In this document: piece by piece, positions 1 through 64,000 of the stretch
How positions within the stretch are numbered: the stretch's first letter is position 1
How the letters are laid out: each line of letters begins with the position of its first letter
Translations under genes and position numbers: made by a program
Notes under the pieces: model-generated
Told to the model about the DNA's origin: nothing
Database searches by the model: none
Seen by the model: the letters and a program-made list of their open reading frames with translations, nothing else
IMG/VR virus record: IMGVR_UViG_3300035704_000001
Span: 86,823 to 150,822 of that record
Strand: one strand, 5' to 3'
Source: a virus
DNA: 64,000 bases

Positions 1-2
1 TG

Positions 3-731
3 GTGGTCCACTGCGCCGCGGTGGTCGGCGGCCGCCAGGTCATCGAGACGGACCCGCTGGCGCAGGCCGTCAACTTCGAGATCGACGCGGCCATGTTCCG
101 GTGGGCCCGGATCTGCCGTCCGGGCCGGATCATCTACTTCTCCAGCTCGGCCGCGTACCCGGTGATCCTCCAGGACGGGTACCCGCCCATGTCGATGGGC
201 GAGGACGAGATCAAGTTCGAGGGGCTGGCCGGCGTGCCGGACCAGCTGTACGGCTGGGCCAAGCTGACCGGCGAGTTCCTTGCCCGGCAGGCCATCGCGG
301 ACGGGCTGCCGGTCACCGTGGTGCGGCCGTTCTCCGGCTACGGCTCCGACCAGGACCCCAGCTACCCGTTCCCCGCGTTCGTCGATCGCGCGCTCAGGCG
401 GGAGGACCCGTTCCTCATCTGGGGCGACGGCGGCCAGCAGCGGGACTTCATCCACATCGACGACATCGTGGGCGCGGTGATGGAGCTGTACCGGGGCGAG
501 TGGCCGGGCCCGTACAACCTGGCCTCCGGCCGGGCGGTCTCGGTGCGGACGCTGGCCCGGATGATCTGCGACCAGGCCGGCTACGAGCCCGGGTTCGAGT
601 GCGCGCCGGCGGCGCCGTCCGGGGTGCGGTACCGGGTGGCCAACGCCTGGAAGCTGCAGCAGGTCTACCGGTGCAAGGTCACCCTGGAGGAGGGCATCCG
701 CCGGGCCCTGGAGGACCGCGCCCGGGCGTAG
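3..731 (+). CDS. NAD-dependent epimerase/dehydratase (extended SDR, nucleotide-sugar modifying), 5'-truncated by window edge
   Basis: YFSSSAAY, catalytic YGWAK (YxxxK), RPFSGYG, RDFIHIDD motifs. Confidence 0.9.
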   Translation: MVHCAAVVGGRQVIETDPLAQAVNFEIDAAMFRWARICRPGRIIYFSSSAAYPVILQDGYPPMSMGEDEIKFEGLAGVPDQLYGWAKLTGEFLARQAIADGLPVTVVRPFSGYGSDQDPSYPFPAFVDRALRREDPFLIWGDGGQQRDFIHIDDIVGAVMELYRGEWPGPYNLASGRAVSVRTLARMICDQAGYEPGFECAPAAPSGVRYRVANAWKLQQVYRCKVTLEEGIRRALEDRARA

Positions 732-914
732 TAACCAGTGTGACTATCGTCCGGATCTCCTGCGGGTGCCTGTTCTACGGCGACGGGGCCCCGGACTGGC
801 GGGACAGCCAGCAGCTGCGCTGGTGCCGGCAGCACGAGCTGGCGGACAGGCTCCGCGGGATGCGCGAGCTGGCTGCCCGCGGCATCAGCGTGGGCGAGTG
901 GGCCCGGCACCCGA

Positions 915-927
915 CGATTACCCCGGC
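915..927 (+). promoter_or_regulatory. First copy of recurrent CGAT-N9-start motif (putative late promoter, leaderless transcript)
   Basis: CGATtaccccggc directly followed by ATG at 928; same geometry at 10 other structural-region genes. Confidence 0.65.
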
Positions 928-1365
928 ATGGCCGACTGGACCAAGTTCGACAACCTCTTCACCTGCCCTGCCGCTGTTACCGACCAGGACCTGCGGACGG
1001 CGTACGAGGAGCTGTATACCGCGGCCAAGCGCGAGTGCGAGGGCCTGGACCTGTCCTCGGCCCAGATCATGCGCACGAGCGTGATGCTCGGCTGGTACTT
1101 CAAGCACCAGCAGACCTCGCGGGTGGCCTACGGCGACAAGGCCGGCTACCAGCACCCGGGCCAGGAGAAGGACGCGCTGCTGGCGTGGGAGTCGATCGCC
1201 CGGTCCTGGGACGAGGTGCGGCGCAAGGCGCAGCCGGCCATCGCGGGCGGGCTCACTCCCGAGACGGTGCGGGATATCTTCGTGCACGTGCTCGGCCAGG
1301 TCGATGACGCCGGCCTGCGGGCCCGGCTGCAGGACAGCTTCGTCGAGGCCCTGAGCGCGGCCTGA
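928..1365 (+). CDS. hypothetical phage protein (helical; position upstream of terL compatible with small terminase, unproven)
   Basis: 3' part of ORF 766..1365; ATG 928 follows the CGAT-N9 motif; stop overlaps next start (TGATG). Confidence 0.6.
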   Translation: MADWTKFDNLFTCPAAVTDQDLRTAYEELYTAAKRECEGLDLSSAQIMRTSVMLGWYFKHQQTSRVAYGDKAGYQHPGQEKDALLAWESIARSWDEVRRKAQPAIAGGLTPETVRDIFVHVLGQVDDAGLRARLQDSFVEALSAA

Positions 1366-2465
1366 TGGTCTCCGCGGTGGACCTGCTTCAGCAGGTCACG
1401 GAAGACGACGAGGCACACGCGCACCTGCACCGCGACTGCCCGTGGTTCCGGCACGTCCACGACGGCGGAGGCGGCGAGCCCGAGGGCCACTGCCGCCCCG
1501 GCGGCCGCGTCGAGTCCGGTGCGCTGGTCAAGTTCTCGGCTGACGGCGTGCTGTGGGAGATGACGCCGCGCACCCCGGAGGCCTCCACCGTGGTGCAGCC
1601 GACCGTCCCGCCGGGCGGGCCCGGGCTCTTCCACATGAAGGGCCGCCACCTCCCGCCCTACGTCGAGCACCTGTATAAGCACCTGGTCGGCCGGTACGGC
1701 AAGCACGGCGCCTACCGGGTGGCGGTCGGGGTGGTCAAGAAGTGGGCCGCGGGGGTCAATCCCGGCGGGTGGGATACCAAGAGCGGTAAGGGCAAGCGGA
1801 CTCATCCCGACGTCCGGGCAGCCGCGCAGAAGAACGTGGCCGAGTGGGAGCAGGACAAGGCCGACGCGCACGAGCACCACGGCGGCGAGCAGAAGGTGAA
1901 GGCGGCCGGCCCCGCCATGACCCCGGGCGCGCAGTCGCAGTACGGGCTGTGGCAGCACCCGGCGCAGTCGGTCAGCCCGAGCCCGCCGCTGCCGCCGCGC
2001 GCCGAGCCGCCCACGCCGGCCGAGATCCGGGTGCTGATGGGCCTGGTGCCGGGCGGGGCCGCGGACGCGAGCCTGAGCCGCACCGTGCGCAAGTTCCTGG
2101 AGACTGCCGCGGTGAAGATGGAGAAGGAATCCCCGCTCGACGCGCTGGCTTCGCTCCGCGGCGCTCAGGCGGCCGTGTACGCCGCGCACAAGAAGGACGT
2201 CACCGAGGCCCCCCCGTTCCCCTGGAGTGCGCCAGCGCCCGCCCTGGTGCCGCCGGCGGCCCAGTCCTCGGCGACGTCTGACATGCTCCAGACGCGGACC
2301 AGGACGCTGGCCTACCGCAAGCTCGACCAGCAGGTGGCCGCGCTGGCCGACCGGCTCCGGCGCAATTACTTCAACCAGGTGCCGGGCAACGGGGTCTACG
2401 GCGGGCCGAATCAGCCGGCCAGGCTGTCCGCGGTCGAGAAGCTGGTCCGATTGTCCCAGGCGTAG
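1365..2465 (+). CDS. hypothetical phage protein
   Basis: 366-aa ORF with GC3-biased codons, coupled to upstream stop. Confidence 0.65.
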   Translation: MVSAVDLLQQVTEDDEAHAHLHRDCPWFRHVHDGGGGEPEGHCRPGGRVESGALVKFSADGVLWEMTPRTPEASTVVQPTVPPGGPGLFHMKGRHLPPYVEHLYKHLVGRYGKHGAYRVAVGVVKKWAAGVNPGGWDTKSGKGKRTHPDVRAAAQKNVAEWEQDKADAHEHHGGEQKVKAAGPAMTPGAQSQYGLWQHPAQSVSPSPPLPPRAEPPTPAEIRVLMGLVPGGAADASLSRTVRKFLETAAVKMEKESPLDALASLRGAQAAVYAAHKKDVTEAPPFPWSAPAPALVPPAAQSSATSDMLQTRTRTLAYRKLDQQVAALADRLRRNYFNQVPGNGVYGGPNQPARLSAVEKLVRLSQA

Positions 2466-2483
2466 AGGACGCCTGGAGGTGCT

Positions 2484-3137
2484 GTGAGCGCGGTCGACAA
2501 GCTGCTGGCCCTGACCGGTAACGGGCCCGAGGTCCCGGACCCGGACACCGAGCTGCTGCGCGCCGCGCAGCAGCAGGCCCGGGAGCTGGAGGCGCTGGTC
2601 TGCCTGGCCTGGGACGACGATGACGACAAGGACGGCGGCGGAGGCGGGGATCATTCCGGGCATTCCACCTACAAGGCCCTGATCAAGAAGAAGATGGACC
2701 CGAAGCGGGCCGCGTCGATGTGCGCCCGGTCGGACAAGAACGTCAAGGCCTCCCAGCTGGCCCGCTCCCTCGTGCTCATGCTGTCCGGCGAGCCCGGCCG
2801 GGACCTGGTGCTCACCCTGACCGCCGGGGAGCACGAGCGCCGCGCGGCCGCGCAGCACGAGGTGACCCAGGCTGAGGAGGCGGCCGCCCTGGCGGCCCAG
2901 CTGCCCGGGATCACCGTCTCTCCTGCCGGGCTGGAAGAGGTCGCTGAGCTGGCCGCCAAGGCGATGGGCGACGGCGGCATCATCATGAACCACGGCCCGT
3001 TTACCGGCGAGCACGCGCACGGGCACTTCCAGTCGAACGTGCATGCCCATCCGCACAAGCACTTCGGCGATAACCGCCATGACGGCGGACCTCAGCACCG
3101 GCCGGGCAGTCAGCCCGGCGGCCGGGCCGGCTGGTAG
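2484..3137 (+). CDS. hypothetical protein with His-rich C-terminus
   Basis: GGAGG SD before GTG; HAHGHFQSNVHAHPHKH tract. Confidence 0.65.
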   Translation: MSAVDKLLALTGNGPEVPDPDTELLRAAQQQARELEALVCLAWDDDDDKDGGGGGDHSGHSTYKALIKKKMDPKRAASMCARSDKNVKASQLARSLVLMLSGEPGRDLVLTLTAGEHERRAAAQHEVTQAEEAAALAAQLPGITVSPAGLEEVAELAAKAMGDGGIIMNHGPFTGEHAHGHFQSNVHAHPHKHFGDNRHDGGPQHRPGSQPGGRAGW

Positions 3138-3145
3138 GAGACACC

Positions 3146-3313
3146 ATGTTCGCTGTTGTCGGTCTCATCTGCGGCATTGTCGCCGCGATCCTGAACCTGA
3201 CCAATCAGCATGTCGGGATCATCACCTGGCTGCTGATCATCGCCGCCATCTGCTTCGGCATCGAGCTGGTCTGGTCCTGGCACCGCGGCGGTTACTACCA
3301 CCGCGCCCCGTGA
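3146..3313 (+). CDS. small two-TM membrane protein (55 aa, not in ORF track)
   Basis: GGAG SD, MFAVVGLICGIVAAILNL...ITWLLIIAAICFGIELVWSW; TGA overlaps terL GTG. Confidence 0.6.
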   Translation: MFAVVGLICGIVAAILNLTNQHVGIITWLLIIAAICFGIELVWSWHRGGYYHRAP

Positions 3314-5265
3314 CCGGGGCAGGCGCCGCGGCCGCGCGGCTCCTGCTGGCAGGTGACTCGGCCGCCTCCTACGGCGACCGCCAGTCCGGCTCGATCGCGT
3401 TCACCGAGGAGCCGGTGCCGCTGACGGTGTTCGTCCAGGACAAGGGCTACCTGGCCAACCCGCCGCTGTCCCCGGTGCAGTACGAGGCGGTGCTGCATGC
3501 CGAGCGGGTCTATTACCCGTCCGCCTACGAGGTGCTGGCGCAGTCCGCGGACCGCAAGATCCGCGAGTACTGGAAGCAGACCGTCCGGATGGTCAACTTC
3601 CTGGAGCTGGAGTGGGGCAAGGGCGGCGGCAAGGACCACACCTGCCGGATGATCGCCATGCGGGTCTGCTACCTGCTGCTGTGCCTGCGCAGCCCGCAGG
3701 ACTACTACGGCATGCCCGCCCAGGACAGCATCCACTGCCTGAACGTGGCCAGTTCCTCCAAGCAGGCCCAGCGCGCGTTCTTCGCCCCGATGCGGCGCGC
3801 GGTGACCCGCCCCGGGAGCTGGTTCCAGCGCCGGTCGGGGGTGGACATCCTGGACTCGGCCGAGCGGCGCAGCGGGCCGGCCAAGACCACCGCCCTGCTG
3901 GACACCATCCGGTTCGAGCACAACATCGAGGCGGTCTCCGGGCACTCCGACGCGGACAGCCAGGAGGGGCTGAACCTCATGCTCGGCATCGCGGATGAGG
4001 TGGACGCCTTCAAGAGCCGGGCCGAGCTGGCCAAGTCCACCGGCGCCAAGCAGCGCGAGTCATCCAGCTCGGCCGAGTCCATCCTGGAGATGCTGCGCAC
4101 ATCGGCGTCTACCCGGTTTCCCGAGGTGTATAAAAACGTCCACATCAGCTATCCCAGGTACCTCGGGTCAGTGATCCAGCAGCAGGTGGCGAGGGGTAAG
4201 GCTGATATCGCCGCCAAGGGCGACGCCTCGCACTACTACGTGTCCGGCCCGCTGTGCACCTGGGAGGCCAACCCGCGGGTGCCCGGCAAGCAGGCCTTCG
4301 CCGAGGACTACGAGCGGGACCCGGCCATGGCCGAGGCCAAGTACGAGTGCAAGCCCCGCCGGGCCATCAACCCCTACTTCAGCAACGAGCAGGCGCTGCG
4401 GGACTGCACGTACGAGGCCAGCCAGTATCCCGTCGAGGTGGACTACACCCGCGAGGGCGCCACCTGGAAGCCGGTCTATGTCTTCAGCGGCGACTTCTTC
4501 CCGGTCAAGGGCGCGCTGTACGCGATGCACGCCGACCTGTCGGTGACCGGTGACCGGGCCGGCGTCACCCTGGCGCACGTCAAGCGGTGGCAGGACCACA
4601 CGGTGACCGCCACCGAGGAGGACGGCATCGAGGTGCAGCTGACCGAGCGGCGGCCGGTGGTCAAGATCGACTTCACCATCAGCTACTCGGCCAGCGTGGG
4701 CGCGGTGCCGCCGCGGGAGATCCAGATTAGATGGGCCCGGATGCTGGCGCTGGAGCTGCGCCGGCTGGGCTTCCCCATCATGCGGTTCACGTTCGACCAG
4801 TACCAGAGCAAGGATTCCATGCAGATCCTGGAGTCTCACGGCATCGAGACCGACCGGTTCTCCACCGACGTGAGCGAGGAAGGCTGGCGGACCCTGCGGG
4901 ACGTGATGTACGAGGGCCGGCTGGAGATGCCGGCCCGCGAGCTGCTGATCAACGAGCTGCTGGGGCTCTCGCGGCTGCCGAACGGCAAGATCGATCATCT
5001 GGGCGACTCCTCCAAGGACGAGGCCGACAGCCTAGCCGGGGCGGTAGCCGGCGCGCTGGAACTCGGGGGAGCAGAGGACCCGTCCGGCAAGCGCGCGTAC
5101 TTCGGCACGCACAAGTTCTGGGAGCCGGACGGCATAGCCGAGGAGCTGAGCCCGCTCGGGATGCTGCCGGCCCCGGCTATGCTCGGCCCCGGCGAGCCGC
5201 TGCCCGAGTACCGCGGCGGCATGGAGTACAGCGGCGAGCTGAACTACTGGGGGCCCGAGATATGA
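3310..5265 (+). CDS. terL: terminase large subunit
   Basis: Walker A-like WGKGGGKD, Walker B GIADEVD, nuclease-domain acidic motifs MHADLS, FTFDQYQS and SKDEADSLAGA; GTG 3310 in frame with ORF 3043..5265. Confidence 0.9.
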   Translation: MTGAGAAAARLLLAGDSAASYGDRQSGSIAFTEEPVPLTVFVQDKGYLANPPLSPVQYEAVLHAERVYYPSAYEVLAQSADRKIREYWKQTVRMVNFLELEWGKGGGKDHTCRMIAMRVCYLLLCLRSPQDYYGMPAQDSIHCLNVASSSKQAQRAFFAPMRRAVTRPGSWFQRRSGVDILDSAERRSGPAKTTALLDTIRFEHNIEAVSGHSDADSQEGLNLMLGIADEVDAFKSRAELAKSTGAKQRESSSSAESILEMLRTSASTRFPEVYKNVHISYPRYLGSVIQQQVARGKADIAAKGDASHYYVSGPLCTWEANPRVPGKQAFAEDYERDPAMAEAKYECKPRRAINPYFSNEQALRDCTYEASQYPVEVDYTREGATWKPVYVFSGDFFPVKGALYAMHADLSVTGDRAGVTLAHVKRWQDHTVTATEEDGIEVQLTERRPVVKIDFTISYSASVGAVPPREIQIRWARMLALELRRLGFPIMRFTFDQYQSKDSMQILESHGIETDRFSTDVSEEGWRTLRDVMYEGRLEMPARELLINELLGLSRLPNGKIDHLGDSSKDEADSLAGAVAGALELGGAEDPSGKRAYFGTHKFWEPDGIAEELSPLGMLPAPAMLGPGEPLPEYRGGMEYSGELNYWGPEI

Positions 5266-5519
5266 CGCAGATGCCGTTCGAGCGGCTGATGGAGTACGCC
5301 GCCAGCCTGACCGAAGAGGACCGGGACAAGGGCATGGGGGAGCTGGCCGCGCGGGTGGACGAGAAAGCCGCGCGGCTGGCTGATGCCGTCACCGCGGTCC
5401 GGGTCCTAGGCGGAGAACGGACCTACGTCGGCCTGGAGATCCGGGCTGACGAGGAACCGGTCGTGCGGAGGGCCCTGGCCCGGGACCGCGGGACGCCCAT
5501 GAGCGGCTGCTCAGGCTGA
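5262..5519 (+). CDS. hypothetical protein
   Basis: ATGA overlap with terL stop; 3' part of ORF 4731..5519. Confidence 0.5.
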   Translation: MTQMPFERLMEYAASLTEEDRDKGMGELAARVDEKAARLADAVTAVRVLGGERTYVGLEIRADEEPVVRRALARDRGTPMSGCSG

Positions 5520-5738
5520 GAGGACCGCCAGTTCCTCGGAAGTGTGCACCTCGTTGTAGTGCGCGGTCAGTACCGCTGACGCGGCGCCTTTCCTGCGCTG
5601 GTGCACCATCGGGCGGCCGCATACCCTGCAGCGGACGACCGGCAGGTGCCTGGTGTGAACGGCATGGGTTTCGGGGCGTGTCTTCGTCTGTGCCACGTGG
5701 TCATCGAACCACGGGCAGTGACCGCTGACCAGGCCCAA
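5511..5738 (-). CDS. small putative zinc-finger protein (start uncertain)
   Basis: CRVC...HYNEVH (CxxC...HxxxH). Confidence 0.45.
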   Translation of the reverse strand: MGLVSGHCPWFDDHVAQTKTRPETHAVHTRHLPVVRCRVCGRPMVHQRRKGAASAVLTAHYNEVHTSEELAVLSA

Positions 5739-5756
5739 GAGGAAAGTCCGGAATCC

Positions 5757-5788
5757 TACTTGACACCGGTCAGGTGCCCGCGTAGAGT
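5757..5788 (+). promoter_or_regulatory. sigma70-type promoter of tRNA array with overlapping palindromic operator
   Basis: TTGACA(5760)-17 nt-TAGAGT(5783); TACTTGAC-accg-GTCAGGTG. Confidence 0.7.
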
Positions 5789-5849
5789 GAGACTCACGAC
5801 GCCAAACCGGTTGTCCGATAAGACGGACAGCGGCAAGATGGAGGACATG

Positions 5850-5951
5850 ATGTTCAGGTCACTAGAGCAGCGATACGGGTTCAATCACCCGTGCATCACG
5901 CTGCCTGCGTGGACCGAAGACGCCATGGGCGCCGAGGCGGGACCTGGATAG
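5850..5951 (+). CDS. putative leader peptide (uORF) of tRNA array
   Basis: GGAGG 5840-5844, ATG 5850 (in-frame ATGs also at 5838 and 5847); MFRSLEQRYGFNHPCITLPAWTEDAMGAEAGPG; followed by GC hairpin. Confidence 0.5.
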   Translation: MFRSLEQRYGFNHPCITLPAWTEDAMGAEAGPG

Positions 5952-5970
5952 GGAACAAAAGCCCAGACAG

Positions 5971-6009
5971 GAGCCGCCACCGGACACCGGGAGGCGGCTC
6001 TCAGCTTGT
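5971..6009 (+). terminator. putative attenuator hairpin
   Basis: GAGCCGCC-a-CCGG-aca-CCGG-ga-GGCGGCTC then tcagcttgt (weak U tail). Confidence 0.5.
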
Positions 6010-6029
6010 GAGGGACAACTGAATATCGA

Positions 6030-6102
6030 GGGAGCGTGGCACAGCGGCAACTGCAGTGGCCTCCAAAACCACCAACCGAGGGTTCGAGTCCTTCCGCTCC
6101 TG
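6030..6102 (+). tRNA. tRNA-Trp(CCA)
   Basis: cloverleaf, loop CTCCAAA, TTCGAGT T-loop. Confidence 0.85.
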
Positions 6103-6259
6103 CGACCATCGTCAACGCGAGAGCCGCGACGGTGCCTGTCACCTGGCAGTACTTGAGAACTCCACAGCGTGAGCATCGAGCAGGCTAGCCAGCCTGCTCA
6201 GTTAGACGTGCTGGGCTGGCCGCAACCGGGACTCCCCGGGGAAGCCAGCCCAGCGCACT

Positions 6260-6332
6260 GGGGCTATAGCGCAGCTGGTAGCGCACCTCCATGGCATGGA
6301 GGGGGTCAGGAGTTCGAATCTCCTTAGCTCCA
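6260..6332 (+). tRNA. tRNA-Ala(GGC)
   Basis: GGGGCTA acceptor, loop ATGGCAT. Confidence 0.95.
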
Positions 6333-6434
6333 CTGGTGCTGCTGACATGTGTAGAGGGCCGTGACGGGTACCTCAGCGGCGGTTATGCCGAAGGCCGGGT
6401 GTCTCCGGCGGCAAATAGGCGGCGGCACCAGCCT

Positions 6435-6507
6435 GGGGCTGAAGCACAACTGGTTGTGCATCGGTGTCGCAAGCCGACGGGTGCGGGTTCGAGTCCCGCC
6501 AGCTCCA
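6435..6507 (+). tRNA. tRNA-Ala(CGC)
   Basis: GGGGCTG acceptor, loop GTCGCAA. Confidence 0.88.
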
Positions 6508-6510
6508 CTA

Positions 6511-6635
6511 GCCGGGAGATGCGGGTTCGAATCCCGTCAGCTATGCAGCCGTCGCCTTCAGCAGTGCACCTGGAGGCGGCCCGCTCGGCCGAGCGGGCAG
6601 GCAGCCAGCTGTAGCTCAACTGGCAGAGCCCCGGC
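6511..6635 (+). ncRNA. circularly permuted tRNA-like RNA (YrlA/Y-RNA-like topology)
   Basis: T arm GCGGG-TTCGAAT-CCCGT (6521-6537) precedes D arm TA-GCTC-AACTGGCA-GAGC (6612-6629); CAGCT/AGCTG acceptor-like stem closed by insert; ends pair GCCGG/CCGGC. Confidence 0.6.
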
Positions 6636-6641
6636 GTTAAA

Positions 6642-6716
6642 CGGGAAGTGGCGCAGCTTGGCTAGCGCGCCGCGTTCGGGACGCGGAGGTCGTGGGTTCG
6701 AATCCCGCCTTCCCGA
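6642..6716 (+). tRNA. tRNA-Pro(CGG)
   Basis: CGGGAAG acceptor, loop TTCGGGA. Confidence 0.95.
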
Positions 6717-6760
6717 CTAGGCCGGCAAGCGGGGCCGAGAGGCCAGCGCACGGCCACCAA

Positions 6761-6836
6761 CGGGCTGTGGCGCAGTTTGGCTCAGCGCACCTGTCTGGGG
6801 GACAGGGGGTCATCGGTTCGAATCCGGTCAGCCCGA
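6761..6836 (+). tRNA. tRNA-Pro(GGG)
   Basis: CGGGCTG acceptor, loop CTGGGGG. Confidence 0.92.
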
Positions 6837-6954
6837 CTAGGCAGGTCCGACGCAGGCGCCGCCTTTAAGCGGTTCGCGGCGGAAGCGAGGACGCTCGTCT
6901 CGTGTGGTACCGGGGTACCGGGTTCCCCGGACGACATGGGTGGCCTGCCTTTCA

Positions 6955-7026
6955 CGGGATGTGGTGTAAGGGTCAGCGTGCCTGCTTTGGAAGCAGGAGG
7001 ATGAGGTTCGAGTCCTTGCATCCCGA
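6955..7026 (+). tRNA. tRNA-Pro(TGG)
   Basis: CGGGATG acceptor, loop TTTGGAA. Confidence 0.9.
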
Positions 7027-7092
7027 CTGAGGGGAGGAACCCCCGGCACGGGTAGCGCGGAGGGGTCCGCGTCCGGCCGCCTCCCCCGACAT

Positions 7093-7166
7093 GGAGCTGT
7101 AGCTCAGTTGGTAAGAGCGCCCGTCTGAAAAGCGGGAGGTCGGTGTGTCGAGTACACCTGGCTCCA
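7093..7166 (+). tRNA. tRNA-Phe(GAA)
   Basis: loop CTGAAAA; atypical T-loop GTCGAGT. Confidence 0.82.
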
Positions 7167-7351
7167 CGATGGACTGACGTCTGGCGGCAGCCGAAAGGCC
7201 GAGCAACCGGGTGACTGATCTGGAGGCCTCCAGTACCCAGTAAGCCGCGCAGCTGCAGCTGCGCGGTATCAGCCCACCCCGGGACATCCACTCCGGGGCG
7301 CGAGGACGACCGGCGGACCCAGGCGTTACTGGGGGCTTGAGCCGGGACCCT

Positions 7352-7424
7352 GCGGACGAGTCCCAACTGGCCGGGTACCAGCCCTCCAAGCTGGTTGTTG
7401 CGGGTTCGACTCCCGTCGTCCGCT
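7352..7424 (+). tRNA. tRNA-Gly(TCC), C33 variant
   Basis: GCGGACG acceptor, loop CCTCCAA, U73. Confidence 0.8.
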
Positions 7425-7543
7425 CTTAGGATGTGAAGAGGTACGGGCCCGGATGCTACTCCGGGTTGCGTGCAAGCGGCTGTCGGGTCGCGGCCGGGCG
7501 GGGTGGTGAGGCCGACATCTTGCCACCCCGCGCCGGTTTTCAT

Positions 7544-7615
7544 GCTCCGTTAGCTCAGTGGCAGAGCGGTGGGCTCTTAACCCGCGCGTCCGGGGTCCGA
7601 TTCCCTGACGGAGCA
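7544..7615 (+). tRNA. tRNA-Lys(CTT)
   Basis: loop CTCTTAA. Confidence 0.88.
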
Positions 7616-7621
7616 CAGCAC

Positions 7622-7694
7622 GGGCGGGTAGGCCAGCGGGAGAGTCAGCCGCCCCAAAAGCGGTAGTGCGCGGGTTCGAATCCCGCCCCGCCCA
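7622..7694 (+). tRNA. tRNA-Leu(CAA), short variable loop, C33 variant
   Basis: loop CCCAAAA, canonical T arm, A73. Confidence 0.75.
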
Positions 7695-7792
7695 CGAACG
7701 GATGACACGGCCGTCCTGCGAATCCGTGTCCGGTCCCTCCCTGGGGAGGAACAAGGCCGTTACTCCGGGGAGAGCAAAGACCCCCGGCGCGA

Positions 7793-7864
7793 TGGGGTAT
7801 GGGGTAACCGGCAGCCCGGCGGACTCTGAATCCGTCAGTCTTGGTTCGAATCCAGGTACCTCAG
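7793..7864 (+). tRNA. tRNA-Gln(CTG)
   Basis: TGGGGTA acceptor, loop CTCTGAA. Confidence 0.93.
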
Positions 7865-8335
7865 CTAGCTGGCCGCCGGCCAGCTGGACACGTCGTTCAC
7901 GGCGGTGTGGATCGTGTCGCTCAGCGGGGTCGGCCAGGGCACCGTGGGCAGGATGTAGCCGCGGAGCCGGATGGCGCCGTAGGCCTCGATCAGCCAGCGC
8001 AGGTAGGGCAGCGCCTGGAACTGCATCAGCTGGATCATGTCCGGGCTGGTGTACGGGCCGCCGCCGTCACTGACAGGCGGGCTGGTGGCTTCCAGCTCGC
8101 TGTCGGACGATCCGGTCTCCCCGGTCGAGACGGGCGGGAAGCCCTCGAAGTGCTTCCCGCCGGCGTTGTCGGTGTAGGCGACGACCCAGATCACGGTGTC
8201 ACCGGAGCCGGCCAGGGAGGCCACCTCGACGGGGCTCTGGGCCATGTTGAACATGGCCGCGAAGTTGATCCCGTCACCGGTGTCCGAATTCATGAAGGTG
8301 TCGATCTCGGCGTCAGTCGGAGGGGCGGTAGCCAT
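7865..8335 (-). CDS. hypothetical acidic protein inserted antisense in tRNA array
   Basis: 156-aa ORF filling the gap between tRNA-Gln and tRNA-Thr. Confidence 0.6.
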   Translation of the reverse strand: MATAPPTDAEIDTFMNSDTGDGINFAAMFNMAQSPVEVASLAGSGDTVIWVVAYTDNAGGKHFEGFPPVSTGETGSSDSELEATSPPVSDGGGPYTSPDMIQLMQFQALPYLRWLIEAYGAIRLRGYILPTVPWPTPLSDTIHTAVNDVSSWPAAS

Positions 8336-8384
8336 GGCCCTACCCTGGCCGGCTTCCGCGCCGCGCGCAATTGCGCGAGGTCAC

Positions 8385-8457
8385 GCCGGGGTAGCTCAAA
8401 TGGCAGAGCAGGCGTCTCGTAAACGTCAGGTTGAGGGTTCGATCCCGTCCTCCGGCT
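8385..8457 (+). tRNA. tRNA-Thr(CGT)
   Basis: GCCGGGG acceptor, loop CTCGTAA. Confidence 0.92.
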
Positions 8458-8465
8458 CGATACAC

Positions 8466-8551
8466 GTCCGCGTGGCGGAATAGGCATACGCGCAGCCTTG
8501 AGGTGGCTGTGCTCCTAGCGGAGCGTGAGAGTTCAAGTCTCTCCGCGGACA
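8466..8551 (+). tRNA. tRNA-Leu(GAG)
   Basis: loop TTGAGGT, long variable arm. Confidence 0.93.
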
Positions 8552-8556
8552 CACGG

Positions 8557-8629
8557 TGGGGGTTAGCTCAATAGGCCGAGCAGCGGTCCTTGGTACCGCG
8601 GGATCGGGGTTCGAGTCCCTGGCCCCCAG
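8557..8629 (+). tRNA. tRNA-Gln(TTG), C33 variant
   Basis: TGGGGGT acceptor, loop CCTTGGT. Confidence 0.85.
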
Positions 8630-8875
8630 CAGAATCAATCGCGGGCTGCGTGTCAGGAATCGTCAGGCCGGCGACAGATAGCTAGTAGGACCTGCCCTTC
8701 GGACCGGCGTCCGCGTGTCTTCGGTAAGGACGCGCCGCCCGGATCGGCACCGGGGAAGGGCTCAAGAGGGGGCGGCGCGTTCCGGCCTTCTGCCTCGTGC
8801 GGACGAGACTGGTCTCTCCCCGTGCAGGTTGTCTCTGGTGGTGGTTAGGCCAGCACCGCCGGACAGGGGCGCAAT

Positions 8876-8949
8876 GCGGACGTGGCTCAGTCGGTTACGG
8901 CGCCACGTTGCCAACGTGGAGATCGCGAGTTCGAATCTCGCCGTCCGCA
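8876..8949 (+). tRNA. tRNA-Gly(GCC)
   Basis: GCGGACG acceptor, loop TTGCCAA. Confidence 0.92.
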
Positions 8950-8951
8950 CT

Positions 8952-9005
8952 CAGGGATGAAACAGCAGCGGGCTGTAAAGCCGGTTCGACTCCGGTGATC
9001 CCTGT
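8952..9005 (+). ncRNA. D-armless tRNA-like element
   Basis: CAGGGAT/ATCCCTG stem, ACAGC-agcgg-GCTGT hairpin, T arm GCCGG-TTCGACT-CCGGT. Confidence 0.45.
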
Positions 9006-9009
9006 TCGA

Positions 9010-9092
9010 GCGCTCGTGGCGAAACGGCATACGCGCACGGTTCAGGTCCGTGTGCCCGCGAGGGCGTAAGGGTTCAAATCCCTTCGAGCGCA
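9010..9092 (+). tRNA. tRNA-Leu(CAG)
   Basis: loop TTCAGGT, long variable arm. Confidence 0.93.
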
Positions 9093-9153
9093 CGACATCC
9101 TGGCCGCTTCGACGGCCAGGACGCGGGCCCTGGCTCTGGCCAGGGCCCAGCAC

Positions 9154-9240
9154 GGAGGGCTGGCTCAGCGGCTACAGCGGCGCCCTGCTAAGGCGCAGGG
9201 GCTCCGGCCCTCACGGGTTCGAGTCCCGTGCCCTCCTCCA
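9154..9240 (+). tRNA. tRNA-Ser(GCT)
   Basis: loop CTGCTAA, long variable arm, encoded CCA. Confidence 0.9.
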
Positions 9241-9241
9241 C

Positions 9242-9303
9242 GGGCTGTATGACACCGGCCGTGCCTGCCGGCAAAGGCGGGTTCGCCTCCCGTACGGTCC
9301 ACC
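9242..9303 (+). ncRNA. D-armless tRNA-Ala-like element
   Basis: GGGCTGT/ACGGTCC acceptor with G3-U70 and A73; CCGGC-cgTGCct-GCCGG arm; GCGGG-TTCGCCT-CCCGT T arm. Confidence 0.5.
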
Positions 9304-9305
9304 CT

Positions 9306-9392
9306 GGAGGGTTCGCCTAGTGGCCTATGGCGCACGCCTGGAAAGCGTGTTGGGTGGCGACACCCTCGCGGGTTCGACTCCCGCACCCTCCT
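9306..9392 (+). tRNA. tRNA-Ser(GGA)
   Basis: loop CTGGAAA, long variable arm. Confidence 0.93.
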
Positions 9393-9467
9393 CTGGTCTC
9401 GTTCGTGACTCCGTATTAGGGGTGTGTTACCGTCACGATACGGTCCGTCACGGAAAGGGAGTTCATC

Positions 9468-9593
9468 ATGCGTCGCAGGTTTATCGCCGGGATCATTCTC
9501 CTGGGTGCACTGCTCGGAGGAGCAGCCGCTACCGGAGGGGCTGCTTCCGCAGCCGCTCATTCAGCTCCCGGAACGGTCTATTACCACGGCTGA
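9468..9593 (+). CDS. 41-aa secreted peptide precursor (not in ORF track)
   Basis: GAAAGGGAG SD; MRRRFIAGIILLGALLGGAAATGGAASAAAHSAPGTVYYHG = signal peptide + short C-terminal peptide. Confidence 0.7.
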   Translation: MRRRFIAGIILLGALLGGAAATGGAASAAAHSAPGTVYYHG

Positions 9594-9604
9594 GCTGAAT
9601 TGAC

Positions 9605-9670
9605 CAGGCAGACCCGGGTGTCTTCGAGACGGGGTACCCCGTCAGGCGCACACCGGGTCTGCCTGCTTTC
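9605..9670 (+). terminator. strong hairpin downstream of peptide gene
   Basis: CAGGCAGACCCGG...CCGGGTCTGCCTG followed by ctttc. Confidence 0.5.
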
Positions 9671-9672
9671 CT

Positions 9673-9758
9673 GGGGGGTTCGCCTAGTGGCCTATGGCGC
9701 CGGTCCCGAAAACCGAAGGGGGAAACCCCCGTGGGTTCGAATCCCACACCCCCCTCCA
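9673..9758 (+). tRNA. tRNA-Ser(CGA), C33 variant
   Basis: loop CCCGAAA, variable arm, encoded CCA. Confidence 0.87.
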
Positions 9759-9759
9759 A

Positions 9760-9837
9760 GGGCAGGCAGCATCGACAGGTTCGAGCGCTCGTCTGATAAA
9801 CGAGAGGGTGGAGGTTCAAATCCTCCCCTGCCCACCA
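9760..9837 (+). tRNA. tRNA-Ile(GAT)
   Basis: loop CTGATAA, encoded CCA; irregular D arm. Confidence 0.85.
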
Positions 9838-9838
9838 C

Positions 9839-9913
9839 GGCGGTATAGCTCAGCTGGTCAGAGCGCCCCACTCATAATGGGAGAGGCCGCTGGTTCGAGT
9901 CCAGCTACCGCCA
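9839..9913 (+). tRNA. tRNA-Met(CAT), elongator type
   Basis: GGCGGTA acceptor, loop CTCATAA. Confidence 0.9.
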
Positions 9914-9917
9914 CTCC

Positions 9918-9992
9918 GGGCTGTTAACTCAGTGGCAGAGTCTTCGACTTTTAATCGAGTGGTCCGGGGTTCGATCCCCCGACAGCCCACCA
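9918..9992 (+). tRNA. tRNA-Lys(TTT)
   Basis: loop CTTTTAA, encoded CCA. Confidence 0.92.
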
Positions 9993-9993
9993 G

Positions 9994-10067
9994 GCGCCCG
10001 TAGCTCAGCCGGACAGAGCTGCTGCCTTCTAAGCAGCGGGCCGCGGGTTCGAATCCTGCCGGGCGCG
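9994..10067 (+). tRNA. tRNA-Arg(TCT)
   Basis: GCGCCCG acceptor, loop CTTCTAA. Confidence 0.95.
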
Positions 10068-10152
10068 CTAGCTGAGTGGTAATAATGGATGTGCCGGGCC
10101 TGGATGTGTGGGTTCCCTCCGGGGCTTCTCGCTTCCCGGGTCCGGTCTGTAT

Positions 10153-10227
10153 CGTCCCGTGGAGCAGCCAGGAGTGTTCGCCGCTCTCTCAAAGCGGAGG
10201 TCGAGGGTTCAAATCCCTTCGGGACGA
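10153..10227 (+). tRNA. tRNA-Glu(CTC)
   Basis: loop CTCTCAA. Confidence 0.9.
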
Positions 10228-10291
10228 CATCACGGGCTAGTTCCCGGCCAATGTGCCGGGGAGCCGAGGCCGGCGGTCCCACCGGCCATCA

Positions 10292-10365
10292 GGCCCCATG
10301 GAGCTAAAAGAGCAGGCCACCGCCCTTTCAAGGCGGGGGTGCGGGTTCGAGTCCCGCTGGGGCTG
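10292..10365 (+). tRNA. tRNA-Glu(TTC)
   Basis: GGCCCCA acceptor, loop CTTTCAA; irregular D arm. Confidence 0.82.
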
Positions 10366-10366
10366 C

Positions 10367-10442
10367 TGCGGAGGGGGTTCGGTCACCCGACTAGGCCTCA
10401 TAAGCCTGGGGACGCAGGTTCAAATCCTTGCCTCCGCTACCA
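10367..10442 (+). tRNA. tRNA-fMet-like (CAT)
   Basis: unpaired 1-72 position, loop CTCATAA, encoded CCA; degenerate D arm. Confidence 0.75.
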
Positions 10443-10443
10443 A

Positions 10444-10515
10444 TCCGGTATCCGTTAATCGGTAAACGAGCTGACCGTTAATCAGCCCCTCTTGGTTCGA
10501 GTCCAAGTACCGGAG
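10444..10515 (+). tRNA. tRNA-Asn(GTT), C33 variant
   Basis: TCCGGTA acceptor, loop CCGTTAA. Confidence 0.85.
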
Positions 10516-10529
10516 CGCAGGTAAATCAG

Positions 10530-10604
10530 GAGCCAGTGGAGCAGCTTGGAGTGCTCGTCTCCCCGTCAAGGAGAAGACCGCGGGTTCAAATCCCGTCTGG
10601 CCCG
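10530..10604 (+). tRNA. tRNA-Asp(GTC), C33 variant
   Basis: loop CCGTCAA, Asp-type D arm GGAGCAGCTTGGAGTGCTC. Confidence 0.87.
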
Positions 10605-10605
10605 C

Positions 10606-10798
10606 TCAGAACAGCCCGTGGCCGCCGGCCTTGGCCCGGCGCATCCGCTCGCGGCTCTCGTAGCTGCCGAGCTGGTTGAAGCCCCAGACCCGGCCCATGC
10701 GCATCCCGATGGTCAGCGCGATGACGGCAATGATGATCGCGCCGACCGGGCCGAACAGGGCCCAGGCGACGATGAGGAGGAGAACTCCGAGCAGCACG
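10606..10798 (-). CDS. small membrane protein inside tRNA array (start uncertain)
   Basis: VLLGVLLLIVAWALFGPVGAIIIAVIALTIG hydrophobic hairpin in ORF 10606..10890. Confidence 0.4.
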
Positions 10799-10833
10799 TC
10801 ATTGACGGTACATAACTGATAGCAGTTTGACCA

Positions 10834-10905
10834 GGGCGGGTGGCGCAGCGGGAGCGCGCTTCCCCGACAAGGAAGAGGCCGCCAGTTCAATCCTGGCCCC
10901 GCCCA
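10834..10905 (+). tRNA. tRNA-Val(GAC), C33 variant
   Basis: loop CCGACAA. Confidence 0.87.
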
Positions 10906-10951
10906 CGCTTGACACCAGCAGTAGTCAGTAGGTTACTGTTGGCGAGTTCAA

Positions 10952-11024
10952 GCGCTCCTAGCTCAGCGGATAGAGCGGCCGACTACGGATCGGCAGGTGC
11001 GGGGTTCGAGTCCCTGGGAGCGCG
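10952..11024 (+). tRNA. tRNA-Arg(ACG)
   Basis: loop CTACGGA. Confidence 0.93.
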
Positions 11025-11088
11025 CGAGACCCCGGTCCTGCAACGGCGCAAGCCGGCCGGCAGATCCGGCGCCGGGGTCCGTCTTTCA

Positions 11089-11128
11089 GGGCGCATAGCT
11101 CAGCAGGAGAGCGGCTGGTACAGTGCCA
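11089..11128 (+). pseudogene. 5' half of a tRNA (remnant) directly upstream of endonuclease gene
   Basis: GGGCGCA-TA-GCTC-AGCAGGA-GAGC acceptor 5' strand and D arm, no T arm follows. Confidence 0.55.
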
Positions 11129-11149
11129 ACAGGTCTGTATGCTGGGATA

Positions 11150-11560
11150 GTGAACGGTAATACGAATAGCAACAGCGTCGGTGCTCGAACCGAGGGCATG
11201 ATCATGGCGGCGTTGCTTCGTGCAGGTAAGACTGTCCTTACCCCGTTCGGGGTCCAGCGCTATGACCTGGTATTCGAGGATGAATCAGGATTCCACCGGG
11301 TTCAGTGCAAGACAGGCCGTCTAAAGGACGGGGCTATAGTGTTCGAGACCTGCAGCCGCCACAGTAGAACACTTCAGCGAACCTCATACCACGGGCACGC
11401 GGACTTCTTCGGCGTGTACTACCCGGGAGGGGATGCTTGTTACTTGATACCGATCGAATTGGTGGGTCAGACGCAGGGCAGTATCCGGATCGTGCAGACG
11501 AAGAACAGCCAGGCCAAAGGCGTCTTGAACGCCGAGCAATTTGTAATAATGTCCAGTTAG
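11150..11560 (+). CDS. PD-(D/E)XK homing-type endonuclease (I-Ssp6803I-like family)
   Basis: PFG..RYDLVFE...RVQCKTGR...DFFGVY...YLIP; lower GC than flanks; TATGCT -10 then GTG 11150. Confidence 0.85.
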   Translation: MNGNTNSNSVGARTEGMIMAALLRAGKTVLTPFGVQRYDLVFEDESGFHRVQCKTGRLKDGAIVFETCSRHSRTLQRTSYHGHADFFGVYYPGGDACYLIPIELVGQTQGSIRIVQTKNSQAKGVLNAEQFVIMSS

Positions 11561-11625
11561 CTCAGCGGGAGAGCGCTGCCCCCACACGGCAGGCGTCGGG
11601 AGTTCGACCCTCTCACTGGACACCA
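11551..11625 (+). tRNA. tRNA-Val(CAC), C33 variant
   Basis: loop CCCACAC, encoded CCA; overlaps endonuclease stop. Confidence 0.87.
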
Positions 11626-11626
11626 T

Positions 11627-11699
11627 GGTGGTTGTAGCTCAAGGTAGAGCCCGGGGTTGTGAGCCCCGGAGGTGCGGGTCGTACCCGTCAATCACCCCA
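11627..11699 (+). tRNA. tRNA-His(GTG)
   Basis: G-1, loop TTGTGAG, C73, encoded CCA; atypical T-loop. Confidence 0.85.
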
Positions 11700-11700
11700 A

Positions 11701-11781
11701 GGCGGAGTAACCCTAGAGGCAAGGGAGCGGCCTGTAAAGCCGTGGTCTTCGATACGGCAGGTTCGATTCCTGCGTCCGCCA
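11701..11781 (+). tRNA. tRNA-Tyr(GTA)
   Basis: loop CTGTAAA, variable arm. Confidence 0.88.
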
Positions 11782-11821
11782 CTGCACAGCGATCTACCGG
11801 AGTTCTTCCGGGGATCTACCA

Positions 11822-11893
11822 GCGCCCGTAGCTCAGGGGATAGAGCTGCGGCCTCCGGAGCCGTGAGCGGGAGTTCGAATCTCTCCGGGCGCG
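11822..11893 (+). tRNA. tRNA-Arg(CCG)
   Basis: GCGCCCG acceptor, loop CTCCGGA. Confidence 0.94.
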
Positions 11894-11904
11894 CGTACGA
11901 TAAT

Positions 11905-11979
11905 GGCGGTGTGGCCGAGTGGCCCAGGCGTGCGCCTGCAAAGCGCACTACACGAGTTCGATTCTCGTCTCCGCCTCCA
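11905..11979 (+). tRNA. tRNA-Cys(GCA)
   Basis: loop CTGCAAA, U73, encoded CCA. Confidence 0.93.
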
Positions 11980-12013
11980 ACCAAGAAGGGACTCCCCGAA
12001 GGGAGTCCCTTGA

Positions 12014-12086
12014 TGGCCCGTGGTCCAGCGGACACGGATAGCTGCCTCCTAAGCGGCGGACGCGGGTTCGAATCCCGCCGGGCCAG
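12014..12086 (+). tRNA. tRNA-Arg(CCT)
   Basis: loop CTCCTAA. Confidence 0.88.
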
Positions 12087-12111
12087 CCCAGGTGCTCACG
12101 CTGCGGCAGTA

Positions 12112-12471
12112 TCAGTTGCCCGGAACCGTGAAGACCTCATCCGCGGCCGCGCCCGGGTTGACGGTGACGCTGACCGGGGCCGGGTCGGAGATCGGCGTGG
12201 CGCCGTCCGGGCCGAGCAGCGGGGAGCCGTCGGAGGCGGTGGCGTGCACGCTCAGCTGCGCAGTGCCCTCGGCCACCTCGGTGAGCGGGAACTGCAGGGT
12301 GCCCACGCCGTTGGCGTCGGAGGCCGCGGTGGCGTCGCCGACGTTCAGGATGCTGGTGTCGCTGGACGAGGCTACCGCGGTCGCGCCGTCCGGCGGCGGA
12401 ACGGCGTCTCCGTGGTCGTCGGTGAATGACAGGACGGCTACCGCGTTGGCGGAGTCGACGGTCAGAGGCAT
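12112..12471 (-). CDS. hypothetical beta-rich (Ig-like) protein; may start at 12663
   Basis: AAGGGAG SD before ATG 12471; alternating V/T/S strands, ASSSDTSILNV. Confidence 0.55.
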   Translation of the reverse strand: MPLTVDSANAVAVLSFTDDHGDAVPPPDGATAVASSSDTSILNVGDATAASDANGVGTLQFPLTEVAEGTAQLSVHATASDGSPLLGPDGATPISDPAPVSVTVNPGAAADEVFTVPGN

Positions 12472-12872
12472 GAGGTCTCCCTTGATCTTGAGGTGCATGT
12501 GCGCCGGTGCCGTGGACCCGGTGAGAGCCGGGACCAGCTGCCTGGCATAATCGGCCAGCCTCTGGGGCGTCAGATCCCAGTGGCCGGTGTGGACGCGGGC
12601 CGCCGCGGCGAGCGCTGCGATCCGCATCTGGTCTCTGCGCTGCCTGTCCAGGCTGTCAGTCACCCGGGACAGCTTAGCCAGCTGGCCAGCTGGCCGGCAG
12701 CTGATTCGCTCACCTGGCCGCGGTTACTGGACGTACTGGTGGGGTTGCGCTACGCTGACCGTGCCAAGGGGATGCCGACGCATCTCTGGGGCGGCCGGTC
12801 CCGGGCTCGTTCATCGACAAGTCATCCGCATGAGGGCCGGCCGCCCCGGGCACGGGCTCCGATATCACCGGC

Positions 12873-13130
12873 ATGAAGCTGAGCGGCCGCTGGGACCAGG
12901 AGCTGGCGCAGTTCGGGAACGCCCCCGGGCTCAACCAGGGCGACGTCACCATCGAGCTGGCCATCGCGGTGGAGGGCAAGAACGCCTACACCGTGGACAG
13001 CGACGACGTGACTTTCGGGGCCGAGTCCGGCAACGTCGTCGGGCTGACCCTGCTGCTGGCGGACAAGCGCCACCTGTTCATCCCCTGGTCCAACGTGACC
13101 GGCATCGTGGACGCCATCGAGCATCCGTAG
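12873..13130 (+). CDS. hypothetical protein
   Basis: 85-aa ORF preceded by CGAT-N9 motif. Confidence 0.6.
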   Translation: MKLSGRWDQELAQFGNAPGLNQGDVTIELAIAVEGKNAYTVDSDDVTFGAESGNVVGLTLLLADKRHLFIPWSNVTGIVDAIEHP

Positions 13131-13138
13131 TACCGGGT

Positions 13139-13660
13139 GTGAGATCAGCCTCCCACCGCTTCAGCAACGAGCTGCGGTACCGCAGGGACCTCGACGACGG
13201 CCAGGCCCAGCTCACGCCGTCCTACGTGCTCGACGCGGTGCGCGCCGCGCTGGGCGGGACGATCGGGCTGGACCCCTGCACCGAGCCGGGTAACCCGGCC
13301 GGGGCGGAGCGGTTCTACTGCCCGCCGGCTGACGGGGCCTGCGAGCCCTGGGACGCGGACTCGATCTTCGTCAACCCGCCGTACAGCCGGGCTCGCGAGC
13401 CGTGGGTGCGCCGGTGCATGCAGGCCGGGCTGGCCGGCAGCAAGGTGGTGCTGCTCATCCCGGCGGCCACCGACACCCGCATCTTCCAGGATGCCCTGTC
13501 CACCGCGAGCGAGGTGCTGTTCCTGCGCGGCCGGGTCAAGTTCGGCATCCCGCGCGCCAACGGCCGCCAGGCCGCGGCCAGCCACCCGTCTGCGCTGATC
13601 GGCTGGGGCGCTGACCTGGAGCTGGCCCGGCCGCTGGGCTACCTGCTCAAGACGAGGTAG
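13139..13660 (+). CDS. phage DNA N6-adenine methyltransferase (Dam-like)
   Basis: GLDPC motif I, IFVNPPYS motif IV, LLIPAATDT, FLRGRVKF. Confidence 0.85.
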   Translation: MRSASHRFSNELRYRRDLDDGQAQLTPSYVLDAVRAALGGTIGLDPCTEPGNPAGAERFYCPPADGACEPWDADSIFVNPPYSRAREPWVRRCMQAGLAGSKVVLLIPAATDTRIFQDALSTASEVLFLRGRVKFGIPRANGRQAAASHPSALIGWGADLELARPLGYLLKTR

Positions 13661-13680
13661 CGCAGGACGATTCTCCCGGG

Positions 13681-15318
13681 GTGACCACACCCGGAGGCGG
13701 GCAGGGCGTCCCGTACACCTCCAGCGTCCAGCCGCCGGGCGGCATGGGCGTGACGAGCCAGGGCTTCGGGCAGGAGGGCTATCTCCTGGCGCAGGACCAG
13801 GAGCTGCCCAAGCCGCCGCCGGAGGCGCTGGACTTCGCGGTCGGCGTCCCGTACTTCCTCCCGTTCAGCGTCCCGTACCGGGACAGCTGGGAGGTGTTCC
13901 GCGATGACCCGATCTCGGTCCGCCAGCTGGTCACCATGCGCCGCCGCGATGGCCAGGCCCGGGCGCTGTACCGGCTGCTGACCAAGCCGCTGCTGGCCGC
14001 GATGGCCAACGCCGACGTGGTGCCGGCCGACGGCGTGGAAGGCGGGCTGGAGGAGGCCAGGTTCTGCAAGGAGCTGTTGTTCGCGCCCAAGCAGATGGGC
14101 GGGATGACCCACTCGTTCAGCCGGTTCCTCAAGCAGATGCTGCTGGCATTGTTCAATGGCTTCTCCGCGTGGGAAATGGTCTACCACGTCCCGACCAAGG
14201 GGCCGAATAAGGGCAAGATCACCCTGCGGAAGATGGACTGGCGCCCGGCCGAGACGCTGACATTCCTGCTGGACGGCCAGGGGGAATTCAACGGCTTCCG
14301 GCAAAGGACCTTCTTTCAGGGGAGGACCATTGATGTCAAGATCCCCCGGGAGACCGCGCTCTATTACGCGCACGAGGAGGCCGAGCGGCCTTTCTATGGC
14401 GTGTCCATGTTCGAGTCGGCCTTCTATCACTACGACAAGAAGGAGAAGCTGTACTACATTGCCCACCTGGCGGCGCAGCGGGCTGCCTGCGGCCTGCGGG
14501 TGGGCACCATGGTGCCGAACGCCCCGGCCGAGGACAAGAACAACTTCGTCAAGGCGCTGAGCCAGCTGGGCCTCGCCCAGTGGATCGCGCTGCCCACCGC
14601 GGACTGGACCGTCGAGACGCTGAACGAGTCGGCGAGCCGCTTCGACTTCCTGGGCCTGATTAACCATCACAATTCGCAGATGTCCAAGTCGGTGCTCGCG
14701 CAGTGGTTCGATGACTCTCAGGGCGGCGGCGGCGGCGACTCCACTCTCGTTGATTTCGGGAAGCAGGATGACGTCACGTTCTTCCTGATGCTGGAAGGCA
14801 TCCTGGAGGAAATGGCCGAGATCATCAACACGCATGTCTTCCCGCGATTCGTGGACTGGAATTTCGGCAGCGAGAAGTACCCCGAATTCAAGTGGGGGCC
14901 GCTCACCGAAGAGGCCAAGGCGGCTATCCAGGACACGTTCGACAAGCTGGCCGCCGCCGGGCAGCAGGCCAACGTCACGCCGGAGTTCATGCTGGAGCTG
15001 GAGGAGCGGCTGGCGCAGGACTTCGGGTTCGCCATCGACTACGACAAGATCAAGGCCCAGCGGGAGAAGCAGCAGCGGCTCATGCAGCAGCAGATGGCCG
15101 CGCAGACCCAGGCGATGCAGCAGCAGCCGCAGCCCGGCGCCGCGGGAGCCGGCGCAGCCGCCGGGCAGCCGCCGGCGCCTCCGCCGCCCGCTCCCTTCCC
15201 GCCCGCCGGGTTCGGCCCGCCGGGCAGTGACGGCCCGCCCGCCAGGCCCGCCGGGGGTCCCGGGCTGGGCGGCGGCCGCGGAGCCGGCCCGCCCGGGCTG
15301 CAGGGGCGCGGATCGTGA
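13681..15318 (+). CDS. portal protein (Mu gp29/DUF935-like)
   Basis: ALFNGFSAWEMVY, PFYGVSMFESAFY, RFVDWNFG..YPEFKW; Gln/Pro-rich tail; position after terL before MuF. Confidence 0.8.
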   Translation: MTTPGGGQGVPYTSSVQPPGGMGVTSQGFGQEGYLLAQDQELPKPPPEALDFAVGVPYFLPFSVPYRDSWEVFRDDPISVRQLVTMRRRDGQARALYRLLTKPLLAAMANADVVPADGVEGGLEEARFCKELLFAPKQMGGMTHSFSRFLKQMLLALFNGFSAWEMVYHVPTKGPNKGKITLRKMDWRPAETLTFLLDGQGEFNGFRQRTFFQGRTIDVKIPRETALYYAHEEAERPFYGVSMFESAFYHYDKKEKLYYIAHLAAQRAACGLRVGTMVPNAPAEDKNNFVKALSQLGLAQWIALPTADWTVETLNESASRFDFLGLINHHNSQMSKSVLAQWFDDSQGGGGGDSTLVDFGKQDDVTFFLMLEGILEEMAEIINTHVFPRFVDWNFGSEKYPEFKWGPLTEEAKAAIQDTFDKLAAAGQQANVTPEFMLELEERLAQDFGFAIDYDKIKAQREKQQRLMQQQMAAQTQAMQQQPQPGAAGAGAAAGQPPAPPPPAPFPPAGFGPPGSDGPPARPAGGPGLGGGRGAGPPGLQGRGS

Positions 15319-15618
15319 GCGCCGGGGATGACCTGATGCGGCTGGCCTCGGACCTGGTGGACGAGATCGCGGCCGCGCGGCTGCTCGCGCTGGCCCAGCA
15401 GGCCAGCGGGGGCGGGGGTAACGTGCAGGCAGCGGGTACCGGCTCTGCCCAGCCCGCCCCGGTCCCCCAGCCGATGCCCCGGCCGCGCCGGGGAGCCGGG
15501 GCGGTGCACCCGCAGCTGGGCTGGCACCTGGTCACGATGCCGGGCGACTCGATCTCCGGCCACGCCTACCGGCACCTGACGCAGCCCCTCGGCCCGCCCC
15601 CGGGCCGATCAGCCGGGG

Positions 15619-16239
15619 GTGGAAGCGCACAGCAGGCCGGGCAGCCGGGACCTGACCCAGCGGGCACCGTACCCCAGCGTGCTGGAAAGCCTCGTCCGCG
15701 AGGCAAGTTACCGGCCCGGCTGGAAGCTGATCCTGTCCGAGATGGACCGCGGGCAGGGCAGCGGTGGCCTGACCCTGGACATCATCACCAAGGGGCACGA
15801 CAGCTATCACCCCGAGCTGGGCACGAATTACTGCGTGCATCACTACTTCCCGGTCCCGCCGGCGGCCTACAACGAGCGGTCCTGGACGCACTGGATCTTC
15901 GAGTGCCTGGTGAACGTCGAGAAGCACGAGGCTATGGAGTTCTTCCGCCTCGGCGGCAAGCCTGTCTACCCGCCCGCCCACGGGCCCGGCAACGATCCCT
16001 ACCTGGTGCTCATCTACGGAGAAGATCTCGACCGGCGCACCCGGTTCACCGGCGAGATCAACCCGGGTGACTTAGCATGGCCACGTCCGGGCTGGGCAGG
16101 CAGCTCGGGGCTGCGATCACCGCTCCGATGGGGGAGCTGGCCGAGTACCTGGCGCTCATCACCAAGGCGAACCCGCGTGGTTCAGCGGCTGCCCTGCTGG
16201 CACGGCCGGACGTGGCTGCCATGCTGCATGAAGCGCTGA
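15619..16239 (+). CDS. hypothetical phage protein
   Basis: GTG preceded by CGAT-N9 motif; globular composition (HEAMEFF...PAHGPG); 3' end overlaps next gene. Confidence 0.6.
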   Translation: MEAHSRPGSRDLTQRAPYPSVLESLVREASYRPGWKLILSEMDRGQGSGGLTLDIITKGHDSYHPELGTNYCVHHYFPVPPAAYNERSWTHWIFECLVNVEKHEAMEFFRLGGKPVYPPAHGPGNDPYLVLIYGEDLDRRTRFTGEINPGDLAWPRPGWAGSSGLRSPLRWGSWPSTWRSSPRRTRVVQRLPCWHGRTWLPCCMKR

Positions 16240-17105
16240 GCGAGGGGCACGAAGCCGCAGTGACCTACATCGAGCAGGGCTGGCTGGCATCCGGGGCGGA
16301 CCCGGGAGACCCGGTGCACGCCCGGCTCCAGGAAGACGCCGCGCGGCTGTTCGGCACGCCGGGCCCGCTGCGCGACCTCATCGCCCGGGCTCACGCCTCG
16401 GTGCCGCGCCGGGAGTTCGAGCCCGGCCGCGACGAGCCCGGTACCAACCCGGGCAGGGACGCCGCTGAGCGCCGCGCTGCGGCCGTGGCGGCCGCGCTGA
16501 CCGGATGGGGCCGCCAGGCCGCCCAGCGGGCCCGTATGGCGCTGGGAGCGGCGGAGGGGATGGGCAGGACCGCCGCGGCCATCGAGAGCGCTCAGCTGTA
16601 CTCCGAGGGCGTGCGCAAGCGCTGGGAGCGGAACCCCGCCTCGGCTTCCTGCATCTGGTGCCGCCGGCTCGACGGGGTGACCATCGACCTGGGCGACTCG
16701 TTCGCCCCGTACCTGGGCGGGCCGGTGGCCACGCCGGCCTCCGGAGCCCGCCGGGTGGCCACCGATGCCGGCGCCGCCAGGTACAAGCTCCCGGTCGGCG
16801 CGGCCATCATCCTCACTCACCCGCCCCGGCTGTACCATGGCGGCTTGCAGGGACCGCTGCTGCACCCGGAGTGCGAGTGCAAACTGCGGATCGTCCGCAC
16901 CCCGGGCGGCGTACCATCAGGGAGCGGCCAGGGCGGCCTACCGGCCGGCGGCGAATCCCCCGCTCCCAAAGTCGCCGGCGGCTTCCTGGCCGCGTCAGAT
17001 GTCCGCGCGATGCCGGAGGACCAGTACCGGGCGGGGCTGGCCCTGCTGCGCGCGGCGGTACGGGGCATGGACACCGCGATGCGAGGGCTGGCAGAAGGGC
17101 GGTAG
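16077..17105 (+). CDS. MuF-like minor head/morphogenesis protein
   Basis: KRW...CIWCRRLDG...LHPECECKL matches MuF CxxC...HPNCRC pattern. Confidence 0.7.
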   Translation: MATSGLGRQLGAAITAPMGELAEYLALITKANPRGSAAALLARPDVAAMLHEALSEGHEAAVTYIEQGWLASGADPGDPVHARLQEDAARLFGTPGPLRDLIARAHASVPRREFEPGRDEPGTNPGRDAAERRAAAVAAALTGWGRQAAQRARMALGAAEGMGRTAAAIESAQLYSEGVRKRWERNPASASCIWCRRLDGVTIDLGDSFAPYLGGPVATPASGARRVATDAGAARYKLPVGAAIILTHPPRLYHGGLQGPLLHPECECKLRIVRTPGGVPSGSGQGGLPAGGESPAPKVAGGFLAASDVRAMPEDQYRAGLALLRAAVRGMDTAMRGLAEGR

Positions 17106-17108
17106 GCC

Positions 17109-17435
17109 GTGGACGCTGACCTGCCGGAGGCTCCGGCAGGGTCGAACACCCTGCGCTATTTCTCGGAGGAGCTGGCGGCTTACGCGCTGGCTGTCGTCTT
17201 GCTGTGGGAGTACTCCCGCAGCCACCCGCGCGAGGAGTTCGTGTTCGGCCCGCACAACCTCGCGGCGGCCAGGGCCGGCGGGCTGGTGCTGTCCGGGCCC
17301 GACCTGACGGGCCCGGCCCGGGTGCTGGCCGAGGTCGAGGGGCTGGCCCTGCACGAGCCCGGGACCGAGGAGGCGGCAGCAGCCCGATTATCCGGCCGTG
17401 GACGGCTGGGTGGTGCGGGAGTGCTTCGTCGATGA
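17109..17435 (+). CDS. hypothetical protein
   Basis: 108-aa ORF in operon context. Confidence 0.45.
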   Translation: MDADLPEAPAGSNTLRYFSEELAAYALAVVLLWEYSRSHPREEFVFGPHNLAAARAGGLVLSGPDLTGPARVLAEVEGLALHEPGTEEAAAARLSGRGRLGGAGVLRR

Positions 17436-19176
17436 GGTAGCGGCGTTTGCCGGTACCGGCGCGGCCACGCGCGACGTCAGCCAGTACCAGCGCACTGACC
17501 CGCGGACCGGGCGCCCCGAGGTCGTGCACCAGTACCGGGCCGGCGTCAAGCCCGGGGCCAAGCTGGGCGCCCCCACTGCCCCGGCCCGCGAGTGGTGGGA
17601 TGCCCCGGCCAACTGGTGGATTCCCCACCCGGACTGGGAGAAGGGCCAGCAGGAGTGGATCACCGCCGGGGAGAAGGCCTGGCTCGACAAGGGGCAGGCG
17701 GCCAGCGCCCGGAGCAAGGCCCAGCGGGCCGCGAAGGATGCCGGCGGGGCCGCCCAGGACGCCACGGCGCTGGAGCACGGCTACGAGCGCCCCGACCCGT
17801 CCCGGCACCTGCGCGAGCGGGGCACCTACAAGAACCCGGCCGACCACCCGTTCTTCAAGCGCAACCAGCTGAGTCACGAGAACATCGTCAAGGCCTACGA
17901 CGACACCACGCCGGCGGAGAAGGAGCAGGGCGGCCGCTGGTACGAGGACGGCCACCGGCTGGCCTGGGCGCTGGGCGGCGGTGACGCGGCCAAGGGCGCC
18001 GCGGTGCTGTCCGCCTACTCCCCGCGGACCGGCTGGCCGCTGAACATCTTCAACGCCGCCCGGTCGCTGCACTCCGGCCGCGCGCTCGGGCCCGGCGAGG
18101 GCGTCATCATGGGCTCGGCCCAGCGCAGTGCCCAGCGCATCATCGACGGCGAGCACCCCGACGACGTGCTGCAGGCGCCGAAGACCAACGCGTTCGGCCG
18201 GCTGCTGGCGCTGGGCGGCGACCACCCCGAGGACACCATGGGCCAGGTGGTGGTCGACCGGCATGCCCTGTCGGTGGCGGCCGGGCGCCGGCTGACCAAG
18301 GGCGACACCGAGGGCAAGGGCGAGTTCAGCAGCCCGATCGGCAAGGAGCCGTTCTACGGCCACGTCGCGGACATGTACCGCGAGGCCGCCCGGATGATCT
18401 CCGAGCGGGACGGCGAGGAGATCGCGCCGCACCAGCTGCAGGCCATCACCTGGCTGCGGCAGCAGCGGGTCAACGACGCGGCGGACGTGGCTGCGGCCGA
18501 GGCCGGGGCCAAGAACAAGTCCAAGGGCCTGCTCACCGCGATGCGCAACCACTGGTCGCAGTGGCAGTCTTACGCCCGGCAGCACGGGCTGCGCACCGAG
18601 CTGGGCACCACCGCGCTGCCGCCGGTGCCCATCACCGCGGCCGAGGCCCGGGGCAACTCCCGGCCGGTCACCGCGTCGGAGTTCCACCAGGTGGCCAGCC
18701 AGGGCCGGGACCTGGTGAACCAGATGGAAGACAATCGCTCGGAGATTAGCGGGCTGACCGGCAACTGGGACGCCATCCGGACCCAGGCGTTCGAGGCCGC
18801 GCAGCAGTCCTGGGGCGGGGTGACCATCGACGCGCGCACCGGGGAGATGGTGCCGGAGGGAGCGGACAAGTTCGCCATCTCGGCCAAGCCGCCGGGGGTG
18901 CGCTCCATCTCGGTGCCCGAGGGCGGTACCGAGGCCGAGTTCGACGCGGCCATGGACCAGGCGCTGCAGAAGTTCGGCCCGCTGCTGGAGCAGGACAAGT
19001 ACCACCTGGGCATCTTCCACGACGACGAGAACCACCGGATCGACATCGACCCCGTGATGGTCGTGGACAAGCAGGAGGATGCTGAGGCCATCGGCGCCTA
19101 CACGCACAACATCGGCGGTGCTTACAGCTTCAAGGACGGGAACGGCTACTGGCCGCCGCACATCGCCGACCAGTGA
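17398..19176 (+). CDS. multi-domain head-region protein with putative helical DNA-glycosylase-like domain
   Basis: WY...AAVLSAYSP..W..N, KT.AF, VVVDRHA, Y..AA, LQAITW pattern; CGAT-N9 start. Confidence 0.6.
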   Translation: MDGWVVRECFVDEVAAFAGTGAATRDVSQYQRTDPRTGRPEVVHQYRAGVKPGAKLGAPTAPAREWWDAPANWWIPHPDWEKGQQEWITAGEKAWLDKGQAASARSKAQRAAKDAGGAAQDATALEHGYERPDPSRHLRERGTYKNPADHPFFKRNQLSHENIVKAYDDTTPAEKEQGGRWYEDGHRLAWALGGGDAAKGAAVLSAYSPRTGWPLNIFNAARSLHSGRALGPGEGVIMGSAQRSAQRIIDGEHPDDVLQAPKTNAFGRLLALGGDHPEDTMGQVVVDRHALSVAAGRRLTKGDTEGKGEFSSPIGKEPFYGHVADMYREAARMISERDGEEIAPHQLQAITWLRQQRVNDAADVAAAEAGAKNKSKGLLTAMRNHWSQWQSYARQHGLRTELGTTALPPVPITAAEARGNSRPVTASEFHQVASQGRDLVNQMEDNRSEISGLTGNWDAIRTQAFEAAQQSWGGVTIDARTGEMVPEGADKFAISAKPPGVRSISVPEGGTEAEFDAAMDQALQKFGPLLEQDKYHLGIFHDDENHRIDIDPVMVVDKQEDAEAIGAYTHNIGGAYSFKDGNGYWPPHIADQ

Positions 19177-19178
19177 TA

Positions 19179-19198
19179 CACTTGACCCGAGTCAGGAG
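19179..19198 (+). promoter_or_regulatory. palindromic operator copy 2
   Basis: CACTTGAC-ccga-GTCAGGAG overlapping the SD of ORF 19204. Confidence 0.55.
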
Positions 19199-19203
19199 GT
19201 CGC

Positions 19204-19572
19204 ATGGACGCGAAGACGCAGGGATTCAAGGGCCCGGGGCAGTGGCGGACGCAGGCGGAGGACGCGCGCCCGGCTACCGTCTTCGCTGACCTGGCCGACA
19301 TCGCCCGGCGGCTGCAGGACAAGGGCCTGGGCGATGCGCAGCAGGCCGTGCACCGGGGCGAGGCCGCGCTGCAGGGCGAGGACCAGGAGACCGGGGCCGC
19401 CGAACTCCGGGCAGCGGCCCGGCTGTGCCAGGCCCAGGCGCCCGGCTACGCGGCCGGCCTGCGGGACATCGCCGAGCGGCTGAGCGCCGGGGCCCCCGCG
19501 CAGGCCGGCCCGGTGAAGAGCGCCCCGGACAAGGCGGATACCTCCGAGCACCTGGACGTCCACCCCGACTAG
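19204..19572 (+). CDS. hypothetical helical protein
   Basis: GGAGG SD, 122 aa. Confidence 0.6.
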   Translation: MDAKTQGFKGPGQWRTQAEDARPATVFADLADIARRLQDKGLGDAQQAVHRGEAALQGEDQETGAAELRAAARLCQAQAPGYAAGLRDIAERLSAGAPAQAGPVKSAPDKADTSEHLDVHPD

Positions 19573-19605
19573 CCCTCCTGTCCCGGGCATCCGATTGCCC
19601 GGGAC

Positions 19606-20730
19606 ATGGGCGACGAGTGCTACATCATCCCGAGCCCGGCCGGCTCGGGGACCTTCACTCCCGTTGACGAGGTGCCAGCCGCGCTGGCCCGTCAGCGCAA
19701 GGTGACAGGCAAGCTGTTCGAGAAGCACATCCTGAACTTCGGGCCGCTGATCCACCCCAAGACCGGCGGCACGATCAACATCGACGACGCCTTCGTGCGC
19801 TCGATGCAGGATAACTTCGCCAAGGGCGTCTGCGACATCGTGCAGGTGCCGCTCGCCAACGACCAGAACGAGCACGTCGAGACGGCCTCGGCCAACCTCG
19901 GCGAGGTCGTCGGGATCAAGCAGCGGGGCGGCAAGGTCTATGCGCTGATCGACGCGCGCAAGGACGCTGACGCGTTCGGCAAGACCTACCTCGGCGCGTC
20001 CGCCTTCCTGAGCACGAACTACACCGACTCCTCCACCGGCACCAAGGCCGGTCCCACGCTGCTGCACGTAGCCGTGACCAACCGGCCCTACGTCACGAAC
20101 CTGGACGGCTACCGGGAGGTCATCGCGGCGTCCGCCGATAACACCGGCGAAGTCGTCGTACTGACCCCGCCGGAGGAGCCCGAGGTGCCACCGACCAAGG
20201 ATGAGCTGCTGGCGCAGCTCAAGAAGGACCACGGCATCGACGTGGAGGCCCTGCAGGCAGCCGCCGCGGCGCCGCCAGCTCCCGACACCGCCGCGCTGTC
20301 CGCCGCGGTGGTCGAGGCCCTGAAGGGCGCCGGCGTGAAGCTGACCGCGGGCGAGGACGGCGCGCTGAAGCTGACCGACGTCTCTGCTGCAGTGGTCGAG
20401 CTGGCCGCCGACAACAAGGGACTGCGGGACTCGGTGGATGGCCTGAAGCGCAAGGGCGCGGAGACCGAGGTGGACGCCTACATCGCCGCCGGGCGCCTGC
20501 TGCCCAAGACCCGGGAGACCGCGGTGGAGCTGGCGCTGTCCAACCGCAAGGGCCTGGACACCATCCTGGCTCCCGAGGACGCGCCCTACGTGAAGCTCGC
20601 CACCCAGGAGGGCGTGGGCGGCAACGACGGCGAGCAGCGCCAGGAGCACGACATCGACGCGGAGGTGGCCCGGCTCTCGGCCGAGCACTCCCAGTTCTTC
20701 TCCCCCAACGGGACCAAGGCCCAGCGGTAA
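19606..20730 (+). CDS. capsid maturation protease/scaffold (Mu gpI-like)
   Basis: GPTLLHVAVTNRPYV motif, C-terminal coiled-coil scaffold. Confidence 0.8.
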   Translation: MGDECYIIPSPAGSGTFTPVDEVPAALARQRKVTGKLFEKHILNFGPLIHPKTGGTINIDDAFVRSMQDNFAKGVCDIVQVPLANDQNEHVETASANLGEVVGIKQRGGKVYALIDARKDADAFGKTYLGASAFLSTNYTDSSTGTKAGPTLLHVAVTNRPYVTNLDGYREVIAASADNTGEVVVLTPPEEPEVPPTKDELLAQLKKDHGIDVEALQAAAAAPPAPDTAALSAAVVEALKGAGVKLTAGEDGALKLTDVSAAVVELAADNKGLRDSVDGLKRKGAETEVDAYIAAGRLLPKTRETAVELALSNRKGLDTILAPEDAPYVKLATQEGVGGNDGEQRQEHDIDAEVARLSAEHSQFFSPNGTKAQR

Positions 20731-20760
20731 CTAGCCCAGGCAGAGCGAGGAGCAGAGCCA

Positions 20761-21420
20761 ATGCCCGGTAACGACTCGGTGGAGTTTGACTACCCGCCCG
20801 GGTATCAGAAGCCGACGCACGGCTACGGCCAGGAGTTCGGTGATGAGTTCCATGCTCCGGCAGTCGCCGAACTCATGCTGTCGATGGCCGGGTACACCCA
20901 GCGCGGTGTCACCCTGGCCGCCGGGCAGGGCGTGCTCCCCACCGGGACGATCATCGCCCGGCACACCGCCTCGGGCCGGTACTTCGCGTACAACCCGGGA
21001 GCCACCGACGGCCGGGGCACGGCGCTGGGCGTGCTGCGCGACGCGCGGGACACCGGCGGGCCCGGCGCGGCCTCGCTGTCGGCCTACAACGCGGGCACTA
21101 ACGGGGTCAACCCGGACGCCATCACCCTGGCCGGCGGGACCGCGGTGTTCCCGGCCAGCTCCGGCGGCAAGGTGGCCGGCGACGCGCTCGGCAACATGGT
21201 CATCCGCGGCATCCTCAACGCCAACGTGGTCTCCGGCGCGGACACCACCTCGCTGATCCCCAACACCAACGGGCTCGGCTCCGGCGCCGGCCAGGCCGTG
21301 GCGCAGCTGGGCGCGCGGGTCGTGCCGTTCGGGGCTCCCGTCGGCACCGCCGCGTTCCCCGGCGGCCCGATGGACGGCAACCCGGGTGCCATCACCGGCA
21401 CGAACGCCTTCATCTTCTAG
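20761..21420 (+). CDS. head decoration protein
   Basis: GVTLAAGQGVLPTGTIIA...YNPGATDG...ALGVL, between protease and capsid genes. Confidence 0.7.
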   Translation: MPGNDSVEFDYPPGYQKPTHGYGQEFGDEFHAPAVAELMLSMAGYTQRGVTLAAGQGVLPTGTIIARHTASGRYFAYNPGATDGRGTALGVLRDARDTGGPGAASLSAYNAGTNGVNPDAITLAGGTAVFPASSGGKVAGDALGNMVIRGILNANVVSGADTTSLIPNTNGLGSGAGQAVAQLGARVVPFGAPVGTAAFPGGPMDGNPGAITGTNAFIF

Positions 21421-21427
21421 CAGCGGG

Positions 21428-21468
21428 AGCCCCTGCCAGGGCGCGGACGAGACGCGCTGGCAGGGGCT
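21428..21468 (+). terminator. GC hairpin after decoration gene
   Basis: GAGCCCCTGCCAG...CTGGCAGGGGCTC. Confidence 0.45.
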
Positions 21469-21621
21469 CTGCCATGTCCGGGCCGATATGACCCGGTAAC
21501 CGCCACAGGCGGCCAGGCCAGCCAGGTGGCTCCCCGAGAGGGAGCGGCGCAGGCCGGGCTCCGGGCACGGGGTCGCTGCCACAGCCAGACAACTGAGCGA
21601 GATAAGGGCGAGGAGTTTCCC

Positions 21622-22797
21622 GTGCCGGACATCAGCCTCCTGGAGCCGGTGGTGCTCAGGGGCGTCGTAGAGAAGTTCGTGACGCCCCAGACCCACGTGA
21701 TGCTGAACAGGCTGGACCAGACCCCGTGGCCGTTCCCGTCGGCGACGTGGGACGTCATCAAGGGCTCCCGCGCGGTGGCCAAGCCGAACGTGCCGAACTC
21801 CGAGGCGCACATCATCGCCCGGCTCGGCCGGAGCCAGGAGTCGGCCAGCTTCATCTACCTGCGGGAGAAGAAGGTCTTCGAGCCGACCACCCTGCACTGG
21901 CTGCGGACGCCGGGCGAGATCGCCCGCATCAACGCCGAGCAGGCCGTCCTCCGCGAGATCAACGACCTCAACCAGCGCTTCGACAACTTCGCCGAGTGGT
22001 CTGCGTGGCAGGCCATGGGCGGCGGCATCACGTACAACTACGCGGACGTGACGGCGCAGGTCAACTACAAGTTCCCGGCCTCCCACTTCGTGGCGCCGGC
22101 CAACCCGTGGCTGGTCAACGCGGGCCTGACCACGCCGGGCGCGACCGGTGCCGCCACCGACCTGGGCGCGGCCAACACCAACCTGGGTGCCGGCGGCACC
22201 CCGAGCTACGCCAACCCGGCCTCCATCCTGGAGGACGTCCGGTCCTGGAAGCGGATCATCCAGGTGCACGGCCGGGTGCCGGCCAAGGAAGTCTTCGCCA
22301 CCTCGGTCACCATGGCCGCGCTGATGGAGGCCTGGACCCAGGCCACCTCCGGCGCCACCGTCAACATCCCGGCCACGATGCTCAGCGACCGGATGAAGGA
22401 CGAGTTCTACAGCTCCGGCATGATGAGCGGCTTCATGGGCCTGGTGTGGAACACGGTCGAGCAGGTGTACGAATCCGACGCCGGGAACCTGACCTTCTTC
22501 GTGCCGGACGGCGTGCTCTACATGGGCAACTACACGGACCAGAGGCCGATGGAGCTGCTGATCGGCCCGACGGCCGATGACGAGGCCCCGCAGGGCTTCA
22601 CCGGCAAGTACGCGAAGACCTGGAAGGAGAAGGACCCCTCTGCCAGGCAGTACCTGCTGGAGTGGCACCTGCTCCCGATCGTGACCCGGCCGGAGCAGAT
22701 GCTCGTGGCGTCGGGCATCATCGCCTCCAACACCACGCCGACCTCGGGCAACCTTGGTTCCTACTACACCGGGCTCAACCCGAACTGGAAGCAGTAA
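21622..22797 (+). CDS. major capsid protein (lambda gpE-like)
   Basis: GAGGAG SD + GTG 21622; EWSAWQAM.GG, TWKEKDPSARQYLLEWHLLP. Confidence 0.85.
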   Translation: MPDISLLEPVVLRGVVEKFVTPQTHVMLNRLDQTPWPFPSATWDVIKGSRAVAKPNVPNSEAHIIARLGRSQESASFIYLREKKVFEPTTLHWLRTPGEIARINAEQAVLREINDLNQRFDNFAEWSAWQAMGGGITYNYADVTAQVNYKFPASHFVAPANPWLVNAGLTTPGATGAATDLGAANTNLGAGGTPSYANPASILEDVRSWKRIIQVHGRVPAKEVFATSVTMAALMEAWTQATSGATVNIPATMLSDRMKDEFYSSGMMSGFMGLVWNTVEQVYESDAGNLTFFVPDGVLYMGNYTDQRPMELLIGPTADDEAPQGFTGKYAKTWKEKDPSARQYLLEWHLLPIVTRPEQMLVASGIIASNTTPTSGNLGSYYTGLNPNWKQ

Positions 22798-23016
22798 CCT
22801 GATACCGGGCGCGCTTCGAGTGCTCGGTCCAGGAAACACCGTTGAGGCCCCGTCCCCCGTGCGGGGCCTCCGGCGTATGCTGGGCACGTCACTCGGCTGC
22901 TGTGTCTTTCCGTGGGCTACGGGAGGCCCGGCTACCAGGCGCCAGGGCCCGGCCCGTGCTTCTTCTCGGGGAGCACGGTACGGGCCTTTGCGCTGTGCCC
23001 GGACGATTGCCCCGCC

Positions 23017-23697
23017 ATGGCAGGACTGTCCGGTACCCAGCAGGTCGTCGACATCGTGGCCGCCTCGCGGCAGCTGGCTCCCTGGGAGGAGCCAGGCGAG
23101 CCCGAAGAGCCCCGTACCCAGGCGTGCGCGTTCGGCCACCCCAACCCGCCGGGCTCGCGGTTCTGCGCCGAGTGCGGGCTGTCGATGAACGCGCAGCTGG
23201 CCCCGGGAGCCGAGACGGCCCGGCCCAGGCCGGCTGCCGAGCTGACGGACGAGGAGCGGACCGAGCGGGAGCAGCAGCACGCCGCCGCGATCACCGCGGC
23301 GGCGGCGTTCGAGCGGGCGCCTGAGGTGATCCTGCCGGCTGAGGGCGAGGCTGTCCTCATCCACTTCACCGAGGACGGGCTGACCGCGTTCGGCAAGGTC
23401 TGGTACCGGGGGCAGGAGCTGGCCATCGGCCCGGATCACCCGCGCTGGCCCGAGGCGGTCGGCTGGATCATGCTGGACAAGGCCGGTCAGTTCGCCCGGT
23501 GGGGCAGGCAGTACTTCGACCACGGGCCCTGGCCGTTCCAGCGCAGCTACGTGGACCCGGCCGCGCATTACGAGGACATGCGCACGGTCGGCGGGCAGGG
23601 GCAGATGTCCGCCGGCCCGTCGGAGGACGAGCTGCGGCGCGCGGACGAGGCCGAGGCGCGACGGGGCCGGGGCGTGCCTGCCCCGGTGCTGAGGTGA
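23017..23697 (+). CDS. hypothetical protein with zinc ribbon
   Basis: CAFGHPN...FCAECG; CGAT-N9 start. Confidence 0.65.
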   Translation: MAGLSGTQQVVDIVAASRQLAPWEEPGEPEEPRTQACAFGHPNPPGSRFCAECGLSMNAQLAPGAETARPRPAAELTDEERTEREQQHAAAITAAAAFERAPEVILPAEGEAVLIHFTEDGLTAFGKVWYRGQELAIGPDHPRWPEAVGWIMLDKAGQFARWGRQYFDHGPWPFQRSYVDPAAHYEDMRTVGGQGQMSAGPSEDELRRADEAEARRGRGVPAPVLR

Positions 23698-23703
23698 TCC
23701 GCG

Positions 23704-24045
23704 ATGACGTTTCCCGACGGGCTCACCACCGTCACCGTGACCGGCCAGCACATCCTGTCGCTCGACGGGCAGCCGCTCGACGGCGCCGTGATTTTCAGCG
23801 CGTCCGGTCCGCTCGGCGATCCGGCCGCTGACGCGGTGCTGTCCGGCGCCGCGGTCGGCACCGTGATCAACGGCGTGATGATCCCGGTCGTCATCCCGGC
23901 CACCGACGCGCTGAGCCAGCCGTTCACCTACGACATCGCCTTCCGGCTGGACTCGGCCGACGGCATCAGCCCGCCCCCCTACCCGGGGATCTCCATCCCG
24001 TCCACCCTGGGCCCGACGGTGGATATTTCCTCTCTTCTTAGCTGA
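23704..24045 (+). CDS. hypothetical beta-rich virion-associated protein
   Basis: 113-aa ORF in late operon. Confidence 0.55.
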   Translation: MTFPDGLTTVTVTGQHILSLDGQPLDGAVIFSASGPLGDPAADAVLSGAAVGTVINGVMIPVVIPATDALSQPFTYDIAFRLDSADGISPPPYPGISIPSTLGPTVDISSLLS

Positions 24046-24186
24046 TTCGCACCACGCCGGGGCGGGGGCACGGCCGATAGTTAGCTGGCGTGGGGGGCGG
24101 CTTGCAAAGTGACCCGGCCCGGTTCGCACCGCGGGCCCTGGCCTGGACAGCGGATGCAGCAGCCCCCCACCTCCGATTAACCCGGC

Positions 24187-24720
24187 ATGGCGCTGGCTGA
24201 TCTCTCCGTGCTCGGGGCGCATAAGAGCGTGCCGTTCGGGCCCGGCTACCCAGTTCAGATCCTGACCTTCTACAGCCCGGTCGATGACGTCCACCAGGTA
24301 CTGCTCGACCTGATCGGCAGCGCGGGCAAGTCGCTGGTGATCGCGATGTACGGGTTCGACGATGATGAGCTGGCTGCCGCCATCCACGCCCGGCTCGACG
24401 ACGGGTCCTGCTATGTCTCGCTGACCCTGGACTCCAGCCAGGCCGGCGGGGTGCACGAGCGCGAGCTGCTGGCCAAGAGCGCGTTCCCGTCCAACTCGGT
24501 GGCCGTCGGGCGGTCCGAGCGCGGCGCCATCATGCACATGAAGATGATCATCATCGACGGGCTGGACGTGGTGACCGGTTCCACCAACTGGTCCGGCTCG
24601 GGCGAGTCCAGGCAGGACAACCAGCTCACCGTCATCCGCGACGCGCAGGTGGCGGCCGAGGCCCGGGCCCGGGTGGACATGATCCACGAGCACATGCTGA
24701 CCGCGCAGCGGGGGACCTGA
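24187..24720 (+). CDS. phospholipase D-family nuclease (single HKD)
   Basis: [15 protein letters not shown] (HxKxxxxD), GSTNWS, DN. Confidence 0.85.
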
Positions 24721-25295
24721 TGCCCTGGCCCGTCCCTACCGTTGAGCAGCTGTCCGAGTTCAGCGGCCGCGCCGCGGTCAGCTACACCGGCTACGCCGTC
24801 TCGGCTGCGCTGCAGGCCGCGGTCATGTTCACCACCCTGACCGAGCGCGGGGCGGATGAGTACAACCTGCTGAGCCCCGATGACCAGCTGCTGGCCAACC
24901 TGGGCGTGCAGGCCATGGCCGACTACATCTACCTGCGGTTCGCCTACCAGCAGGTGATCGCGAGCCCGCTGCAGAGCGAGAACATCGGCTCGTACAGCTA
25001 CTCCAAGCCGATCGCCGAGATGGCCCGCAACGCGCAGGCCATCGAAGTCACCGCGGAGAAGACCGGGGTGGACATGTTCGACCTGGCCGTCCGTATGCTA
25101 GCCAGGCGGACCCGGGCCAGCGGCGTGTTCTCCGGGCAGATCACGGGCTTCGAGCACTTCGGCCGCGATGACCAGGCGAAGATCATGCAGGGCGAGGACG
25201 GGCAGCTGATGCTGGTCGGCCCGGCCGACTTCAACAAGATCGACCTGCAGTTCTTCGACATCAATGCAGAGGCATTCCCCAGCGACCCGGGCTAG
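24720..25295 (+). CDS. head-tail adaptor
   Basis: SENIGSYSYS motif, position after capsid. Confidence 0.7.
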   Translation: MPWPVPTVEQLSEFSGRAAVSYTGYAVSAALQAAVMFTTLTERGADEYNLLSPDDQLLANLGVQAMADYIYLRFAYQQVIASPLQSENIGSYSYSKPIAEMARNAQAIEVTAEKTGVDMFDLAVRMLARRTRASGVFSGQITGFEHFGRDDQAKIMQGEDGQLMLVGPADFNKIDLQFFDINAEAFPSDPG

Positions 25296-25309
25296 GCGTA
25301 GTACAGGGT

Positions 25310-25795
25310 GTGCGACGGCTGCTGGTTACCTGCTCGCGGACCTGGAGAGACTGGGCCCGGGCCCGCGCGGTGCTCGGCTACATCTACGAGCGGGCCCCGG
25401 ACTTGATCATGGTCTCCGGGCATGCCTGGAAAGGCGACCGGGACCTGGAGCGGATCTGGAAGGACCTGGGCGGCCAGGTCGAGACGCACGTGCCGGACTG
25501 GGAAGGCCCGTGCCGCCCGGAGACCTGCCCGCCGTGGGACTACCACCGCAAGCGCGGCCGCAACGGCCAGGAGTACTGCCCGGCTGCCGGTGACTACCGC
25601 AACCAGCAGATGGCCGAGCTGCCGGGCGTGATCCTGTGCCTGGCGTTCCTCATGCCGTGCGAGGAGCCGAAGTGCGAGAAGCGCCGGGAGCTGGCCCGGC
25701 AGCGGGGCGGCGTGCACTATACCCACGGGACGCGGCAGAGCGCGGACTACGCCGAGCACGAGGCGAAGATCCCTGTCCGGAGGATCACCGGCTGA
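25310..25795 (+). CDS. SLOG-family (YspA/DUF2493-like) protein
   Basis: RLLVTCSRTW, MVSGHA.KGD, PDW, AGDYRNQQM, CLAF, GT. Confidence 0.65.
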   Translation: MRRLLVTCSRTWRDWARARAVLGYIYERAPDLIMVSGHAWKGDRDLERIWKDLGGQVETHVPDWEGPCRPETCPPWDYHRKRGRNGQEYCPAAGDYRNQQMAELPGVILCLAFLMPCEEPKCEKRRELARQRGGVHYTHGTRQSADYAEHEAKIPVRRITG

Positions 25796-25811
25796 GCCCG
25801 ATTAACCAGGC

Positions 25812-26303
25812 ATGACCACTCCGTACCAGGGCTTCGCTCCAGGGCAGAGCGGCATGCGGATGTTCTACACCTCCACCTGCCGGGTGCTGCGCAACGTCCC
25901 GGTGATGGAATCCGGCGGCGGCATGCTGCTCGGCTGGCAGCCGGTGACCGTCATCGTGGACCCGATCCTGGACCAGCCCGGCCTGCTGCAGTGCCGGCTC
26001 GACCTGCACCTGGTCCGCCCCGGCAAGGATGCCCCGGCGCCGATGGTGGCCGGCCGCGCGCCGGACCGGGTGGGCGTCGCGTTCTTCGACCTGAATCCCG
26101 GGCCGTCCGGTGCCCCGCTGGTGCTGGCCGGCGACCGGCTGGAGTGCGTGGCCGGGCCGATCTTCGGTACCTTCGACATCCGGGTGATCCCCGACGTCGC
26201 GCAGGACCTGGCCGGCGGCCACCACATCGAGGTGCAGGTGATCGAGGTCAGCCAGATGCTCCAGCCGGGCAGCCCGACGCCGTTCCCGGGGAGCCCGCCG
26301 TGA
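25812..26303 (+). CDS. putative head closure/stopper protein
   Basis: LAGDRL...HHIEVQV beta-barrel pattern; synteny. Confidence 0.55.
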   Translation: MTTPYQGFAPGQSGMRMFYTSTCRVLRNVPVMESGGGMLLGWQPVTVIVDPILDQPGLLQCRLDLHLVRPGKDAPAPMVAGRAPDRVGVAFFDLNPGPSGAPLVLAGDRLECVAGPIFGTFDIRVIPDVAQDLAGGHHIEVQVIEVSQMLQPGSPTPFPGSPP

Positions 26304-26454
26304 TCCGGGTCCGGCTGAGCGCCCGCGGACATGGCTGGCCGTGGTGGAAGGCCTACGCCCATCGCCCCTGGTACTGGCACCGGTTCTGCGTCAGCGCTGA
26401 CGGCTGGTACTTCGCGTTCTGGCGGCTGCGTGTCCGTGTCGGGAGCCCGCCGTA

Positions 26455-26877
26455 ATGCCGGTTCACTGGGACTTCTACGGGGCCGGGGTCGAGGCCGAGC
26501 TGGACCGCATCGCCCGCGGGCCGGATCAGCGCACCATCGCGGCCTGGGAGACGGCGCTGCTGGCCGGCTACGCCATGTCCGAGGCCCGCGCGCACGTGAT
26601 CACCGGCGCGCTGAAGGCCTCGGGGCACCCGTCCAGTCATCACGGCGAGGGCAGCTGGGAGGGCACCATCTCCTTCGCCGGCAAGCCCGGCATCTTCGAG
26701 CTGGCCCGCGGCGACAAGCCGACCGGCAACCACCCCGAGGGCGGGCACTACTTCTTCGACCCGGGCGGCCCGCTGTTCGAGCGCCAGGTGCGGCAGGCGT
26801 TCTGGGACTGGATCACCGGCGGCAAGGGCGGTTCGGCCCCGTCCGAGGGACTTGGCCCCTATTCCGGAGGCGACTGA
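26455..26877 (+). CDS. putative neck protein (HK97 gp10-like)
   Basis: HVITGALKASG motif; synteny. Confidence 0.55.
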   Translation: MPVHWDFYGAGVEAELDRIARGPDQRTIAAWETALLAGYAMSEARAHVITGALKASGHPSSHHGEGSWEGTISFAGKPGIFELARGDKPTGNHPEGGHYFFDPGGPLFERQVRQAFWDWITGGKGGSAPSEGLGPYSGGD

Positions 26878-27101
26878 TGGCCAGCACCACGATCTACCAC
26901 ACCCAGCGTGGCTTCGGCCTGTGCCATGCCCCGAATTACTCCGAGGTCGGCGCCGGGCTGACCCACCCCGAGCACGGGCGGCTGGTGTCTTGCTGGGTGT
27001 GCGGGCACCTCGGGGTCATCCCCGAACAGGGCCATGAGCTGGAGTTCATGCCGCCGGGCACCGAGCGGGGCCCCGACGGAGGCTTCGTCCTGCGGACATA
27101 G
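26877..27101 (+). CDS. small hypothetical protein (CxxC)
   Basis: TGATG coupling; CWVCG. Confidence 0.45.
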   Translation: MASTTIYHTQRGFGLCHAPNYSEVGAGLTHPEHGRLVSCWVCGHLGVIPEQGHELEFMPPGTERGPDGGFVLRT

Positions 27102-27262
27102 TGAAGCGGGCAGCACCGGGGGGGAGGGTGCTGCCCGCTTCATGATCCGGACCCATGCGCCAGGCTGGCAAGCCGCGGGACACGCGCCGGTGTTCGCGTC
27201 CTCACGTTACAGGGCCGGCCGCGTGGCGCGGCGGGCGAAACGCCGAGAACGATTAACCAGGC

Positions 27263-27802
27263 ATGGACGACGTGGGCACCGGCGCGGTTAAGCTCCTGAC
27301 TGCCTGCGACGACGTGACTGAGCTGCTGGGCCTGTTCTCGCTGGCCGATCCGGTCGCGCCCAACGCCGGCCGCCCCTGGATCTTCGCCGACACCATCTCG
27401 CTGGCCGGGGCGCCCGGCGTGCTGACCCGGGTCGAGGGCACCCAGCAGGCTGCCCTGGTGCTGTCCGACTTCGGCGGCTGGGAGGCCCCGGCGATGCTGG
27501 CCTCGGCCCGGTTCCGGCGGCTGCGGGTGGACGTCTGGGTCGACCCGGTCCGCGACGGCAACAGCAACGTCGCCGAGACGTCAGCGCTGACGACCAACCG
27601 CGGGCTCGCGGTGTTCGCCGCGGCGCACAGCCACCTGCAGCGCCGGGACAGCGACGTGCAGATCTGGGGCGACCTGGTGACCTTCGGCTGCCAGCTACTC
27701 GCCGACATCACCTTCTCCCCCGTGCCGGACGGCGACTGGCTGCAGCGCGGCACCGCCTATTACGGGGTGTACTGCGCCGGCTGGACCGACGCTGCCGAAT
27801 AG
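27263..27802 (+). CDS. putative tail terminator/completion protein
   Basis: RLRVDVW pattern; synteny; CGAT-N9 start. Confidence 0.55.
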   Translation: MDDVGTGAVKLLTACDDVTELLGLFSLADPVAPNAGRPWIFADTISLAGAPGVLTRVEGTQQAALVLSDFGGWEAPAMLASARFRRLRVDVWVDPVRDGNSNVAETSALTTNRGLAVFAAAHSHLQRRDSDVQIWGDLVTFGCQLLADITFSPVPDGDWLQRGTAYYGVYCAGWTDAAE

Positions 27803-28000
27803 ATCCCCGGTTCCGCGTAAGCCAGGCCCCCCGGCCTGGTCTGTCCGGTCGAGGAGGTCCCCCTATGCACTACTGCGTCGGCTGCGGCAGGTTCCGGGCT
27901 CTCGTCGCGGTCATCTTGCTGTGTTCCGAGTGCTACGGCGACTGGCTTCGGCTGACCCCGGTCCGATTGCGCGACAGGGAAATGATGCCGAGGGAGGCCC

Positions 28001-29296
28001 ATGTCCGAGCGCCCGCTCAAGGTCCTGGTCAAGAGCCCGTTTTCGCAGTTCAGCGGTTACGGGACCGACGGGTTCGGAATCCTGCGTGCCCTGCAGGAGT
28101 GGGGCTGCGACGTCTACCCGCAGCCTGTCTGGCTGGACGTGCCGGTCCCGCGCGACCTGATGCCCCTGTTCACCCGGGAGCTGCGGCCGCCGTTCGACCT
28201 GCTCATCAACCACTGGGACCCGGCCCACCTGTCCATCACCCGCGAGGCACGGGGGTGCGCGCGGGTGGCGGTGGCCTGGACCATGTGGGAGTTCGCCTCC
28301 GGACCCGGGCCCTACCCGTGCCGCCGGCACCTGCGCGATCCCGGGTCCGGCTGCCCGCCGATGGCCGAGTGCCCGCGGTGCACCAGGGGCCCGGTCTCCG
28401 GCCTGGTGCCGCACTGCAAGGGCCGGTCCAAGCTGCCCGCCTCGCTGAAGTGGTTCGACCTGGTGCTGGGCTACGACGAGGTGTCCCTGGAGGCGCTGTC
28501 CTCGGTGATCCCGAAGAAGACGGCCAGCGGCATCCTCCAGGGCGGCTTCGACTCCCGCGAGTGGAAGTTCAGCGCGCGGGACTGGAGCAGCGAGCCCGGT
28601 GCCCGGTTCGGCTTCATCATGCACGGCGCGCTGAACGCCCGCAAGCAGCCGTGGGTCTCGATCGAGGCGTTCAACCAGCTCAAGTTCGAGAAGCCCGGGC
28701 CCGGGCCGGGCGGTTTCGGGGACGCCACCCTGGCCCTGCACACCAACGCGCCGGGCCTGCTGTTCCCCGAGCTGAACCAGCCGTTCGAGAGCCAGCGCAT
28801 CCGGGTGTTCGTCGATGCCTTCGACCACTCCACGCTGGAGGACTTCTACCGGTCCGGGCACGTGCTGCTGGCACCGTCCAGGGGCGAGGGCAAGAACCTG
28901 CCGGCCCTGGAGATGCAAGCCACCGGCGGGGTGGTGGCAGGTACCGACTTCGGCGGTCACCGGCAGTGGATGCGCGCGGACGCCGCCTACCCGCTGCCGT
29001 ACACCCTGGCTCCCACGTTCGACCGGCTCCCCTGGGCCGCGCACGACGCCCGGGTCTCGGTGGAGGACATGAAGACCGCGCTGTGGCACATCTACACCCA
29101 CCGCGAGGAGGCCCGGCGCAAGGCCGAGCTGGCCAGCCGGCTCATCCCGCAGATGTGCGACTGGTCGGTGGTCATCGAGAACCTGTTCCGCCGGGTACGG
29201 GATACCGTGCCCGGCCCGGGGCCCGAGGTCTACGACCGGGCCATGGCATGCCGGCGCGAGGCTGAGCAAGCCCGGATGCCGGGGTTCCCGGGGTGA
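28001..29296 (+). CDS. GT-B glycosyltransferase (GT4-like)
   Basis: FSGYG N-terminus, RK, LLAPSRGEGKNLPALEMQATG (Ex7E). Confidence 0.88.
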   Translation: MSERPLKVLVKSPFSQFSGYGTDGFGILRALQEWGCDVYPQPVWLDVPVPRDLMPLFTRELRPPFDLLINHWDPAHLSITREARGCARVAVAWTMWEFASGPGPYPCRRHLRDPGSGCPPMAECPRCTRGPVSGLVPHCKGRSKLPASLKWFDLVLGYDEVSLEALSSVIPKKTASGILQGGFDSREWKFSARDWSSEPGARFGFIMHGALNARKQPWVSIEAFNQLKFEKPGPGPGGFGDATLALHTNAPGLLFPELNQPFESQRIRVFVDAFDHSTLEDFYRSGHVLLAPSRGEGKNLPALEMQATGGVVAGTDFGGHRQWMRADAAYPLPYTLAPTFDRLPWAAHDARVSVEDMKTALWHIYTHREEARRKAELASRLIPQMCDWSVVIENLFRRVRDTVPGPGPEVYDRAMACRREAEQARMPGFPG

Positions 29297-29347
29297 GCCG
29301 GCGGCCATCATCATCGTGATCTGGGGCGAGACCGGGGAGGCCGGGGG

Positions 29348-29632
29348 GTGACGATTGCGGAGTGTGTGGAGCAGACCGAGGTCGAGGTCCGCTGCCCGGT
29401 AGACAAGCCCCTGCCCGGCGGGGACTGCCGCCCCGGCAGGCTGCTGATGAAGCTGCGGCTCGGCGGCGGCATCCCGAGCTTCGTCCACCCGGACAACCTG
29501 ATCGAGCTGTCCTGCACCGACTGCAAGGAGGCAGCCCGGCAGGCCGGGCGCCCGGTCAGGCGGGTACTGCACCGCTTCGACCTGGCCGGAAGTCTTGTGG
29601 AGACTCTGGTGGAGACGCTGACGGAGAGTTAG
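29348..29632 (+). CDS. small Cys-containing hypothetical protein
   Basis: VRCP...CTDC. Confidence 0.55.
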   Translation: MTIAECVEQTEVEVRCPVDKPLPGGDCRPGRLLMKLRLGGGIPSFVHPDNLIELSCTDCKEAARQAGRPVRRVLHRFDLAGSLVETLVETLTES

Positions 29633-29669
29633 CTGGCGGTTAGGCTCACCTGCGGGAGGTGGGCAACCT

Positions 29670-30140
29670 ATGCCTAGAGCAGGGAGCGGGCACCTGTACG
29701 CGGCGGACCCGGAGCTGGCGGGAATCCTGGCGCAGATGCCCCGGGAGGAGGTCAGGTGCCGCCGCGGGCACCACCGGTGGGCCCGGGACACGGTGCTGCC
29801 CGGCGACGCCTGGCCGGCGGTGGTGCGGGCCTGGCCGACTGGCGATGGCCGGATCAAGGTCGAAGACCCGTGCGTGGACTGCGGGCTGGCCTGGCGGGTG
29901 ACCAGGACCGGCTATGACGGGACGCTGGACGCGTTCGCCCGGTCGCACATCGTCTACCACGAGGACTGGGTGCGCGTCCCGCAGGGCCTGGACCGGCGCA
30001 AGCGGACGATCGGGCGCGAGGGCGACCGCCGCGGGAAGAAGCAGAACACCGCCAGCCTGGCGGCCGCGCTGGCCCGGACCGAGCGGTCCGGGGCGCAACC
30101 GGTGCAGCCGGTCCGGTTCGCGCATGCGGACGCCGGCTGA
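29670..30140 (+). CDS. hypothetical zinc-binding phage protein
   Basis: CRRGHHRW...CVDCG. Confidence 0.6.
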   Translation: MPRAGSGHLYAADPELAGILAQMPREEVRCRRGHHRWARDTVLPGDAWPAVVRAWPTGDGRIKVEDPCVDCGLAWRVTRTGYDGTLDAFARSHIVYHEDWVRVPQGLDRRKRTIGREGDRRGKKQNTASLAAALARTERSGAQPVQPVRFAHADAG

Positions 30141-30607
30141 TGCCTGCCGTCCACCAGGTCATCCTGTATGACGACAAGGCCTGGCCGGAGCATGTCAGGG
30201 CGCAGGAGGTGGTCCGGGTCACGGTGCACTGGCAGGAGATCGGCGACGGCCCGGCCCGCGGCCGGGAGGATGTCGAGCTGTACCTGACCGCAGCCGGGCG
30301 GGTGGACCTGGTAACGGGGCTGAAGGAGTACTTCGACATCGGCCACCGGCCCGGCGCCGCGACCGCCAAGCCGGCGCGGGAGACCTGGACCGGCGGCTCC
30401 CGGCAGGCGTCACTCGACTACTGGCGAGATGTCCGCGACTTCGCTGACCTGTTCGGGCTGAAGCACAGGAAAGACCCGGGCAAGCCTGCCTACGAGACCC
30501 CGGCCGGCTCGTGGTCCTACCCGGGGTGGCTGCGGGAGGCCTACGCCCGCTGGATGGCCGCGGGCAGCCCGGCTCCGGGCGGCGACTGGGTTCCGGAGGA
30601 GGAGTAG
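30140..30607 (+). CDS. Lsr2-like protein
   Basis: N-terminus VILYDD...VELYLT....DL...LKEYFDIGHR resembles Lsr2 dimerisation domain; VRDFA resembles IREWA. Confidence 0.55.
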   Translation: MPAVHQVILYDDKAWPEHVRAQEVVRVTVHWQEIGDGPARGREDVELYLTAAGRVDLVTGLKEYFDIGHRPGAATAKPARETWTGGSRQASLDYWRDVRDFADLFGLKHRKDPGKPAYETPAGSWSYPGWLREAYARWMAAGSPAPGGDWVPEEE

Positions 30608-30876
30608 TGGCAGGCGGCTGGAGGCACGTCACCGACGAGCAGGCCCGGTACCGCGGGTCCGGCACCCTGGAGGCCGGCGGTGACGTCGAGGAGTTCGCCC
30701 GGGACATGTTCGGCATGGTCTGGTGGCTGGCGGCACAGCTGGCTGCCCTGGAGGTGAGCCAGGCCGCGGAAGATGAGGTGCTGCGGGAGCACGCGCTGCC
30801 CTGGGTCCGGGTAGCGGGCGAGTACACGCCCGAGGGGTTCGCCCTGGGAGGGCTGGCCGACGGCACGGAGCGCTGA
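30607..30876 (+). CDS. hypothetical protein
   Basis: coupled to upstream stop. Confidence 0.4.
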   Translation: MAGGWRHVTDEQARYRGSGTLEAGGDVEEFARDMFGMVWWLAAQLAALEVSQAAEDEVLREHALPWVRVAGEYTPEGFALGGLADGTER

Positions 30877-31137
30877 GTGCCCGGCATGCGGCCCGTCCCC
30901 CACGGCATCCACCGCGAGCGGGTCGGCGACTGCCAGCCGGCTACCTGGTATGTCGTGTGGCTGGGCGCGCCGCATGCCGATGGCTCAGTAGTGATCGGCC
31001 GGTCAAAGCGGCTGGGCGCGCACCAGCTGCACCGGTTCTTCCCCGAGCGGCCGGGCGTGGCCTGCGAGGACATCAAGGGCTGGGTTACCGGGGCCCTGTG
31101 GCTGAAGGAAGTGCATGATGGCGCTCCGCCTGATTGA
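30877..31137 (+). CDS. hypothetical protein
   Basis: 86-aa ORF in operon. Confidence 0.4.
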   Translation: MPGMRPVPHGIHRERVGDCQPATWYVVWLGAPHADGSVVIGRSKRLGAHQLHRFFPERPGVACEDIKGWVTGALWLKEVHDGAPPD

Positions 31138-31287
31138 CCTGCGCAGGGCAGCGGCGCACGAGTATCCCGAGCTGCGCGGCGGCCCCGGGCGGCTGACCTG
31201 GTGGCAGGTCAACTGCTGGTGGGTTACCGCCGCCGCCATCTTGTACTCCGACATGCTCCTGTGGATCGCGGTGACGATCACGCGGGG

Positions 31288-31893
31288 GTGAGCAAGCCGC
31301 TGACGCTGCCCCTGTCCGTGCCCGTGGTGATGGCCCCGCCGGCCCCCGGTGACTTCTGCTGCGTGCCGGTCTCCGGCTGGACCGGGTTCGGCATCGAGCT
31401 GGGCCAGTGGCTGGGCGGCGACAAGTTCCAGGCGTACGACCACGCGGAGATTTTCGTCGGGCAGGCCGACGCCGCGGGCCCGCACGGCTACACCGTCAGC
31501 GCCTACCCGGACAACGGGAAGAAGGGGAAGACCGGCCGGCGGCCGCTGCCGTGCGACCCGGCGCAGCTGCCGGGCTCGCTGTGGTCCTCGGGCCTGATCG
31601 CGCTGACCGGCCCCGAGCGGTCCGCCATCCTGGGCTGGGCGATGGACCACGCTGACGTCCGGTACAGCTTCGCCGACTACGGCGCACTGATTATGCACCG
31701 CCTGCGGCTGGACACCGCCTGGCTGCAGGAGTACATCGCATCGAGCACGCACCTGATCTGCTCCCAGTTCGTCGATGCGGCCTACGGCGAGGGCGGCAAC
31801 GTCCACCTGTTCTCTGATGACAGGTGGCCGGGCTACGTCAAGCCGGGTGACCTCGCGGGCATGCTCCAGGACCTGATGGCCCAGGCGCGCTGA
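31288..31893 (+). CDS. permuted papain-like NlpC/P60 amidase (YiiX/YaeF-like)
   Basis: YDHAEIFVG (His first), YSF.DY, LICSQFVD (Cys last); CGAT-N9 start. Confidence 0.8.
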   Translation: MSKPLTLPLSVPVVMAPPAPGDFCCVPVSGWTGFGIELGQWLGGDKFQAYDHAEIFVGQADAAGPHGYTVSAYPDNGKKGKTGRRPLPCDPAQLPGSLWSSGLIALTGPERSAILGWAMDHADVRYSFADYGALIMHRLRLDTAWLQEYIASSTHLICSQFVDAAYGEGGNVHLFSDDRWPGYVKPGDLAGMLQDLMAQAR

Positions 31894-32114
31894 GGTGGAT
31901 TCTGCGGGCCTGCACCGCCGTCCGCCGCCGCCGCTCGCCTGGAGGCTCTGGCACGGGCTGAGGCGCACGCTGGCCGCGTGCTGGCCGGGCTGGGTGAACG
32001 CGCTCCGGATCGCCCTGCTGCTGGCTGTGCTGGTGCTGCACATCATCGGCTGGCTGCCCTAGGCGCGGGCGGCCGATTCGGCAAGGCAGACACCGCCTAT
32101 CGAGGAGGCCCCCG

Positions 32115-32918
32115 ATGCCTGCTGCCGGCAAGCTCGGCCGACTGCCCATGGACCCGGAGCGCCCGCGGCTCACCCTGGAGAAGTACCTCAGCCCCCGCAC
32201 CCCGCTGGCCAGGGCCGGCCTGCCGGCGGTGCCGCTGAAGAGGGACGTGGACCGGCTCAGCCGGGTCTCCAGCTGGCCGATGTACGTCAACGACCAGCTC
32301 GGCTGCTGCACCATCGCGGCCGCGGGCCACATGTTCGGGGCCTGGAACGTCTACGCCGGCCGGCCCGAGGTGCTGTTCAGCGATGACGAGATCATCAGGA
32401 CCTACTCCGCGGTCGGCGGCTACGTGCCCGGCGAGGCGGACACCGACCAGGGCTGCGTCATGGCCGACGTGCTGGCCTACCTCAAGAACACCGGCATGAC
32501 CGACACCGCCGGCAAGGTGCACAAGATCTCCGGGTACGCCGCGTTCGGCAACCCGGCCGACGAGCTGCTGCTGGGCCAGGTCGTGGACGTCTTCGGCTCG
32601 GTCTACACCGGCTTCAACGTGCAGCAGCACATGATGGACGAGTTCGAGGACGGCCAGGTGTGGACCTGGCAGCCGGGGGACGAGGAGGTCGGCGGGCACT
32701 GCGTCCCGCTGCAGCGGCGCGAGGCAGCGGGCTCCCGGCACGGCATCCTGGACTACATCACCTGGGCGGTCGAGCAGCACGCCGACTTCGGCTGGCAGGC
32801 CGGCGCGGTCGAGGAGGCCTGGGCCGTGGTCACGAACGACTGGCTGGAGACGAACGGCTCGACGGCTGACGGGCTGGACCTGACCCAGCTGCTGGCCGAC
32901 ACGCGCTACGTAGGGTAA
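32115..32918 (+). CDS. papain-like (C1) cysteine peptidase
   Basis: NDQLGCCTIAA, GGHCV, YITW. Confidence 0.75.
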   Translation: MPAAGKLGRLPMDPERPRLTLEKYLSPRTPLARAGLPAVPLKRDVDRLSRVSSWPMYVNDQLGCCTIAAAGHMFGAWNVYAGRPEVLFSDDEIIRTYSAVGGYVPGEADTDQGCVMADVLAYLKNTGMTDTAGKVHKISGYAAFGNPADELLLGQVVDVFGSVYTGFNVQQHMMDEFEDGQVWTWQPGDEEVGGHCVPLQRREAAGSRHGILDYITWAVEQHADFGWQAGAVEEAWAVVTNDWLETNGSTADGLDLTQLLADTRYVG

Positions 32919-32933
32919 CCCGATTAGCCCGGT

Positions 32934-33305
32934 ATGGACGCGGGCACCCTGGCGGCGCTCCTCACCATCGCCGTGACGGTGGCGGGGATCGTTTCCGGCG
33001 TGGCCGGGCACCTGCTGGGCCGGCGCTCTGCTTCGGGCCGGGTGTCCACCTCCGAGGCCAGCGTGCTGTGGGACCAGTCGCAGGACATGCGCCATTCGCA
33101 GGAAGACCGGCTAGCCCGCACCGAGGACCAGCGGGACAAGCTCATCGCTGCCTACACCACGCAGGTGCTGCCGATGCTGGCTGACATCAGCGCCCTGGTC
33201 ACCGGCCTGACCGCGACTGTCTCCGACGGGTTCGAGGAGATCCGCCATCTCTCTGTGCTCCTGCAGCAAGGGGGTGACCGTGCGATATCTTCGCCGGACC
33301 CGTGA
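32934..33305 (+). CDS. membrane protein, N-terminal TM + coiled coil (lysis-cassette type)
   Basis: LAALLTIAVTVAGIVSGVAG; CGAT-N9 start. Confidence 0.6.
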   Translation: MDAGTLAALLTIAVTVAGIVSGVAGHLLGRRSASGRVSTSEASVLWDQSQDMRHSQEDRLARTEDQRDKLIAAYTTQVLPMLADISALVTGLTATVSDGFEEIRHLSVLLQQGGDRAISSPDP

Positions 33306-33477
33306 GCCGCCTGCGCCGCCTGCGCCTGCGGATGACCTGCAGGACAGGGATGACCAGATCGACGACCTACTGGCTACGGCTGCGCAGCTGACCCGGGAAC
33401 TTCGCGAGGCCATCGCCTCCGCCTCGGTCACGCTGCGCAGGCCGAGGCGGATGGAGGGAGATCATGACGCCAGGTGA
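33274..33477 (+). CDS. small hypothetical protein
   Basis: overlapping operon arrangement. Confidence 0.45.
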   Translation: MTVRYLRRTREPPAPPAPADDLQDRDDQIDDLLATAAQLTRELREAIASASVTLRRPRRMEGDHDAR

Positions 33478-33922
33478 GAGCGGGGAGCTGGGGCAGGACG
33501 AGCGGCCGGACCGGGAGCCCCTGCCGGGTGACGGCGCGCTGTCCGAGCCTGAGCTGGCCCGGCTGGAAGCCATCAGCGACACGCTGGACAGGGTATCCAC
33601 CCGGATCGAGACGGTGGCCGGGCGTGAGCGCACGACCCGGCACATGACCTGGTGGCTGGCGGGCTCGTTCGCGCTCGACATCGTGCTGACCATCGTCGTC
33701 ACCATCTTGACCATCAGTGCCATCGGCCAGTCGTCCTCGCTGCACCAGTCCCAGCTGGCCGCGTGCGCCATCGGCAACCAGACGCGGACCGAGCAGCTGC
33801 AGCTCTGGGAGTTCCTGTTCAAGCTCACCGGCGGGGCCAAGACCCCGCAGGAGCAGAAGCTGCTCAAGTTCGTCCAGCACACGTTCACCCCGGTCAACTG
33901 CGCCCAGGTCTACCGCCAGTAG
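33464..33922 (+). CDS. single-TM membrane protein with two Cys (lysis-cassette type)
   Basis: WWLAGSFALDIVLTIVVTILTISAIG; C...C extracytoplasmic part. Confidence 0.6.
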   Translation: MTPGESGELGQDERPDREPLPGDGALSEPELARLEAISDTLDRVSTRIETVAGRERTTRHMTWWLAGSFALDIVLTIVVTILTISAIGQSSSLHQSQLAACAIGNQTRTEQLQLWEFLFKLTGGAKTPQEQKLLKFVQHTFTPVNCAQVYRQ

Positions 33923-33976
33923 CGCGCCTGCCGATTAACCCGGTCAGACGCACAGCCGAGCAGGAGAGGCGCGGAC

Positions 33977-34639
33977 ATGCCGACGGCCAGCAACACGTTC
34001 CCCGGAACGCCGTTCGAGGGCTTCTCGCTCTCGCACGCCGCCATCCTGGACGGCTCCACCGGAGCGGAAAGCGCCACTGTTTATGGCGTGCGCAACGGCA
34101 CCATTTCCACGGACCAGGGCAACTTCGAAAACACCGGTGACGATGTTGTCCTTTCCGAGCATTTCTGGATTAACTTCGCAAACGTCACCATCGAGGAAGG
34201 GTACATTCCTTTCTCGACCATTGCGAAGATCACCGGCACGACCGTGACCAGCAGCGGAGCTGCCGGAGCGGACTACTACGCCATCCCGCTGTGGACCCTG
34301 GCCTCCATGAACCAGGTGACCCAGCCGCTGGCTATCCGGGTGCCTTCCAAGGACGCCGGCGGGCAGATCCGGACGCTCGACTTCGTGCTTTACCGGGTGC
34401 AATTCCAGCCGTTTAACTTCACCGGCCCGTCGTACAAGACCGGCCTTTCCTGCTCCATTGCGGGGCGCGCCCTGTTCTCCACCGTCAACGAGATCGGGAC
34501 CTCGCTGCCGGCCGCCTACGGCGGGGCGTCGGGCACCTCCGGTACCGCCATCGGCCGCCTGGTCTCCTGGCCCGGCTCGGTCACCGGCGCCTTCACCCCC
34601 GAGCCCTTCCAGTCGGTGGCCTCGGGCGGCGTGGTCTAA
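33977..34639 (+). CDS. major tail protein
   Basis: FENTGDD loop, beta-rich, upstream of chaperone and tape measure. Confidence 0.75.
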   Translation: MPTASNTFPGTPFEGFSLSHAAILDGSTGAESATVYGVRNGTISTDQGNFENTGDDVVLSEHFWINFANVTIEEGYIPFSTIAKITGTTVTSSGAAGADYYAIPLWTLASMNQVTQPLAIRVPSKDAGGQIRTLDFVLYRVQFQPFNFTGPSYKTGLSCSIAGRALFSTVNEIGTSLPAAYGGASGTSGTAIGRLVSWPGSVTGAFTPEPFQSVASGGVV

Positions 34640-34891
34640 GTGGCCCGCGAGCGGAAGAACTGGCCGGACGACGGCTCCCACTCTGCGGAGCCGGGCTTCC
34701 CGGTGCCCGAGGGCATCAAGGGCTGGTGCTTCCGCTGCCAGGCCTACTGCGGCGGCGAGGACCCGGGCATCAAGTGCAACTGCTGCCGGGGCAACCCGCC
34801 GCCGGAGCGGGAGGCAGCCACCGGAGCCGACGTCATCGAGCGGCAGCAGCAGGACCCGGACCTGCGCGACGACAGCGGATCTAGGCCGTAG
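34640..34891 (+). CDS. small Cys-rich hypothetical protein
   Basis: CFRCQAYC...CNCC. Confidence 0.45.
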   Translation: MARERKNWPDDGSHSAEPGFPVPEGIKGWCFRCQAYCGGEDPGIKCNCCRGNPPPEREAATGADVIERQQQDPDLRDDSGSRP

Positions 34892-34899
34892 GAGGACCA

Positions 34900-35337
34900 G
34901 TGGCAGAGCGGAAGTCCGCGCAGGAGCGGGCCGAGGAGCGGGACGCCGAGCAGGCCCGGCTGGAGCGGGAGCGCGCCGGCACGCAGGCCGGCACGCACAT
35001 GAAGGCACCGGACGAGCCGGCGCGCGGGCAGCAGGCTAACGCCCGCCAGACCGGGGACCAGGACAAGGCGGAGCCCGGCCTGCCCAGCCCGGTGCGCGCG
35101 GAGGACCGCGACCAGGAGTCCTACGACCGGGAGATGTCCGGCCGTCGGCGCGGCCGCCGCGGTGACCGGGACCCGGAGCGCGAGGAGTACGAGCGCGAGC
35201 GCGAGCGCGACTCGCACCTGCCGCTGGAGGAGCGCCGCCCCGAGTTCCTGACCGAGGAAGAGCGGACCGAGCAGGTGGAGCACATCCACCGGCTGTACCC
35301 GAAGGGGTACTCGCCGACCGCCGGCCTGGGCGAGTAG
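34900..35337 (+). CDS. highly charged (E/R-rich) hypothetical protein
   Basis: GGAGG SD; low complexity. Confidence 0.55.
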   Translation: MAERKSAQERAEERDAEQARLERERAGTQAGTHMKAPDEPARGQQANARQTGDQDKAEPGLPSPVRAEDRDQESYDREMSGRRRGRRGDRDPEREEYERERERDSHLPLEERRPEFLTEEERTEQVEHIHRLYPKGYSPTAGLGE

Positions 35338-35391
35338 TCCGATAGCACCCGGCGAGCGCGACACTGCGCTCCCAGAGTCCCTGGAGGACCG

Positions 35392-36075
35392 ATGCCGGAC
35401 GAAGAGAACGAGCTGGACCGGCTGGACCCCCAGTCCCAGGTCGTGAAGCTCACCACCGGGCTGCAGGTGGATATCGTCCGGATGCGGACGCGCCAGTTCT
35501 TCCGGCTGCTGCGGGTGCTGACGCACGGGGCCGGGCCCGCCATGATGCGGGCCGGCCTGGACTTCTCCGCCGGGGCCCAGCAGTTCACCGCCCAGCTGCT
35601 CACGCTGGTGGTCATGTCGATCCCCGACGCCGAGCAGGAGGCCATCTCCTTCCTGCAGTCGATGTGCAAGCCGCACGGCGCCACCGACAAGCCCGACTCC
35701 CAGCTCACCAAGGCCGAGCGCGAGGGCAACGAGGCGCTGTACGAGCGGTTCAACAAGGACCTGTTCAACCCCGAGCTGGACGACACCCTGGACCTGATCG
35801 AGGCCATCGTCACGATCGAGGCGCCGGAACTGCAGGCCCTGGGAAAAAAGATCCAGCGGATGATGGACCTGTTCCGCAAGACGGGCCAGGACAAGGGCGA
35901 GAAGGAGCCGGAGCCGGGACCGGAGGAGCTGGCCTCGCAGGGATCTTCGCCCAGGCCTTCGACCTCCTCAGCAGCGAGTACGGATGGTCCGACGAGTACA
36001 TCCTCGCCCTCCCCCTCTGCCGGCTCCGGCAGGTCTCCGAAGCAGTCCGCCAGCGTAAAGACCGAGACCGGGTAG
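35392..36075 (+). CDS. tail assembly chaperone (gpG equivalent)
   Basis: upstream of tape measure; contains slippery site. Confidence 0.8.
   Translation: MPDEENELDRLDPQSQVVKLTTGLQVDIVRMRTRQFFRLLRVLTHGAGPAMMRAGLDFSAGAQQFTAQLLTLVVMSIPDAEQEAISFLQSMCKPHGATDKPDSQLTKAEREGNEALYERFNKDLFNPELDDTLDLIEAIVTIEAPELQALGKKIQRMMDLFRKTGQDKGEKEPEPGPEELASQGSSPRPSTSSAASTDGPTSTSSPSPSAGSGRSPKQSASVKTETG
35841..35850 (+). other. programmed -1 frameshift site giving gpGT fusion ending at 36482
   Basis: G GGA AAA AAG; -1 frame (ORF 35664..36482) open to 36482 with FDLLSSEYGWSDEYILALP. Confidence 0.8.
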
Positions 36076-36645
36076 CCCGGCTCCGGCTCGCGGAATGGCA
36101 GGTCAAGACGGTGTGCTCGTTCATCGGGGCGCAGGCCCCGATCGACACCAAGCAGACCGGCGGGAAGAACCCGCTGGTCGAGCTGGCGCACGCCATCGAC
36201 ATCATGGGCGAGCAGTCCGACGCCGACCGGGAGCTGGAGGCGATGCGGGGCCCGCGGGTGGCGGACAGCATCGAGGACGATCCCCGGTTCGCCAAGGTGG
36301 CGGCCGATCCGGAGGCCGGCCAGGAGGCTGCCAACGGGCAGGGCTCGTACGAGGGCTTCATGGCCATGTTCGGCGGCGGCTCCCCGCTGCCGCCGGGGGC
36401 CGGGGGAGAGCCGGATTCCCGCCCGGACCTGCGCGAGGAGGCGCAGGAGGAGTATCCCGAGCTGCGGACGGGAGACACCTGATGCTGTACTGGCTCAGCT
36501 GGCGCTCTCCCCTGCTCCCGGTGCGGCTGTGGCACATCCTGCTCGACGGCACCTGGTGCCCGTGCGAGCGCAGCCGCCGGTACAGGGCCGCCCTGCGGCA
36601 GGCCCTGGAGGACCCGGCCGGGCTGGACTGGGGAGTTGACCCCTG

Positions 36646-39600
36646 ATGGCGTACGAGGGCCCCGAGTACTGGTACGTCATCTACAAGGCCGTCGCGGATT
36701 TCGGCGACCTGATGCGCGACGCCCGCCAGGCTAAGCAGGAACTGCAGGGCATGGCCGACCAGGCCAGGGCGTTCAACGCGGAGGAGACCGCGGCCGAGGC
36801 CAAGTCCTCCCAGATCCGGCAGCAGCAGACCCAGCAGCTGCAGCAGGAGGCCCAGGCGCTGCGGCTGCTGGGCGACTCGGCCAAGCAGACCAACCAGCAG
36901 CTGCTCTACGGCGGCCGCAACGACATGCAGCAGCACCTGTCCGACATGGACCGGCTGCTCCAGTACACCAACCTGCTCAACCGCGCGCAGTGGATGAACT
37001 TCTCCACCGTGCAGCAGGCGATGGCCTACCGCCAGCAGATGTACCAGCAGAAGCTGCTGGAGAACCGGGCCGAGTTCGGCGGCTACCTGACTGCTGACCA
37101 GTACCTGAGCTACATGGCCAAGCGGGTGCAGGCCGCCAACCTGGACACCGCGGCGGTCGAGGCCCGGGCCCGGGCGGTGCAGGACGAGACCGGTGCCTAC
37201 CTGGCCTACCAGAACGCCATCACCGGCTCGCGCCAGTCGATCGGCCAGCTGGGCGAGGGCGTCTCCGCGCTGGGCGCGCTGAACGACGCCATCAGCGCGC
37301 TGCCGGACTCGGTGGACGTCACGCTGAACCTGGACGACACCCGGTTCCTGTCCGAGCTGGCGGCCGACCGCCAGCTGCTGGCTGCCGTGCCGCGCGGCAC
37401 TACCTGGTCCGCGCAGGCACTGCCGGACCGCCCGTCGGTGCAGCTGGCCCGCGGCTCCGGGTTCCAGCGCGTCTCCACCCCGCAGGACGAGGCCGACCAG
37501 GCTGCGGCGCTGCGCGAGGAGATGAACAAGCTGGCGGCGGCCGCGGTGCGGGACTCCGAGGCCGTAGACCGGATGATCAGCCGGGCCAGCGAGGACATGA
37601 CCGGCGGGAACCGGTACCTGGCCCCGGAGACCTACCGGCCGGGCGGAGCGCTGGCCCGCAGCCCCGGCAGGCAGCTGGAGACCGCGGCCAGCTTCAACTC
37701 CACCGCCGCCCGGCTCGGGCTGGAGCAGTGGATGCAGCAGCTGCTCGCCGCGGTCCGCCAGCAGTACGAGTTCCGGGCCGGCCTGGACGACACCGAGGCC
37801 CTGATCGAGCTGGACAACCTGATGGCCCGGTTCCGGCAGGGCGAGAACGAGGGGCTGCGGCTGGCTGCCGGGATGGGCGGGGCGGCCGGAGGAGGAGGCG
37901 GAGGCGGGCCGCCCGGCGGGGGCGGTGCCCCGCCTGCCCCGCCGCCCGGGCCCGGCGGGGACGGGGAGGACTGGCGGGCCGAGGAAGAGGCCGCCCGGGC
38001 CCTGGAGGACGAGCTTCGCCGGCTTACCGACGCGAGCGGCGGGCTGAGCGACGCCGAACGCGAGATCGGCCTCTCGACGGCCGAGGCCATCCGCCAGCTG
38101 ACCGCCATGTCCCGCGCGGCCGCCGCGTCCGGGGACGCCGCCGGAGCCTCCCGGCTGGCCTGGGCGGCCAGCACGCTGCAGGCAGCCCAGCTCCGCGCGA
38201 TGGGCACCGCCGCGGAGGGCGACGTCGAGTTCTTCGCCCGGCTCGCGGCCGCGTCCGAGGACGCCGGCGACGCCGCCCGGTTCGCCTACGCCGCGCAGGA
38301 GCTGGTGGCCCAGTCGCTGGGCAACATCCGCGATCCCGCGGCCGCGGCCGCCAGGGCGCTCGACGACGCCGGCAGGTCCACGCTGAACCTCGGCCGCTGG
38401 ATGCGCATCCTCACCCACGACGTGACGCTGTGGTCCGGGGTGTTCGGCGACAACCACCTGACCGGCCAGGTGCAGCTGTGGCACATCGCGCTGGACGGGC
38501 TCATCGAGCTGTTCGCGGTCTGGGTCCCGGCGCTGGCCACCGCGGCCGCCGGGCTGCTGGCCTGGGGGGCGGCCGGCTACAAGGCGGCGCGCGAGGTCGC
38601 GCTCCAGATGTTCAACGTGCACGAGGTCAGCACCGCGCTCAACCAGGCCGTGCCGCCGCTGACCCAGAATTTCGAGAAGCTGCAGAACTCGGTTCGCCCG
38701 CAGGTCTACGAGCTGCTGGGCGACGTCCTCAACGGGCTGTCCGGCAACACCGGGACCTTCAACACCCTGATCCAGCAGACCGGCCACTACCTGGATGAGC
38801 TGGCCGCCCGGATCATCGTCCGGATGCAGTCCGGCGGCCAGGCCCTGCAGAACTTCTTCAAGGTCGGGGAGTCCGACCTGGCCGGGCTGGGCAAGGCGTT
38901 CGACTCCCTCGGCACCATCTTGCTCAAGCTGCTGCAGGCTACCGCGATTACCCATATCGCCGAAGACCTGCTGGCCGTCGGCGACGCCATCCTGTCGGTG
39001 GTCGCGGACATCTTCAAGATCACCCCCACCCCGGTGCTGGTGTTCCTGCTGGCCGCCCACGGCATCATCTTGTGGGGCGGGCTCGCGGCCACCGCGGTGG
39101 GCAAGGTGGTCATCGCGGTCACCCAGCTCACCGGCAAGATGGAGGCGCTGAACGACACCTCCGCCACGGTGGCGCGGTTCCTCGGGGCCACCGACGAGCA
39201 GCTGGGCAGGATCGCCTCGCACTCGGCCGGGGTCAAGGCCCTCGCCGACATCCTCGGCAATAAGACCACGGCGGACGAGGTGGGCCGGCTCGGCGCCACC
39301 ATCGAGGGCACCGGCGTCTCCATCGCCGACTTCGTGCGCGACGCCGGCCCGTCCTCGGCTGCCCGGCTGGAGGAGTTCGCCGCCGGGCTCGGGGCCTCCG
39401 GGGAGAAGGCCGTCGCGCTGGGCATCGCGGCCGGCGCCACCGACGGGGAGCTGGCCTCGCTGGCCGCCCGGCTCGGCGGGGCCGCTGAGGCGGAAGGCGG
39501 GGCGGCGGCCGAGGGCGGCGGCCTGCTGGGCATGCTGGGCAAGCTGTCCCCGGCGCTCGGCAACGTCTACGTGGACATCGGCCTGGTGGCGGCCGCGCTC

Positions 39601-42600
39601 ATCGGGCTGGGCGTGTGGCTGGGGCTGCGCACCAACCAGACCCAGGCCTGGATCGAGTCGGTGGACAAGGCCGTCTCGGCTGCCCCGCTGCTGCAGTCGG
39701 TCGGGGTCACCGTCGGCAACCTGGCCGCTGTCACCACCGAGCTGAACCGGGCCCAGGCCTCCGGCGTCGGCGACGCGACCGAGCTGGGCAACGCCCAGAA
39801 GGACCTGACCGACAAGCTGTCCACCGAGCTGGACCACACCGGCCAGGTGGCGCACGCCTACGGCGTGTCCATGCCGGCCGCGCTGGCCCTGATGAACACG
39901 GCCGGGGTCACCACCAACCAGCTGTTCAGCACCCAGTCCAAGGTCTGGGACGTGGCCCTGCAGCAGGTCAAGGGGCTGGTCACCGGATACCAGGCGATGG
40001 GACAGCAGCTCGGCCTGGTCGGCGGCGACCTCAACGCGCTGACGGTCAGCGAGTCCAGCCAGCTGGCCAACATGACCAAGCTGAACGACGCCTGGGATAC
40101 CTGGACGAAGATCATCGGCGGGACTCCCACCGACTTCATCAAGTTCGCGCAGGGGCTCGCCACCATGACGGGCGACGCCGGGGCTGCGGGCGCGTCGATG
40201 ACCGGGCTGTCCAAGAACGCCCTGAGCCTGCAGTACGACTTCCAGGGGACCTACACCGACGTCGAGAACCTGTTCGATGCCTTCCGCAGCGACCAGGCCA
40301 TCTCCGGGCAGGGCAACTTCGTCCAGTTCGTCAAGGCCGCGGTGGCCAACCTCATCCCGTTCGCCGGCGGGAGCAAGGAGGCCGCGGCCCAGATCAGCGC
40401 GCTGGCCCAGGAGGCCGGCGGCCCCGCCACCACGAACATCGCCACCCTGCAGCGGTGGGTCGGCAACATCAGCAACCCGCTCAAGACAATGCAGACCGAG
40501 GCCAACAACGCGGCCATCGGGGCATCCAACCTGAGCCAGGACGCGGCCCGGCTGGCGACCACGCTGCAGCAGCAGCTGGAGCCGGCCATGTCCAAGGCCA
40601 CCTTCGGCGCGCTCGGCGGGCAGCAGGTGTTCAGTGCCTTCGCCGACGACCTGCTGAAGTTCGGGCCCAACAGCCAGCAGACCATCAGCTCCGGGGCCAA
40701 GGTCGCGGAGATGCTGCTGTCCGTCGATAAGAACTCGGCCAGCGCCAAGTCCCAGTTCACGGCGTGGGCCGAGTCGATGGGGATGAGCAAGGACCAGGCG
40801 AACAAGCTGTGGTCCGAGGTCTCCAAGGGCGAGAAGCCGCTGGCCGGGATGCGCGACCAGCTGGCCCAGACCGGCACTAAGCTCGCGGACCTGGCCAAGC
40901 CGGGACTGTGGGGCCAGTTCGAGCACGCCATGATGGCGGCGTTCGACAAGCTCAAGAGCCACCCCATCACCGCGGCCCTGTTCGGGGCGCTCAACTTCAT
41001 CCCCGGGTTCACCGCCGCCATGGACGCGGTAGGCCGCTTCGTCACCGGCTTCTTCGGGCACACCCTGCCTGACCTGGTGACCCGGACCCTGCCGAACCTG
41101 TCCAAGTCGGTGGCTGCCTGGTTCGCCGGCCCGTTCACCTCTGCCGTGCAGGGAGCCTGGGCGCACGTCTGGTCCGGCATGGTCTCGCCGGTCGTGCACG
41201 TGTTCGACGACGTGAAGCACGCCATCACCACCGGGTTCGACGGCTGGTGGAAGACGCACGGCTCGGCGCTGGAGGCCATCTGGGGCTCCACGGTCAAGGA
41301 CCTGGGCTTCATCTGGGACAGCGGGTCCAAGTACCTGACCGGCTCGGCGACGCGGTTCGGCTCGCTGATGGCCGGCATCTGGCGCAATGCCAGCTCCAAC
41401 GTGACCGCCATCGCCAAGGACATGTGGCGCGACATCGAGCTGACCGCGCAGGGATTCTGGGGACTGTTCGGCCCGGTCATCAAGTCCGGCTGGGCCGTGA
41501 TCGAGGGCGTTTTCAAGGCCGCCGTCTCGATCATCGAGACCGCGATGAAGATCGGCTGGGACGCCATGGTCTCGGCCGCCAAGATCGCCTGGGCGCTGAT
41601 CGAGGCCGTGATCAAGATCGCCTGGGATGCCATCGTCGCCATCGTCTCCGTGGCGCTCGACCTGCTGACCGGCCACTGGCACACGGCGTGGACGGACATC
41701 TCCAATTTCGGGAAGCAGGTTCTCAACAACCTCAAGTCGTTCTTTGCCACGAGCTGGGGCTCGATAAAGACCGACACGCTGCAGGCCTGGAACGCCATCA
41801 AGTCCGGGGTCACCGGCATCTGGTCCGACATCGAGGGCGCCGCCCGCCAGATCTGGTCCAACCTCAGGCAGGGCTTCTCCAACGTGGTCGGCTCGATTAA
41901 GCAAACCTGGTCCACCCTGGAGGGGATCTTCCGCGGGCCGGTCGGCTACCTGGTCAACACCGTCTACGACAACGGCATCGCCCGGCTGTGGAACGACGTC
42001 ATGGGGGCCATCGGCGGGCCGAAGCTGCCGACCCTGAAGTTCCAGTCCGGCGGCCGGCTGGCCGAGGACGGCGGCCACCTGAACGGCTACGGCGGCGGCG
42101 ACATCGTGCCCGCCCTGCTGGAGCCGGGCGAGGCCGTGGTGGACAAGGACCGGACCCGCAAATACGCGCACGTGCTCAAGGCGATGGGCGTGCCGGGCTT
42201 CGGCGGCGGCGGGGTGGTCGGCGACATCACGAACTTCCTGACCGGGGCCGCGCACGACGTCGGGCACATCCTCGGGCAGACGGTGGACCTGGGCAAGATC
42301 GGCATGGCGCTGATCTCCGGCAACACCACCGCCCTGAAGAACGCGCTGGAGAAGCTGGTCGGCCCGGGCTCGGCGACCGGCGAGCTGGCCGACATGATCA
42401 CCGGCATCCCCAAGACGATGATCACCGAGCTGATGACCAAGGCCAAGTCCCTGGGCACCGAGGCGCTGGGCGCGGTCGGCATCGGCTCCGCGGGCGGCTC
42501 GGCCACGGCCGGGGTCGAGACCGTGGCCCGGTACATCATGGCGCACGGCGGCACCAAGGAGGCCGGGGCCGGGGTCGGCGGCACGGTGGCCGGGGAATCC

Positions 42601-44451
42601 GGCGGCAACCCCGAGATCCTGGAAGGCGGCGGGGGCGGGGGCGCCGGCCTGATCCAGTGGACCCCGGAGTCCTCGGCCTTCCCGATCCAGCCCATCATCA
42701 CCGGCAACGTCGGCCGGGACATGGCGGTGCAGCTGGTCGACATGCTCGCCTACATCAACAGCCGGGGCGGCATCGGCGCCATCAACGCCGGCGGCGCCGC
42801 GGGCGGGCCGATGGGCGCGGCCGAGGTCTACTCGCGGATGGAGGCGCCGCTGGTCCCGGGCTCCGACATCCGCTCCGACGTGGTGAGCCAGCTGTACCGG
42901 CAGGGACTGCAGTCCGGCGGCATCGTCAAGATGGCCGCCGGCGGGGTCACCCCCAGCCAGTACTCCGCCGACCTCACCGCGCTGTCCAAGGCCGAGGACC
43001 TGGAGAAGTCCGCGTTCTGGGCCTACCACAACGCCAAGCTGCCCGCCTCCTACACCCCGGGCCAGAAAGCCGGCGACCGCGCGCTGCAGGCCATCCTCGC
43101 GGCGCAGCAGAACACCCTGGCCACCGGGCTGGACCGGGTACTGGGGTCCAGGTCCAATCCCGGCTCCGTCACTGCCGGCACCTGGCAGGACTACATCAGG
43201 GCCGCGGAGAACATGCGCACCTGGGAGCGGACCGGCACGCCGCCGCGGTCCGCGTGGGGCCCCGAGGCAAATTCCTACTTCGCGAACATGGAACCGGGCG
43301 GGTGGCCCAAGGGCACCAAGGCCGGGCAGGTGCAGCCGTCCGGCTGGGCCCGGTGGAAGTCGCACGAGCCGCTGTGGGCCATCGCCGGCGACAAGATGGC
43401 GGCCCTGTCCGCGCAGGCACAGAAGGCTTACCTCGCCTGGTCCTCGGCCGCCAAGCAGCCGACCGGAACGGATACCGGGCAGTCCTGGGCGTACTGGGCC
43501 GGCCAGCTCACGCCGGCTAAGAACGCGCAGGCCAACTCGCTGTGGGGCTATGTCGGGGCCAAGCGGCCGAAGCTGACGACGAGCCAGTGGGAGGGCGACT
43601 ACTCCGACCGGCTGCTGCTGGCCTGGCAGCAGAACAACCTGGCCGGCGCCTTCGACAAGGTGACGGCCGGGGTCAGCGACCCGATGAACATGACGTCTGC
43701 GGAGTGGACGGCACTGGAGCAGGCGGCCGCCACCCAGCAGAACTGGATCTACGGCGGCATCCCGCCCCGCGGCGACTGGTCGCACGAGACCTCCGGCGGG
43801 CCGGGGCTGCGGGCCTCCTGGCCCAAGGGCTTCAAGCCGGGCACTTACAAGCCGTCCGGCTGGGCCGGCTGGAAGTACGCGCACTCGCCGTGGGCCACCG
43901 CCAACTCCAAGGCCTCCGGGCTGCGCAGCACCGTCGGCTCGGCCTTCAAGGCGTGGTCGGCGCTGTACGGCGCGGGCGGCCCGCTGTCCTCCGGGGTCAT
44001 CTTCGGCGGCGGCTCGCCGGGCATCCTGGTGCACCCGGCCGGAGACTCCTCCGTGCCGTCCACCGGCATCAACCTGCAGCCGCTGGTCCAGGGCGGGCCG
44101 GACGCCCCGGTCAGCACCAGCGGCCCGTCGCTGTCCTCCACCGGGATGGGCTTCGCCGGCGGCGGGCTCGTTCCCGGGGCAGGGGGCGGGCTGGGCCAGA
44201 TGGCGTCGATGTTCGGGCTGGGCGGGGTGGTCGGCGGGGAGCTGGCCGGGTTCGGCCTGCCGCCGCAGCTGCAGCAGCAGCTGGCCATGACGACCACCGC
44301 GCAGGGCGCCCCGCGCACCGTGAGCGCGGCCGCCGGGGACCACATCGGGGTCAGCGTCGGCAGCATGACGATCAACAACCCGCTGGCGGAGAAGCCGTCG
44401 GAGTCCATCACCCGGTCGAGTAACCGGCTGGCCCTGCTGGCAGGGAGGTAA
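36646..44451 (+). CDS. tape measure protein with C-terminal phage-tail-lysozyme-like domain
   Basis: 2601 aa, Ala/Gly-rich helical, periodic Trp/Phe repeats, GGDIVPALLEPGEAVV, AGESGGNP...GLIQWT. Confidence 0.92.
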   Translation: MAYEGPEYWYVIYKAVADFGDLMRDARQAKQELQGMADQARAFNAEETAAEAKSSQIRQQQTQQLQQEAQALRLLGDSAKQTNQQLLYGGRNDMQQHLSDMDRLLQYTNLLNRAQWMNFSTVQQAMAYRQQMYQQKLLENRAEFGGYLTADQYLSYMAKRVQAANLDTAAVEARARAVQDETGAYLAYQNAITGSRQSIGQLGEGVSALGALNDAISALPDSVDVTLNLDDTRFLSELAADRQLLAAVPRGTTWSAQALPDRPSVQLARGSGFQRVSTPQDEADQAAALREEMNKLAAAAVRDSEAVDRMISRASEDMTGGNRYLAPETYRPGGALARSPGRQLETAASFNSTAARLGLEQWMQQLLAAVRQQYEFRAGLDDTEALIELDNLMARFRQGENEGLRLAAGMGGAAGGGGGGGPPGGGGAPPAPPPGPGGDGEDWRAEEEAARALEDELRRLTDASGGLSDAEREIGLSTAEAIRQLTAMSRAAAASGDAAGASRLAWAASTLQAAQLRAMGTAAEGDVEFFARLAAASEDAGDAARFAYAAQELVAQSLGNIRDPAAAAARALDDAGRSTLNLGRWMRILTHDVTLWSGVFGDNHLTGQVQLWHIALDGLIELFAVWVPALATAAAGLLAWGAAGYKAAREVALQMFNVHEVSTALNQAVPPLTQNFEKLQNSVRPQVYELLGDVLNGLSGNTGTFNTLIQQTGHYLDELAARIIVRMQSGGQALQNFFKVGESDLAGLGKAFDSLGTILLKLLQATAITHIAEDLLAVGDAILSVVADIFKITPTPVLVFLLAAHGIILWGGLAATAVGKVVIAVTQLTGKMEALNDTSATVARFLGATDEQLGRIASHSAGVKALADILGNKTTADEVGRLGATIEGTGVSIADFVRDAGPSSAARLEEFAAGLGASGEKAVALGIAAGATDGELASLAARLGGAAEAEGGAAAEGGGLLGMLGKLSPALGNVYVDIGLVAAALIGLGVWLGLRTNQTQAWIESVDKAVSAAPLLQSVGVTVGNLAAVTTELNRAQASGVGDATELGNAQKDLTDKLSTELDHTGQVAHAYGVSMPAALALMNTAGVTTNQLFSTQSKVWDVALQQVKGLVTGYQAMGQQLGLVGGDLNALTVSESSQLANMTKLNDAWDTWTKIIGGTPTDFIKFAQGLATMTGDAGAAGASMTGLSKNALSLQYDFQGTYTDVENLFDAFRSDQAISGQGNFVQFVKAAVANLIPFAGGSKEAAAQISALAQEAGGPATTNIATLQRWVGNISNPLKTMQTEANNAAIGASNLSQDAARLATTLQQQLEPAMSKATFGALGGQQVFSAFADDLLKFGPNSQQTISSGAKVAEMLLSVDKNSASAKSQFTAWAESMGMSKDQANKLWSEVSKGEKPLAGMRDQLAQTGTKLADLAKPGLWGQFEHAMMAAFDKLKSHPITAALFGALNFIPGFTAAMDAVGRFVTGFFGHTLPDLVTRTLPNLSKSVAAWFAGPFTSAVQGAWAHVWSGMVSPVVHVFDDVKHAITTGFDGWWKTHGSALEAIWGSTVKDLGFIWDSGSKYLTGSATRFGSLMAGIWRNASSNVTAIAKDMWRDIELTAQGFWGLFGPVIKSGWAVIEGVFKAAVSIIETAMKIGWDAMVSAAKIAWALIEAVIKIAWDAIVAIVSVALDLLTGHWHTAWTDISNFGKQVLNNLKSFFATSWGSIKTDTLQAWNAIKSGVTGIWSDIEGAARQIWSNLRQGFSNVVGSIKQTWSTLEGIFRGPVGYLVNTVYDNGIARLWNDVMGAIGGPKLPTLKFQSGGRLAEDGGHLNGYGGGDIVPALLEPGEAVVDKDRTRKYAHVLKAMGVPGFGGGGVVGDITNFLTGAAHDVGHILGQTVDLGKIGMALISGNTTALKNALEKLVGPGSATGELADMITGIPKTMITELMTKAKSLGTEALGAVGIGSAGGSATAGVETVARYIMAHGGTKEAGAGVGGTVAGESGGNPEILEGGGGGGAGLIQWTPESSAFPIQPIITGNVGRDMAVQLVDMLAYINSRGGIGAINAGGAAGGPMGAAEVYSRMEAPLVPGSDIRSDVVSQLYRQGLQSGGIVKMAAGGVTPSQYSADLTALSKAEDLEKSAFWAYHNAKLPASYTPGQKAGDRALQAILAAQQNTLATGLDRVLGSRSNPGSVTAGTWQDYIRAAENMRTWERTGTPPRSAWGPEANSYFANMEPGGWPKGTKAGQVQPSGWARWKSHEPLWAIAGDKMAALSAQAQKAYLAWSSAAKQPTGTDTGQSWAYWAGQLTPAKNAQANSLWGYVGAKRPKLTTSQWEGDYSDRLLLAWQQNNLAGAFDKVTAGVSDPMNMTSAEWTALEQAAATQQNWIYGGIPPRGDWSHETSGGPGLRASWPKGFKPGTYKPSGWAGWKYAHSPWATANSKASGLRSTVGSAFKAWSALYGAGGPLSSGVIFGGGSPGILVHPAGDSSVPSTGINLQPLVQGGPDAPVSTSGPSLSSTGMGFAGGGLVPGAGGGLGQMASMFGLGGVVGGELAGFGLPPQLQQQLAMTTTAQGAPRTVSAAAGDHIGVSVGSMTINNPLAEKPSESITRSSNRLALLAGR

Positions 44452-44454
44452 CCG

Positions 44455-45312
44455 ATGCCCATCGCCCCGCCAGTCGCGGCGTACCTGCCCGCGGAGACGT
44501 GGTTCTGGAACGGGCTGGCGCTGAGCCAGCCGTACTGGAACATCTCCACCTTCGGCGGCTCGCGCTCGGGCATCCCCACGCTGCGCGGCCAGAACATCGA
44601 GGTGCCCTACCGGGCCGGCCAGGCGCAGCGGGCCAAGTTCCCCGACTCCCGCACCGTCAGCCTGACCATGTGGCTGAACGGGGCGGGCTCGGCGAGCAAC
44701 CCGTGGCCCGCGGCTGACGACCACCTGGCCTTCAACGACAACTGGCAGCAGCTCCGGCGCTCGTTCTTCACCCGGTCCGCCCAGGGCTCGGTGCAGGGCC
44801 AGCTGCAGCGCAACTGGTGGCTGACCCAGGGCGGGCCGGGCCTGGTCGCCTCCACCGCCATGGCCGAGATCGCCGGCTCGATGGACCTGAGCATGAACGG
44901 CCGGACCGGCGCCGCGTTCACGGTGGACCTGCTGCTGGCTGACCCGTACTTCTACGGCGCCCAGCGGACCCAGGCCGTCACGACCTCCGGCGGCACCATC
45001 ACGGCCAACGGCGAGGGCGTGGTGGGCGAGGGGTACCCCAGCCCGGTTGCGGGCTTCACCGTACGACTCAGCGCCGCCGGCACGGTCACCAACACTACCG
45101 CCGGGGTCAGTTTCTCGATCGCCTCCGGGCCCGCGTTCCCGGTCACGGTGGACCTGCTGAACGGGACGGTCACCGATAACGCCGGGGTGAACCAGGTCTC
45201 CAGGATCAGCCACTCCGGCTCGCGGCTGTGGATGTGCCTGCTCAACGGAGCCAACACGATCGCCGTGTCCGCGGGGACCGCCACCTTCACCTGGAATGAC
45301 GCGTACATCTGA
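44455..45312 (+). CDS. distal tail protein
   Basis: follows tape measure; FTVDLLLADPYFYG motif. Confidence 0.75.
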   Translation: MPIAPPVAAYLPAETWFWNGLALSQPYWNISTFGGSRSGIPTLRGQNIEVPYRAGQAQRAKFPDSRTVSLTMWLNGAGSASNPWPAADDHLAFNDNWQQLRRSFFTRSAQGSVQGQLQRNWWLTQGGPGLVASTAMAEIAGSMDLSMNGRTGAAFTVDLLLADPYFYGAQRTQAVTTSGGTITANGEGVVGEGYPSPVAGFTVRLSAAGTVTNTTAGVSFSIASGPAFPVTVDLLNGTVTDNAGVNQVSRISHSGSRLWMCLLNGANTIAVSAGTATFTWNDAYI

Positions 45313-46238
45313 TGGCCAACTGGCGCTATTACTCGAACGTCGCCATCGCCGACACGCTCCAGGTGACCGGCGGCGGCAACCTGTCCACCTCGGCCACCTC
45401 GGTCTACGCCGGGTCCGGGGCCCCGTCCGGCTACCCCGTCCAGTACCCGTGGCTGCTGCGGCTGGAGCCGGGTTCCAGCAACGAGGAGCTGGTCTCGGTC
45501 GGCTCCGGCGCGGGCACCTCGGGCAGCCCGTGGATCATCACCCGGGCCCAGGACGGCACCACCGCCCGGACGCACGCCGCCGGGACCGCCATCTCGCACG
45601 GGCTGAGCGCCGGGGACCTGACCGCGGCGGCTAACCACTACGCCTCCGGCGCGGGCAGCGGGGTGCACGGGCTGCCGTCCTCGGCCTGGCTGGCCGGCGC
45701 GTTCGCCACCATCGCCGAGACCAGCCCGGCCAACGGCGCGACGTCCGTCTCCGGCGGGAGCTGGAGCGCCATCCCGCAGACCTTCAAGCACCTGCTCATC
45801 GTCGGGCAGGGCCGGCTGGCCGAGACCGGCGTGCAGTCCGACGACATGAGCATCCAGCTCAACGGGGACAGCGGCACCCACTACAGCTACCTGACCGCCT
45901 TCGCGGCCAACCCGGGCGGCACCATGACCGGGCCGACCACGGGCAACGGGTTCTCGGTGGCCTCGGCCCCGCTGTTCCGGCTGCTGGCCAGCCAGTCCGG
46001 CGCGGCCGCCAACGTGGGCGGCGGCTTCGCCATCATCCCGAACTACACCGCGGCCGCCATCAACAAGACGATGTACTCGGTCTCCGGCGGCGGCAACGGC
46101 ACCAGCTCCTTCGCGGACCTGCGCATCCGGGTGGGCATCTGGAACCCCGCTACGCAGGCTGCCATCACCTCGGTCTCACTGCTGTTCCCGACTGGCGGGG
46201 TGAACAACGGCCAGTTCAGCCTCTACGGATTCGGGTGA
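45312..46238 (+). CDS. minor tail protein
   Basis: TRAQDGTTARTHAAG, IPQTFKHLLIV, AAITSVSL, FSLYG. Confidence 0.7.
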   Translation: MANWRYYSNVAIADTLQVTGGGNLSTSATSVYAGSGAPSGYPVQYPWLLRLEPGSSNEELVSVGSGAGTSGSPWIITRAQDGTTARTHAAGTAISHGLSAGDLTAAANHYASGAGSGVHGLPSSAWLAGAFATIAETSPANGATSVSGGSWSAIPQTFKHLLIVGQGRLAETGVQSDDMSIQLNGDSGTHYSYLTAFAANPGGTMTGPTTGNGFSVASAPLFRLLASQSGAAANVGGGFAIIPNYTAAAINKTMYSVSGGGNGTSSFADLRIRVGIWNPATQAAITSVSLLFPTGGVNNGQFSLYGFG

Positions 46239-46417
46239 TCCAGGTGGCCCGTGACATCAGCGGCCGGGAGCCGGTCAGCAGGGACGAGGCCATCGCCCGG
46301 CTGCGCAGCCGGGCGGCGGAGTGGAGCACGACCGACTGCGAGGAGATCTGCTCGCACGAGATCGGGGACACGATCCATGAGTTCCTGGTCGTGCTGGGCC
46401 TGGAGGCGCAGGACTGA
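46235..46417 (+). CDS. small hypothetical protein
   Basis: coupled to both neighbours (GTGA, TGATG). Confidence 0.4.
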   Translation: MIQVARDISGREPVSRDEAIARLRSRAAEWSTTDCEEICSHEIGDTIHEFLVVLGLEAQD

Positions 46418-49400
46418 TGGGCTTCACCTTCGCCGAGCCGTTCCCGGGCGTCACCGGCACGCTGACCGTGGCCCCGGGCACCCCGCCAGGCCCGGGCGGC
46501 TCCGGCGGGGCAGCCAGCCCGGCGCCCGGGGTGGGCTGGGAGATCTACGTCCGGTCCTGGCGGGACTACACCACGCTGCTGGCCATCATCCCGTACAAGA
46601 CCTGGACCGGCTTCCAGTTCGCCAAGCAGCTCAACGACATCGGCTCCGGCACGGTCACGCTCAACGCCGACGACCCGTTCTGGTCCACCCCCACCGCCGA
46701 CGGCTCGGCCGCCTTCGAGCTGCTGGACTACGAGTGCCTGTGGCAGTTCTACCAGGACGGCGTGTGCCGGATGGAGTTCCTGGGCGAGACCATCACCGAG
46801 CAGCTGGTAGACCCGTCCGAGCAGCGGATCATCACCGTCACCGGGCCCGGCTCGATCGCCACCCTGAAATGGGGCATGGCCGCGCCGCAGGGCTTCCCGA
46901 ACATCGTCCTGAAGCTCGACTCGATCATCGACCCGTTCGACGAGGTCGACATCAACGGCAACCCGGTGCTCGACACCAACGTCTGGGACATCGTGAGCCC
47001 GGCCGGGTGCGCCTTCCCCACGCCGATCGCAACCATCTACAACTACCCGGCCGGGGCCGGCTACCCGCTGTCCGAGCTGTACCCGTCGGGCACGCTGACC
47101 GTCAACGCCACCGCAGGCACCTCGGTGTGCGCGACCACCCCCTACGACGCCACGGACACCCTGGTCTCCGCGCAGGTGACCCCGGTCGGCGCCTCGGGCA
47201 CCCAGACGGACAGCAACGGCAACGCGGTCAGGTACGGCACGAACCTGAACGGCTCGGAGCTGACCCAGTTCTACATCCAGAGCCTGAAGGACCCCAGCAA
47301 GTACGTGATGTTCGGCCTGTCCTCCGGTCAGTTCTACTGCCAGGCCGTGACCACCTCGGGCACCTTCACCAAGGTGCTGCCGGCCTACGACAGCAGCAGC
47401 CACTCCTACTGGATGATCACCGAGCAGGGCGGCTCGGGCGGCGGCAACGGGACGTACTACTTCTGGACCTCGGCCGATGGCCAGAACTGGGTCCAGCAGT
47501 GGACCGTCGTGCACGACTGGGACGCCACCTACTGCGGCTTCTACCTGGCCGCCACGTACTCGATCACCGGCCAGTCGATGACCATCACCGACCTCAACTC
47601 GATGGTCACCACCCCCAGCTACCAGGGCAACCTGTACCTGGGCGAGCCGATGATGGGCATCTGGTACGACCTGCTGCTGGCCTGCCAGGCCCGCGGCACC
47701 ATCCCGTTCGTGACCACCGCGACGGGCCCGGCGCTGGACAGTTTCGGACGTTCGTGGGCAGACATCCAGAACGTGCAGGTCACCAACGGCACCGACCTCT
47801 ACACGCTGCTGCAGAACGCGTGCGCCGCGGTCAACGCCGACTACTGCATGCAGCCGGGCTTCCTGCTCCAGGTCGGGCTGACCGAGCAGGGCGCCATCAG
47901 CCTGGGCACCGACCGGTCCAGCCAGATCGTCCTGCGCGAGGGCCGCGACTTCCTGACCAAGACCCGGGTCCGCTCGCGCAGCTCCCTGCAGAACATGATC
48001 GGCGCGGAGAACACCGACGGCCACGAGATCTCCGCCTCCAACTCGTCCTCGTTCACCCAGTGGGGCCAGCGCGAGGGCTGGTTCCAGACCTCCGCCCAGG
48101 TGGACCCGCAGTCGCTGGCCATCGCGGCCGCGGCCGCCGTCGCTGACACCGCCCTGGAGGTGCTGAGCTATACCGGCACCGTCCCGCCGAACACCCCCGG
48201 CAAGACCGTCTTCCAGAGCTACGACGTCGGCGACTGGCTGGGCATGGAGCGGCCGGACTTCTCCGCGACCGACGCGGTGCGGGTGGTGGCCATCGCCGTC
48301 TCGGTGGACTCCACCGGGCTGGAGTCCGACGAGCTGACCTTCGAGAGCTACGTGCAGTGGCTGGAGGCGCAGCTGCTGTACGTGGCCAACAAGCTAGGCG
48401 GCCAGTTCGTCAACATCCCGGGCACCTCGCCGGTGGCGCCGTCCAAGTACGGGACGGGGCAGGTCCCGACCTGGTTCACTCCCGCCCAGACGCTGGCCGG
48501 GCTGGCTGACGTGGTGGGCTCGGGGGCCTCGCACGCCGCGCCGCTGGTCTACAACCCGGCGACCGGGCAGTGGCAGGCCGGCGGGTCCACCGACCCGGTA
48601 ACCGGCAACGCGATGGGCATCTCGCTGCTGGGCGCGGCCATCGCCCCGGACGGCGGCGGCACCCCGGTGGCGGCCGCGTCCTCGGTCAACGTGATCCCCG
48701 GCCAGGGCGTGACCGTGACCAACTCCGCCACCGGCGCTACCGTCAGCACCGGGGTGCAGTCCGACGGCACCACCACCACGGTGGTGGCCGGCGCGCCGCC
48801 GCCCGCCGCTCCCGACGCGCCCACCGTGGTGGGCGGGCCCGGCACCGTCTCGGTCGGCTGGGACGGCCTGCTCGGGGGAGCGGGCCCGCTGAGCGACTTC
48901 GCCTTCGTCCAGGTGCACGTCTCGACCACCACGGGGTTCACCCCGTCCACGGCCACCCTGCAGGGCACCATCCACCTGGGCGGCGGGGTCTACACCGTGT
49001 CCCGGCTGACGGCGGGCACGACCTACTTCGCCAAGCTGGTGGCAGTCAACCAGGCTGGCGCGACCAGCACCGCCAGCACCCAGAACTCCGCGGTGCCGAT
49101 CACCACCGGCACCACCGCCACCATCAGCGCGACAGCGCCGGTCTCCCCGCGCACGAACGACCTGTGGTTCGACAGCTCCAACGGGATGGAGCTGAAGGAG
49201 TGGAACGGCACGGCCTGGGTGCCGTTCCAGTACGGCACCAACGCCATCTCGGCCGGGGCCATCACCGCGGCGCAGATCGCGGCGAACACCATCACCGCGG
49301 CGCAGATCGCCTCCGGCACCATCACCGCCACCCAGATCTCCGCGGCCACCATCACGGCCGGCCAGCTGGCCGCCGGCATCGTCTACGCCGGCATCGTCAA

Positions 49401-50217
49401 CGGCACCACCGTGATGGGCGCCACCGTGGTGGCCGACGGCACCAGCGGCGAGATCCTGGTCTACTCGGGTACCCCGGCCAGCGGCAACCTCATCGGCTCC
49501 TGGTCCGGGTCGGCCGGCACGGACGGCCAGGGCAACCCGTATCCCCTGGGCCTCATGGCGCAGGCGCTGGTCATGCCCAACCAGTCCTCCCCGCCGGCCG
49601 CGGTGTCCGGGGCGTCCTCGCTGTACTCCTCGGTAGCCGGGCGCCTGTTCTACCTGTCGTCGGCCGGGGTCACCGCCGCGCTGGAGCGGTCCCAGGTCAA
49701 CGTCGCCTCGTTCACTGCCGGCAACGTCACCTCGCCGGCGGTCATCAGCGCCCCGCTGGCCTACCTGGCGAACGAGGGCGCGCAGTCGTCCGAGTTCGAG
49801 ATCGAGATCGACGGCCTGGTGACCACGGCCAACACCGGGCAGTCCACCCAGACGCTGACGTTCCAGCTGGACGTGGATGCCTCGGTGCTCGGCGGGCAGT
49901 TCACCGTCGGCGCGGTATTCCTGCCGGTGGGAGGCAAGACCTTCTCCTACACCATCCGGTTCCGGCTGGCCATCCAGACCACCGGCGCCTCCGGTACCTG
50001 CTCGATCGCCGCTGACGGCCAGATGGCGGCGTCCGGGGTCAACGCGGGCTCGACCACCACGCCGGTGCCGACCATCGCGGTGGGCGCCCAGTCCGGGCCG
50101 TCCAAGTCGTTCGACTCCACCTCGAACCACACCCTGCAGGTGTACGCCAGCTGGGGCGGCAACTCCACCGGGCAGGCGCTGACTACCGTGCGGACCAAGA
50201 TAGCCCGCCGGATGTGA
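46417..50217 (+). CDS. large minor tail/baseplate hub-fibre protein with Fn3-like domain
   Basis: KQLNDIGSG N-terminus, LTAGTTYFAKLVAVN Fn3-like, ITAAQIA repeats. Confidence 0.8.
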   Translation: MGFTFAEPFPGVTGTLTVAPGTPPGPGGSGGAASPAPGVGWEIYVRSWRDYTTLLAIIPYKTWTGFQFAKQLNDIGSGTVTLNADDPFWSTPTADGSAAFELLDYECLWQFYQDGVCRMEFLGETITEQLVDPSEQRIITVTGPGSIATLKWGMAAPQGFPNIVLKLDSIIDPFDEVDINGNPVLDTNVWDIVSPAGCAFPTPIATIYNYPAGAGYPLSELYPSGTLTVNATAGTSVCATTPYDATDTLVSAQVTPVGASGTQTDSNGNAVRYGTNLNGSELTQFYIQSLKDPSKYVMFGLSSGQFYCQAVTTSGTFTKVLPAYDSSSHSYWMITEQGGSGGGNGTYYFWTSADGQNWVQQWTVVHDWDATYCGFYLAATYSITGQSMTITDLNSMVTTPSYQGNLYLGEPMMGIWYDLLLACQARGTIPFVTTATGPALDSFGRSWADIQNVQVTNGTDLYTLLQNACAAVNADYCMQPGFLLQVGLTEQGAISLGTDRSSQIVLREGRDFLTKTRVRSRSSLQNMIGAENTDGHEISASNSSSFTQWGQREGWFQTSAQVDPQSLAIAAAAAVADTALEVLSYTGTVPPNTPGKTVFQSYDVGDWLGMERPDFSATDAVRVVAIAVSVDSTGLESDELTFESYVQWLEAQLLYVANKLGGQFVNIPGTSPVAPSKYGTGQVPTWFTPAQTLAGLADVVGSGASHAAPLVYNPATGQWQAGGSTDPVTGNAMGISLLGAAIAPDGGGTPVAAASSVNVIPGQGVTVTNSATGATVSTGVQSDGTTTTVVAGAPPPAAPDAPTVVGGPGTVSVGWDGLLGGAGPLSDFAFVQVHVSTTTGFTPSTATLQGTIHLGGGVYTVSRLTAGTTYFAKLVAVNQAGATSTASTQNSAVPITTGTTATISATAPVSPRTNDLWFDSSNGMELKEWNGTAWVPFQYGTNAISAGAITAAQIAANTITAAQIASGTITATQISAATITAGQLAAGIVYAGIVNGTTVMGATVVADGTSGEILVYSGTPASGNLIGSWSGSAGTDGQGNPYPLGLMAQALVMPNQSSPPAAVSGASSLYSSVAGRLFYLSSAGVTAALERSQVNVASFTAGNVTSPAVISAPLAYLANEGAQSSEFEIEIDGLVTTANTGQSTQTLTFQLDVDASVLGGQFTVGAVFLPVGGKTFSYTIRFRLAIQTTGASGTCSIAADGQMAASGVNAGSTTTPVPTIAVGAQSGPSKSFDSTSNHTLQVYASWGGNSTGQALTTVRTKIARRM

Positions 50218-50227
50218 TGGCCCTGGC

Positions 50228-50908
50228 TCAGCCCTGGCCCGGGTCCGCGGGGCCGGGTAAGGCCGGCGCCGGGCCCGGGTCGGAGAGCGCCATCTCCAGC
50301 GACTTGTCCATCGAGTCGAGCGAGTCGGTCACGGTCGCGACCATGGTCCGCAGGTGCACCTCCCACGCCGTGCCCAGGGCCCGGACCACGGTCAGCCGGT
50401 GCTGGGCCTCGGCCGGCGCCCTGGCCAGGATGTCCGCGGCGCGCTGGTGCGCGTCCGCCAGCTGGTCGCGCATCATCGCCTCGGCCTTCTGCCGCGTCTC
50501 CCGGATCAGGGCGTCCGCCTGCAGCCGGGCGGACTCGACGAGCTGGCGCCGCTGGCGCTGCCCGTCCTCCCCGACCTGGCGGGCGAACTCCTGGGCCTCG
50601 CCGACGATCTGCTCACCCTGGGCCTGCGCGTGCTGCAGCACGCGGACCGCCTGCGGGCCGACCTCCGCGGCGCCGGGCGGGGCGGCGTGTGCCCCGTGCG
50701 CCGGGACGGCCGGCGCGAGCCGGGCGGCTTCCTGCAGCTCCTGCACCAGCTCGTCGCGCTCGGTCAGCAGCGTGCGGATCTCCTCCACTGCCGCGCTGCG
50801 CATCTCGTCGACGACCTGAACGTCATACCCGCGCATCACCCGGGGGAGGTCCCACCCGCTGAGCTGTTCAGGAGTCAGTCTCGGGGTGGCCAGCAACCCC
50901 TCTTCCAT
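50228..50908 (-). CDS. DivIVA-domain coiled-coil protein
   Basis: LTPEQL...MRGYDVQVVDEM N-terminus, then long coiled coil (AVRVLQHAQAQGEQIVGEAQEFA). Confidence 0.75.
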   Translation of the reverse strand: MEEGLLATPRLTPEQLSGWDLPRVMRGYDVQVVDEMRSAAVEEIRTLLTERDELVQELQEAARLAPAVPAHGAHAAPPGAAEVGPQAVRVLQHAQAQGEQIVGEAQEFARQVGEDGQRQRRQLVESARLQADALIRETRQKAEAMMRDQLADAHQRAADILARAPAEAQHRLTVVRALGTAWEVHLRTMVATVTDSLDSMDKSLEMALSDPGPAPALPGPADPGQG

Positions 50909-50911
50909 CGG

Positions 50912-52036
50912 TTAACCCTCCCACCCGAAGTCCTCGACGTGAATGCGGGACCCGGGCATTCCTAGCGCCATCAGGCGGCCGGCGGCCGCCTGAACCATCC
51001 GGGACGGACCGCAGATGTAGGCGTCGCGGTCCTCCCAGGGACCGCCTCTCGCCACCACGTCCACGATGTTCCCGCGTTCTCCGTCGTAGTCAGGGGCCTG
51101 CTCTTCCGGGCAGGAGGCTGCGTGCACCACGCTCAGCCAGTCGTTCTCCGCGGCGAGCTTGGCCAGGCGCTCCAGGGCGTACAGCCCGTCCGGCTCGCGG
51201 GCGCCGAAGTACAGGGCGACCCGGGGCGGGCTCTGCCGCTGGCCGAGGCGCTGGCACATGGCCAGCATCGGGGCCAGCCCGGTCGAGCCGGCCACCATCA
51301 CGATGTCCCGGCCCGAGTCCTCGTCCAGGGCCAGCGAGCCGAGCGGCGGGCCGAGCCGCAGCCGGGAGCCGGGAGCCGCCGTCAGCGCCAGCGCGGGGGA
51401 CAGCAGCCCGCCGGCGATGACCTTGACGTGCAGCTCGGTGGCCCGGTCCGGGGAAGACACGGTGGCCGGGGTGTAGAACCGCCAGATCCGCGGGCGGTGC
51501 TCCAGCTGGACCGCCACCGACTGGCCCGGCCGCCAGTTCATCTGCTGGGACAGCCGGACGGTCAGCACGGCGACGTCGAACGAGCGCATCTCCGCGGAGG
51601 TGACCACCGCGTCCCACCACGGCGGGGTCCCGTCCTCGGCGGTCAGCGCCTCGCACATCACCTGCGCGACCAGGGCGTAGGCCGCAGCCCAGGTCCGTGC
51701 CGCCTCCTCCGTCCAGGACTCGCCCGCGAAGTAGGCGAGGGTGGCCAGCAGCGAGGTGCCGACCAGCTTGAAGTGCCCGGGCTGCACCCCGAACTTGCGG
51801 TGGTCCCGGCCCAGCCCGTGCAGGTACTCGGTCAGCCGGGGCAGGTCATCGACGTCGGTCACGATCTGCACGAGGGCAGCCAGCAGGCGGTCCCGCTGCG
51901 GGGCCATCAGCGGCGGGAACATGTCGATTACGTCGTTGCCGCCGGTGGCAAAAAGATGGGCGTAGAAGTAATCCACGATCTCGGGGCCCTGGGGGGCGAC
52001 GGCCGCGAATGTCTCCCTCAGGAGCCTGGTGTCCAC
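50912..52036 (-). CDS. hmp: flavohemoglobin (globin + FAD/NAD reductase)
   Basis: FYAHLF, LGRDHRKFGV proximal His, WRFYT, VAGSTGLAPM, YICGP. Confidence 0.9.
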   Translation of the reverse strand: MDTRLLRETFAAVAPQGPEIVDYFYAHLFATGGNDVIDMFPPLMAPQRDRLLAALVQIVTDVDDLPRLTEYLHGLGRDHRKFGVQPGHFKLVGTSLLATLAYFAGESWTEEAARTWAAAYALVAQVMCEALTAEDGTPPWWDAVVTSAEMRSFDVAVLTVRLSQQMNWRPGQSVAVQLEHRPRIWRFYTPATVSSPDRATELHVKVIAGGLLSPALALTAAPGSRLRLGPPLGSLALDEDSGRDIVMVAGSTGLAPMLAMCQRLGQRQSPPRVALYFGAREPDGLYALERLAKLAAENDWLSVVHAASCPEEQAPDYDGERGNIVDVVARGGPWEDRDAYICGPSRMVQAAAGRLMALGMPGSRIHVEDFGWEG

Positions 52037-52116
52037 TTCGCGACCCTACAACGCATGATCGCGGAACGTCAGGCCTAACCGGCAAGTAGCCAGGCGGGAG
52101 GACGATTCTCCCGGGT

Positions 52117-52770
52117 GTGATGAGCAGCGCTAAGGGCATCAAGTGGTACCCGAGGGTGCGGGTGGCGCGGTACTCGGTCCGCCAGACCCGGTTCGCTCAG
52201 GCCCGGCACGGGCCGGTGCTGCACGGGGACCTGCTGCGCGCGATGTTCAGCGAGCCGGAGGATGGCTACGCCCTCGACGAGGGCAACTCGATGGTGAACG
52301 ACGGGCTGACGAACCTGATCAGCCTGCTGACCGGGGCCGCGCCGAGCGGAGCGGCCGGCCGGCCGCTGACCCTCGGCGCCGGCGGCGCGGCTGCTGGCTC
52401 GGCCTGCGTCGGCGTCGGCTCCGACGGCACCACCATCTTCAATGCGGCCCAGGCCCACCTGGCGAACGCGACCGGCGAGGGAGCGGGCAACAGCTTCTAC
52501 CAGTCGATGGACTCGGGCTACCCGACGCTGACCACCCCGGCCCAGATCAACGGGCAGTCCACCTTCCAGCCGGGCGACGCCAACTTCGACTGGTTCGAGT
52601 GGTGCTGGGCTACCGGGGCCGGGGTGCCGACGCCGGGCCCGGTGCTGGGTTCCGTCTACGCGACCGCAGGGAGCGCCGCCATGCTCAACCGCAAGATCCC
52701 GCCGTCCGGGCTGGGCTCGAAGAAGGCCGGGGCGGCGTGGGTGTTCCAGACCACGGTGGGCTTCTCGTGA
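52117..52770 (+). CDS. putative virion structural/tail-associated protein
   Basis: NSMVNDGL...GVGS...DANFDWFEW; CGAT-N10 start. Confidence 0.6.
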   Translation: MMSSAKGIKWYPRVRVARYSVRQTRFAQARHGPVLHGDLLRAMFSEPEDGYALDEGNSMVNDGLTNLISLLTGAAPSGAAGRPLTLGAGGAAAGSACVGVGSDGTTIFNAAQAHLANATGEGAGNSFYQSMDSGYPTLTTPAQINGQSTFQPGDANFDWFEWCWATGAGVPTPGPVLGSVYATAGSAAMLNRKIPPSGLGSKKAGAAWVFQTTVGFS

Positions 52771-52958
52771 GCACGCACATCACCGCGGACCGGGCCCGCG
52801 ACAACGACGTGGTGCGGGCCCAGGACGGCACGGTCTACCAGCTGCTGGGCGGGCTGTGGTGCCACATGGAGATCGTCCCGTTCCTGGGCGACCCGTTCCG
52901 CCCCGAGGGGGAGCTGACGCTGCTGGCCCGCGACGGCGAGCCGCCGGGCCGGGGCTAG
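52767..52958 (+). CDS. small hypothetical protein
   Basis: GTGA coupling. Confidence 0.4.
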   Translation: MSTHITADRARDNDVVRAQDGTVYQLLGGLWCHMEIVPFLGDPFRPEGELTLLARDGEPPGRG

Positions 52959-52962
52959 CCCG

Positions 52963-53202
52963 GTGCACCGGCTGGAGTTCCTGCGCAGCCGCGGCTTCCA
53001 CCTGTGCATGACGATCGCCTGGGCGCTGATGTCCATCCCGACCGCGCTGTGGTGGAACAACTCGGTCCTGTGGGTCGGGGAGATGAGCGTCTACGCCTGC
53101 ATGACTACCCACTGGGGCAGTTACCAGGGCGCGCGGGCCGAGCATACGGCAGGCTCTGGCGGGGACGGAACCGAGGACGGAACGGGGGGGGGGAGAAGCT
53201 GA
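52963..53202 (+). CDS. small membrane protein
   Basis: hydrophobic Trp-rich 79 aa. Confidence 0.5.
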   Translation: MHRLEFLRSRGFHLCMTIAWALMSIPTALWWNNSVLWVGEMSVYACMTTHWGSYQGARAEHTAGSGGDGTEDGTGGGRS

Positions 53203-53428
53203 TGCGCGACACCTGGACCTGACGCCGGGCCCTGGCGGCCGTCCGGGCCCTCCAGGTAACGATCCGGTGAAGTCCCGGAGAGATTGTGCGGGGTTTTCAG
53301 CCTGATCTGACGGGAAAACGGGTGCTGACCTGGGCGGGGGAGATTACGCCGGGGATTTTCAGTCTCACCCTCTCGGGCGTACTAAGTACTGTCCTTCCGC
53401 CCCGGTAATAATTACAAAACCAGCAGCG

Positions 53429-53463
53429 AAAAAAGACCCGCTCCCCTGACCGGGGGCGGGTCT
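53429..53463 (-). terminator. intrinsic terminator of gntR
   Basis: AGACCCGC...GCGGGTCT hairpin with A6 on + strand (U6 on - strand). Confidence 0.75.
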
Positions 53464-53494
53464 CCTGCTGGAAGGCACCTTGACGGTGCCCAGC

Positions 53495-54226
53495 CTACGG
53501 CTCCATGTCCGACTCGATGACCCGCCCCTGGCGGACGATGAACTCGCCGTACTCCAGCACGGTGTCCCCCGCCTCCCAGACGTAGGTCTCGGCGAGCACG
53601 CACCCGTCAGCCGGCAGGTCGAGCAGCCGGGCCTCGCGGCCGTCGTCGAGCACCCGCCGCGCCTCGCGCGCCGCCCGGCCCCACACCAGCGGGGTGCCCG
53701 CCCGCCCGGCCACCAGCTGGGCCGCTCCGCCGAACCCGGGCAGCGGCTCCGGCCGCAGCAGCTCGGGCGCCAGGCTGGCGTAGTGCGGCGGTACCCAGGA
53801 CACGGACAGCATGAAGATCCCGGTGGAGTCCCCGGTCACCCACTCGCGCCGGATCACGTGGGAGACCACCGGGCCCAGCCCCAGGATGGGGCGGACGTAG
53901 GCCGGCACCGGGATCAGCTCCGCGGCCCGCACGAAAACGGACTCGCCGGCACTGGCCCGGCGCAGCCGCTGCTGCGGGCCGAGCACGTTGCGGGGCTCCG
54001 CCACGAGGGTGCCGGACCGGTCCCTGCTCTCGGTCAGCCGGGCGGAGGCCAGCAGCGCGTACGCCTGCTGCGCGGCCTGGATCGAGACACCCCAGGACCG
54101 GGCGGTCTCGCGGATGGACGGCAGCTTGTCACCCGGGCGGTAGCCGGGCTCGCCGGCGGCGATCTTCGCGGCGATGTGGTCGTAGATCTGGCGGTGCAGC
54201 GGAGACGATCTCTGGGCCCTGGGCAT
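53495..54226 (-). CDS. GntR/HutC-family repressor with UTRA domain (KorSA/TraR-like)
   Basis: QIYDHI...GDKLPSIRE...WGVS...AY..L...GTLV wHTH; C-terminal UTRA; divergent from transfer genes. Confidence 0.88.
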   Translation of the reverse strand: MPRAQRSSPLHRQIYDHIAAKIAAGEPGYRPGDKLPSIRETARSWGVSIQAAQQAYALLASARLTESRDRSGTLVAEPRNVLGPQQRLRRASAGESVFVRAAELIPVPAYVRPILGLGPVVSHVIRREWVTGDSTGIFMLSVSWVPPHYASLAPELLRPEPLPGFGGAAQLVAGRAGTPLVWGRAAREARRVLDDGREARLLDLPADGCVLAETYVWEAGDTVLEYGEFIVRQGRVIESDMEP

Positions 54227-54312
54227 CTGTCCGGGGCACCCCCTGTCATGAGAACCGTGCAGGTACCTGCCCAGCGTACGACGCAGCAGGATGGCTGCCC
54301 GGGAAGTTGTTG

Positions 54313-54335
54313 TGCATCTGTACGGTTCAGATACA
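54313..54335. promoter_or_regulatory. inverted repeat in divergent gntR/transfer promoter region
   Basis: TGCATCTGTAC-g-GTTCAGATACA. Confidence 0.55.
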
Positions 54336-54406
54336 TACTGAGTGGGAAGACCGGAGATTACCGCGGGATTCCCCGGTAACCGGTGATCTCCCCCAGGAGG
54401 CAGGCA

Positions 54407-54688
54407 GTGATCACAGCACTCGACCCGGGCACATTGCGCGGTGACGTGCTGGTGCCGCTGTCGATGGCCGCCCGCCGGATCGGCCGGACCAGCGAAACGC
54501 TCAAGGCGTGGGCGGACAAGTTCGGCATCCCGGCCGTCAAGGACCCGGGCGGCGACTGGCTCGCCTACCAGTCCTGGGTGGACGCGGTGCTGGCCTCGGC
54601 CCTGCCCGGGCAGGCCGGCTGCATCAGGACCGTCACCGAGCAGTGGTGGCGGACGCGGGGAGTCGTACTGGAAGGAGCAGCGGCGTGA
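54407..54688 (+). CDS. small HTH (excisionase/MerR-like) protein
   Basis: GGAGG SD; LSMAARRIGRTSETLKAWA...IPAVKDPGG.W. Confidence 0.65.
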   Translation: MITALDPGTLRGDVLVPLSMAARRIGRTSETLKAWADKFGIPAVKDPGGDWLAYQSWVDAVLASALPGQAGCIRTVTEQWWRTRGVVLEGAAA

Positions 54689-56112
54689 AGACCGCAGAGC
54701 AGGGCTGGAGCTGGGTCTCCGGCCACCCCACCGCCGCGGCGCTCGCCGCCATGGCGGCGCTGATCGCCGTCTTCATGCTGTACCGCCTCCTCCGCAAGGG
54801 CATCAGCGCCGCGCGGGGCGCGCTGAAGCCGGCGGAGGACGGCTCCGGCAGCGACGCGTTCATCGTGGTGGCCGCCCTGCTCGCCCAGGCCGTGGTGCTG
54901 AACGGCATGTGGGGCTTCGCCGGGCGGGTGCTGCACTTCGCCGGCATCGAGCGGGGATCGCTGTTCGCCTTCCTGGACGTGGCCATCATCGCCTGCGCCG
55001 TCCGGGCCCGCCGGAACATGCGCGAGTTCGAGCATGCCGGCGTGGAGGGCGTGGCGGTGTGGGCGCTGTCCGCGCTGTCCGGCCTGTTCGCGGCCATGGC
55101 CGCCAGCTCGGCCGGGGCGGCGGCCTTCCGGCTGTCCGCCCCGCTGGTCGCGGCCTGGCTGTGGCACCGGGCGATGGAGCTGGAGAAGCAGGAGCGGACC
55201 GGCAGGAAGCTGCACCTGCGGGTGTCGCTGGAGCGGGTGCTGGTCTGGATGCGGCTGGCCGATCCGGAGGAGCGGGAGACCACCGAGGTGGCGGCCTACG
55301 CCCGGCTGGCCCAGCTGGCCCGCCGGGCCAAGCAGCTGCGCGCCCTGCGCGCCGCCGGGGCCAAGACCGGGCGGCAGGCCCGGGCCCTGCGGCGGCTGGA
55401 GGGCGCGCTGAGCGCCGCCGTGGAGCACGCCCAGCTCGCGACCGACCCGGACCGCCAGGACCTCCTGCGCGACCTCATCGGCTCGCTGACGGCCGCCGGG
55501 AGCCTGGCCGAGCTGTCCGTGCCGCCGCCCTGGGACCGCGCGGCCGCCCCCGCGCGCACCACTGCCGAGCTGTTCTCCGACATCGCCCGCACGATAACGC
55601 CGGTCACCGGGACCCCCGACCCGGGGCCCCTGGAGCCGATGCACGAGGACACCGGGACCGCGCCGGGACCGTGGCTGCCGCCCGCCGACGCCGACCCGGG
55701 CCCGTCCGGCCCGGCTGCGCCGGCTGACGGGCTGCGGGTGCCCGCGGAGGTGGACGAGCTGCTGGCCGGCTGGGACGAGCCGCCGCCGGAGGACGACCTG
55801 GACGCGGAGGCGCGCGAGGTGTTCGGCCCGGCCCCGTCCCCCGGGCCGGAGGAGGCCGCCCCGGCGCCCGTCCACCACGAGGACGCGCCCCGCCCGGCCA
55901 CCCGGACGGCCGCCCCGGGGAAGACGGCCCAGCGGGCCCCGTCCGCCAAGTGGACGCCGGAGTCCGCGGGCCTGTCCGAGGACGAGGTGCGCGAGCTGGC
56001 GTCCACCCTGTCCCGCAACAAGCTCGCCGACCGCCTCAGTGTCAGCCGGACCGCCGCGGACCGGATCAGGAACGAGTACGGGCAGCCGCTCGCGCTCAAC
56101 GGAAGCAGGTAA
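54685..56112 (+). CDS. Spd-like multi-TM membrane protein with Pro-rich linker and C-terminal HTH
   Basis: about five TM segments, basic helix, SRNKLADRLSVSRTAADRI; directly upstream of TraB-like gene. Confidence 0.65.
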   Translation: MKTAEQGWSWVSGHPTAAALAAMAALIAVFMLYRLLRKGISAARGALKPAEDGSGSDAFIVVAALLAQAVVLNGMWGFAGRVLHFAGIERGSLFAFLDVAIIACAVRARRNMREFEHAGVEGVAVWALSALSGLFAAMAASSAGAAAFRLSAPLVAAWLWHRAMELEKQERTGRKLHLRVSLERVLVWMRLADPEERETTEVAAYARLAQLARRAKQLRALRAAGAKTGRQARALRRLEGALSAAVEHAQLATDPDRQDLLRDLIGSLTAAGSLAELSVPPPWDRAAAPARTTAELFSDIARTITPVTGTPDPGPLEPMHEDTGTAPGPWLPPADADPGPSGPAAPADGLRVPAEVDELLAGWDEPPPEDDLDAEAREVFGPAPSPGPEEAAPAPVHHEDAPRPATRTAAPGKTAQRAPSAKWTPESAGLSEDEVRELASTLSRNKLADRLSVSRTAADRIRNEYGQPLALNGSR

Positions 56113-56115
56113 GCC

Positions 56116-58179
56116 ATGGCCTCGCGGATGAAGACCTCCCAGGGCACCGTCACCGTCAGGGCGCAGCGCTCGGACGCGTTCTCCGAGGCCGGCGTCAAGG
56201 TGATGCACGCCGCGCTGCCCTGGTTCGCCTGGCTGGCGCTGTCAGCCGCCGGGTCCGCGCTGCGGCTCGGCCTGTGGATCGGTGCCCGCGGGGCCCTGCT
56301 GTGGGCCGGCCTGCTGTTCGCGCTGGTCGGGCTGGTCGTGGCCGTCTTCGACTATCACCTGCGCAAGCACCGGGCCGCCTGGCAGGGCCGCTGGATCGGC
56401 CCGGTCACCGCGCTGGCGTGCGGGCTGTTCACCTGCCTGTACCTGATCCTGGGGCCGCTGGACCTGGTGCTGGACCTGGCGTGGCTCGCGACCGGCATCA
56501 TCGGCTGCCTGGCGTGGGACGGCTGGGCTATCCACGGCGACCAGCGCGACCTCGCGGCCACCTTCAACGCGGGTTCCGCCGCGGCCGGCGTGGGCGGCGC
56601 GAAGATGGCGGTCATCTCCCGCACCCCGGTGGGCGAGGACGACGAGGACGGGTACCCGGTGCCGGGCCCGCGCGTCCCCCGGGGCAGGTCCCGTCCCCCG
56701 CGCGGCGCGCGGGCCCGGACGGGCTCCCGCCGCGAGGTGGTCGAGGCGGGCATCCAGCTCCCGGCCGACCCGGCCATGACGGCGGACGAGGTGGGGGAGC
56801 GGCTGGGCCACATCGAGGTGGTCACCCAGTCCCGTCCTGGCTCGATCGTGCTCACCTCGTCCCCGGACGCGGCCGGGCTGGCGAGCGTCCGGATCACCGA
56901 CCCCGACCTGCTGACCGCCGCGCCCGTCCCGTGGCCGGGCCCGTACGCTCCCGGCGCGGACATGAGCGTGCCGTTCCGGCTGGCCCGGCTGCAGACCGGC
57001 GCCCCGTTCCTGCTGCCGCGGCTGCCCGTGTTCCACATGCGGGTCACCGGGGCTACCGGCATGGCCAAGACGATGGGGCTGTGCTGGAACGTCGCGGCCG
57101 AGGGGATCACCCGCGAGGGCTATTCGATGGTGGCGGCGGACGTGGTGAAAGGCGAGCAGTTCCTTGGCGCCCTGCGCCCGGCCCTGCACCAGCTGGCCAC
57201 CACCCCTGAGCAGGTCAACCTCCTGTTCCACCGGCTGCACCGGGCCCGGCTGGACCGGTGCAACTTCCTCGGTGCCAACCACATCACCGAGTGGTACCCG
57301 GGCTGCGGGCTGACGTTCATGGACGTGTGGCTGGAGGAGGCGGCCGGGGTGCTGAAGCTGCTGGCCACCAACCGCAACGACATCAAGGACGGCATCTTCC
57401 CGCTGGCGGACTGGGTGGAGGACACCAACGCGTCCCGGTCGGCGGGCATGAGCTGGTGGAACTCCTTCCAGAAGCCGTCCAAGGACCAGATCCTGTCCAC
57501 CGTGGCCCGCGGCCAGATGGGCCACGTGTGCTTCGGCGTCAAGGAGAAGGACGACGCCCGGATGGGCCTGTCCGAGCTGCAGCGCGAGCGCGGCTGCCGT
57601 CCCGAGCTGTGGACGGGCCCGCAGCATAAGGCGATGGCGTTCATGGACGCGGAGACGCTGGACGAGCAGACCAAGGTCACCCCGATGCGGTTCTACAACT
57701 GGGGGCCGGGCAGCGGGCGGATCGGCGCCTACTGCGCCGAGTACCAGGCCCGGGACCGGCCGTGGGACGACGTGACCGGCGAGGCCATGACCTGGACCCC
57801 GGCCATCAGCCCGTCCGCCTCGTTCCCGCAGGCCGGCGGCTACGGGACGCACGATAACGGCGGGCCGAAGGGCAAGGAGGCCTCCGCCAAGCTCCGCTCC
57901 CAGGCCGAGGCCGAGGAGCGGCTGCGGAAGCTGATCCTGCGGTGGACGCAGCAGGGGATGGTGCACTTCGAGCTGCGCGACCTGCAGCTGCAGGAGTCCT
58001 ACATCGGCAAGGGCCGCACCTGGTTCTACTCCGCGCTCCCGAAGATGGAAGGGGAGCAGAACCCGCTGGTCGCGCTGGTGTCCGAGGACCCCCGCAAGAA
58101 GTGGGCCATCATCGCCAACCTGCCGGAGAACCGCCAGGCCCGGCAGGACGAGCCGCAGGACGACGGGGAGGCGGTCTAG
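56116..58179 (+). CDS. traB: TraB-like FtsK/SpoIIIE conjugative DNA translocase
   Basis: N-terminal TM helices, HMRVTGATGMAKT Walker A variant, DVVKGEQ, VWLEEAA Walker B, RSAGMS..SFQKPS, CFGV, C-terminal wHTH (GRTWFY). Confidence 0.75.
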   Translation: MASRMKTSQGTVTVRAQRSDAFSEAGVKVMHAALPWFAWLALSAAGSALRLGLWIGARGALLWAGLLFALVGLVVAVFDYHLRKHRAAWQGRWIGPVTALACGLFTCLYLILGPLDLVLDLAWLATGIIGCLAWDGWAIHGDQRDLAATFNAGSAAAGVGGAKMAVISRTPVGEDDEDGYPVPGPRVPRGRSRPPRGARARTGSRREVVEAGIQLPADPAMTADEVGERLGHIEVVTQSRPGSIVLTSSPDAAGLASVRITDPDLLTAAPVPWPGPYAPGADMSVPFRLARLQTGAPFLLPRLPVFHMRVTGATGMAKTMGLCWNVAAEGITREGYSMVAADVVKGEQFLGALRPALHQLATTPEQVNLLFHRLHRARLDRCNFLGANHITEWYPGCGLTFMDVWLEEAAGVLKLLATNRNDIKDGIFPLADWVEDTNASRSAGMSWWNSFQKPSKDQILSTVARGQMGHVCFGVKEKDDARMGLSELQRERGCRPELWTGPQHKAMAFMDAETLDEQTKVTPMRFYNWGPGSGRIGAYCAEYQARDRPWDDVTGEAMTWTPAISPSASFPQAGGYGTHDNGGPKGKEASAKLRSQAEAEERLRKLILRWTQQGMVHFELRDLQLQESYIGKGRTWFYSALPKMEGEQNPLVALVSEDPRKKWAIIANLPENRQARQDEPQDDGEAV

Positions 58180-58362
58180 GTGATCCGCGTGCTCATGGTC
58201 ATCACCGGGGCTGTCGTCCTCGTCGTGCTGGGGGCAGCCGTCATCGCCGACCCGCACCTGCAGTGGCAGCTGATCGCCCAGCTGGACCACCAGGCGCGAA
58301 GCCACGGCAGCCAGCTGGACAGCCGCCTGGCCCGGCTCGTACGCCCCCGGAGCACCCCGTGA
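58180..58362 (+). CDS. small membrane protein
   Basis: N-terminal hydrophobic helix. Confidence 0.5.
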   Translation: MIRVLMVITGAVVLVVLGAAVIADPHLQWQLIAQLDHQARSHGSQLDSRLARLVRPRSTP

Positions 58363-58370
58363 CAGTAAAT

Positions 58371-58495
58371 AGATATCTAGATATCTCATTTATGACAGCG
58401 GCCCAGCCAGCCGGAATGCCGTCCCGAGGCGCCCGCGGGCACCGGTCCGCCCCCCGGGCAGGGGTACTCCCCGGATACGGGATATCTAGATATCT
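58371..58495. repeat. two copies of palindrome (A/G)GATATCTAGATATCT
   Basis: 58371-58386 and 58480-58495, AT-rich in a GC-rich background. Confidence 0.8.
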
Positions 58496-58791
58496 CGTTT
58501 GTCAGCAGGGCTCAGGCGGCTCCGGAGGGGCACAGGGCCGCAGCGGGGGACTGCCAGCAGATTGCGGGGAGATTACCCAGGGAGGGATGACGGGACAACA
58601 GGCAGCTCCGGGGTCCGTAAAGCGAAGCGAAGAACCCAGACAGACACGGACACGCCTGAAATGCCCTCCAGCGGGCCCCCAGATGCCCGCTACGGGCCCC
58701 GGAAACCCGCAGCGGCCTGCGCGTATGCACCCGGCGGGAGGCCCCCGGATAGCCGCAGAAAGCCGCGCAGGGGCAGGCCACAGCCCTAAGC

Positions 58792-58824
58792 CACTTGACA
58801 CGCGTCAGGTGCTCGCGGTAGACT
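58792..58824 (+). promoter_or_regulatory. sigma70-type promoter with palindromic operator copy 3 (leaderless)
   Basis: TTGACA-18-TAGACT-6-ATG; CACTTGAC-acgc-GTCAGGTG. Confidence 0.75.
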
Positions 58825-58830
58825 GTACCC

Positions 58831-59097
58831 ATGATGACCAGCCGGAACGCCCGCCTTGCCCTCGCCGTTGCCTTCACCCTGGCCGCCGTCCTGGTGCCGG
58901 GCGCGCACCTGGCCGTCCTCCTGGCCCGGCTGGCCTTCACCTCCGCCTCGGTGGCGCTGACCTGGCCGTGGCGGCGCTGCGGGCAGTGCCGGGCGCTGGT
59001 CATCCGCCGGTACCGGATCGAGTGGGAGGACGGCTCCTGCACGCGCCTGTGCGTGACCTGCGGCGCGCCGTACGCGGAGCTGATCGAGTGCCCGTAA
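58831..59097 (+). CDS. small membrane protein with CxxC pairs
   Basis: hydrophobic N-half, CGQC...CVTC. Confidence 0.55.
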   Translation: MMTSRNARLALAVAFTLAAVLVPGAHLAVLLARLAFTSASVALTWPWRRCGQCRALVIRRYRIEWEDGSCTRLCVTCGAPYAELIECP

Positions 59098-59233
59098 CCG
59101 GAGGGTCGCTCCCGGGACACCCCGGGAGCGGTCACGCTGCGTATAGAAATCATGATCATTCTTTCACTTTCCCCCGGGGGCTATCCTCACCGGAGCGTAA
59201 TCACCCCAGGTCGCTGCTAAACGGAGGGTCCCG

Positions 59234-59479
59234 ATGATCCGGTTTCTCGCCCTGGCGGCCGCCGCCCTCGTGCTCGTGCTCGCCTGCGCGGGCTGCACCC
59301 GGACCGTCACCGTCACCGGCAAGTACCGCAGCATCGTCGGCTGGTACTTCGTCTGCGATGGCACCGGCAGCCTCTTCGGCCGCCACCTGGACCCGTGCCG
59401 CAAGGGCCACGTCTGGCGGGTCAGCCCCGCGCAGTACGCCCGGGCCGTCGTCGGCCGCACCTACACCGTCACCCTCTAG
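59234..59479 (+). CDS. putative lipoprotein
   Basis: GGAGG SD, signal peptide with CAGC lipobox-like site. Confidence 0.55.
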   Translation: MIRFLALAAAALVLVLACAGCTRTVTVTGKYRSIVGWYFVCDGTGSLFGRHLDPCRKGHVWRVSPAQYARAVVGRTYTVTL

Positions 59480-59488
59480 GAGGCACCG

Positions 59489-59692
59489 ATGATCCGCCTC
59501 ATCCTCGCCGCGCTGTTCCCGCTGGGCATCTGGGCGCACGCCCACCCGCGGCCCGCCATCCTCGCCGGCGCCGCCGTCCTCCTCCTGGCCGTCGCCCTGG
59601 TCAAGGCGCTGCGGGACTTCGGGCCGCCGCTGGCCGTCGCCTCCTGGGGGTCCCCGGTGCCGCGGCGCTGCCCGTCCTGCGGGCAGGCCTGA
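59489..59692 (+). CDS. small membrane protein
   Basis: GGAGG SD, two hydrophobic stretches, CPSC. Confidence 0.5.
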   Translation: MIRLILAALFPLGIWAHAHPRPAILAGAAVLLLAVALVKALRDFGPPLAVASWGSPVPRRCPSCGQA

Positions 59693-60114
59693 TGCGGCTG
59701 GGCCGGCGGGCCGCGCCCGTCCCCCCGTCCGCCGCGCCTGACCTGCTGGCCGCGCTGGGCGGCGTCCGGTTCGCCGTCGCCTTCGGCTGGTGGGCCTACG
59801 TCCTGTTCGAGGACGCCGACTGCACCCGCCCGTTCTACGTCGGGATCTCCGGGCACCTGTGCGGCCGGCTCGGCACCCACCACGACAACCACGGCGCCCG
59901 CCTCGCCGCCATCATGGTCTTCCCGTCCCGCGACCAGCACCAGGCGCGGGTGACCCAGCTGCTGCTGATCGACCGGCTGGAAGGCGACCTGATCAACGTG
60001 CTCGGCTCGCAGCAGTACCTGCGGTACCGGCGCGAGGCCGAGCAGGCCGCCAAGCGGCTGGACATGCCCGAGCACGTCGCCCGCACCATGAAGCCCGACT
60101 ACCTGCCTTCCTGA
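59692..60114 (+). CDS. GIY-YIG-like nuclease domain protein
   Basis: AYVLF...FYVGIS..L..RL..H; catalytic Glu not evident. Confidence 0.55.
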   Translation: MRLGRRAAPVPPSAAPDLLAALGGVRFAVAFGWWAYVLFEDADCTRPFYVGISGHLCGRLGTHHDNHGARLAAIMVFPSRDQHQARVTQLLLIDRLEGDLINVLGSQQYLRYRREAEQAAKRLDMPEHVARTMKPDYLPS

Positions 60115-60117
60115 GGA

Positions 60118-60549
60118 GTGACCGTGCAGCGACTGATTTGCGCCTACGCGGCCTGGGCCCGGCGCCAGGCATCGACCGTCAACTGCGGTCACTACGTCAT
60201 CCTCGGGGCCGTCGCCGTGGTCCTCGTCGTGATGGTGATCGCGCAGTCCGCCACCGCCGCCCTGGTGGCCGTCGCGGCCCTGGTCGCGGTGCTCTGCGCC
60301 GCCGCCGTCGCGTACGGGGCCTGGCGCCTCGCCCGCCCCCGCGCCGCGGTCCGCCGCGCGCCGGAACCCGGACCGGAGCTGCGCACCGATCACTACCTGC
60401 CCCGGGACCTGCCCGCGCCCGCCTGGCCCGGCCCGGACTGGAGCCCCGCCGCCGCGGCCCTGCCCGCCCCGGACAACACCGCGGCCGTCGACCCGGTCAT
60501 CGCCGCCGGCCTGGCCGCCGTGCTGGCCCGCGCGCAGGTCCGGCCGTGA
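60118..60549 (+). CDS. membrane protein
   Basis: two TM helices. Confidence 0.5.
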   Translation: MTVQRLICAYAAWARRQASTVNCGHYVILGAVAVVLVVMVIAQSATAALVAVAALVAVLCAAAVAYGAWRLARPRAAVRRAPEPGPELRTDHYLPRDLPAPAWPGPDWSPAAAALPAPDNTAAVDPVIAAGLAAVLARAQVRP

Positions 60550-60878
60550 CCGCCGCCGTGCTGGCCGAGCTGGCCGCCGCCGCGGCGCTCTGCGGCTGGC
60601 ACGCCGCCCGCTGGCACCGGCCCGCCGCCCCGGCGCACCTCCACTGGCTCGCGGGCCGCACCACCGCCGCGCAGCGCCGGGCCGCCCGGATCGCCGCCGC
60701 GGTCGCGGACCTCGCGCTCGGCTGGGCCTGGCTGGCGGGCCACCACCGGATCGTCCTGGCCGTCACCTCGGCCGGCCTGGCCGCGCTCGCGGTCACCTAC
60801 ACCGCCGTCCCGAAGGGAACCCATGAACCGCATCGAGGCGTGCTGCCGGATCTTCCGCCGCACGCGCACCGGCTCTGA
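60546..60878 (+). CDS. membrane protein
   Basis: GTGA coupling, Ala-rich hydrophobic. Confidence 0.4.
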   Translation: MTAAVLAELAAAAALCGWHAARWHRPAAPAHLHWLAGRTTAAQRRAARIAAAVADLALGWAWLAGHHRIVLAVTSAGLAALAVTYTAVPKGTHEPHRGVLPDLPPHAHRL

Positions 60879-61101
60879 CCGCACCTACGGCCACCCGTTC
60901 TACGCTCCCGGCGGCGGCCTGCTGCCGCACGGGGCGCTGGGCTGGCTGCTCGCCGCCGTCATCATCTACGTGATCATCCACGTGCTGACGGGCCACGCCC
61001 GGCACCGGCTCGGGGGGCGCCGCGTCAGCTACGGCTGGTCGGTGGCCCGCGGCCCGTGGGCCAGCTTCCGGCTGACCCGGCACCTGCGCTGGCGCAGCTA
61101 G
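60823..61101 (+). CDS. small membrane protein
   Basis: LGWLLAAVIIYVIIHVL. Confidence 0.5.
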   Translation: MNRIEACCRIFRRTRTGSDRTYGHPFYAPGGGLLPHGALGWLLAAVIIYVIIHVLTGHARHRLGGRRVSYGWSVARGPWASFRLTRHLRWRS

Positions 61102-61103
61102 CC

Positions 61104-61931
61104 GTGACCAGGGAACCGGGCCCGCGGCAGCGGCAGGTGCTGGACTGGGTGACCGGGCACCCCGGCCGGACCGAGCCCCAGATCGCCAGCGCGGTCGGCT
61201 CCGCGTGCGTGTGGCAGCTGCTGCGGACCCTGGAGCACCGCGGCCTGGTGGCCGCCGACGTCCGCGACAGCCCGCAGCACGCCCGGACCGGCGGCACCGT
61301 GAAGACCTGGCGGCCGGCCCCGGCGGGCACGAAGCCCCGTCCCGGGCCCGTCCCGCGGACCGGGAACCGCGCCACCCGGCGCGAGGCGGACCGGCTGGCC
61401 CAGGCCCGGCGCCGCCTGCGGGACCGCGCGGACGCGCCGTCCGCCCCGCAGCTGGCCCGGCAGCGGCTGGTCGACGAGGTCACCGCCCGGCCCGGCCAGA
61501 GCCCGGCGCAGCTGCGGGACGCGCTGGGCCTGAAGCAGCGCCCCGTGGCGGTGCTGGAGCGGCTGGAGTCGCACGGCGCGCTGACCCGCAGGCCGGACCC
61601 GGCGCGGCCCGGGGGCTGGACCTGGTACCCGCCGGAGCCCGCCGCGCCCCCGCCTCCCCGGACCCCGGTCCGCGTGCTGGCCGGCCCGCCGTGCACGGGC
61701 GAGAACCCGGAGATCTTCTTCCCGCTGTTCCTGGCCGGCCCGGAGGTGGACAAGGCCAGGGCGGTCTGCGCCCCCTGCCCGGAGCGCAGGGCCTGCCTGG
61801 CCGGGGCGCTGACCCGCGCCGAGCCGCACGGCATCTGGGGCGGCGAGGTGTTCGAGAAAGGCCAGGTCATCGCCGGCCGGAAGCTGCGCGAGCGGATGAT
61901 CTCCCCCGGGCCCGGGCTGGCCGCGGGCTGA
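61104..61931 (+). CDS. whiB: WhiB-family regulator with two N-terminal wHTH-like repeats
   Basis: CTGENPEIFFP...AVCAPCPERRAC...GIWGG (4 Cys + G-turn). Confidence 0.85.
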   Translation: MTREPGPRQRQVLDWVTGHPGRTEPQIASAVGSACVWQLLRTLEHRGLVAADVRDSPQHARTGGTVKTWRPAPAGTKPRPGPVPRTGNRATRREADRLAQARRRLRDRADAPSAPQLARQRLVDEVTARPGQSPAQLRDALGLKQRPVAVLERLESHGALTRRPDPARPGGWTWYPPEPAAPPPPRTPVRVLAGPPCTGENPEIFFPLFLAGPEVDKARAVCAPCPERRACLAGALTRAEPHGIWGGEVFEKGQVIAGRKLRERMISPGPGLAAG

Positions 61932-61948
61932 GAGCCGTAGGAACAGGT

Positions 61949-62125
61949 ATGGAAGCACTGACGACGGACCCGGCCGGGATTCCGGCCCCGGGCCCGGACG
62001 AGTCCTGGCGGGAGCTGGCCGAGCACTCGGCCGAGCACGACCAGCTGAGCACCGACGCCCCGCACCCCGAGCGGTTCCGCGACTACGCGGCCGCCCGGCT
62101 GGCGCAGATCCGCGGCACGGCATGA
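61949..62125 (+). CDS. small hypothetical protein
   Basis: ATGA coupling to next gene. Confidence 0.4.
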   Translation: MEALTTDPAGIPAPGPDESWRELAEHSAEHDQLSTDAPHPERFRDYAAARLAQIRGTA

Positions 62126-62487
62126 GCGGGCCCGACCCGGCCGGCGTGGTGCTCGGCTACCTGTCCGCGCAGGACGGCTACGTCTCCGCGGACGACATCG
62201 GCCGGGCCACCGGCCTGACCCGGCCCGAGGTCGGCGCCGGGCTCGACGCGCTGACCCTGGCGGACCGGCTGGGCACCGCGCGCAGCCTGGACGGCGGGCT
62301 GTACCGGCTGCGCCCGCGCCCCGCCCCGCCGGCCTCCGGCGTTCCCGTGACCGTCGATGCCGGGGACCTGGAGTACCTGATCGCCCACTACCGCGACGAG
62401 GTCGACGGCCGCCCGCACCGCAGCCACTGGCGGCTGCCGCTGCTGGCCGCCGCGGTGGCCCGGCTGGAAGCCGAGATGCCGCGGTGA
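62122..62487 (+). CDS. wHTH-like hypothetical protein
   Basis: VSADDIGRATGLTRPEV...L. Confidence 0.5.
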   Translation: MSGPDPAGVVLGYLSAQDGYVSADDIGRATGLTRPEVGAGLDALTLADRLGTARSLDGGLYRLRPRPAPPASGVPVTVDAGDLEYLIAHYRDEVDGRPHRSHWRLPLLAAAVARLEAEMPR

Positions 62488-63128
62488 GGCGCCACCGCCG
62501 GCACGGCCTGCGCGCGGTCCTCGTGCTCGGCTGCGGGGCGGCCGCCTGGTGGTGGCTGTCCGGCGAGCCGCGGAGCCTGCCCGCCCTGCAGTCAGCCGGC
62601 TGGGCCGGCCTGGGCGTGGCCGAGCTGTCCGCCGCCCTCACCGCCGAGCTGGCCCGCGCCATGGTGTTCTTCACCGGCCCGGCCTGGTGGGTGGCGCTGA
62701 CCACCTCGCGGGCCCGGAAGAACTGGCGGCACGCCCGCCAGGTGCGGCCGCACATCCCGGACCGGCTCCGCCGCTGGGTGCTCGCCGCCGACCGGTTCAC
62801 CTGCGTGGCGTGCGGGTACCGGGCCCGGACCTGGTGCGGCTTCGAGCTGGCGGACGGCCCGTGCGGGAAGTTCCACGGCCTGCAGATGGAGCATGTCAAG
62901 GCCTGGTCCTGGGGCGGCCTGACCAGCTTGTGGAACCTGGTCAGCCTGTGCCCGCACTGCAACCGGGTCAAGTCGAACTACCGGGTCATCCGCGGCCGGG
63001 CCTGCTACCGGGCCTGGGAGGGCGCCGACGACATCGCGGCCGCGCACGCGGTGCTGACGGCCGGGCTGGCCGCGCAGCGGTCCCCGGCCCGCCTCGCCCG
63101 GCTGGCCTGGGCCCACTGGCTCGGATAG
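62484..63128 (+). CDS. HNH endonuclease with hydrophobic N-terminus
   Basis: CVACG...MEHVKAWSWGG...NLVSLCPHCNRVK. Confidence 0.8.
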   Translation: MRRHRRHGLRAVLVLGCGAAAWWWLSGEPRSLPALQSAGWAGLGVAELSAALTAELARAMVFFTGPAWWVALTTSRARKNWRHARQVRPHIPDRLRRWVLAADRFTCVACGYRARTWCGFELADGPCGKFHGLQMEHVKAWSWGGLTSLWNLVSLCPHCNRVKSNYRVIRGRACYRAWEGADDIAAAHAVLTAGLAAQRSPARLARLAWAHWLG

Positions 63129-63137
63129 ACATTCCTG

Positions 63138-63169
63138 CACTTGACTCCAGTCAGGTGATTGGGTAGACT
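63138..63169 (+). promoter_or_regulatory. sigma70-type promoter with palindromic operator copy 4
   Basis: TTGACT-17-TAGACT-6-ATG; CACTTGAC-tcca-GTCAGGTG. Confidence 0.75.
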
Positions 63170-63175
63170 CGGAGC

Positions 63176-63916
63176 ATGACGAAGCACACCGCAGCCCACA
63201 CCGCCGCCGGCCTGTTCTTCGCCCTGGCTGCCGCCCTGATCGCCGCGTACCTGGTGGTCTGGGCCCCGACCCGGCCGGGCGACGTCGCCGTCGCCGCGGT
63301 GTGCGGCTACTGGCTCGCTCACCTGCTGCGCAAGCACAAGATGATCCGCAAGGGCTTCGAGGCCGGGCTGGCCGGGGCGGCGGTCGCGACCGCCGCCGTC
63401 GTCTTCGCCCCGGCGCTGCTGCCGCTCGGCGTCTTCTGCGTGCTGGCCGCCCGCCCGGCCGCTCACTTCCTGGACCCGCGCAAGGCCAGGGTGGTCCGCA
63501 CCACCCGCGGCGTCAAGAGCCCGGCCCGCAAGGCAGCCGGAGGGCGCCCCGGGCGCCCTGGCGAGAAGCCGCACGCGCCGCGCCGTACGACCGCCTCCCG
63601 GCCTGCCAGCCCCCGTCCGGCGTCCTCGCCCGCACCGCGGGCCCGCACCGCGCACGGGCCCGCTGAGCGCCCCGTCCCGGTGCCCGCGCCGGCCTGGCCC
63701 GAGCTGGAGCCCTGGCGCGACAGCGACGCGCTGCCGTGGGCCGGCGAGGCACTGGAGATCGAGCCGCCGAAGAAGCTGCGCCGCGACAAGAACCGCCCGA
63801 CCCAGGTCCACCGCCAGATCTGCGGCGGCTGCGCGGCCGGCGAGTGCGCCCCCGGCGTCTGCAAGTCCCGCGGCTGCGAGTGCGCCGCCCCCGCCCACGA
63901 CATCGCCCCGTTCTAG
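63176..63916 (+). CDS. membrane protein with Cys-rich C-terminus
   Basis: TM helices, Pro/Arg linker, CGGC...C..C. Confidence 0.55.
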   Translation: MTKHTAAHTAAGLFFALAAALIAAYLVVWAPTRPGDVAVAAVCGYWLAHLLRKHKMIRKGFEAGLAGAAVATAAVVFAPALLPLGVFCVLAARPAAHFLDPRKARVVRTTRGVKSPARKAAGGRPGRPGEKPHAPRRTTASRPASPRPASSPAPRARTAHGPAERPVPVPAPAWPELEPWRDSDALPWAGEALEIEPPKKLRRDKNRPTQVHRQICGGCAAGECAPGVCKSRGCECAAPAHDIAPF

Positions 63917-64000
63917 GAGCCCCCCGTGATGCACTACATCCTGACCCTGAGCCAGCCCGTCCGCGGGCTGCCCGCCCCGGTGACCGCCACCTACGCCGGG

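Follow-up and report, generated by a model that had tools for sequence, protein, structure and literature searches.

In the leader of the bacterial gene whiB7, a short upstream open reading frame (uORF) acts as a composition-dependent sensor for the depletion of 18 of the 20 amino acids (PMC10274678). The whiB7 uORF of M. smegmatis contains every amino acid but Cys, and this composition sets which starvations are sensed (PMC10274678). Loss of the start codon raises read-through and expression (PMC10274678; PMC11550727), and cleavage of a Ser tRNA by a tRNase toxin leads to whiB7 activation (PMC10287673). That a uORF can act as a general sensor is not a new idea, as the whiB7 uORF of bacteria is an established case (PMC10274678). 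To explain the presence and the role of large tRNA arrays in phages, several ideas have been offered, namely codon-usage matching, compensation for the decay of host tRNAs and evasion of anticodon nucleases. Here we describe the leader of the tRNA array in a family of uncultured soil actinophages, for which we regard it as rather likely that it is a ribosome-mediated attenuator with whiB7/wblC-like logic, which senses general translation speed and gates the only tRNA array of the phage. The tRNAs would then probably be made mainly when ribosomes run slowly.

The window, that is the whole stretch of 64,000 nucleotides analysed here, is part of a 150.8 kb record of an uncultured virus with 70.7% G+C. 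Among named phages, its terminase is nearest to that of Microbacterium phage Magritte (44.5%), and Streptomyces and Gordonia phages come next. Every tRNA of the genome sits in one array and a leader of the kind described below occurs once in the genome. The 36 tRNA genes counted in the first-pass annotation are matched by ARAGORN (36) and nearly so by Rfam (35). The gene next after the array is encoded on the minus strand, which indicates that the array is the only unit served by this promoter and leader. Only one sigma-70-like site was found between positions 5000 and 13000, namely the array promoter, and the gap between hairpin and tRNA-Trp of about 25-35 nt contains no promoter-like site. 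The elements that the first-pass annotation had described between promoter and first tRNA were all found where it had placed them, so that we regard this observation as confirmed. Their coordinates are summarized in Table 1.

Table 1. Features of the leader and the tRNA array in the window.
Feature	Position	Strand	Remarks
Promoter	5760-5788	+	-35 TTGACA 5760-5765, 17-nt spacer, -10 TAGAGT 5783-5788
5' untranslated leader	5795-5839	+	small hairpin at about 5808-5834, motif CCGATAAGAC at 5815-5824
Shine-Dalgarno (SD) sequence GGAGG	5840-5844	+	SD-like purine run before the start in all SD-bearing relatives
uORF, 34 codons, tandem ATG-ATG starts	5847-5951	+	stop TAG 5949-5951
P1, long imperfect hairpin formed by the uORF body	5853-5918	+	AGG-TCA codons 5856-5861, CTGCC 5901-5905
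Region 2, antiterminator 5' strand	5936-5946	+	GGYGG core exactly 8 nt before the stop codon
Region 3, CCGCC core	5968-5978	+	common to antiterminator (3' strand) and terminator (5' arm)
Terminator-like hairpin and U-poor tail	5971-6009	+	lower stem, 5971-5978 paired to 5993-6000; upper stem, 5980-5983 paired to 5987-5990; tail, 6001-6009
Conserved box GACAACT...	6014-6026	+	between hairpin and tRNA-Trp; in most leaders
tRNA array, 36 tRNA genes, tRNA-Trp first	6030-12088	+	regulated unit

The promoter, in the form TTGAC-N4-GTCAA followed by TAnnnT, is kept in every relative with upstream sequence. The -35 element of the window lies within a palindrome (TTGAC-N4-GTCA, 5760-5773) that is shared by all of these relatives and could serve a dimeric repressor as operator, in which case the array would be controlled at a second level. 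Divergent from the promoter is a 75-codon ORF on the minus strand (5511-5738) with a CxxC motif and several His residues, which could encode a small zinc-binding regulator or could be spurious. In several relatives the motif CCGATAA(A/G)AC is found in the loop of the small hairpin of the 5' leader; the leaders L079 and L160 do not have it. In these two leaders the 5' untranslated part, roughly 50 nt in the window, is missing altogether and the -10 element ends 6 nt upstream of the ATG, which suggests that their uORF is probably leaderless. The uORF of the window has three in-frame ATGs at 5838 (an alternative start), 5847 and 5850, and the last of them, 5 nt after the SD sequence, is the start chosen in the first-pass annotation. 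The frame stays open further upstream to 5601, but the promoter lies inside that stretch.

Two sequence boxes follow the hairpin. The box directly before tRNA-Trp (Table 1) is duplicated in L180 and missing in L005 and L186, and it partly resembles a second box at 6153-6181, between tRNA-Trp and tRNA-Ala; it is a candidate processing site or a candidate second antitermination box. The box at 6153-6181 is closely similar to the leader element of actinobacterial rrn operons and is retained in many relatives. Its 19-nt consensus has one exact match in the genome of Streptomyces lactacystinicus, about 165 nt upstream of the 5' end of the 16S rRNA. It may bring an rrn-type antitermination complex onto transcripts once they have passed the attenuator.

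A terminase search of IMG/VR yielded 12 loci with 73-78% identity. The order terminase, small ORF, promoter, uORF, hairpin, tRNA-Trp and array is the same in 11 of them, whereas the twelfth has neither array nor leader. For further members we used DNA patterns derived from invariant positions, which did not require an open frame, and obtained two divergent IMG/VR leaders (L079 and L160) and nine new distinct leaders on metagenome contigs. The total set comprises 21 distinct leaders from IMG/VR and metagenomes, to which three from SRA assemblies were added via a peptide HMM. A search of 1.8 billion proteins with a profile of the 21 peptides returned 15 further cluster representatives. In the three HMM-found leaders for which DNA was fetched, we found the same promoter, uORF, switch and box, and tRNA-Trp and the array come next in both contigs that reach far enough. 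An array that begins with tRNA-Trp follows every leader with downstream sequence. One of the HMM-found loci has different upstream genes, which indicates that the leader module travels with the array. The attenuator layout proposed in the first-pass annotation is thus present in every relative with an array and absent from the one close relative without it, and we regard the proposal as supported.

Outside this family the search was negative. The leader has no blastn match among 50,697 phage records, and Magritte has a 24-tRNA array elsewhere in its genome, where a HicA-like gene directly adjoins the first tRNA and the leader is missing. In remoter terminase relatives (26-58% identity) no tRNAs are adjacent to the terminase. 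A pattern scan of 185,579 species genomes gave five bacterial matches, all of them chance hits with a closed frame, so that no prophage or host copy with that pattern was found.

Some members of the family show peculiarities around the array. In L002 an ORF similar to HNH endonucleases (about 6500-6870) is inserted between the terminator of the attenuator and tRNA-Trp, and its expression would therefore be under attenuator control. An odd tRNA-like gene is located just upstream of the array promoter in L160 (2440-2532) and L079 (about 120-210); ARAGORN reports it as an undetermined tRNA with the four-base anticodon aaac. Furthermore, the tRNA-Trp-like gene after the leader of L010, L011 and L013 (about 6640-6720) is missed by ARAGORN, although it aligns with the tRNA-Trp of the others, and may have an unusual anticodon stem or an insertion.

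A comparison of the 21 leaders reveals a short promoter-proximal ORF with its start signals upstream of the tRNA genes, and its boundaries are strictly kept. All 21 uORFs start with ATG-RTG, that is ATG followed by ATG or GTG, and all end with TAG or TAA exactly 8 nt after the invariant GGYGG. Between these points the length takes seven different values from 31 to 38 codons and the frame remains constant. We assume from these signals that the uORF is translated in vivo. TGA is the commonest stop codon in high-GC genomes; among the leaders found without a stop-codon constraint, 13 of 13 end with TAG or TAA and never with TGA, which may reflect RNA structure or a need for RF1-type termination kinetics. 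The peptide itself drifts. Within clades we counted 7 synonymous and 41 non-synonymous codon changes, with substitutions distributed 24/25/18 over the three codon positions, and the identity between clades is only 24-45%. In line with this, searches of Pfam and PHROG with the uORF peptide gave no family match.

What the frame retains is amino-acid diversity. The first-pass annotation had drawn attention to 18 different amino acids in the opening codons of the uORF, with only K and V absent, and for the first 24-25 codons this has a probability of about 0.0006-0.002 in two null models. The 21 peptides contain 17-20 distinct amino acids (18 in the window uORF), and seven of them contain all 20, compared with null means of about 13-15 and P values of 0.0002-0.09 per leader. 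In detail, windows of proteins of the same phage have a mean of 13-14 distinct amino acids, composition-matched random ORFs 13.5-15.4 and the other short ORFs of the window 13.1. The uORF frame has a mean of 18.8, compared with 12.3-15.5 in the five other frames of the same DNA, and is strictly the highest of the six in all 21 leaders; the mean of the 15 additional HMM representatives is also 18.8. Even the first N-9 codons, which would form the sensing part, encode 15-18 distinct residues. The place of repeated regulatory codons is thus taken by a frame-specific and nearly complete amino-acid coverage, and the "pan-amino-acid" character originally noticed in one sequence turns out to be a family trait that is retained while the peptide sequence changes. 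A frame-specific diversity in combination with an unconserved peptide argues that selection acts on what the frame encodes, and more precisely on variety and not on sequence.

The rare codons pointed out in the first-pass annotation (AGG, TCA, CTA, CGA, AAT, CCT and GAA) are indeed rare, as each of them makes up 1-14% of its synonymous family in the phage genes. TCA occurs in all 21 leaders, sometimes twice and at differing codon positions, AGG in 20 and CGA in 18; in phage genes TCA accounts for 0.9 per thousand codons. These codons may have been selected for slowness. As AGG, TCA and CGA lie in the 5' strand of P1, RNA structure may explain a part of their conservation. The array of the window decodes 52 of the 61 codons, and TCA, CTA and ACC are unreadable; a Ser-TGA tRNA was not found in the two full arrays examined. 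The possibility that the uORF codons mirror the anticodons of the array was rejected, because the array reads 52 of 61 codons and three codons of the uORF are uncovered. The feedback between array and leader is incomplete, since TCA is present in every leader and yet, like CTA and ACC, is not decoded by the array of the window.

To describe the switch, we used per-sequence folds and anchored registers, since indels shift P1 and the upper stem out of register in the whole MAFFT alignment and RNAalifold recovers no more than the conserved cores from it. In the 12 leaders that were folded, the terminator-like hairpin has an energy of -25 to -32 kcal/mol. All 21 leaders share its lower stem, with 98% of the alignment cells paired compared with 36-61% in slid controls, and its upper stem covaries, that is, the sequence differs between clades and the pairing is retained. 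In most relatives a run of 5-6 T follows the hairpin, but not in the window clade and the L010 clade. The tail in the window is poor in U (TCAGCTTGT), and termination in these two clades may therefore be weak or factor-dependent. In general, the hairpin is presumed to terminate transcription in vivo.

The mutually exclusive pairing of region 2 with region 3, on which the first-pass annotation had based its proposal, is the minimum-energy fold of 5925-6012. Across the alignment, 85.5% of the cells of this antiterminator are paired, compared with 33-54% in slid controls. Its covariation score is 0.214 and that of shuffled alignments 0.177 (9 of 500 shuffles reached the observed value), changes on both sides occur in one pair only, and U-A, C-G and U-G alternatives are found in the anchored register beside the core. 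As this covariation is modest, the antiterminator is supported mostly by conservation and register. Of the two traits that the first-pass annotation had named for homologous leaders, the diversity of the uORF is conserved in all 21, but the covariation of the helix is modest.

In the nascent RNA, before the 3' arm of the hairpin emerges, the pairing of region 2 with region 3 is the minimum-energy fold in 19 of 21 leaders. We repeated the folding with a ribosome mask of 29 nt centred on the P-site codon. In these 19 leaders the antiterminator is formed without the mask or with the P-site at codons 1 to N-8, whereas a ribosome on any of the last 8 codons abolishes it and sets the terminator arm free, so that the masked folds reproduce the logic suggested in the first-pass annotation. 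A ribosome at the stop codon covers region 2 and leaves free the 5' arm of the hairpin, which starts 14-20 nt further on. As expected for an attenuator, the antiterminator in these folds excludes the terminator and depends on the position of the ribosome. In the full leader the forced antiterminator and the forced terminator are only -7 to +2 kcal/mol apart (20 of 21 leaders), and as the equilibrium in most cases slightly favours the terminator state, the outcome without a ribosome hinges on folding kinetics. A trp-like 1:2 pairing of CTGCC with GGYGG, detected by RNAalifold, exists, but is beaten by the 2:3 pairing in the masked folds.

In 19 of 19 leaders, the uORF body itself is predicted to fold as a single long hairpin (P1, with z -0.9 to -5.8). 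The sequence of its apical stems varies by clade, and its base pairs the start codons with the segment just before region 2. In this base helix, the change of the second codon from ATG to GTG is matched by a change from U to C in the partner strand. Pairing of the start codon, which is frequent in the base of P1, could limit translation. It may also be speculated that P1 causes polymerase pausing or confines ribosome loading to a co-transcriptional window.

Taken together, we propose the following mechanism. The host RNA polymerase would initiate at the consensus promoter and transcribe the uORF of 31-38 codons. At full translation speed the leading ribosome would be on the last 8 codons or the stop codon by the time the hairpin is transcribed. 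In this position it would cover the GGYGG of region 2, so that the CCGCC of region 3 could pair with region 4, the 3' arm of the hairpin, and transcription would stop about 25 nt before tRNA-Trp. If the ribosome were delayed in codons 1 to N-8 or not loaded at all, region 2 would pair with region 3 first, the terminator would be blocked and the polymerase would read into the array. Nearly all amino acids are represented in the sensing stretch, so that the array should be induced when almost any charged tRNA runs short or when translation is under general stress, and the new tRNAs would restore translation speed and thereby close a feedback loop. This direction of the response to stalling is the one we presume from the predicted folds. 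Host anticodon nucleases may be the natural trigger.

The arguments for a translated sensor have to be weighed against the possibility that the frame is incidental to a GC-rich sequence and that the region acts as RNA only, for example as a leader for processing or stability of the precursor or as a target of a protein or a small RNA, with the hairpin as processing or pause site. The formation of one long and significantly stable hairpin by the uORF body in all leaders folded is compatible with such an element, and so are the lack of a third-position bias in the substitutions and the pairing of the start codon in the base of P1, which shows covariation. Moreover, the +2 frame is also without a stop in 12 of the 21 leaders, so that the openness of a frame is weak evidence in this GC-rich DNA. 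However, an untranslated RNA leaves unexplained why a single frame carries the amino-acid diversity in each of the 21 leaders, and it does not account for the SD sequence, the tandem starts and the fixed distance of TAG or TAA from region 2 across seven ORF lengths, nor for the leaderless-start geometry of L079 and L160. The leader RNA (5795-6010) also has no match to an Rfam family at E values up to 1, T-box included, and we consider an RNA-only element unlikely.

The conserved rare codons near the start of the uORF (AGG, TCA and CGA) raise the question whether the leader monitors how well one or a few tRNAs for rare codons are supplied and not the supply of all amino acids. The presence of the very rare TCA in every leader, with AGG and CGA close behind, would fit such a specific attenuator, as would phage arrays without a tRNA able to read TCA. 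Against this, the three codons lie in the conserved 5' strand of P1 and may be kept for structural reasons, the runs of a regulatory codon that characterize classical specific attenuators are absent, and the retention of 17-20 amino acids in every leader would have no explanation; a specific attenuator thus seems quite improbable to us. Even less probable, and in our opinion very much so, is the reading that the uORF is the gene of a small protein and has a terminator of its own, with a peptide that acts in trans and a downstream array that is expressed by leak-through or in response to other signals. Gene callers do predict the uORF in many assemblies and trans-acting leader peptides are known (peTrpL, PMC7298713), but the ratio of synonymous to non-synonymous changes and the low identity between clades give no sign of purifying selection on the peptide, it belongs to none of the Pfam or PHROG families searched, and the short gap between hairpin and tRNA-Trp offers the array no promoter-like site of its own.

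We therefore prefer the ribosome-mediated attenuator as explanation. A literature search yielded no publication in which tRNA genes, of phages or of other origin, are preceded by a leader-peptide attenuator, in agreement with the first-pass annotation, which knew of no description for a phage tRNA array. The kind of element, a leader-peptide attenuator, is known; the target, tRNA genes, would be new, and the leader belongs to a separate family of high-GC actinophages with its own sequence. If the attenuator works as proposed, the phage measures the decoding capacity of the cell and supplies tRNAs on demand, leader-peptide attenuation reaches beyond enzyme and regulator genes to tRNA genes, and the leader would represent a compact and portable translation-stress sensor for actinobacteria. 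More tentatively, and with a chance that we put at somewhat less than even, large phages of unrelated lineages may have independently evolved a uORF with nearly all 20 amino acids together with a terminator switch as a sensor of translation speed. The replacement tRNA set would be switched on when host decoding falls, for instance by tRNA cleavage through host defence nucleases or by host tRNA decay, and off on recovery. The actinophage family described here would then be the high-GC, whiB7-like version, in which the attenuator is followed by an rrn-type antitermination box for transcription through 6 kb of untranslated array.

A comparison with known attenuators shows what the phage leader shares with them and where it differs. 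T-box riboswitches also couple tRNA status to read-through via the choice between terminator and antiterminator, but they bind uncharged tRNA directly and without translation, whereas the phage leader conserves a presumably translated frame and has no T-box match. Like the classical leaders of trpL, hisL, pheL and the thr and ilv operons, it is short and presumably translated, can form either a 2:3 or a 3:4 hairpin and would set read-through by the position of the ribosome. The classical leaders regulate biosynthetic enzymes and have one or a few regulatory codons arranged in runs, in contrast to the maximally diverse codons and the tRNA genes of the phage. Furthermore, an untranslated trp leader terminates via 1:2 pairing, whereas the predicted state of the phage leader without a ribosome is the antiterminator. 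The mycobacterial attenuators with leaderless polycysteine short ORFs (bioRxiv 10.1101/834739) are likewise actinobacterial and have the ORF at the 5' end of the transcript, as is likely also for L079 and L160, but they are specific for Cys and act on operonic protein genes.

The logic proposed for the phage leader is that of whiB7/wblC. As described by Lee, Lee & Roe 2022 (cited in PMC11550727) and by Poulton et al. (PMC10274678), these leaders have a promoter-proximal uORF followed by a rho-independent terminator, and the antiterminator shares sequence with the end of the uORF. In both cases full translation leads to termination and impaired or absent translation to read-through, which for the phage leader is a prediction; the uORF is compositionally broad in both, and the host phylum is probably the same. 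In contrast to whiB7/wblC, the phage leader precedes tRNA-Trp and a tRNA array in every case and not a transcription factor gene. Its uORF is shorter than that of whiB7, with the whole diversity of 17-20 amino acids packed into 31-38 codons, and contains 6-17% Ala (mean 11%, 21 leaders) compared with 25-40% for whiB7 (PMC10274678). With tRNAs downstream and without the Ala-rich composition, the phage leader is not a whiB7 leader, and the two are likened by layout and logic and not by sequence homology.

Follow-up and report, generated by a model that had tools for sequence, protein, structure and literature searches.

What does a 41-codon open reading frame (ORF) encode when it lies, with its own ribosome-binding site and a hairpin behind it, in a spacer between two phage tRNA genes? 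The initial annotation took this ORF for a secreted signal of the Phr/AimP type and described a strong Shine-Dalgarno (SD) sequence, a product with an MRRR start, a hydrophobic core, AxA motifs and the tail HSAPGTVYYHG, and a strong hairpin. All of these elements are present. The reading that we favor, at a probability of about 60% for the whole, is that the locus is a moron-type cassette whose gene would encode an exported propeptide.

A small gene in a tRNA-array spacer

The window analyzed here makes up the terminal 64 kb of an IMG/VR viral contig of 150,822 bp, with a CheckV completeness of 100%. The contig derives from a large soil actinophage and has a GC content of ~70%. Its tRNA array comprises 36 genes, every one on the plus strand, at positions 6030-12088 (ARAGORN and Rfam). 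The large terminase gene (TerL, 3043-5265) lies on the 5' side of the array, the genes of a Dam methylase and a Mu-like portal (12587-15318) lie on its 3' side, and a promoter-like site, TTGACA-17-TAGAGT, precedes it at 5760-5788. The ORF and its cassette occupy a 279-nt spacer, which is bounded upstream by tRNA-Ser(GGA) (9306-9393, plus strand; ARAGORN; Rfam tRNA score 51.8 bits) and downstream by tRNA-Ser(CGA) (9673-9758, plus strand; ARAGORN; Rfam score 47.4 bits).

In 12 sister viral contigs (TerL 70-78% identical), the tRNA order is the same and the spacers at this place range from 1 to 870 nt; a homologous peptide ORF is absent from all 12 of these syntenic arrays. Mobile inserts cluster in array spacers and include homing-endonuclease-type genes. 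A PD-(D/E)XK_5 ORF lies in a spacer of the window array (11123-11560, plus strand; Pfam E 4e-28, GC3 0.65), and a spacer of a sister array holds a 193-aa ORF with a LAGLIDADG-like motif (L005:11943-12524). Like the small ORFs and homing-endonuclease genes of phage tRNA clusters, the peptide gene occupies a variable array spacer. Unlike those endonuclease genes, it encodes a signal-peptide-like product rather than a nuclease and has relatives outside arrays.

The array and its surroundings show several further peculiarities. A gene-like 156-aa ORF (7865-8335, minus strand; GC3 0.93) lies between tRNA-Gln and tRNA-Thr and has no Pfam or PHROG match; a called gene of equal length is found on the soil contig L015 (1644-2114, minus strand). 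A small hydrophobic ORF (10606-10890, minus strand; GC3 0.85) lies in the tRNA-Asp/tRNA-Val spacer, and L015 carries a 63-aa minus-strand gene (4522-4713) at the syntenic place. This ORF may be a second hidden micro-gene of the array. Just past the array, a 183-aa gene (12112-12663, minus strand) occupies the place that in sister phages holds genes for secreted proteins of 311 and 314 aa. Two anticodons in the sister arrays are unusual, namely TCA in a tRNA labeled SeC that replaces the second tRNA-Met (L007:16431-16509; ARAGORN), and ATG in a tRNA-His called by ARAGORN (L006:15750-15823).

The gene, its leader and its hairpin

The 41-codon ORF occupies 9468-9593 on the plus strand and translates to MRRRFIAGIILLGALLGGAAATGGAASAAAHSAPGTVYYHG. 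The product consists of the n-region MRRR, the h-region FIAGIILLGALLGG, an Ala/Ser/Gly c-region with AxA motifs and the tail (HS)APGTVYYHG. It is encoded in a single copy, since the family HMM described below matches this ORF only in the phage genome (E 3e-15). Searches with the single sequence gave zero matches by tblastn against the phage collection, zero candidates in a word index and 0 matches in a degenerate DNA scan of viral contigs for HSAPGTVYYHG. Blastn of the spacer against phages returned the flanking tRNAs only, megablast of the entire tRNA array returned nothing, and look-alikes of the peptide in the ESM atlas (scores ≤0.88) formed no family. A raw DNA-pattern scan of viral contigs for the block AGASVTASAP was discarded, its three hits being chance matches within unrelated long ORFs. 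Peptide alignments searched against viral, metagenome and genome collections gave pattern matches, none of which survived a tblastn filter that may miss peptides of such low complexity. Homologs were found by an exhaustive HMMER search, which gave two proteins of 41 and 43 aa, and then by profile searches, which gave ~25 more. The short-ORF HMM search that had been proposed as a check of the initial annotation is thereby borne out, with about 30 homologs (P0001-P0031) of 39-48 aa that share start and stop positions.

Three copies lie in tRNA arrays. The copy on L015, which is 4.9 kb long, is located between the same two tRNAs as in the window; tRNA-Ser(GGA) is 100% identical and the leader ~95% identical between the two, the coding body and the hairpin have diverged, and the last nine codons show 100% DNA identity. 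In L019, whose tRNA array is related, the gene lies in the preceding spacer. Further copies, on L016 to L018 and L021, have no tRNA context. Both the window-type allele and the L015-type allele, the latter called from the differences that L015 shows at 9399, 9400, 9403 and 9417, occur in independent soil metagenomes. L016-type contigs match no phages or plasmids, the genes adjoining these copies have no Pfam or PHROG match and no homolog in this phage, and extension of the L021 junction gave 0 matches.

The GC3 of the ORF is 0.52, versus 0.91 ± 0.05 in the long genes of the phage, and its geometric-mean codon preference of 0.17 is under the 5th percentile of real-gene windows. The gene is thus poorly adapted and could be decaying. 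In the comparison of copies, GC3 is lowest in the window (0.54) and reaches 0.70 in L015, 0.80 in L019 and 0.88 in L016. The Nei-Gojobori (NG86) dN/dS is 0.13-0.30 in 6/6 pairs of the YYHG subfamily, at dS values of 0.9-1.6 that are near-saturated, and 0.13-0.28 at a dS of about 1 for the three array copies alone. Since homologs share the start and stop and dN/dS is this low, the ORF is more than a chance frame. In L019 and L016, the tail codons are changed synonymously and the peptide is unchanged, which indicates that selection constrains the peptide rather than the RNA. By these comparisons among copies, the ORF is shown to be a real gene under purifying selection, and we conclude that it is in all likelihood translated.

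The leader contains a -35-like hexamer, GTGACT (9405-9410), and an extended -10-like block, TGTTACCGT (9425-9433; TGn plus TAnnnT), both on the plus strand and both predicted to act in a promoter. A GTCAC half-site (9447-9451, plus strand), a candidate operator or 5'-UTR element, lies immediately 5' of the SD AAGGGAG (9455-9461, plus strand), which reads 6 nt upstream of the ATG at 9468 and is conserved in homologs. The initial annotation had pointed to CGTGAC, which overlaps the -35-like hexamer, and to two copies of CCGTCACG upstream of the ORF as a possible regulator site; these motifs are found at 9404-9409, 9430-9437 and 9445-9452. As a repeated motif across the window, CCGTCACG is at chance level (6 found versus 5.4 expected). 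The octamer includes GTGAC/GTCAC half-sites, whose enrichment is given below. The extended -10-like TGTTACC(G/T)T is invariant in 4/4 aligned leaders, including that of L016 in its non-tRNA context, and GTGAC[TA] stands 17 nt upstream of the -10-like block in three of the four (window, L015 and L016). GTCACNGAAA(A)GGRAGG is unchanged across the window, L015, L019 and L016, and the block GTCACNGAAAGGRAGG, SD included, is invariant in these four leaders. In L024-L040, GTGACA or TTGTCA followed after 17-18 nt by TAnnnT holds a fixed -35-like place. Within 110 nt upstream of the start codon in nine independent contexts, GTGAC/GTCAC half-sites are ~6-fold enriched (21 versus 3.2 expected; Poisson P 4e-11), and 0/5000 resamples reach the observed count. 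The suspected regulator site thus becomes a conserved cis-element that, from its placement, appears to serve at least partly as a promoter; an operator could lie in the half-site that adjoins the SD on its 5' side. The leader does not form a significantly stable RNA fold (z -1.06).

A long GC-rich hairpin followed by CUUUCC lies past the stop codon (9605-9665, plus strand). Its folding energy is -45.8 kcal/mol (z -5.7), and 0/200 shuffles fold equally well. The hairpin is present in all three array copies (-39.8 in L015 and -31.2 in L019), with compensatory pairs, and is a candidate terminator and/or 3'-end stabilizer. Since the next tRNA starts 7 nt beyond it, RNase P cleavage at that tRNA would leave an mRNA that ends in the hairpin.

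The succession of an ORF and a terminator-like hairpin within a tRNA operon also raises the idea of a leader-peptide attenuator, in which translation of the Val-Tyr-Tyr-His codons, 12 nt before the hairpin, would set the read-through into downstream tRNAs, including tRNA-Val, tRNA-His and tRNA-Tyr. Genes for tRNA-His and tRNA-Tyr do lie downstream (11628-11782), and the identity of the last nine codons between the window and L015 also speaks for it. We nevertheless consider attenuation extremely improbable, since a consensus fold of three sequences contains no conserved antiterminator pairing, the tail codons of L019 and L016 differ synonymously, and conservation spans the whole 41 aa, well beyond the regulatory codons. 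In addition, most family members are located outside tRNA arrays, and some directly precede another gene with no hairpin between.

The hairpin has a further property. Its internal loops, TTCGA (9623-9627) and AGGCG (9644-9648), are asymmetric, and both orientations exist in natural populations: in another soil population (run X5), both loops are swapped for their exact reverse complements, giving 'flip' and 'flop' forms. The L015 hairpin (3396-3455) likewise fits better when the window hairpin is reverse-complemented than in forward orientation, a pattern that suggests inversion between perfect arms.

Phage morons are autonomous promoter-gene-terminator inserts in phage genomes, a concept that goes back to Hendrix and Juhala. 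With its leader, SD, 41-codon gene and hairpin, the segment 9405-9665 would form a self-contained cassette of this type within the tRNA-array spacer. Like morons, it holds a single small accessory gene with a promoter-like leader and a hairpin past the stop codon, and it is marked by an atypical composition and a patchy presence among otherwise syntenic relatives. We call it moron-like because of this layout, composition and distribution. Unlike morons, which lie between structural genes, it is embedded in a tRNA array, and its promoter and terminator activities are predicted ones.

The peptide family and the likely fate of its product

The about 30 members constitute a previously undescribed family of mini-proteins; their source is high-GC mobile elements from soil, and several of these elements resemble temperate phages. 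The pre-region follows the pattern MRRRI.AAII...LLG.GG..AASAGASVTASAP. In the alignment, it can be divided into an MRR[RK] start, the core I.AAIIATFALLG.GG and the small-residue block AASAGASVTASAP, which is nearly invariant, with indels among the members of the YYHG subfamily. After an invariant Pro comes a tail of 6-9 residues. Neither the peptide nor the family profile matched a Pfam or PDB sequence, the PDB yielding signal-peptide-like noise only.

The tails of 28 members comprise 23 distinct sequences, all variants of the motif x-[TS]-aromatic-aromatic-[HWYR]-G and enriched in Gly, Tyr, His, Thr and Trp. The mean majority share is 0.73 in the pre-region and 0.55 in the more variable tail. 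Since pN/pS is similar in the two parts (0.61 in the tail versus 0.65 in the pre-region), the tail has no excess of non-synonymous change and thus no sign of positive selection. GTVYYHG is identical in three diverged copies, so that the suggestion of a meaningful C-terminal tail holds, both for this subfamily and for the motif common to the family. In P0020, the tail is duplicated; propeptide genes reportedly often contain intragenic duplications in their coding sequences (PMC10075063).

The product is small and joins a conserved leader to a variable core, with a tail rich in His, Tyr and Trp, as would also be expected of a precursor of the RiPP or bacteriocin type, or of a His/Tyr-rich peptide that binds metals, released by the infected cell against competitors. 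This possibility is highly improbable. The leader is of the Sec type rather than one for RiPP recognition, and neither a modification enzyme nor an immunity protein or dedicated exporter was seen to be encoded next to any family member. The usual peptide modifications need Cys or Ser/Thr residues, and the core contains no Cys and little Ser/Thr.

In the exported-propeptide reading, the gene encodes a pre-peptide that starts with a Sec-type signal of the actinobacterial kind, in which MRRR would be followed by a 12-14-residue hydrophobic core ending in GG and by an Ala/Ser/Gly stretch with AxA sites. Cleavage by signal peptidase would release an 8-13-residue C-terminal peptide ending in PGTVYYHG into the extracellular space. 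The signal-peptide-like order of n-, h- and c-regions that the initial annotation had recognized is reinforced by its conservation across the family. The layout is compatible with that of the Sec-exported signaling propeptides summarized in PMC10075063, and it would equally fit a small signal-anchored membrane protein.

Small membrane regulators of the MgrB type and superinfection-exclusion peptides act as membrane-displayed tails. The 41-aa product could similarly stay uncleaved, with MRRR in the cytoplasm, residues ~5-27 across the membrane and the YYHG tail outside, where it would bind a protein of the host envelope, for instance a sensor kinase, transporter or phage receptor. F5-A30 forms a run of 26 uncharged residues (about 30 in the main family), the entire hydrophobic part is under purifying selection, and an anchored peptide of this kind would need no receptor gene in the phage, in line with the orphan state of the gene described below. 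On the other hand, only ~12 residues are strongly hydrophobic; the GG and the Ala/Ser/Gly stretch behind them, with its AxA repeats and indels, are typical of a cleavable c-region rather than of a helix anchor. The near-invariant SAGASVTASAP block also resembles a processing site. The tblastn look-alikes of the peptide in sister phages are only the N-terminal signal peptides of the 311- and 314-aa secreted proteins encoded just past the tRNA arrays (L007:18043-18978 and L010:19448-20392); these full-size proteins share the same type of N-terminus and continue into an AHA|APG-type site of Sec signal peptides. We therefore regard the membrane anchor as a serious alternative that is nonetheless unlikely.

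Regulators near some family members and possible roles in this phage

Outside the arrays, members of the family occur on larger elements. L024 (56.5 kb) and L025 (49 kb) have GC contents of 68-71% and carry genes for MerR/HTH_17 excisionase-like, cI-like HTH_3, Tad2-like, HNH, PhdYeFM and replication-initiator proteins, a content by which they resemble the early regions of temperate phages or integrative elements. On three temperate-phage-like metagenomic elements (L025, L029/L030 and L032/L033), 1-4 tiny genes come after the peptide gene on the same strand, and behind these lies the gene of an XRE-HTH protein of 413 aa (L025), 398 aa (L029) or 441 aa (L032). The regulator lies downstream at a distance of about 0.6-1 kb (~630-930 bp) in L025, L029 and L032. 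The tiny genes encode 'LFWPS...' or short DUF397-like proteins, often together with a full DUF397 gene. A conserved 41-53-aa protein that starts with (M/V)LFWPS.RE directly follows the peptide gene at L024:10135-10296, L025:10147-10296 and L032:1694-1819, and L029 and L021 have a short DUF397-like protein (MHV..DGTVL) in the same place; both types may be co-factors of the peptide locus.

The three XRE-HTH regulators are mutually homologous and match phrog_5823 over their full length. Their C-terminal part folds as a TPR solenoid with PlcR:PapR as the top Foldseek match; for the L025 regulator, spAimR is merely one among many TPR structural matches. The inspection of neighborhoods for HTH-TPR receptors, proposed with the initial annotation, thus gave such regulators near the peptide gene in three other elements (L025, L029 and L032) and none in this phage. 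The link between peptide and regulator occurs in 3 of about 8 non-array contexts, and the regulator is absent from five other family contexts. Distant regulator homologs adjoin the integrase in cultured temperate Streptomyces phages, e.g. phiHau3 and Andris, with no family peptide beside them, and the family peptide is equally missing beside full-length homologs that reside on plasmids of Streptomyces, Nocardia and Amycolatopsis. The five contexts without a regulator and the phage and plasmid homologs without a peptide weaken the link, and the association is not obligatory.

A related arrangement is known from the host side. XRE-DUF397 pairs are known from Streptomyces development and antibiotic regulation (PMC10294661, PMC6262351, PMC10364602). 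Like these WhiJ/XRE-DUF397 (BldB-like) pairs, L025 and L032 carry DUF397 and XRE-HTH genes, here placed after the peptide gene. Their order, DUF397 then XRE, is the reverse of the XRE-then-DUF397 order given for chromosomal pairs in the abstracts of PMC6262351 and PMC10364602. No peptide partner of the chromosomal pairs appeared in the abstracts or in a term search of PMC10294661.

We assessed the RRNPP-like inference with the five-criterion signature of RRNPP_detector (PMC10075063), which describes a propeptide of 10-100 aa, a receptor of 250-500 aa and direct neighborhood of the two genes at -60 to 400 bp (PMC10075063). The signature further describes a SignalP-positive Sec propeptide that is matured to a C-terminal oligopeptide and a receptor with peptide-binding TPRs (PMC10075063). 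The inference stands in part: in some elements the family agrees in propeptide size, receptor length and TPRs, it disagrees in the spacing of the two genes, and this phage disagrees in the receptor. The propeptide measures 41 aa here and 39-48 aa family-wide. A receptor of 250-500 aa with TPRs is not found on the same element in this phage, and the spacing lies outside the -60 to 400 bp range throughout, as this phage has no receptor and the other elements place it ~630-930 bp away.

The Sec-exported RRNPP propeptides are PapR (PlcR), NprX (NprR), Phr (Rap) and AimP (arbitrium, in SPbeta-like Bacillus phages). As in these propeptides, the precursor of the family is ~40 aa long, its basic N-terminus leads into a hydrophobic core and small-residue cleavage motifs, and the family-specific part is the last 6-9 residues, Pro included. 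The resemblance extends to variable tails of 'pherotype' style on a conserved leader, with one member carrying a duplicated tail, and to the same-strand position of some homologs near a 398-441-aa HTH plus TPR regulator whose best Foldseek match is PlcR:PapR. In contrast to RRNPP systems, the host phylum is Actinomycetota and not Bacillota, and there is no sequence similarity to RRNPP propeptides or receptors, the RNPP_C and TPR_12 HMMs remaining silent. An RRNPP-like reading at the family level is attractive but unproven. We found no published description of peptide signaling in actinophages.

In this phage, the gene is an orphan member of the family. No regulator homolog was found (tblastn best E 0.067), the tiny partner genes are also unmatched, and the TPR_12, RNPP_C, HTH_3 and HTH_31 HMMs have no match anywhere in the 150.8-kb genome; the absence of a TPR/RRNPP receptor, first noted for the window, thus extends to the whole genome by HMM and tblastn searches. 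DUF397 also gave no match in the phage genome, which is a weak answer since the DUF397 control matched nowhere as well. The nearest TerL proteins are those of Microbacterium phage Magritte (44.5%) and of large Streptomyces phages of 131-136 kb (31%), and these nearest cultured relatives are, we assume, lytic. Neither a tyrosine integrase (Phage_integrase, PF00589) nor a large serine recombinase (PF07508) was found in the whole 150.8-kb genome, and the phage is probably virulent. Since it has neither integrase type, there is no visible lysis/lysogeny decision for the peptide to regulate. The phage thus presents no lysogeny module of a temperate phage, and the peptide has no sequence homology to AimP or AimR in the phage collection, Pfam or PDB. 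With neither regulator nor integrase, the arbitrium-like lysis/lysogeny switch that the initial annotation had inferred is not supported in this phage.

An orphan gene in such a place might instead be a decaying or neutral hitch-hiker, that is, a cassette from a temperate element that landed in a hypervariable tRNA spacer and lost its function here. The lowest GC3 of the four copies, the absence of the gene from the 12 sister contigs, the missing partner genes and the nature of array spacers as dumping grounds for mobile DNA, witness the PD-(D/E)XK and LAGLIDADG-like ORFs, are in line with this view. However, the cassette is intact in its reading frame, start, stop, SD, leader and hairpin, and the dN/dS of 0.13-0.28 among array copies at a dS of about 1 argues that the gene was kept through a long divergence within arrays. 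The occurrence of the L015-type and window-type alleles in independent soil metagenomes also speaks against loss of function, and we hold the hitch-hiker explanation to be very unlikely.

For the exported propeptide, a role in signaling or cross-talk is the least certain step, and we put it forward tentatively, as a possibility that is more doubtful than probable. Since this phage has no cognate regulator, the receptor of a signal peptide would have to come from the host, from a resident prophage or plasmid, or be an unrelated phage protein. A bolder version is that the family represents the first gene-encoded, Sec-exported peptide signals of actinomycete mobile elements, paired in temperate elements with an XRE-HTH/TPR receptor that is RRNPP-like and arose outside Bacillota, and that the orphan copy serves here as a 'jammer' or 'eavesdropping bait'. 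The secreted YYHG-type peptide would then manipulate receptors of prophages, plasmids or the host, e.g. WhiJ-like XRE-TPR developmental regulators. We consider this version speculative and clearly unlikely as a whole.

What began as the observation of a lone ORF is confirmed and, by comparison with its homologs, raised to a micro-gene that is conserved together with its promoter-like leader and its hairpin. Gene-encoded peptide signaling, as in RRNPP systems and arbitrium, is regarded as a specialty of Bacillota. Actinomycetota typically signal by small molecules (PMC10075063). A family that combines a signal peptide with a short tail, and that in part lies ahead of HTH-TPR regulators, would make peptide communication among actinomycete phages testable with synthetic 7-13-mers. 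The copy studied here would be an orphan signal gene in a virulent phage, placed in a tRNA array that gene callers and annotators overlook. Even if the product proves to be an envelope protein or a hitch-hiker, the spacers of tRNA arrays appear to conceal real, selected micro-genes with what are probably their own promoters.

Follow-up and report, generated by a model that had tools for sequence, protein, structure and literature searches.

A complete tailed-phage genome of 150.8 kb carries a five-gene module of the TraR/TraB type, in which a plasmid-like repressor gene stands divergent from an operon encoding a TraB-type ATPase. Judged from sequence, the module would be a device for dsDNA translocation that is ancestral in its phage clade, and we put the chances at roughly even that it pumps phage DNA across septa or between hyphae. 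If this is true, the phage genome may spread without virus particles, by a membrane pump of the kind with which actinomycete plasmids drive dsDNA from hypha to hypha. The original prediction is borne out in part: a TraR/TraB-type module in a complete tailed-phage genome stands, while the phage-plasmid, Streptomyces-type and Spd-like attributions are not supported.

The module and the genome that carries it

The window is the whole stretch of DNA that was analysed, 64,000 nucleotides in length. All five predicted module genes (GntR, HTH, multi-TM, FtsK-like and small TM) are present at 53495-58362 of the window, at the positions expected. The genes and the non-coding regions between and beside them are as follows.

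50228..50908, minus strand: DivIVA-domain protein, 226 aa (Pfam DivIVA at 29 bits, just above the cut-off of 28 bits; E 1.2e-6)
53495..54226, minus strand: TraR/KorSA-like GntR-family repressor, 243 aa (Pfam GntR, pSN22 TraR alignment)
54227..54406, no strand: divergent control region between the GntR gene and the tra operon (alignment across four phages)
54407..54688, plus strand: small HTH protein, 93 aa, with a MerR/excisionase-type helix-turn-helix
54685..56112, plus strand: membrane protein, 475 aa, with four hydrophobic helices (18-138) by hydropathy
56116..58179, plus strand: TraB-type dsDNA translocase, 687 aa (NCBIfam plasmid_TraB, tree, AF2/Foldseek)
58180..58362, plus strand: single-pass membrane protein, 60 aa, with one TM helix (residues 4-22)
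58363..58830, no strand: non-coding gap 3' of the operon, with palindromes, a direct repeat and a promoter

The repressor gene is divergent from four tightly coupled genes, encoding the HTH, 4-TM, TraB and 60-aa TM proteins. The stop of the HTH gene and the start of the 4-TM gene overlap by 4 nt, and the start codon of the 60-aa protein lies immediately after the TraB stop; because starts and stops overlap or abut in this way, the arrangement fits a single operon. Third-position GC is high in all four operon genes, which supports their being coding, and for the GntR frame it is below the filter used.

The prediction that the module lies inside a tailed-phage genome was correct. The 150.8-kb contig closes on itself (end overlap of 124 bp, 123 identical), a second contig of 150,829 bp with another break point runs across the window's end into the genome start, and gene order is identical in three other assemblies, the second contig among them, so that four agree in all. 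These observations support a real, complete genome, and the agreement of the assemblies together with the self-closing contig rules out a chimera. Its products include a major capsid protein and a portal protein that shares 50% identity with its counterpart in Microbacterium phage Magritte, besides PolA, DnaB, a beta clamp, a clamp loader, a WhiB-like protein and 36 tRNAs; nearly all genes lie on one strand. The hosts of the phage are probably mycelial soil actinomycetes of the Streptosporangiales, to which two other genes besides TraB also point; because the host is uncultured, mycelial growth is deduced from the taxa of the homologs.

Upstream of the operon, the GntR part of the predicted GntR-UTRA repressor is clear (Pfam GntR, E 3.7e-11) and its divergent orientation holds, but the match to UTRA is weak (E 0.009). 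A full-length alignment with TraR of pSN22 (27% identity over 232 aa, E 2e-11) shows the protein to be homologous to the plasmid TraR repressor. Seven related phage contigs have a copy at the equivalent position, 45-61% identical, and a terminator-like hairpin follows the gene on the minus strand (53442-53425). The divergent control region contains these elements.

54250-54260: related half-site GAACCGT, adjoining the GntR start
~54310-54315 and 54332-54337: promoter-like -35 and -10 elements of the tra operon
54319-54329: near-palindrome in the promoter spacer, consensus TGAAC-n-GTTCA
54354: GAGATTAC motif

The operator-like spacer palindrome is conserved across four phages and is perfect in one of them, L005 (GTGAACGGTTCAC). 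We infer that the GntR protein binds at the divergent control region.

The TraB-type ATPase and its companions

The ATPase has predicted N-terminal membrane helices (~14-144), an FtsK-like motor (~205-560) and a C-terminal winged helix (~590-677). The NCBIfam model plasmid_TraB matches it at E 5.4e-44, although the 150.7 bits of this match fall far short of the equivalog cut-off of 800 bits, and its motor shares 29% identity with that of pSN22 TraB (E 2e-25). Its AF2 model (pLDDT 82.8) retrieves the FtsK motor as the top Foldseek match (E 1e-11), then TcpA and EccC. The modelled C-terminal domain (pLDDT 85) has the topology H-b-H-H-b-b, and its structure matches are nearly all winged-helix proteins, with weak E-values. 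In the tree, the phage ATPase lies inside the TraB clade (100% support) and separate from chromosomal FtsK, which shows it to be an FtsK-superfamily member of the TraB branch; the grouping with non-conjugative FtsK proteins that was to be checked is thus ruled out by phylogeny.

The variant Walker A was read correctly in the original prediction: it is GATGMAKT, with Ala in place of the second Gly. The same Ala variant occurs in 8 of 26 TraB relatives, spread over several sublineages. Among the relatives, Walker A Lys318, Glu408 and Arg441 are invariant and the Walker B EE is conserved, and two homologs have an intein-sized insert at the P-loop. The aligned catalytic motifs of the phage protein are intact, and by the invariant residues, the recurrent Ala variant and the P-loop inserts the motor looks to be under constraint.

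Pfam MerR_1 matches the 93-aa HTH protein at E 0.011, under the cut-off, and HTH_17 faintly matches its ortholog in L003; in relatives, this protein is 40-62% identical with 23 invariant columns. In the 475-aa protein, the four helices lead into a coiled region, after which come a linker rich in Pro and, at the C-terminus, an HTH-like motif (TLSRN.LA.RLGVSR..ADRIR); this motif is kept in four phages while the N-terminal parts diverge. No Pfam family matched this protein, DUF2637 included. Its nearest neighbours among the Atlas clusters bear DUF2637 (0.97, 0.91) and SpdB_N (0.83). The description of the protein as Spd-like is based on analogy and language-model features, with no Pfam DUF2637 or SpdB match, and we detected no homology of the accessory proteins to Spd proteins or pSN22 TraA. 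The closest named homolog of the 475-aa protein (48% identity over 250 aa) is encoded in the chromosome of Streptosporangium sandarakinum, where its gene stands alone with no TraB nearby. L003 and L005 have genes of 56-61 aa at the position of the 60-aa gene, and the one in L005 is 37.5% identical.

Relatives and comparable systems

At least 7 related phage contigs (77-151 kb; one of them a doubled assembly of 301.6 kb) keep the order GntR-HTH-X-TraB after tail genes. In these contigs, too, the GntR gene is on the minus strand. TraB is 41-52% identical in L003, L004 and L005, and 33-37% identical in the IMG/VR contigs L030-L033, which include a genome of 151 kb that has terminal repeats. Across relatives, the module genes are more conserved than neighbouring genes. 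Flanking att-like repeats were absent beyond chance (longest shared word 16 nt), and this result together with synteny at 33-52% TraB identity rules out an att-bounded insert. Neither chimerism, an att-bounded element nor clustering with FtsK, the findings that would have spoken against the original prediction, was thus observed. These comparisons are best explained by vertical inheritance of the module within a clade of tRNA-rich, siphovirus-like phages of ~146-151 kb, whose ancestor would already have carried it.

The layout matches traR-traA-traB of pSN22/pJV1 (also TraR/TraB/Spd of pSVH1), in which a divergent GntR gene faces an operon ending in TraB, and, with the position of the ATPase inside the TraB clade, this upholds the identification of a TraR/TraB-type module. 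TraB of pSN22-type Streptomyces plasmids is membrane-anchored and of similar size (~670 aa versus 687 aa), with the same order of TM helices, FtsK-like motor and winged helix. However, the pSN22-type region is carried by an 11-kb plasmid rather than a 150-kb phage, the phage genes upstream of traB are not homologous to pSN22 TraA, and a spd operon, rep gene and recognisable clt repeats were not found in the phage. Moreover, phage and Streptomyces plasmid TraBs fall into different, well-supported clades. The nearest named relatives are instead from Streptosporangiales plasmids, Nonomuraea gerenzanensis p1 (48 kb) and a Thermobispora bispora plasmid (145 kb), which argues against a Streptomyces-plasmid type. 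These TraBs share 34-35% identity with the phage protein in the motor region (E 1e-41 to 1e-47) and belong to a group that also contains the phage clade (89% support), but they are annotated as hypothetical and lack phage-like GntR/HTH/4-TM neighbours.

As described in PMC3583192 from Zhong et al. 2010 (J Bacteriol 192:3747), the Streptomyces plasmid-phage pZL12/phiZL12 (~90 kb) switches between plasmid and lytic states. On that description, it resembles our phage in that a single replicon has genes for virions as well as a tra locus of actinomycete type, and is a precedent for this combination; it is, however, a plasmid with such a switch, whereas the present genome is without partition or integration genes and looks virulent. 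A tblastn search with TraB gave no match attributable to pZL12 among 50,697 phage records and the plasmid matches listed. FtsK/SpoIIIE-like proteins are annotated in the Streptomyces phages Geonosis, Jaresh and AndoPrime, with suggested roles in replication or development, not transfer (PMC11536984, PMC13587820). These phages likewise combine an FtsK-superfamily ATPase with mycelial actinomycete hosts, but no cultured phage record matches the present TraB at E 1e-5, and their ATPases therefore belong to other branches.

Proposed function and alternatives

In the function we propose, the GntR repressor would keep the operon off by binding the spacer palindrome. Upon expression, membrane-anchored TraB hexamers would grip phage dsDNA via the C-terminal winged helix and, helped by the 4-TM/HTH protein and the 60-aa protein, carry it across septal cross-walls or hyphal contacts during infection. 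One adsorption could thus be enough to start replication in adjacent compartments with no need of virions, and a stable plasmid state would be unnecessary. By analogy, such action on phage DNA may mirror the intramycelial spreading of plasmids by TraB and Spd proteins.

The original prediction of a phage-plasmid would mean a plasmid prophage under GntR repression that uses both virions and TraB conjugation between mycelia, like pZL12/phiZL12. The tra module with its plasmid-type, TraR-like repressor and the circular assembly are in keeping with this, but a linear phage genome that is permuted or has terminal redundancy would also be expected to assemble as a circle. ParA, ParB, tyrosine/serine recombinase, resolvase and Rep were not found in the 150.8 kb (a profile search of the whole genome found none of PF00589, PF07508, PF00239, PF02195, PF13614 and PF01656), so the predicted lack of a flanking integrase or Rep is true of the entire genome; PF00589 is absent from four relatives too. 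Nor was a close copy found in 185,579 species genomes (nothing above 30% identity) or 72,556 plasmids, and Magritte, the closest cultured relative, infects Microbacterium and lacks the module. Given the missing integrase (three families), ParA and ParB, the phage's own replisome genes and its 36 tRNAs, a phage-plasmid is not supported, and we regard it as improbable. Together with gene orientation, these features resemble large virulent phages; the phage appears virulent, although missing integrase and ParAB genes are no proof of that lifestyle. That the module is a chimeric join, host DNA at a prophage edge, a recent AICE insertion or a decaying relic might be suggested by its place near the right end of an IMG/VR record labelled 'linear' and by the deviant Walker A. 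This is exceedingly improbable given the agreeing assemblies, self-closing contig, lack of att-like repeats, integrase and Rep, synteny down to 33% TraB identity, conservation exceeding that of neighbours, intact frames, invariant catalytic residues and recurrence of the Ala variant.

Two further alternatives keep the pump within the infected cell or its spores. It might act at the cell's own membrane, either in two-step genome entry as in T5, pulling in the remainder of the 150-kb genome once an initial segment is inside and expressed, or in superinfection exclusion by expelling or blocking incoming DNA. The operon's promoter is host-type, the operon lies at the boundary where a small, early-looking gene block begins in the same direction of transcription, three small membrane or lipoprotein-like genes directly follow it, and the modelled protein would combine a dsDNA motor, a membrane anchor and a domain for DNA recognition. 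However, no TraB-family role in phage DNA entry or exclusion is known, and the homologous plasmid systems all work in cell-to-cell transfer, so we hold this to be unlikely. Alternatively, the pump might move phage DNA through closing sporulation septa, as SpoIIIE/FtsK do, for dispersal inside host spores. An FtsK/SpoIIIE-like motor with a predicted sequence-reading winged helix, the DivIVA-like and WhiB-like developmental genes, and a repressor-controlled operon suited to a conditional, development-linked role are consistent with this, but the idea is entirely inferential, we identified no genes for a carrier state, and TraB proteins have no such known role, which makes it very unlikely.

Sequences flanking the operon

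The non-coding gap 3' of the operon contains the following elements.

58372-58385 and 58481-58494: two copies of the perfect 14-bp palindrome GATATCTAGATATC
58559-58576: direct repeat AGATTG/AGATTA
58795-58824: strong promoter TTGACA-18-TAGACT, which starts the next gene block

The far-side genes had been described as operator-controlled. The two palindromes are present, but they are 300-420 bp upstream of the promoter and therefore do not overlap it. Besides these two copies, the 150.8-kb genome has just one more of the GATATCTAGATATC palindrome, at genome position 42093. Characterised clt repeats differ from the twin palindromes, which are AT-rich and self-complementary. A search for clusters of 7-9-mers resembling clt found none, either around traB or in the rest of the genome. 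The gap has no Rfam match; in relatives, the equivalent gap has other repeats and the same promoter.

On the other side, the module is not contiguous with the tail genes, as had been stated, but is separated from them by ~3.3 kb with five genes: two on the minus strand, for the DivIVA-like protein and a flavohemoglobin, followed by three small ones on the plus strand. The DivIVA-like gene is at the equivalent place in L003 and L004 (29-31% identical), and this position makes the DivIVA-domain protein a possible module accessory.

Gene content and phage setting of the module

The gene set of the original prediction, i.e., a GntR repressor gene divergent from an operon of HTH, multi-TM, ATPase and small TM genes, was recovered in full within the predicted interval. 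The four plus-strand genes are tightly packed and divergent from the GntR gene, and their stop and start codons overlap or abut, which fits a single operon. Because the DNA is 70% G+C, third-position GC was used to choose among overlapping frames. Pfam, NCBIfam and PHROGs assign no family to the HTH, 4-TM or 60-aa proteins, and an Rfam search of 50-64 kb gave no match.

Features of the module and its surroundings (window coordinates)
46417-50217: last tail gene
50228-50908, minus strand: DivIVA-domain protein gene, just 3' of the tail genes
50912-52036, minus strand: complete flavohemoglobin gene (globin, FAD-binding and NAD-binding domains)
53495-54226, minus strand: GntR-family gene (Pfam GntR, E 3.7e-11; UTRA weak, E 0.009)
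54407-54688, plus strand: HTH protein, 93 aa
54685-56112, plus strand: membrane protein, 475 aa, four hydrophobic helices
56116-58179, plus strand: ATPase, 687 aa
58180-58362, plus strand: single-pass membrane protein, 60 aa
58363-58830: non-coding gap of 468 bp 3' of the operon, ending in a strong promoter
58795-58824: strong promoter TTGACA-18-TAGACT, which opens the next block of small genes

The module had been described as contiguous with the tail genes. In fact, about 3.3 kb separate it from the last tail gene, and five other genes lie in between: the DivIVA-domain and flavohemoglobin genes on the minus strand and three small genes on the plus strand.

The placement of the module inside a tailed-phage genome, as originally proposed, was borne out. 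The 150,822-bp IMG/VR record, whose final 64 kb make up the window, encodes a major capsid protein, a 2601-aa tape measure and a portal that shares 50% identity with its counterpart in the 133-kb Microbacterium phage Magritte. It also encodes PolA, a DnaB-like helicase, a beta clamp and a clamp loader, has 36 tRNA genes in one array and carries nearly all its genes on one strand. The record is labelled 'linear' in IMG/VR; its ends (genome positions 1-124 and 150699-150822) overlap by 124 bp with one mismatch. A JGI contig from another sample (L002, 150,829 bp) contains the same genome with its break at another point and reads from the window's end into the genome's start, and two Logan assemblies agree in gene order from the tail gene to past TraB. 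Given the overlapping ends and the agreement of L002 and both Logan assemblies, a chimeric assembly, which the original prediction had considered, and a junction of host and prophage DNA are ruled out, to the extent that assemblies can tell.

A collection of 5.8 billion proteins contains 34 relatives of TraB, all metagenomic. Several are on contigs of 147-150 kb, and one is on a contig of 301,569 bp, about twice the unit length. Three related phage contigs (L003-L005), whose TraB proteins are 41-52% identical to that studied here, have the same order: a long tail protein comes first, then DivIVA (in two of them), with or without flavohemoglobin, and small genes, next GntR on the minus strand, and after it the HTH, membrane protein, TraB and small TM genes, the last of these called in two of the three contigs, before the gap and the early promoter. 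A single-protein scan of IMG/VR gave no match; an alignment-based scan yielded four viral contigs (L030-L033, TraB 33-37% identical), all of which keep the GntR(-)/HTH/X/TraB arrangement; one of them is a genome of 151,377 bp that has direct terminal repeats. Conservation is higher for the module genes than for most of the genes around them. A search for att sites found no flanking direct repeat beyond chance: the longest word common to both flanks is 16 nt long and lies inside coding DNA, and the flanks share 14 13-mers, with 7 expected and a maximum of 13 in shuffles. We rejected a recent insert, given the same arrangement of the module in seven relatives and the lack of att-like repeats; judged by its synteny, the module has long belonged to this phage lineage. 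Magritte, the closest relative in culture, is without it, and neither blastn nor tblastn with the module matched any of 50,697 phage records.

The ATPase, its repressor and the accessory proteins

The 687-aa ATPase matches the NCBIfam model plasmid_TraB (NF041214) with E 5.4e-44 over residues 209-555, i.e., the motor only, and its score of 150.7 bits falls short of the equivalog cut-off of 800 bits. Pfam FtsK_SpoIIIE gave no match even at E 10. Identity is 29% to pSN22 TraB across the motor, and 34-35% to Nonomuraea and Thermobispora plasmid proteins. A maximum-likelihood tree of 50 rows, with two chromosomal FtsK proteins as its root, unites every TraB-like row in one clade (SH-aLRT 100). Within it, one sub-clade (99) contains the Streptomyces plasmid and AICE-like TraBs and another (99) the phage sequences; of the rows labelled 'phage', only a few had their gene context checked. 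The nearest named relatives are Streptosporangiales plasmid TraBs. The tree and the plasmid_TraB match thus uphold the original assignment to TraB as opposed to chromosomal FtsK. Judged by its sequence, the ATPase is a distant branch of the TraB family and not an equivalog of the Streptomyces plasmid TraB.

An AlphaFold model from a 26-sequence input (pLDDT 82.8) predicts four N-terminal membrane helices, an FtsK-like motor and a C-terminal domain. The membrane anchor has four long helices at residues 14-144 in the model, and hydrophobic segments at 53-125. Foldseek ranks FtsK motor structures at the top (6t8g, 2iut and 2ius; E 1e-11 across some 400 columns), with TcpA, a coupling protein of conjugation, and EccC next; a PDB sequence search gave weak matches only, to HerA and FtsK. 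Modelled alone (pLDDT 85.4), the C-terminal domain has the H-b-H-H-b-b order of a winged helix, and its best Foldseek matches are nearly all winged-helix DNA binders (PaaX, LmrR, HlyU and F-112), with weak E values of 0.05-0.5. As modelled, the domain belongs to the winged-helix fold class, an assignment of fold class only that implies no sequence specificity.

The Walker A consensus of the family is canonical (GKTGSGKT), and its second Gly is replaced by Ala in this ATPase and seven others from several sublineages (8 of 26 members). Lys318, Glu408 and Arg441 are invariant in the 26 sequences, and the Walker A lysine, Walker B glutamates and RSAG arginine are invariant or nearly so. This pattern of residue conservation points to a functional, constrained enzyme.

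In two TraB homologs, P0012 (1023 aa) and P0051 (1033 aa), the P-loop is the site of an insert of about 340 aa. Because the insert of P0012 matches the LAGLIDADG_3 family, we suggest that it is an intein. Another homolog, P0033 (31% identical), is on a phage-like contig of 123,390 bp (JGI 3300050821), and directly upstream of it is a gene for a 132-aa protein matching Pfam TraA-like (PF28214).

The GntR repressor aligns over its full length with pSN22 TraR (27% identity, E 2e-11), and the divergent GntR/traA/traB layout of pSN22 is the same as that of the phage module. Chromosomal loci of Streptomyces and Micromonospora likewise have GntR genes upstream of TraB. A near-palindrome, TGAAC-n-GTTCA (54319-54329), is present in the spacer of the operon's promoter in all four phages compared, and a related half-site adjoins the GntR start. 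The near-palindrome is likely the operator that GntR would bind.

The 93-aa protein is well conserved among relatives and is, from sub-threshold matches only, a putative MerR/excisionase-type HTH protein. Its tblastn match to a pSN22 spd gene (E 3.5e-5) is on the antisense strand, which is unreliable in high-GC DNA, and was rejected. The 475-aa protein has four hydrophobic segments at residues 18-138; its gene is translationally coupled to the upstream HTH gene and ends 3 nt before traB. It had been called Spd-like. The Pfam test of the Spd family covered DUF2637 only (SpdB_N is PF27080): at E 10, neither the protein nor its three orthologs matched any Pfam family, DUF2637 (PF10935) included, and a six-frame PF10935 search of the genome found none. 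The Atlas clusters nearest its membrane domain in language-model features are DUF2637 (0.97 and 0.91) and SpdB_N (0.83), which we treat as a lead only. There is no similarity to TraA. What stands of the earlier label is the presence of four TM helices beside traB; because the protein has no Pfam family and resembles DUF2637 by language-model features only, 'Spd-like' is an analogy and not a family assignment. The only part common to all four orthologs is a C-terminal HTH-like motif. The best named homologs (37-49% identical) are from Streptosporangium, Actinomadura, Actinoallomurus and Nonomuraea. In Streptosporangium sandarakinum, a 433-aa homolog (48% identical over 250 aa; positions 10001-11302 of locus L019) is encoded by itself on the chromosome, flanked by recQ and an NAD kinase gene; two assemblies agree on this context, and no TraB is near it. 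A predicted complex of residues 1-165 of TraB with residues 1-290 of the 4-TM protein scored 0.00, which speaks neither for nor against an interaction.

Host, lifestyle and possible role

Three genes point to a host in the Streptosporangiales rather than Streptomyces, based on the nearest TraBs, the homologs of the 4-TM protein and the nearest named cellular flavohemoglobins, which are about 50% identical and come from Streptosporangiaceae and Trebonia MAGs; the best flavohemoglobin match among 301 actinobacterial genomes is 47% identical. Growth in the Streptosporangiales is mycelial.

The original prediction noted no integrase beside the module, and this holds for the entire 150.8-kb genome, in which a six-frame search detected no tyrosine integrase (PF00589), large serine recombinase (PF07508) or resolvase (PF00239). 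The same search found no ParB_N, AAA_31 or CbiA ParA domains, and four relatives have no tyrosine integrase. An AICE was rejected on the absence of these three recombinase families and of att-like flanking repeats, and on the synteny of the module in diverged phages. The replication genes (PolA, DnaB, clamp and clamp loader) are of phage type, and no copy closer than 30% identity turned up in 185,579 species genomes. Given the lack of integrase and Par genes and of a close genomic copy, together with the replisome genes and tRNA array, the phage looks virulent, the absence of known genes being no proof.

Plasmids, AICEs and one plasmid-phage are known to transfer double-stranded DNA by TraB-type machinery. 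We found no description in the literature of TraB modules in large virulent-type phages; FtsK-like genes have been annotated in cultured Streptomyces phages (PMC11536984, PMC13587820). In plasmid systems, TraB assembles into a hexameric membrane channel that recognises a cis site by the winged helix and pumps unprocessed double-stranded DNA, and together with Spd proteins it spreads DNA across septal cross-walls; SpdB2 homologues on actinophages have already been noted, with the suggestion that they could help phage DNA to spread (PMC4447253). By homology with the plasmid systems, hexamers of the phage TraB would form a membrane channel, its winged helix would read a cis site on the phage DNA, and this DNA would be pumped unprocessed and double-stranded, with the GntR repressor setting the timing. 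Because the phage is without plasmid functions, the simplest reading by this analogy, to which we give an even chance, would be that the TraB pump spreads the replicating genome between compartments or hyphae during infection. A broader proposal concerns the whole clade as large, strictly lytic phages of mycelial bacteria: the plasmid-derived TraB pump would be a viral movement system that carries the replicating genome through septal cross-walls, hyphal contacts or sporulation septa without virions. We hold this only tentatively, and would sooner doubt than assert it. If phage TraB does move the genome from cell to cell without virions, it would be similar in function to the movement proteins of plant viruses.

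The original prediction had allowed for a phage-plasmid, and pZL12, as cited in PMC3583192, combines virion genes with a working tra locus on one replicon. However, phage-plasmids of the pZL12 type carry plasmid replication and partition functions, while this genome has no partition domains or integrase and its replication genes are those of a phage, so that we consider a true phage-plasmid unlikely. The pump could instead serve the entry or exclusion of DNA at the membrane of the infected cell itself, an idea that also seems improbable to us. It is still harder to favor the loading of phage DNA into spores, for which we see a slim chance. That the module is an artefact or relic is barely credible, since four assemblies agree, synteny is conserved and the catalytic residues are invariant.

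The TraB machinery here is a conserved core feature of large phages without recognizable plasmid or prophage persistence. If it works, phage spread in filamentous bacteria would not be confined to virion release and adsorption, and plaque formation, mycelium-level phage defence and gene flow among soil actinomycetes would all have to be rethought. The clade is also a source of natural variants of the TraB motor (P-loop Gly-to-Ala and apparently intein-bearing) and of the winged helix, which are usable for studying DNA recognition by such pumps.

Candidate cis elements and neighbouring genes

Characterised clt loci differ from one another; they contain direct and inverted repeats and are located next to the 3' end of tra or inside it (PMC3583192). 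The gap 3' of the operon contains two copies of GATATCTAGATATC, a perfect 14-bp palindrome, 109 bp apart and 10 and 119 bp from the operon; the whole genome has three. The same gap in relatives has other repeats instead of the twin palindromes. Given the location of characterised clt loci and the repeats in the gap, the gap is the place to look for clt, as a candidate region only. Near traB, no clt-like 7-9-mer occurs in at least four copies within 300 bp, parts of the twin palindrome excepted, and a search of the whole genome for clusters of 7-9-mers brought up no convincing clt-like array of short direct repeats. The third copy of the palindrome, at genome position 42093 (outside the window), is between TTGTGA and TAGAAC hexamers and looks like an operator inside a promoter spacer. 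The phage genes beyond the operon had been thought to be operator-controlled; the palindromes on that side do not overlap the next promoter.

Of the three relatives examined first, two have the DivIVA gene at the corresponding position. DivIVA is a marker of hyphal tips and septa in actinomycetes, and a link between this protein and the TraB module is conceivable. The flavohemoglobin is kept in relatives (59-60% identical in L004 and L030), has many homologs at 55-98% identity on phage-sized contigs, and may be an auxiliary gene for nitric-oxide detoxification. A poly-G tract (window 53184-53193) is G10 here, G9 in L002 and of a third length in one Logan assembly; a 113-aa ORF (52963-53304) is intact with G9 and shortened with G10. 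The length differences reflect either homopolymer sequencing error or phase variation.

Three small plus-strand genes directly 3' of the early promoter (window 58831-59692) encode proteins of 88, 81 and 67 aa, each with one hydrophobic helix and the 81-aa one with a lipoprotein-like signal sequence; these membrane-type proteins might act in exclusion or spreading. Farther on (window 61137-61931, plus strand) is a gene for a 264-aa protein whose WhiB domain is confined to the C-terminus (residues 186-236), behind a long N-terminal extension without assigned function. Finally, GAGATTA(C) has 12 plus-strand copies and no minus-strand copy (window 53340, 54354 and 58569; genome 41674, 48422, 61444, 63415 and others). 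Several are intergenic and followed by GGATT, one is in the leader of the tra operon and one is in the gap 3' of it. This element may be a phage-specific promoter or RNA element.
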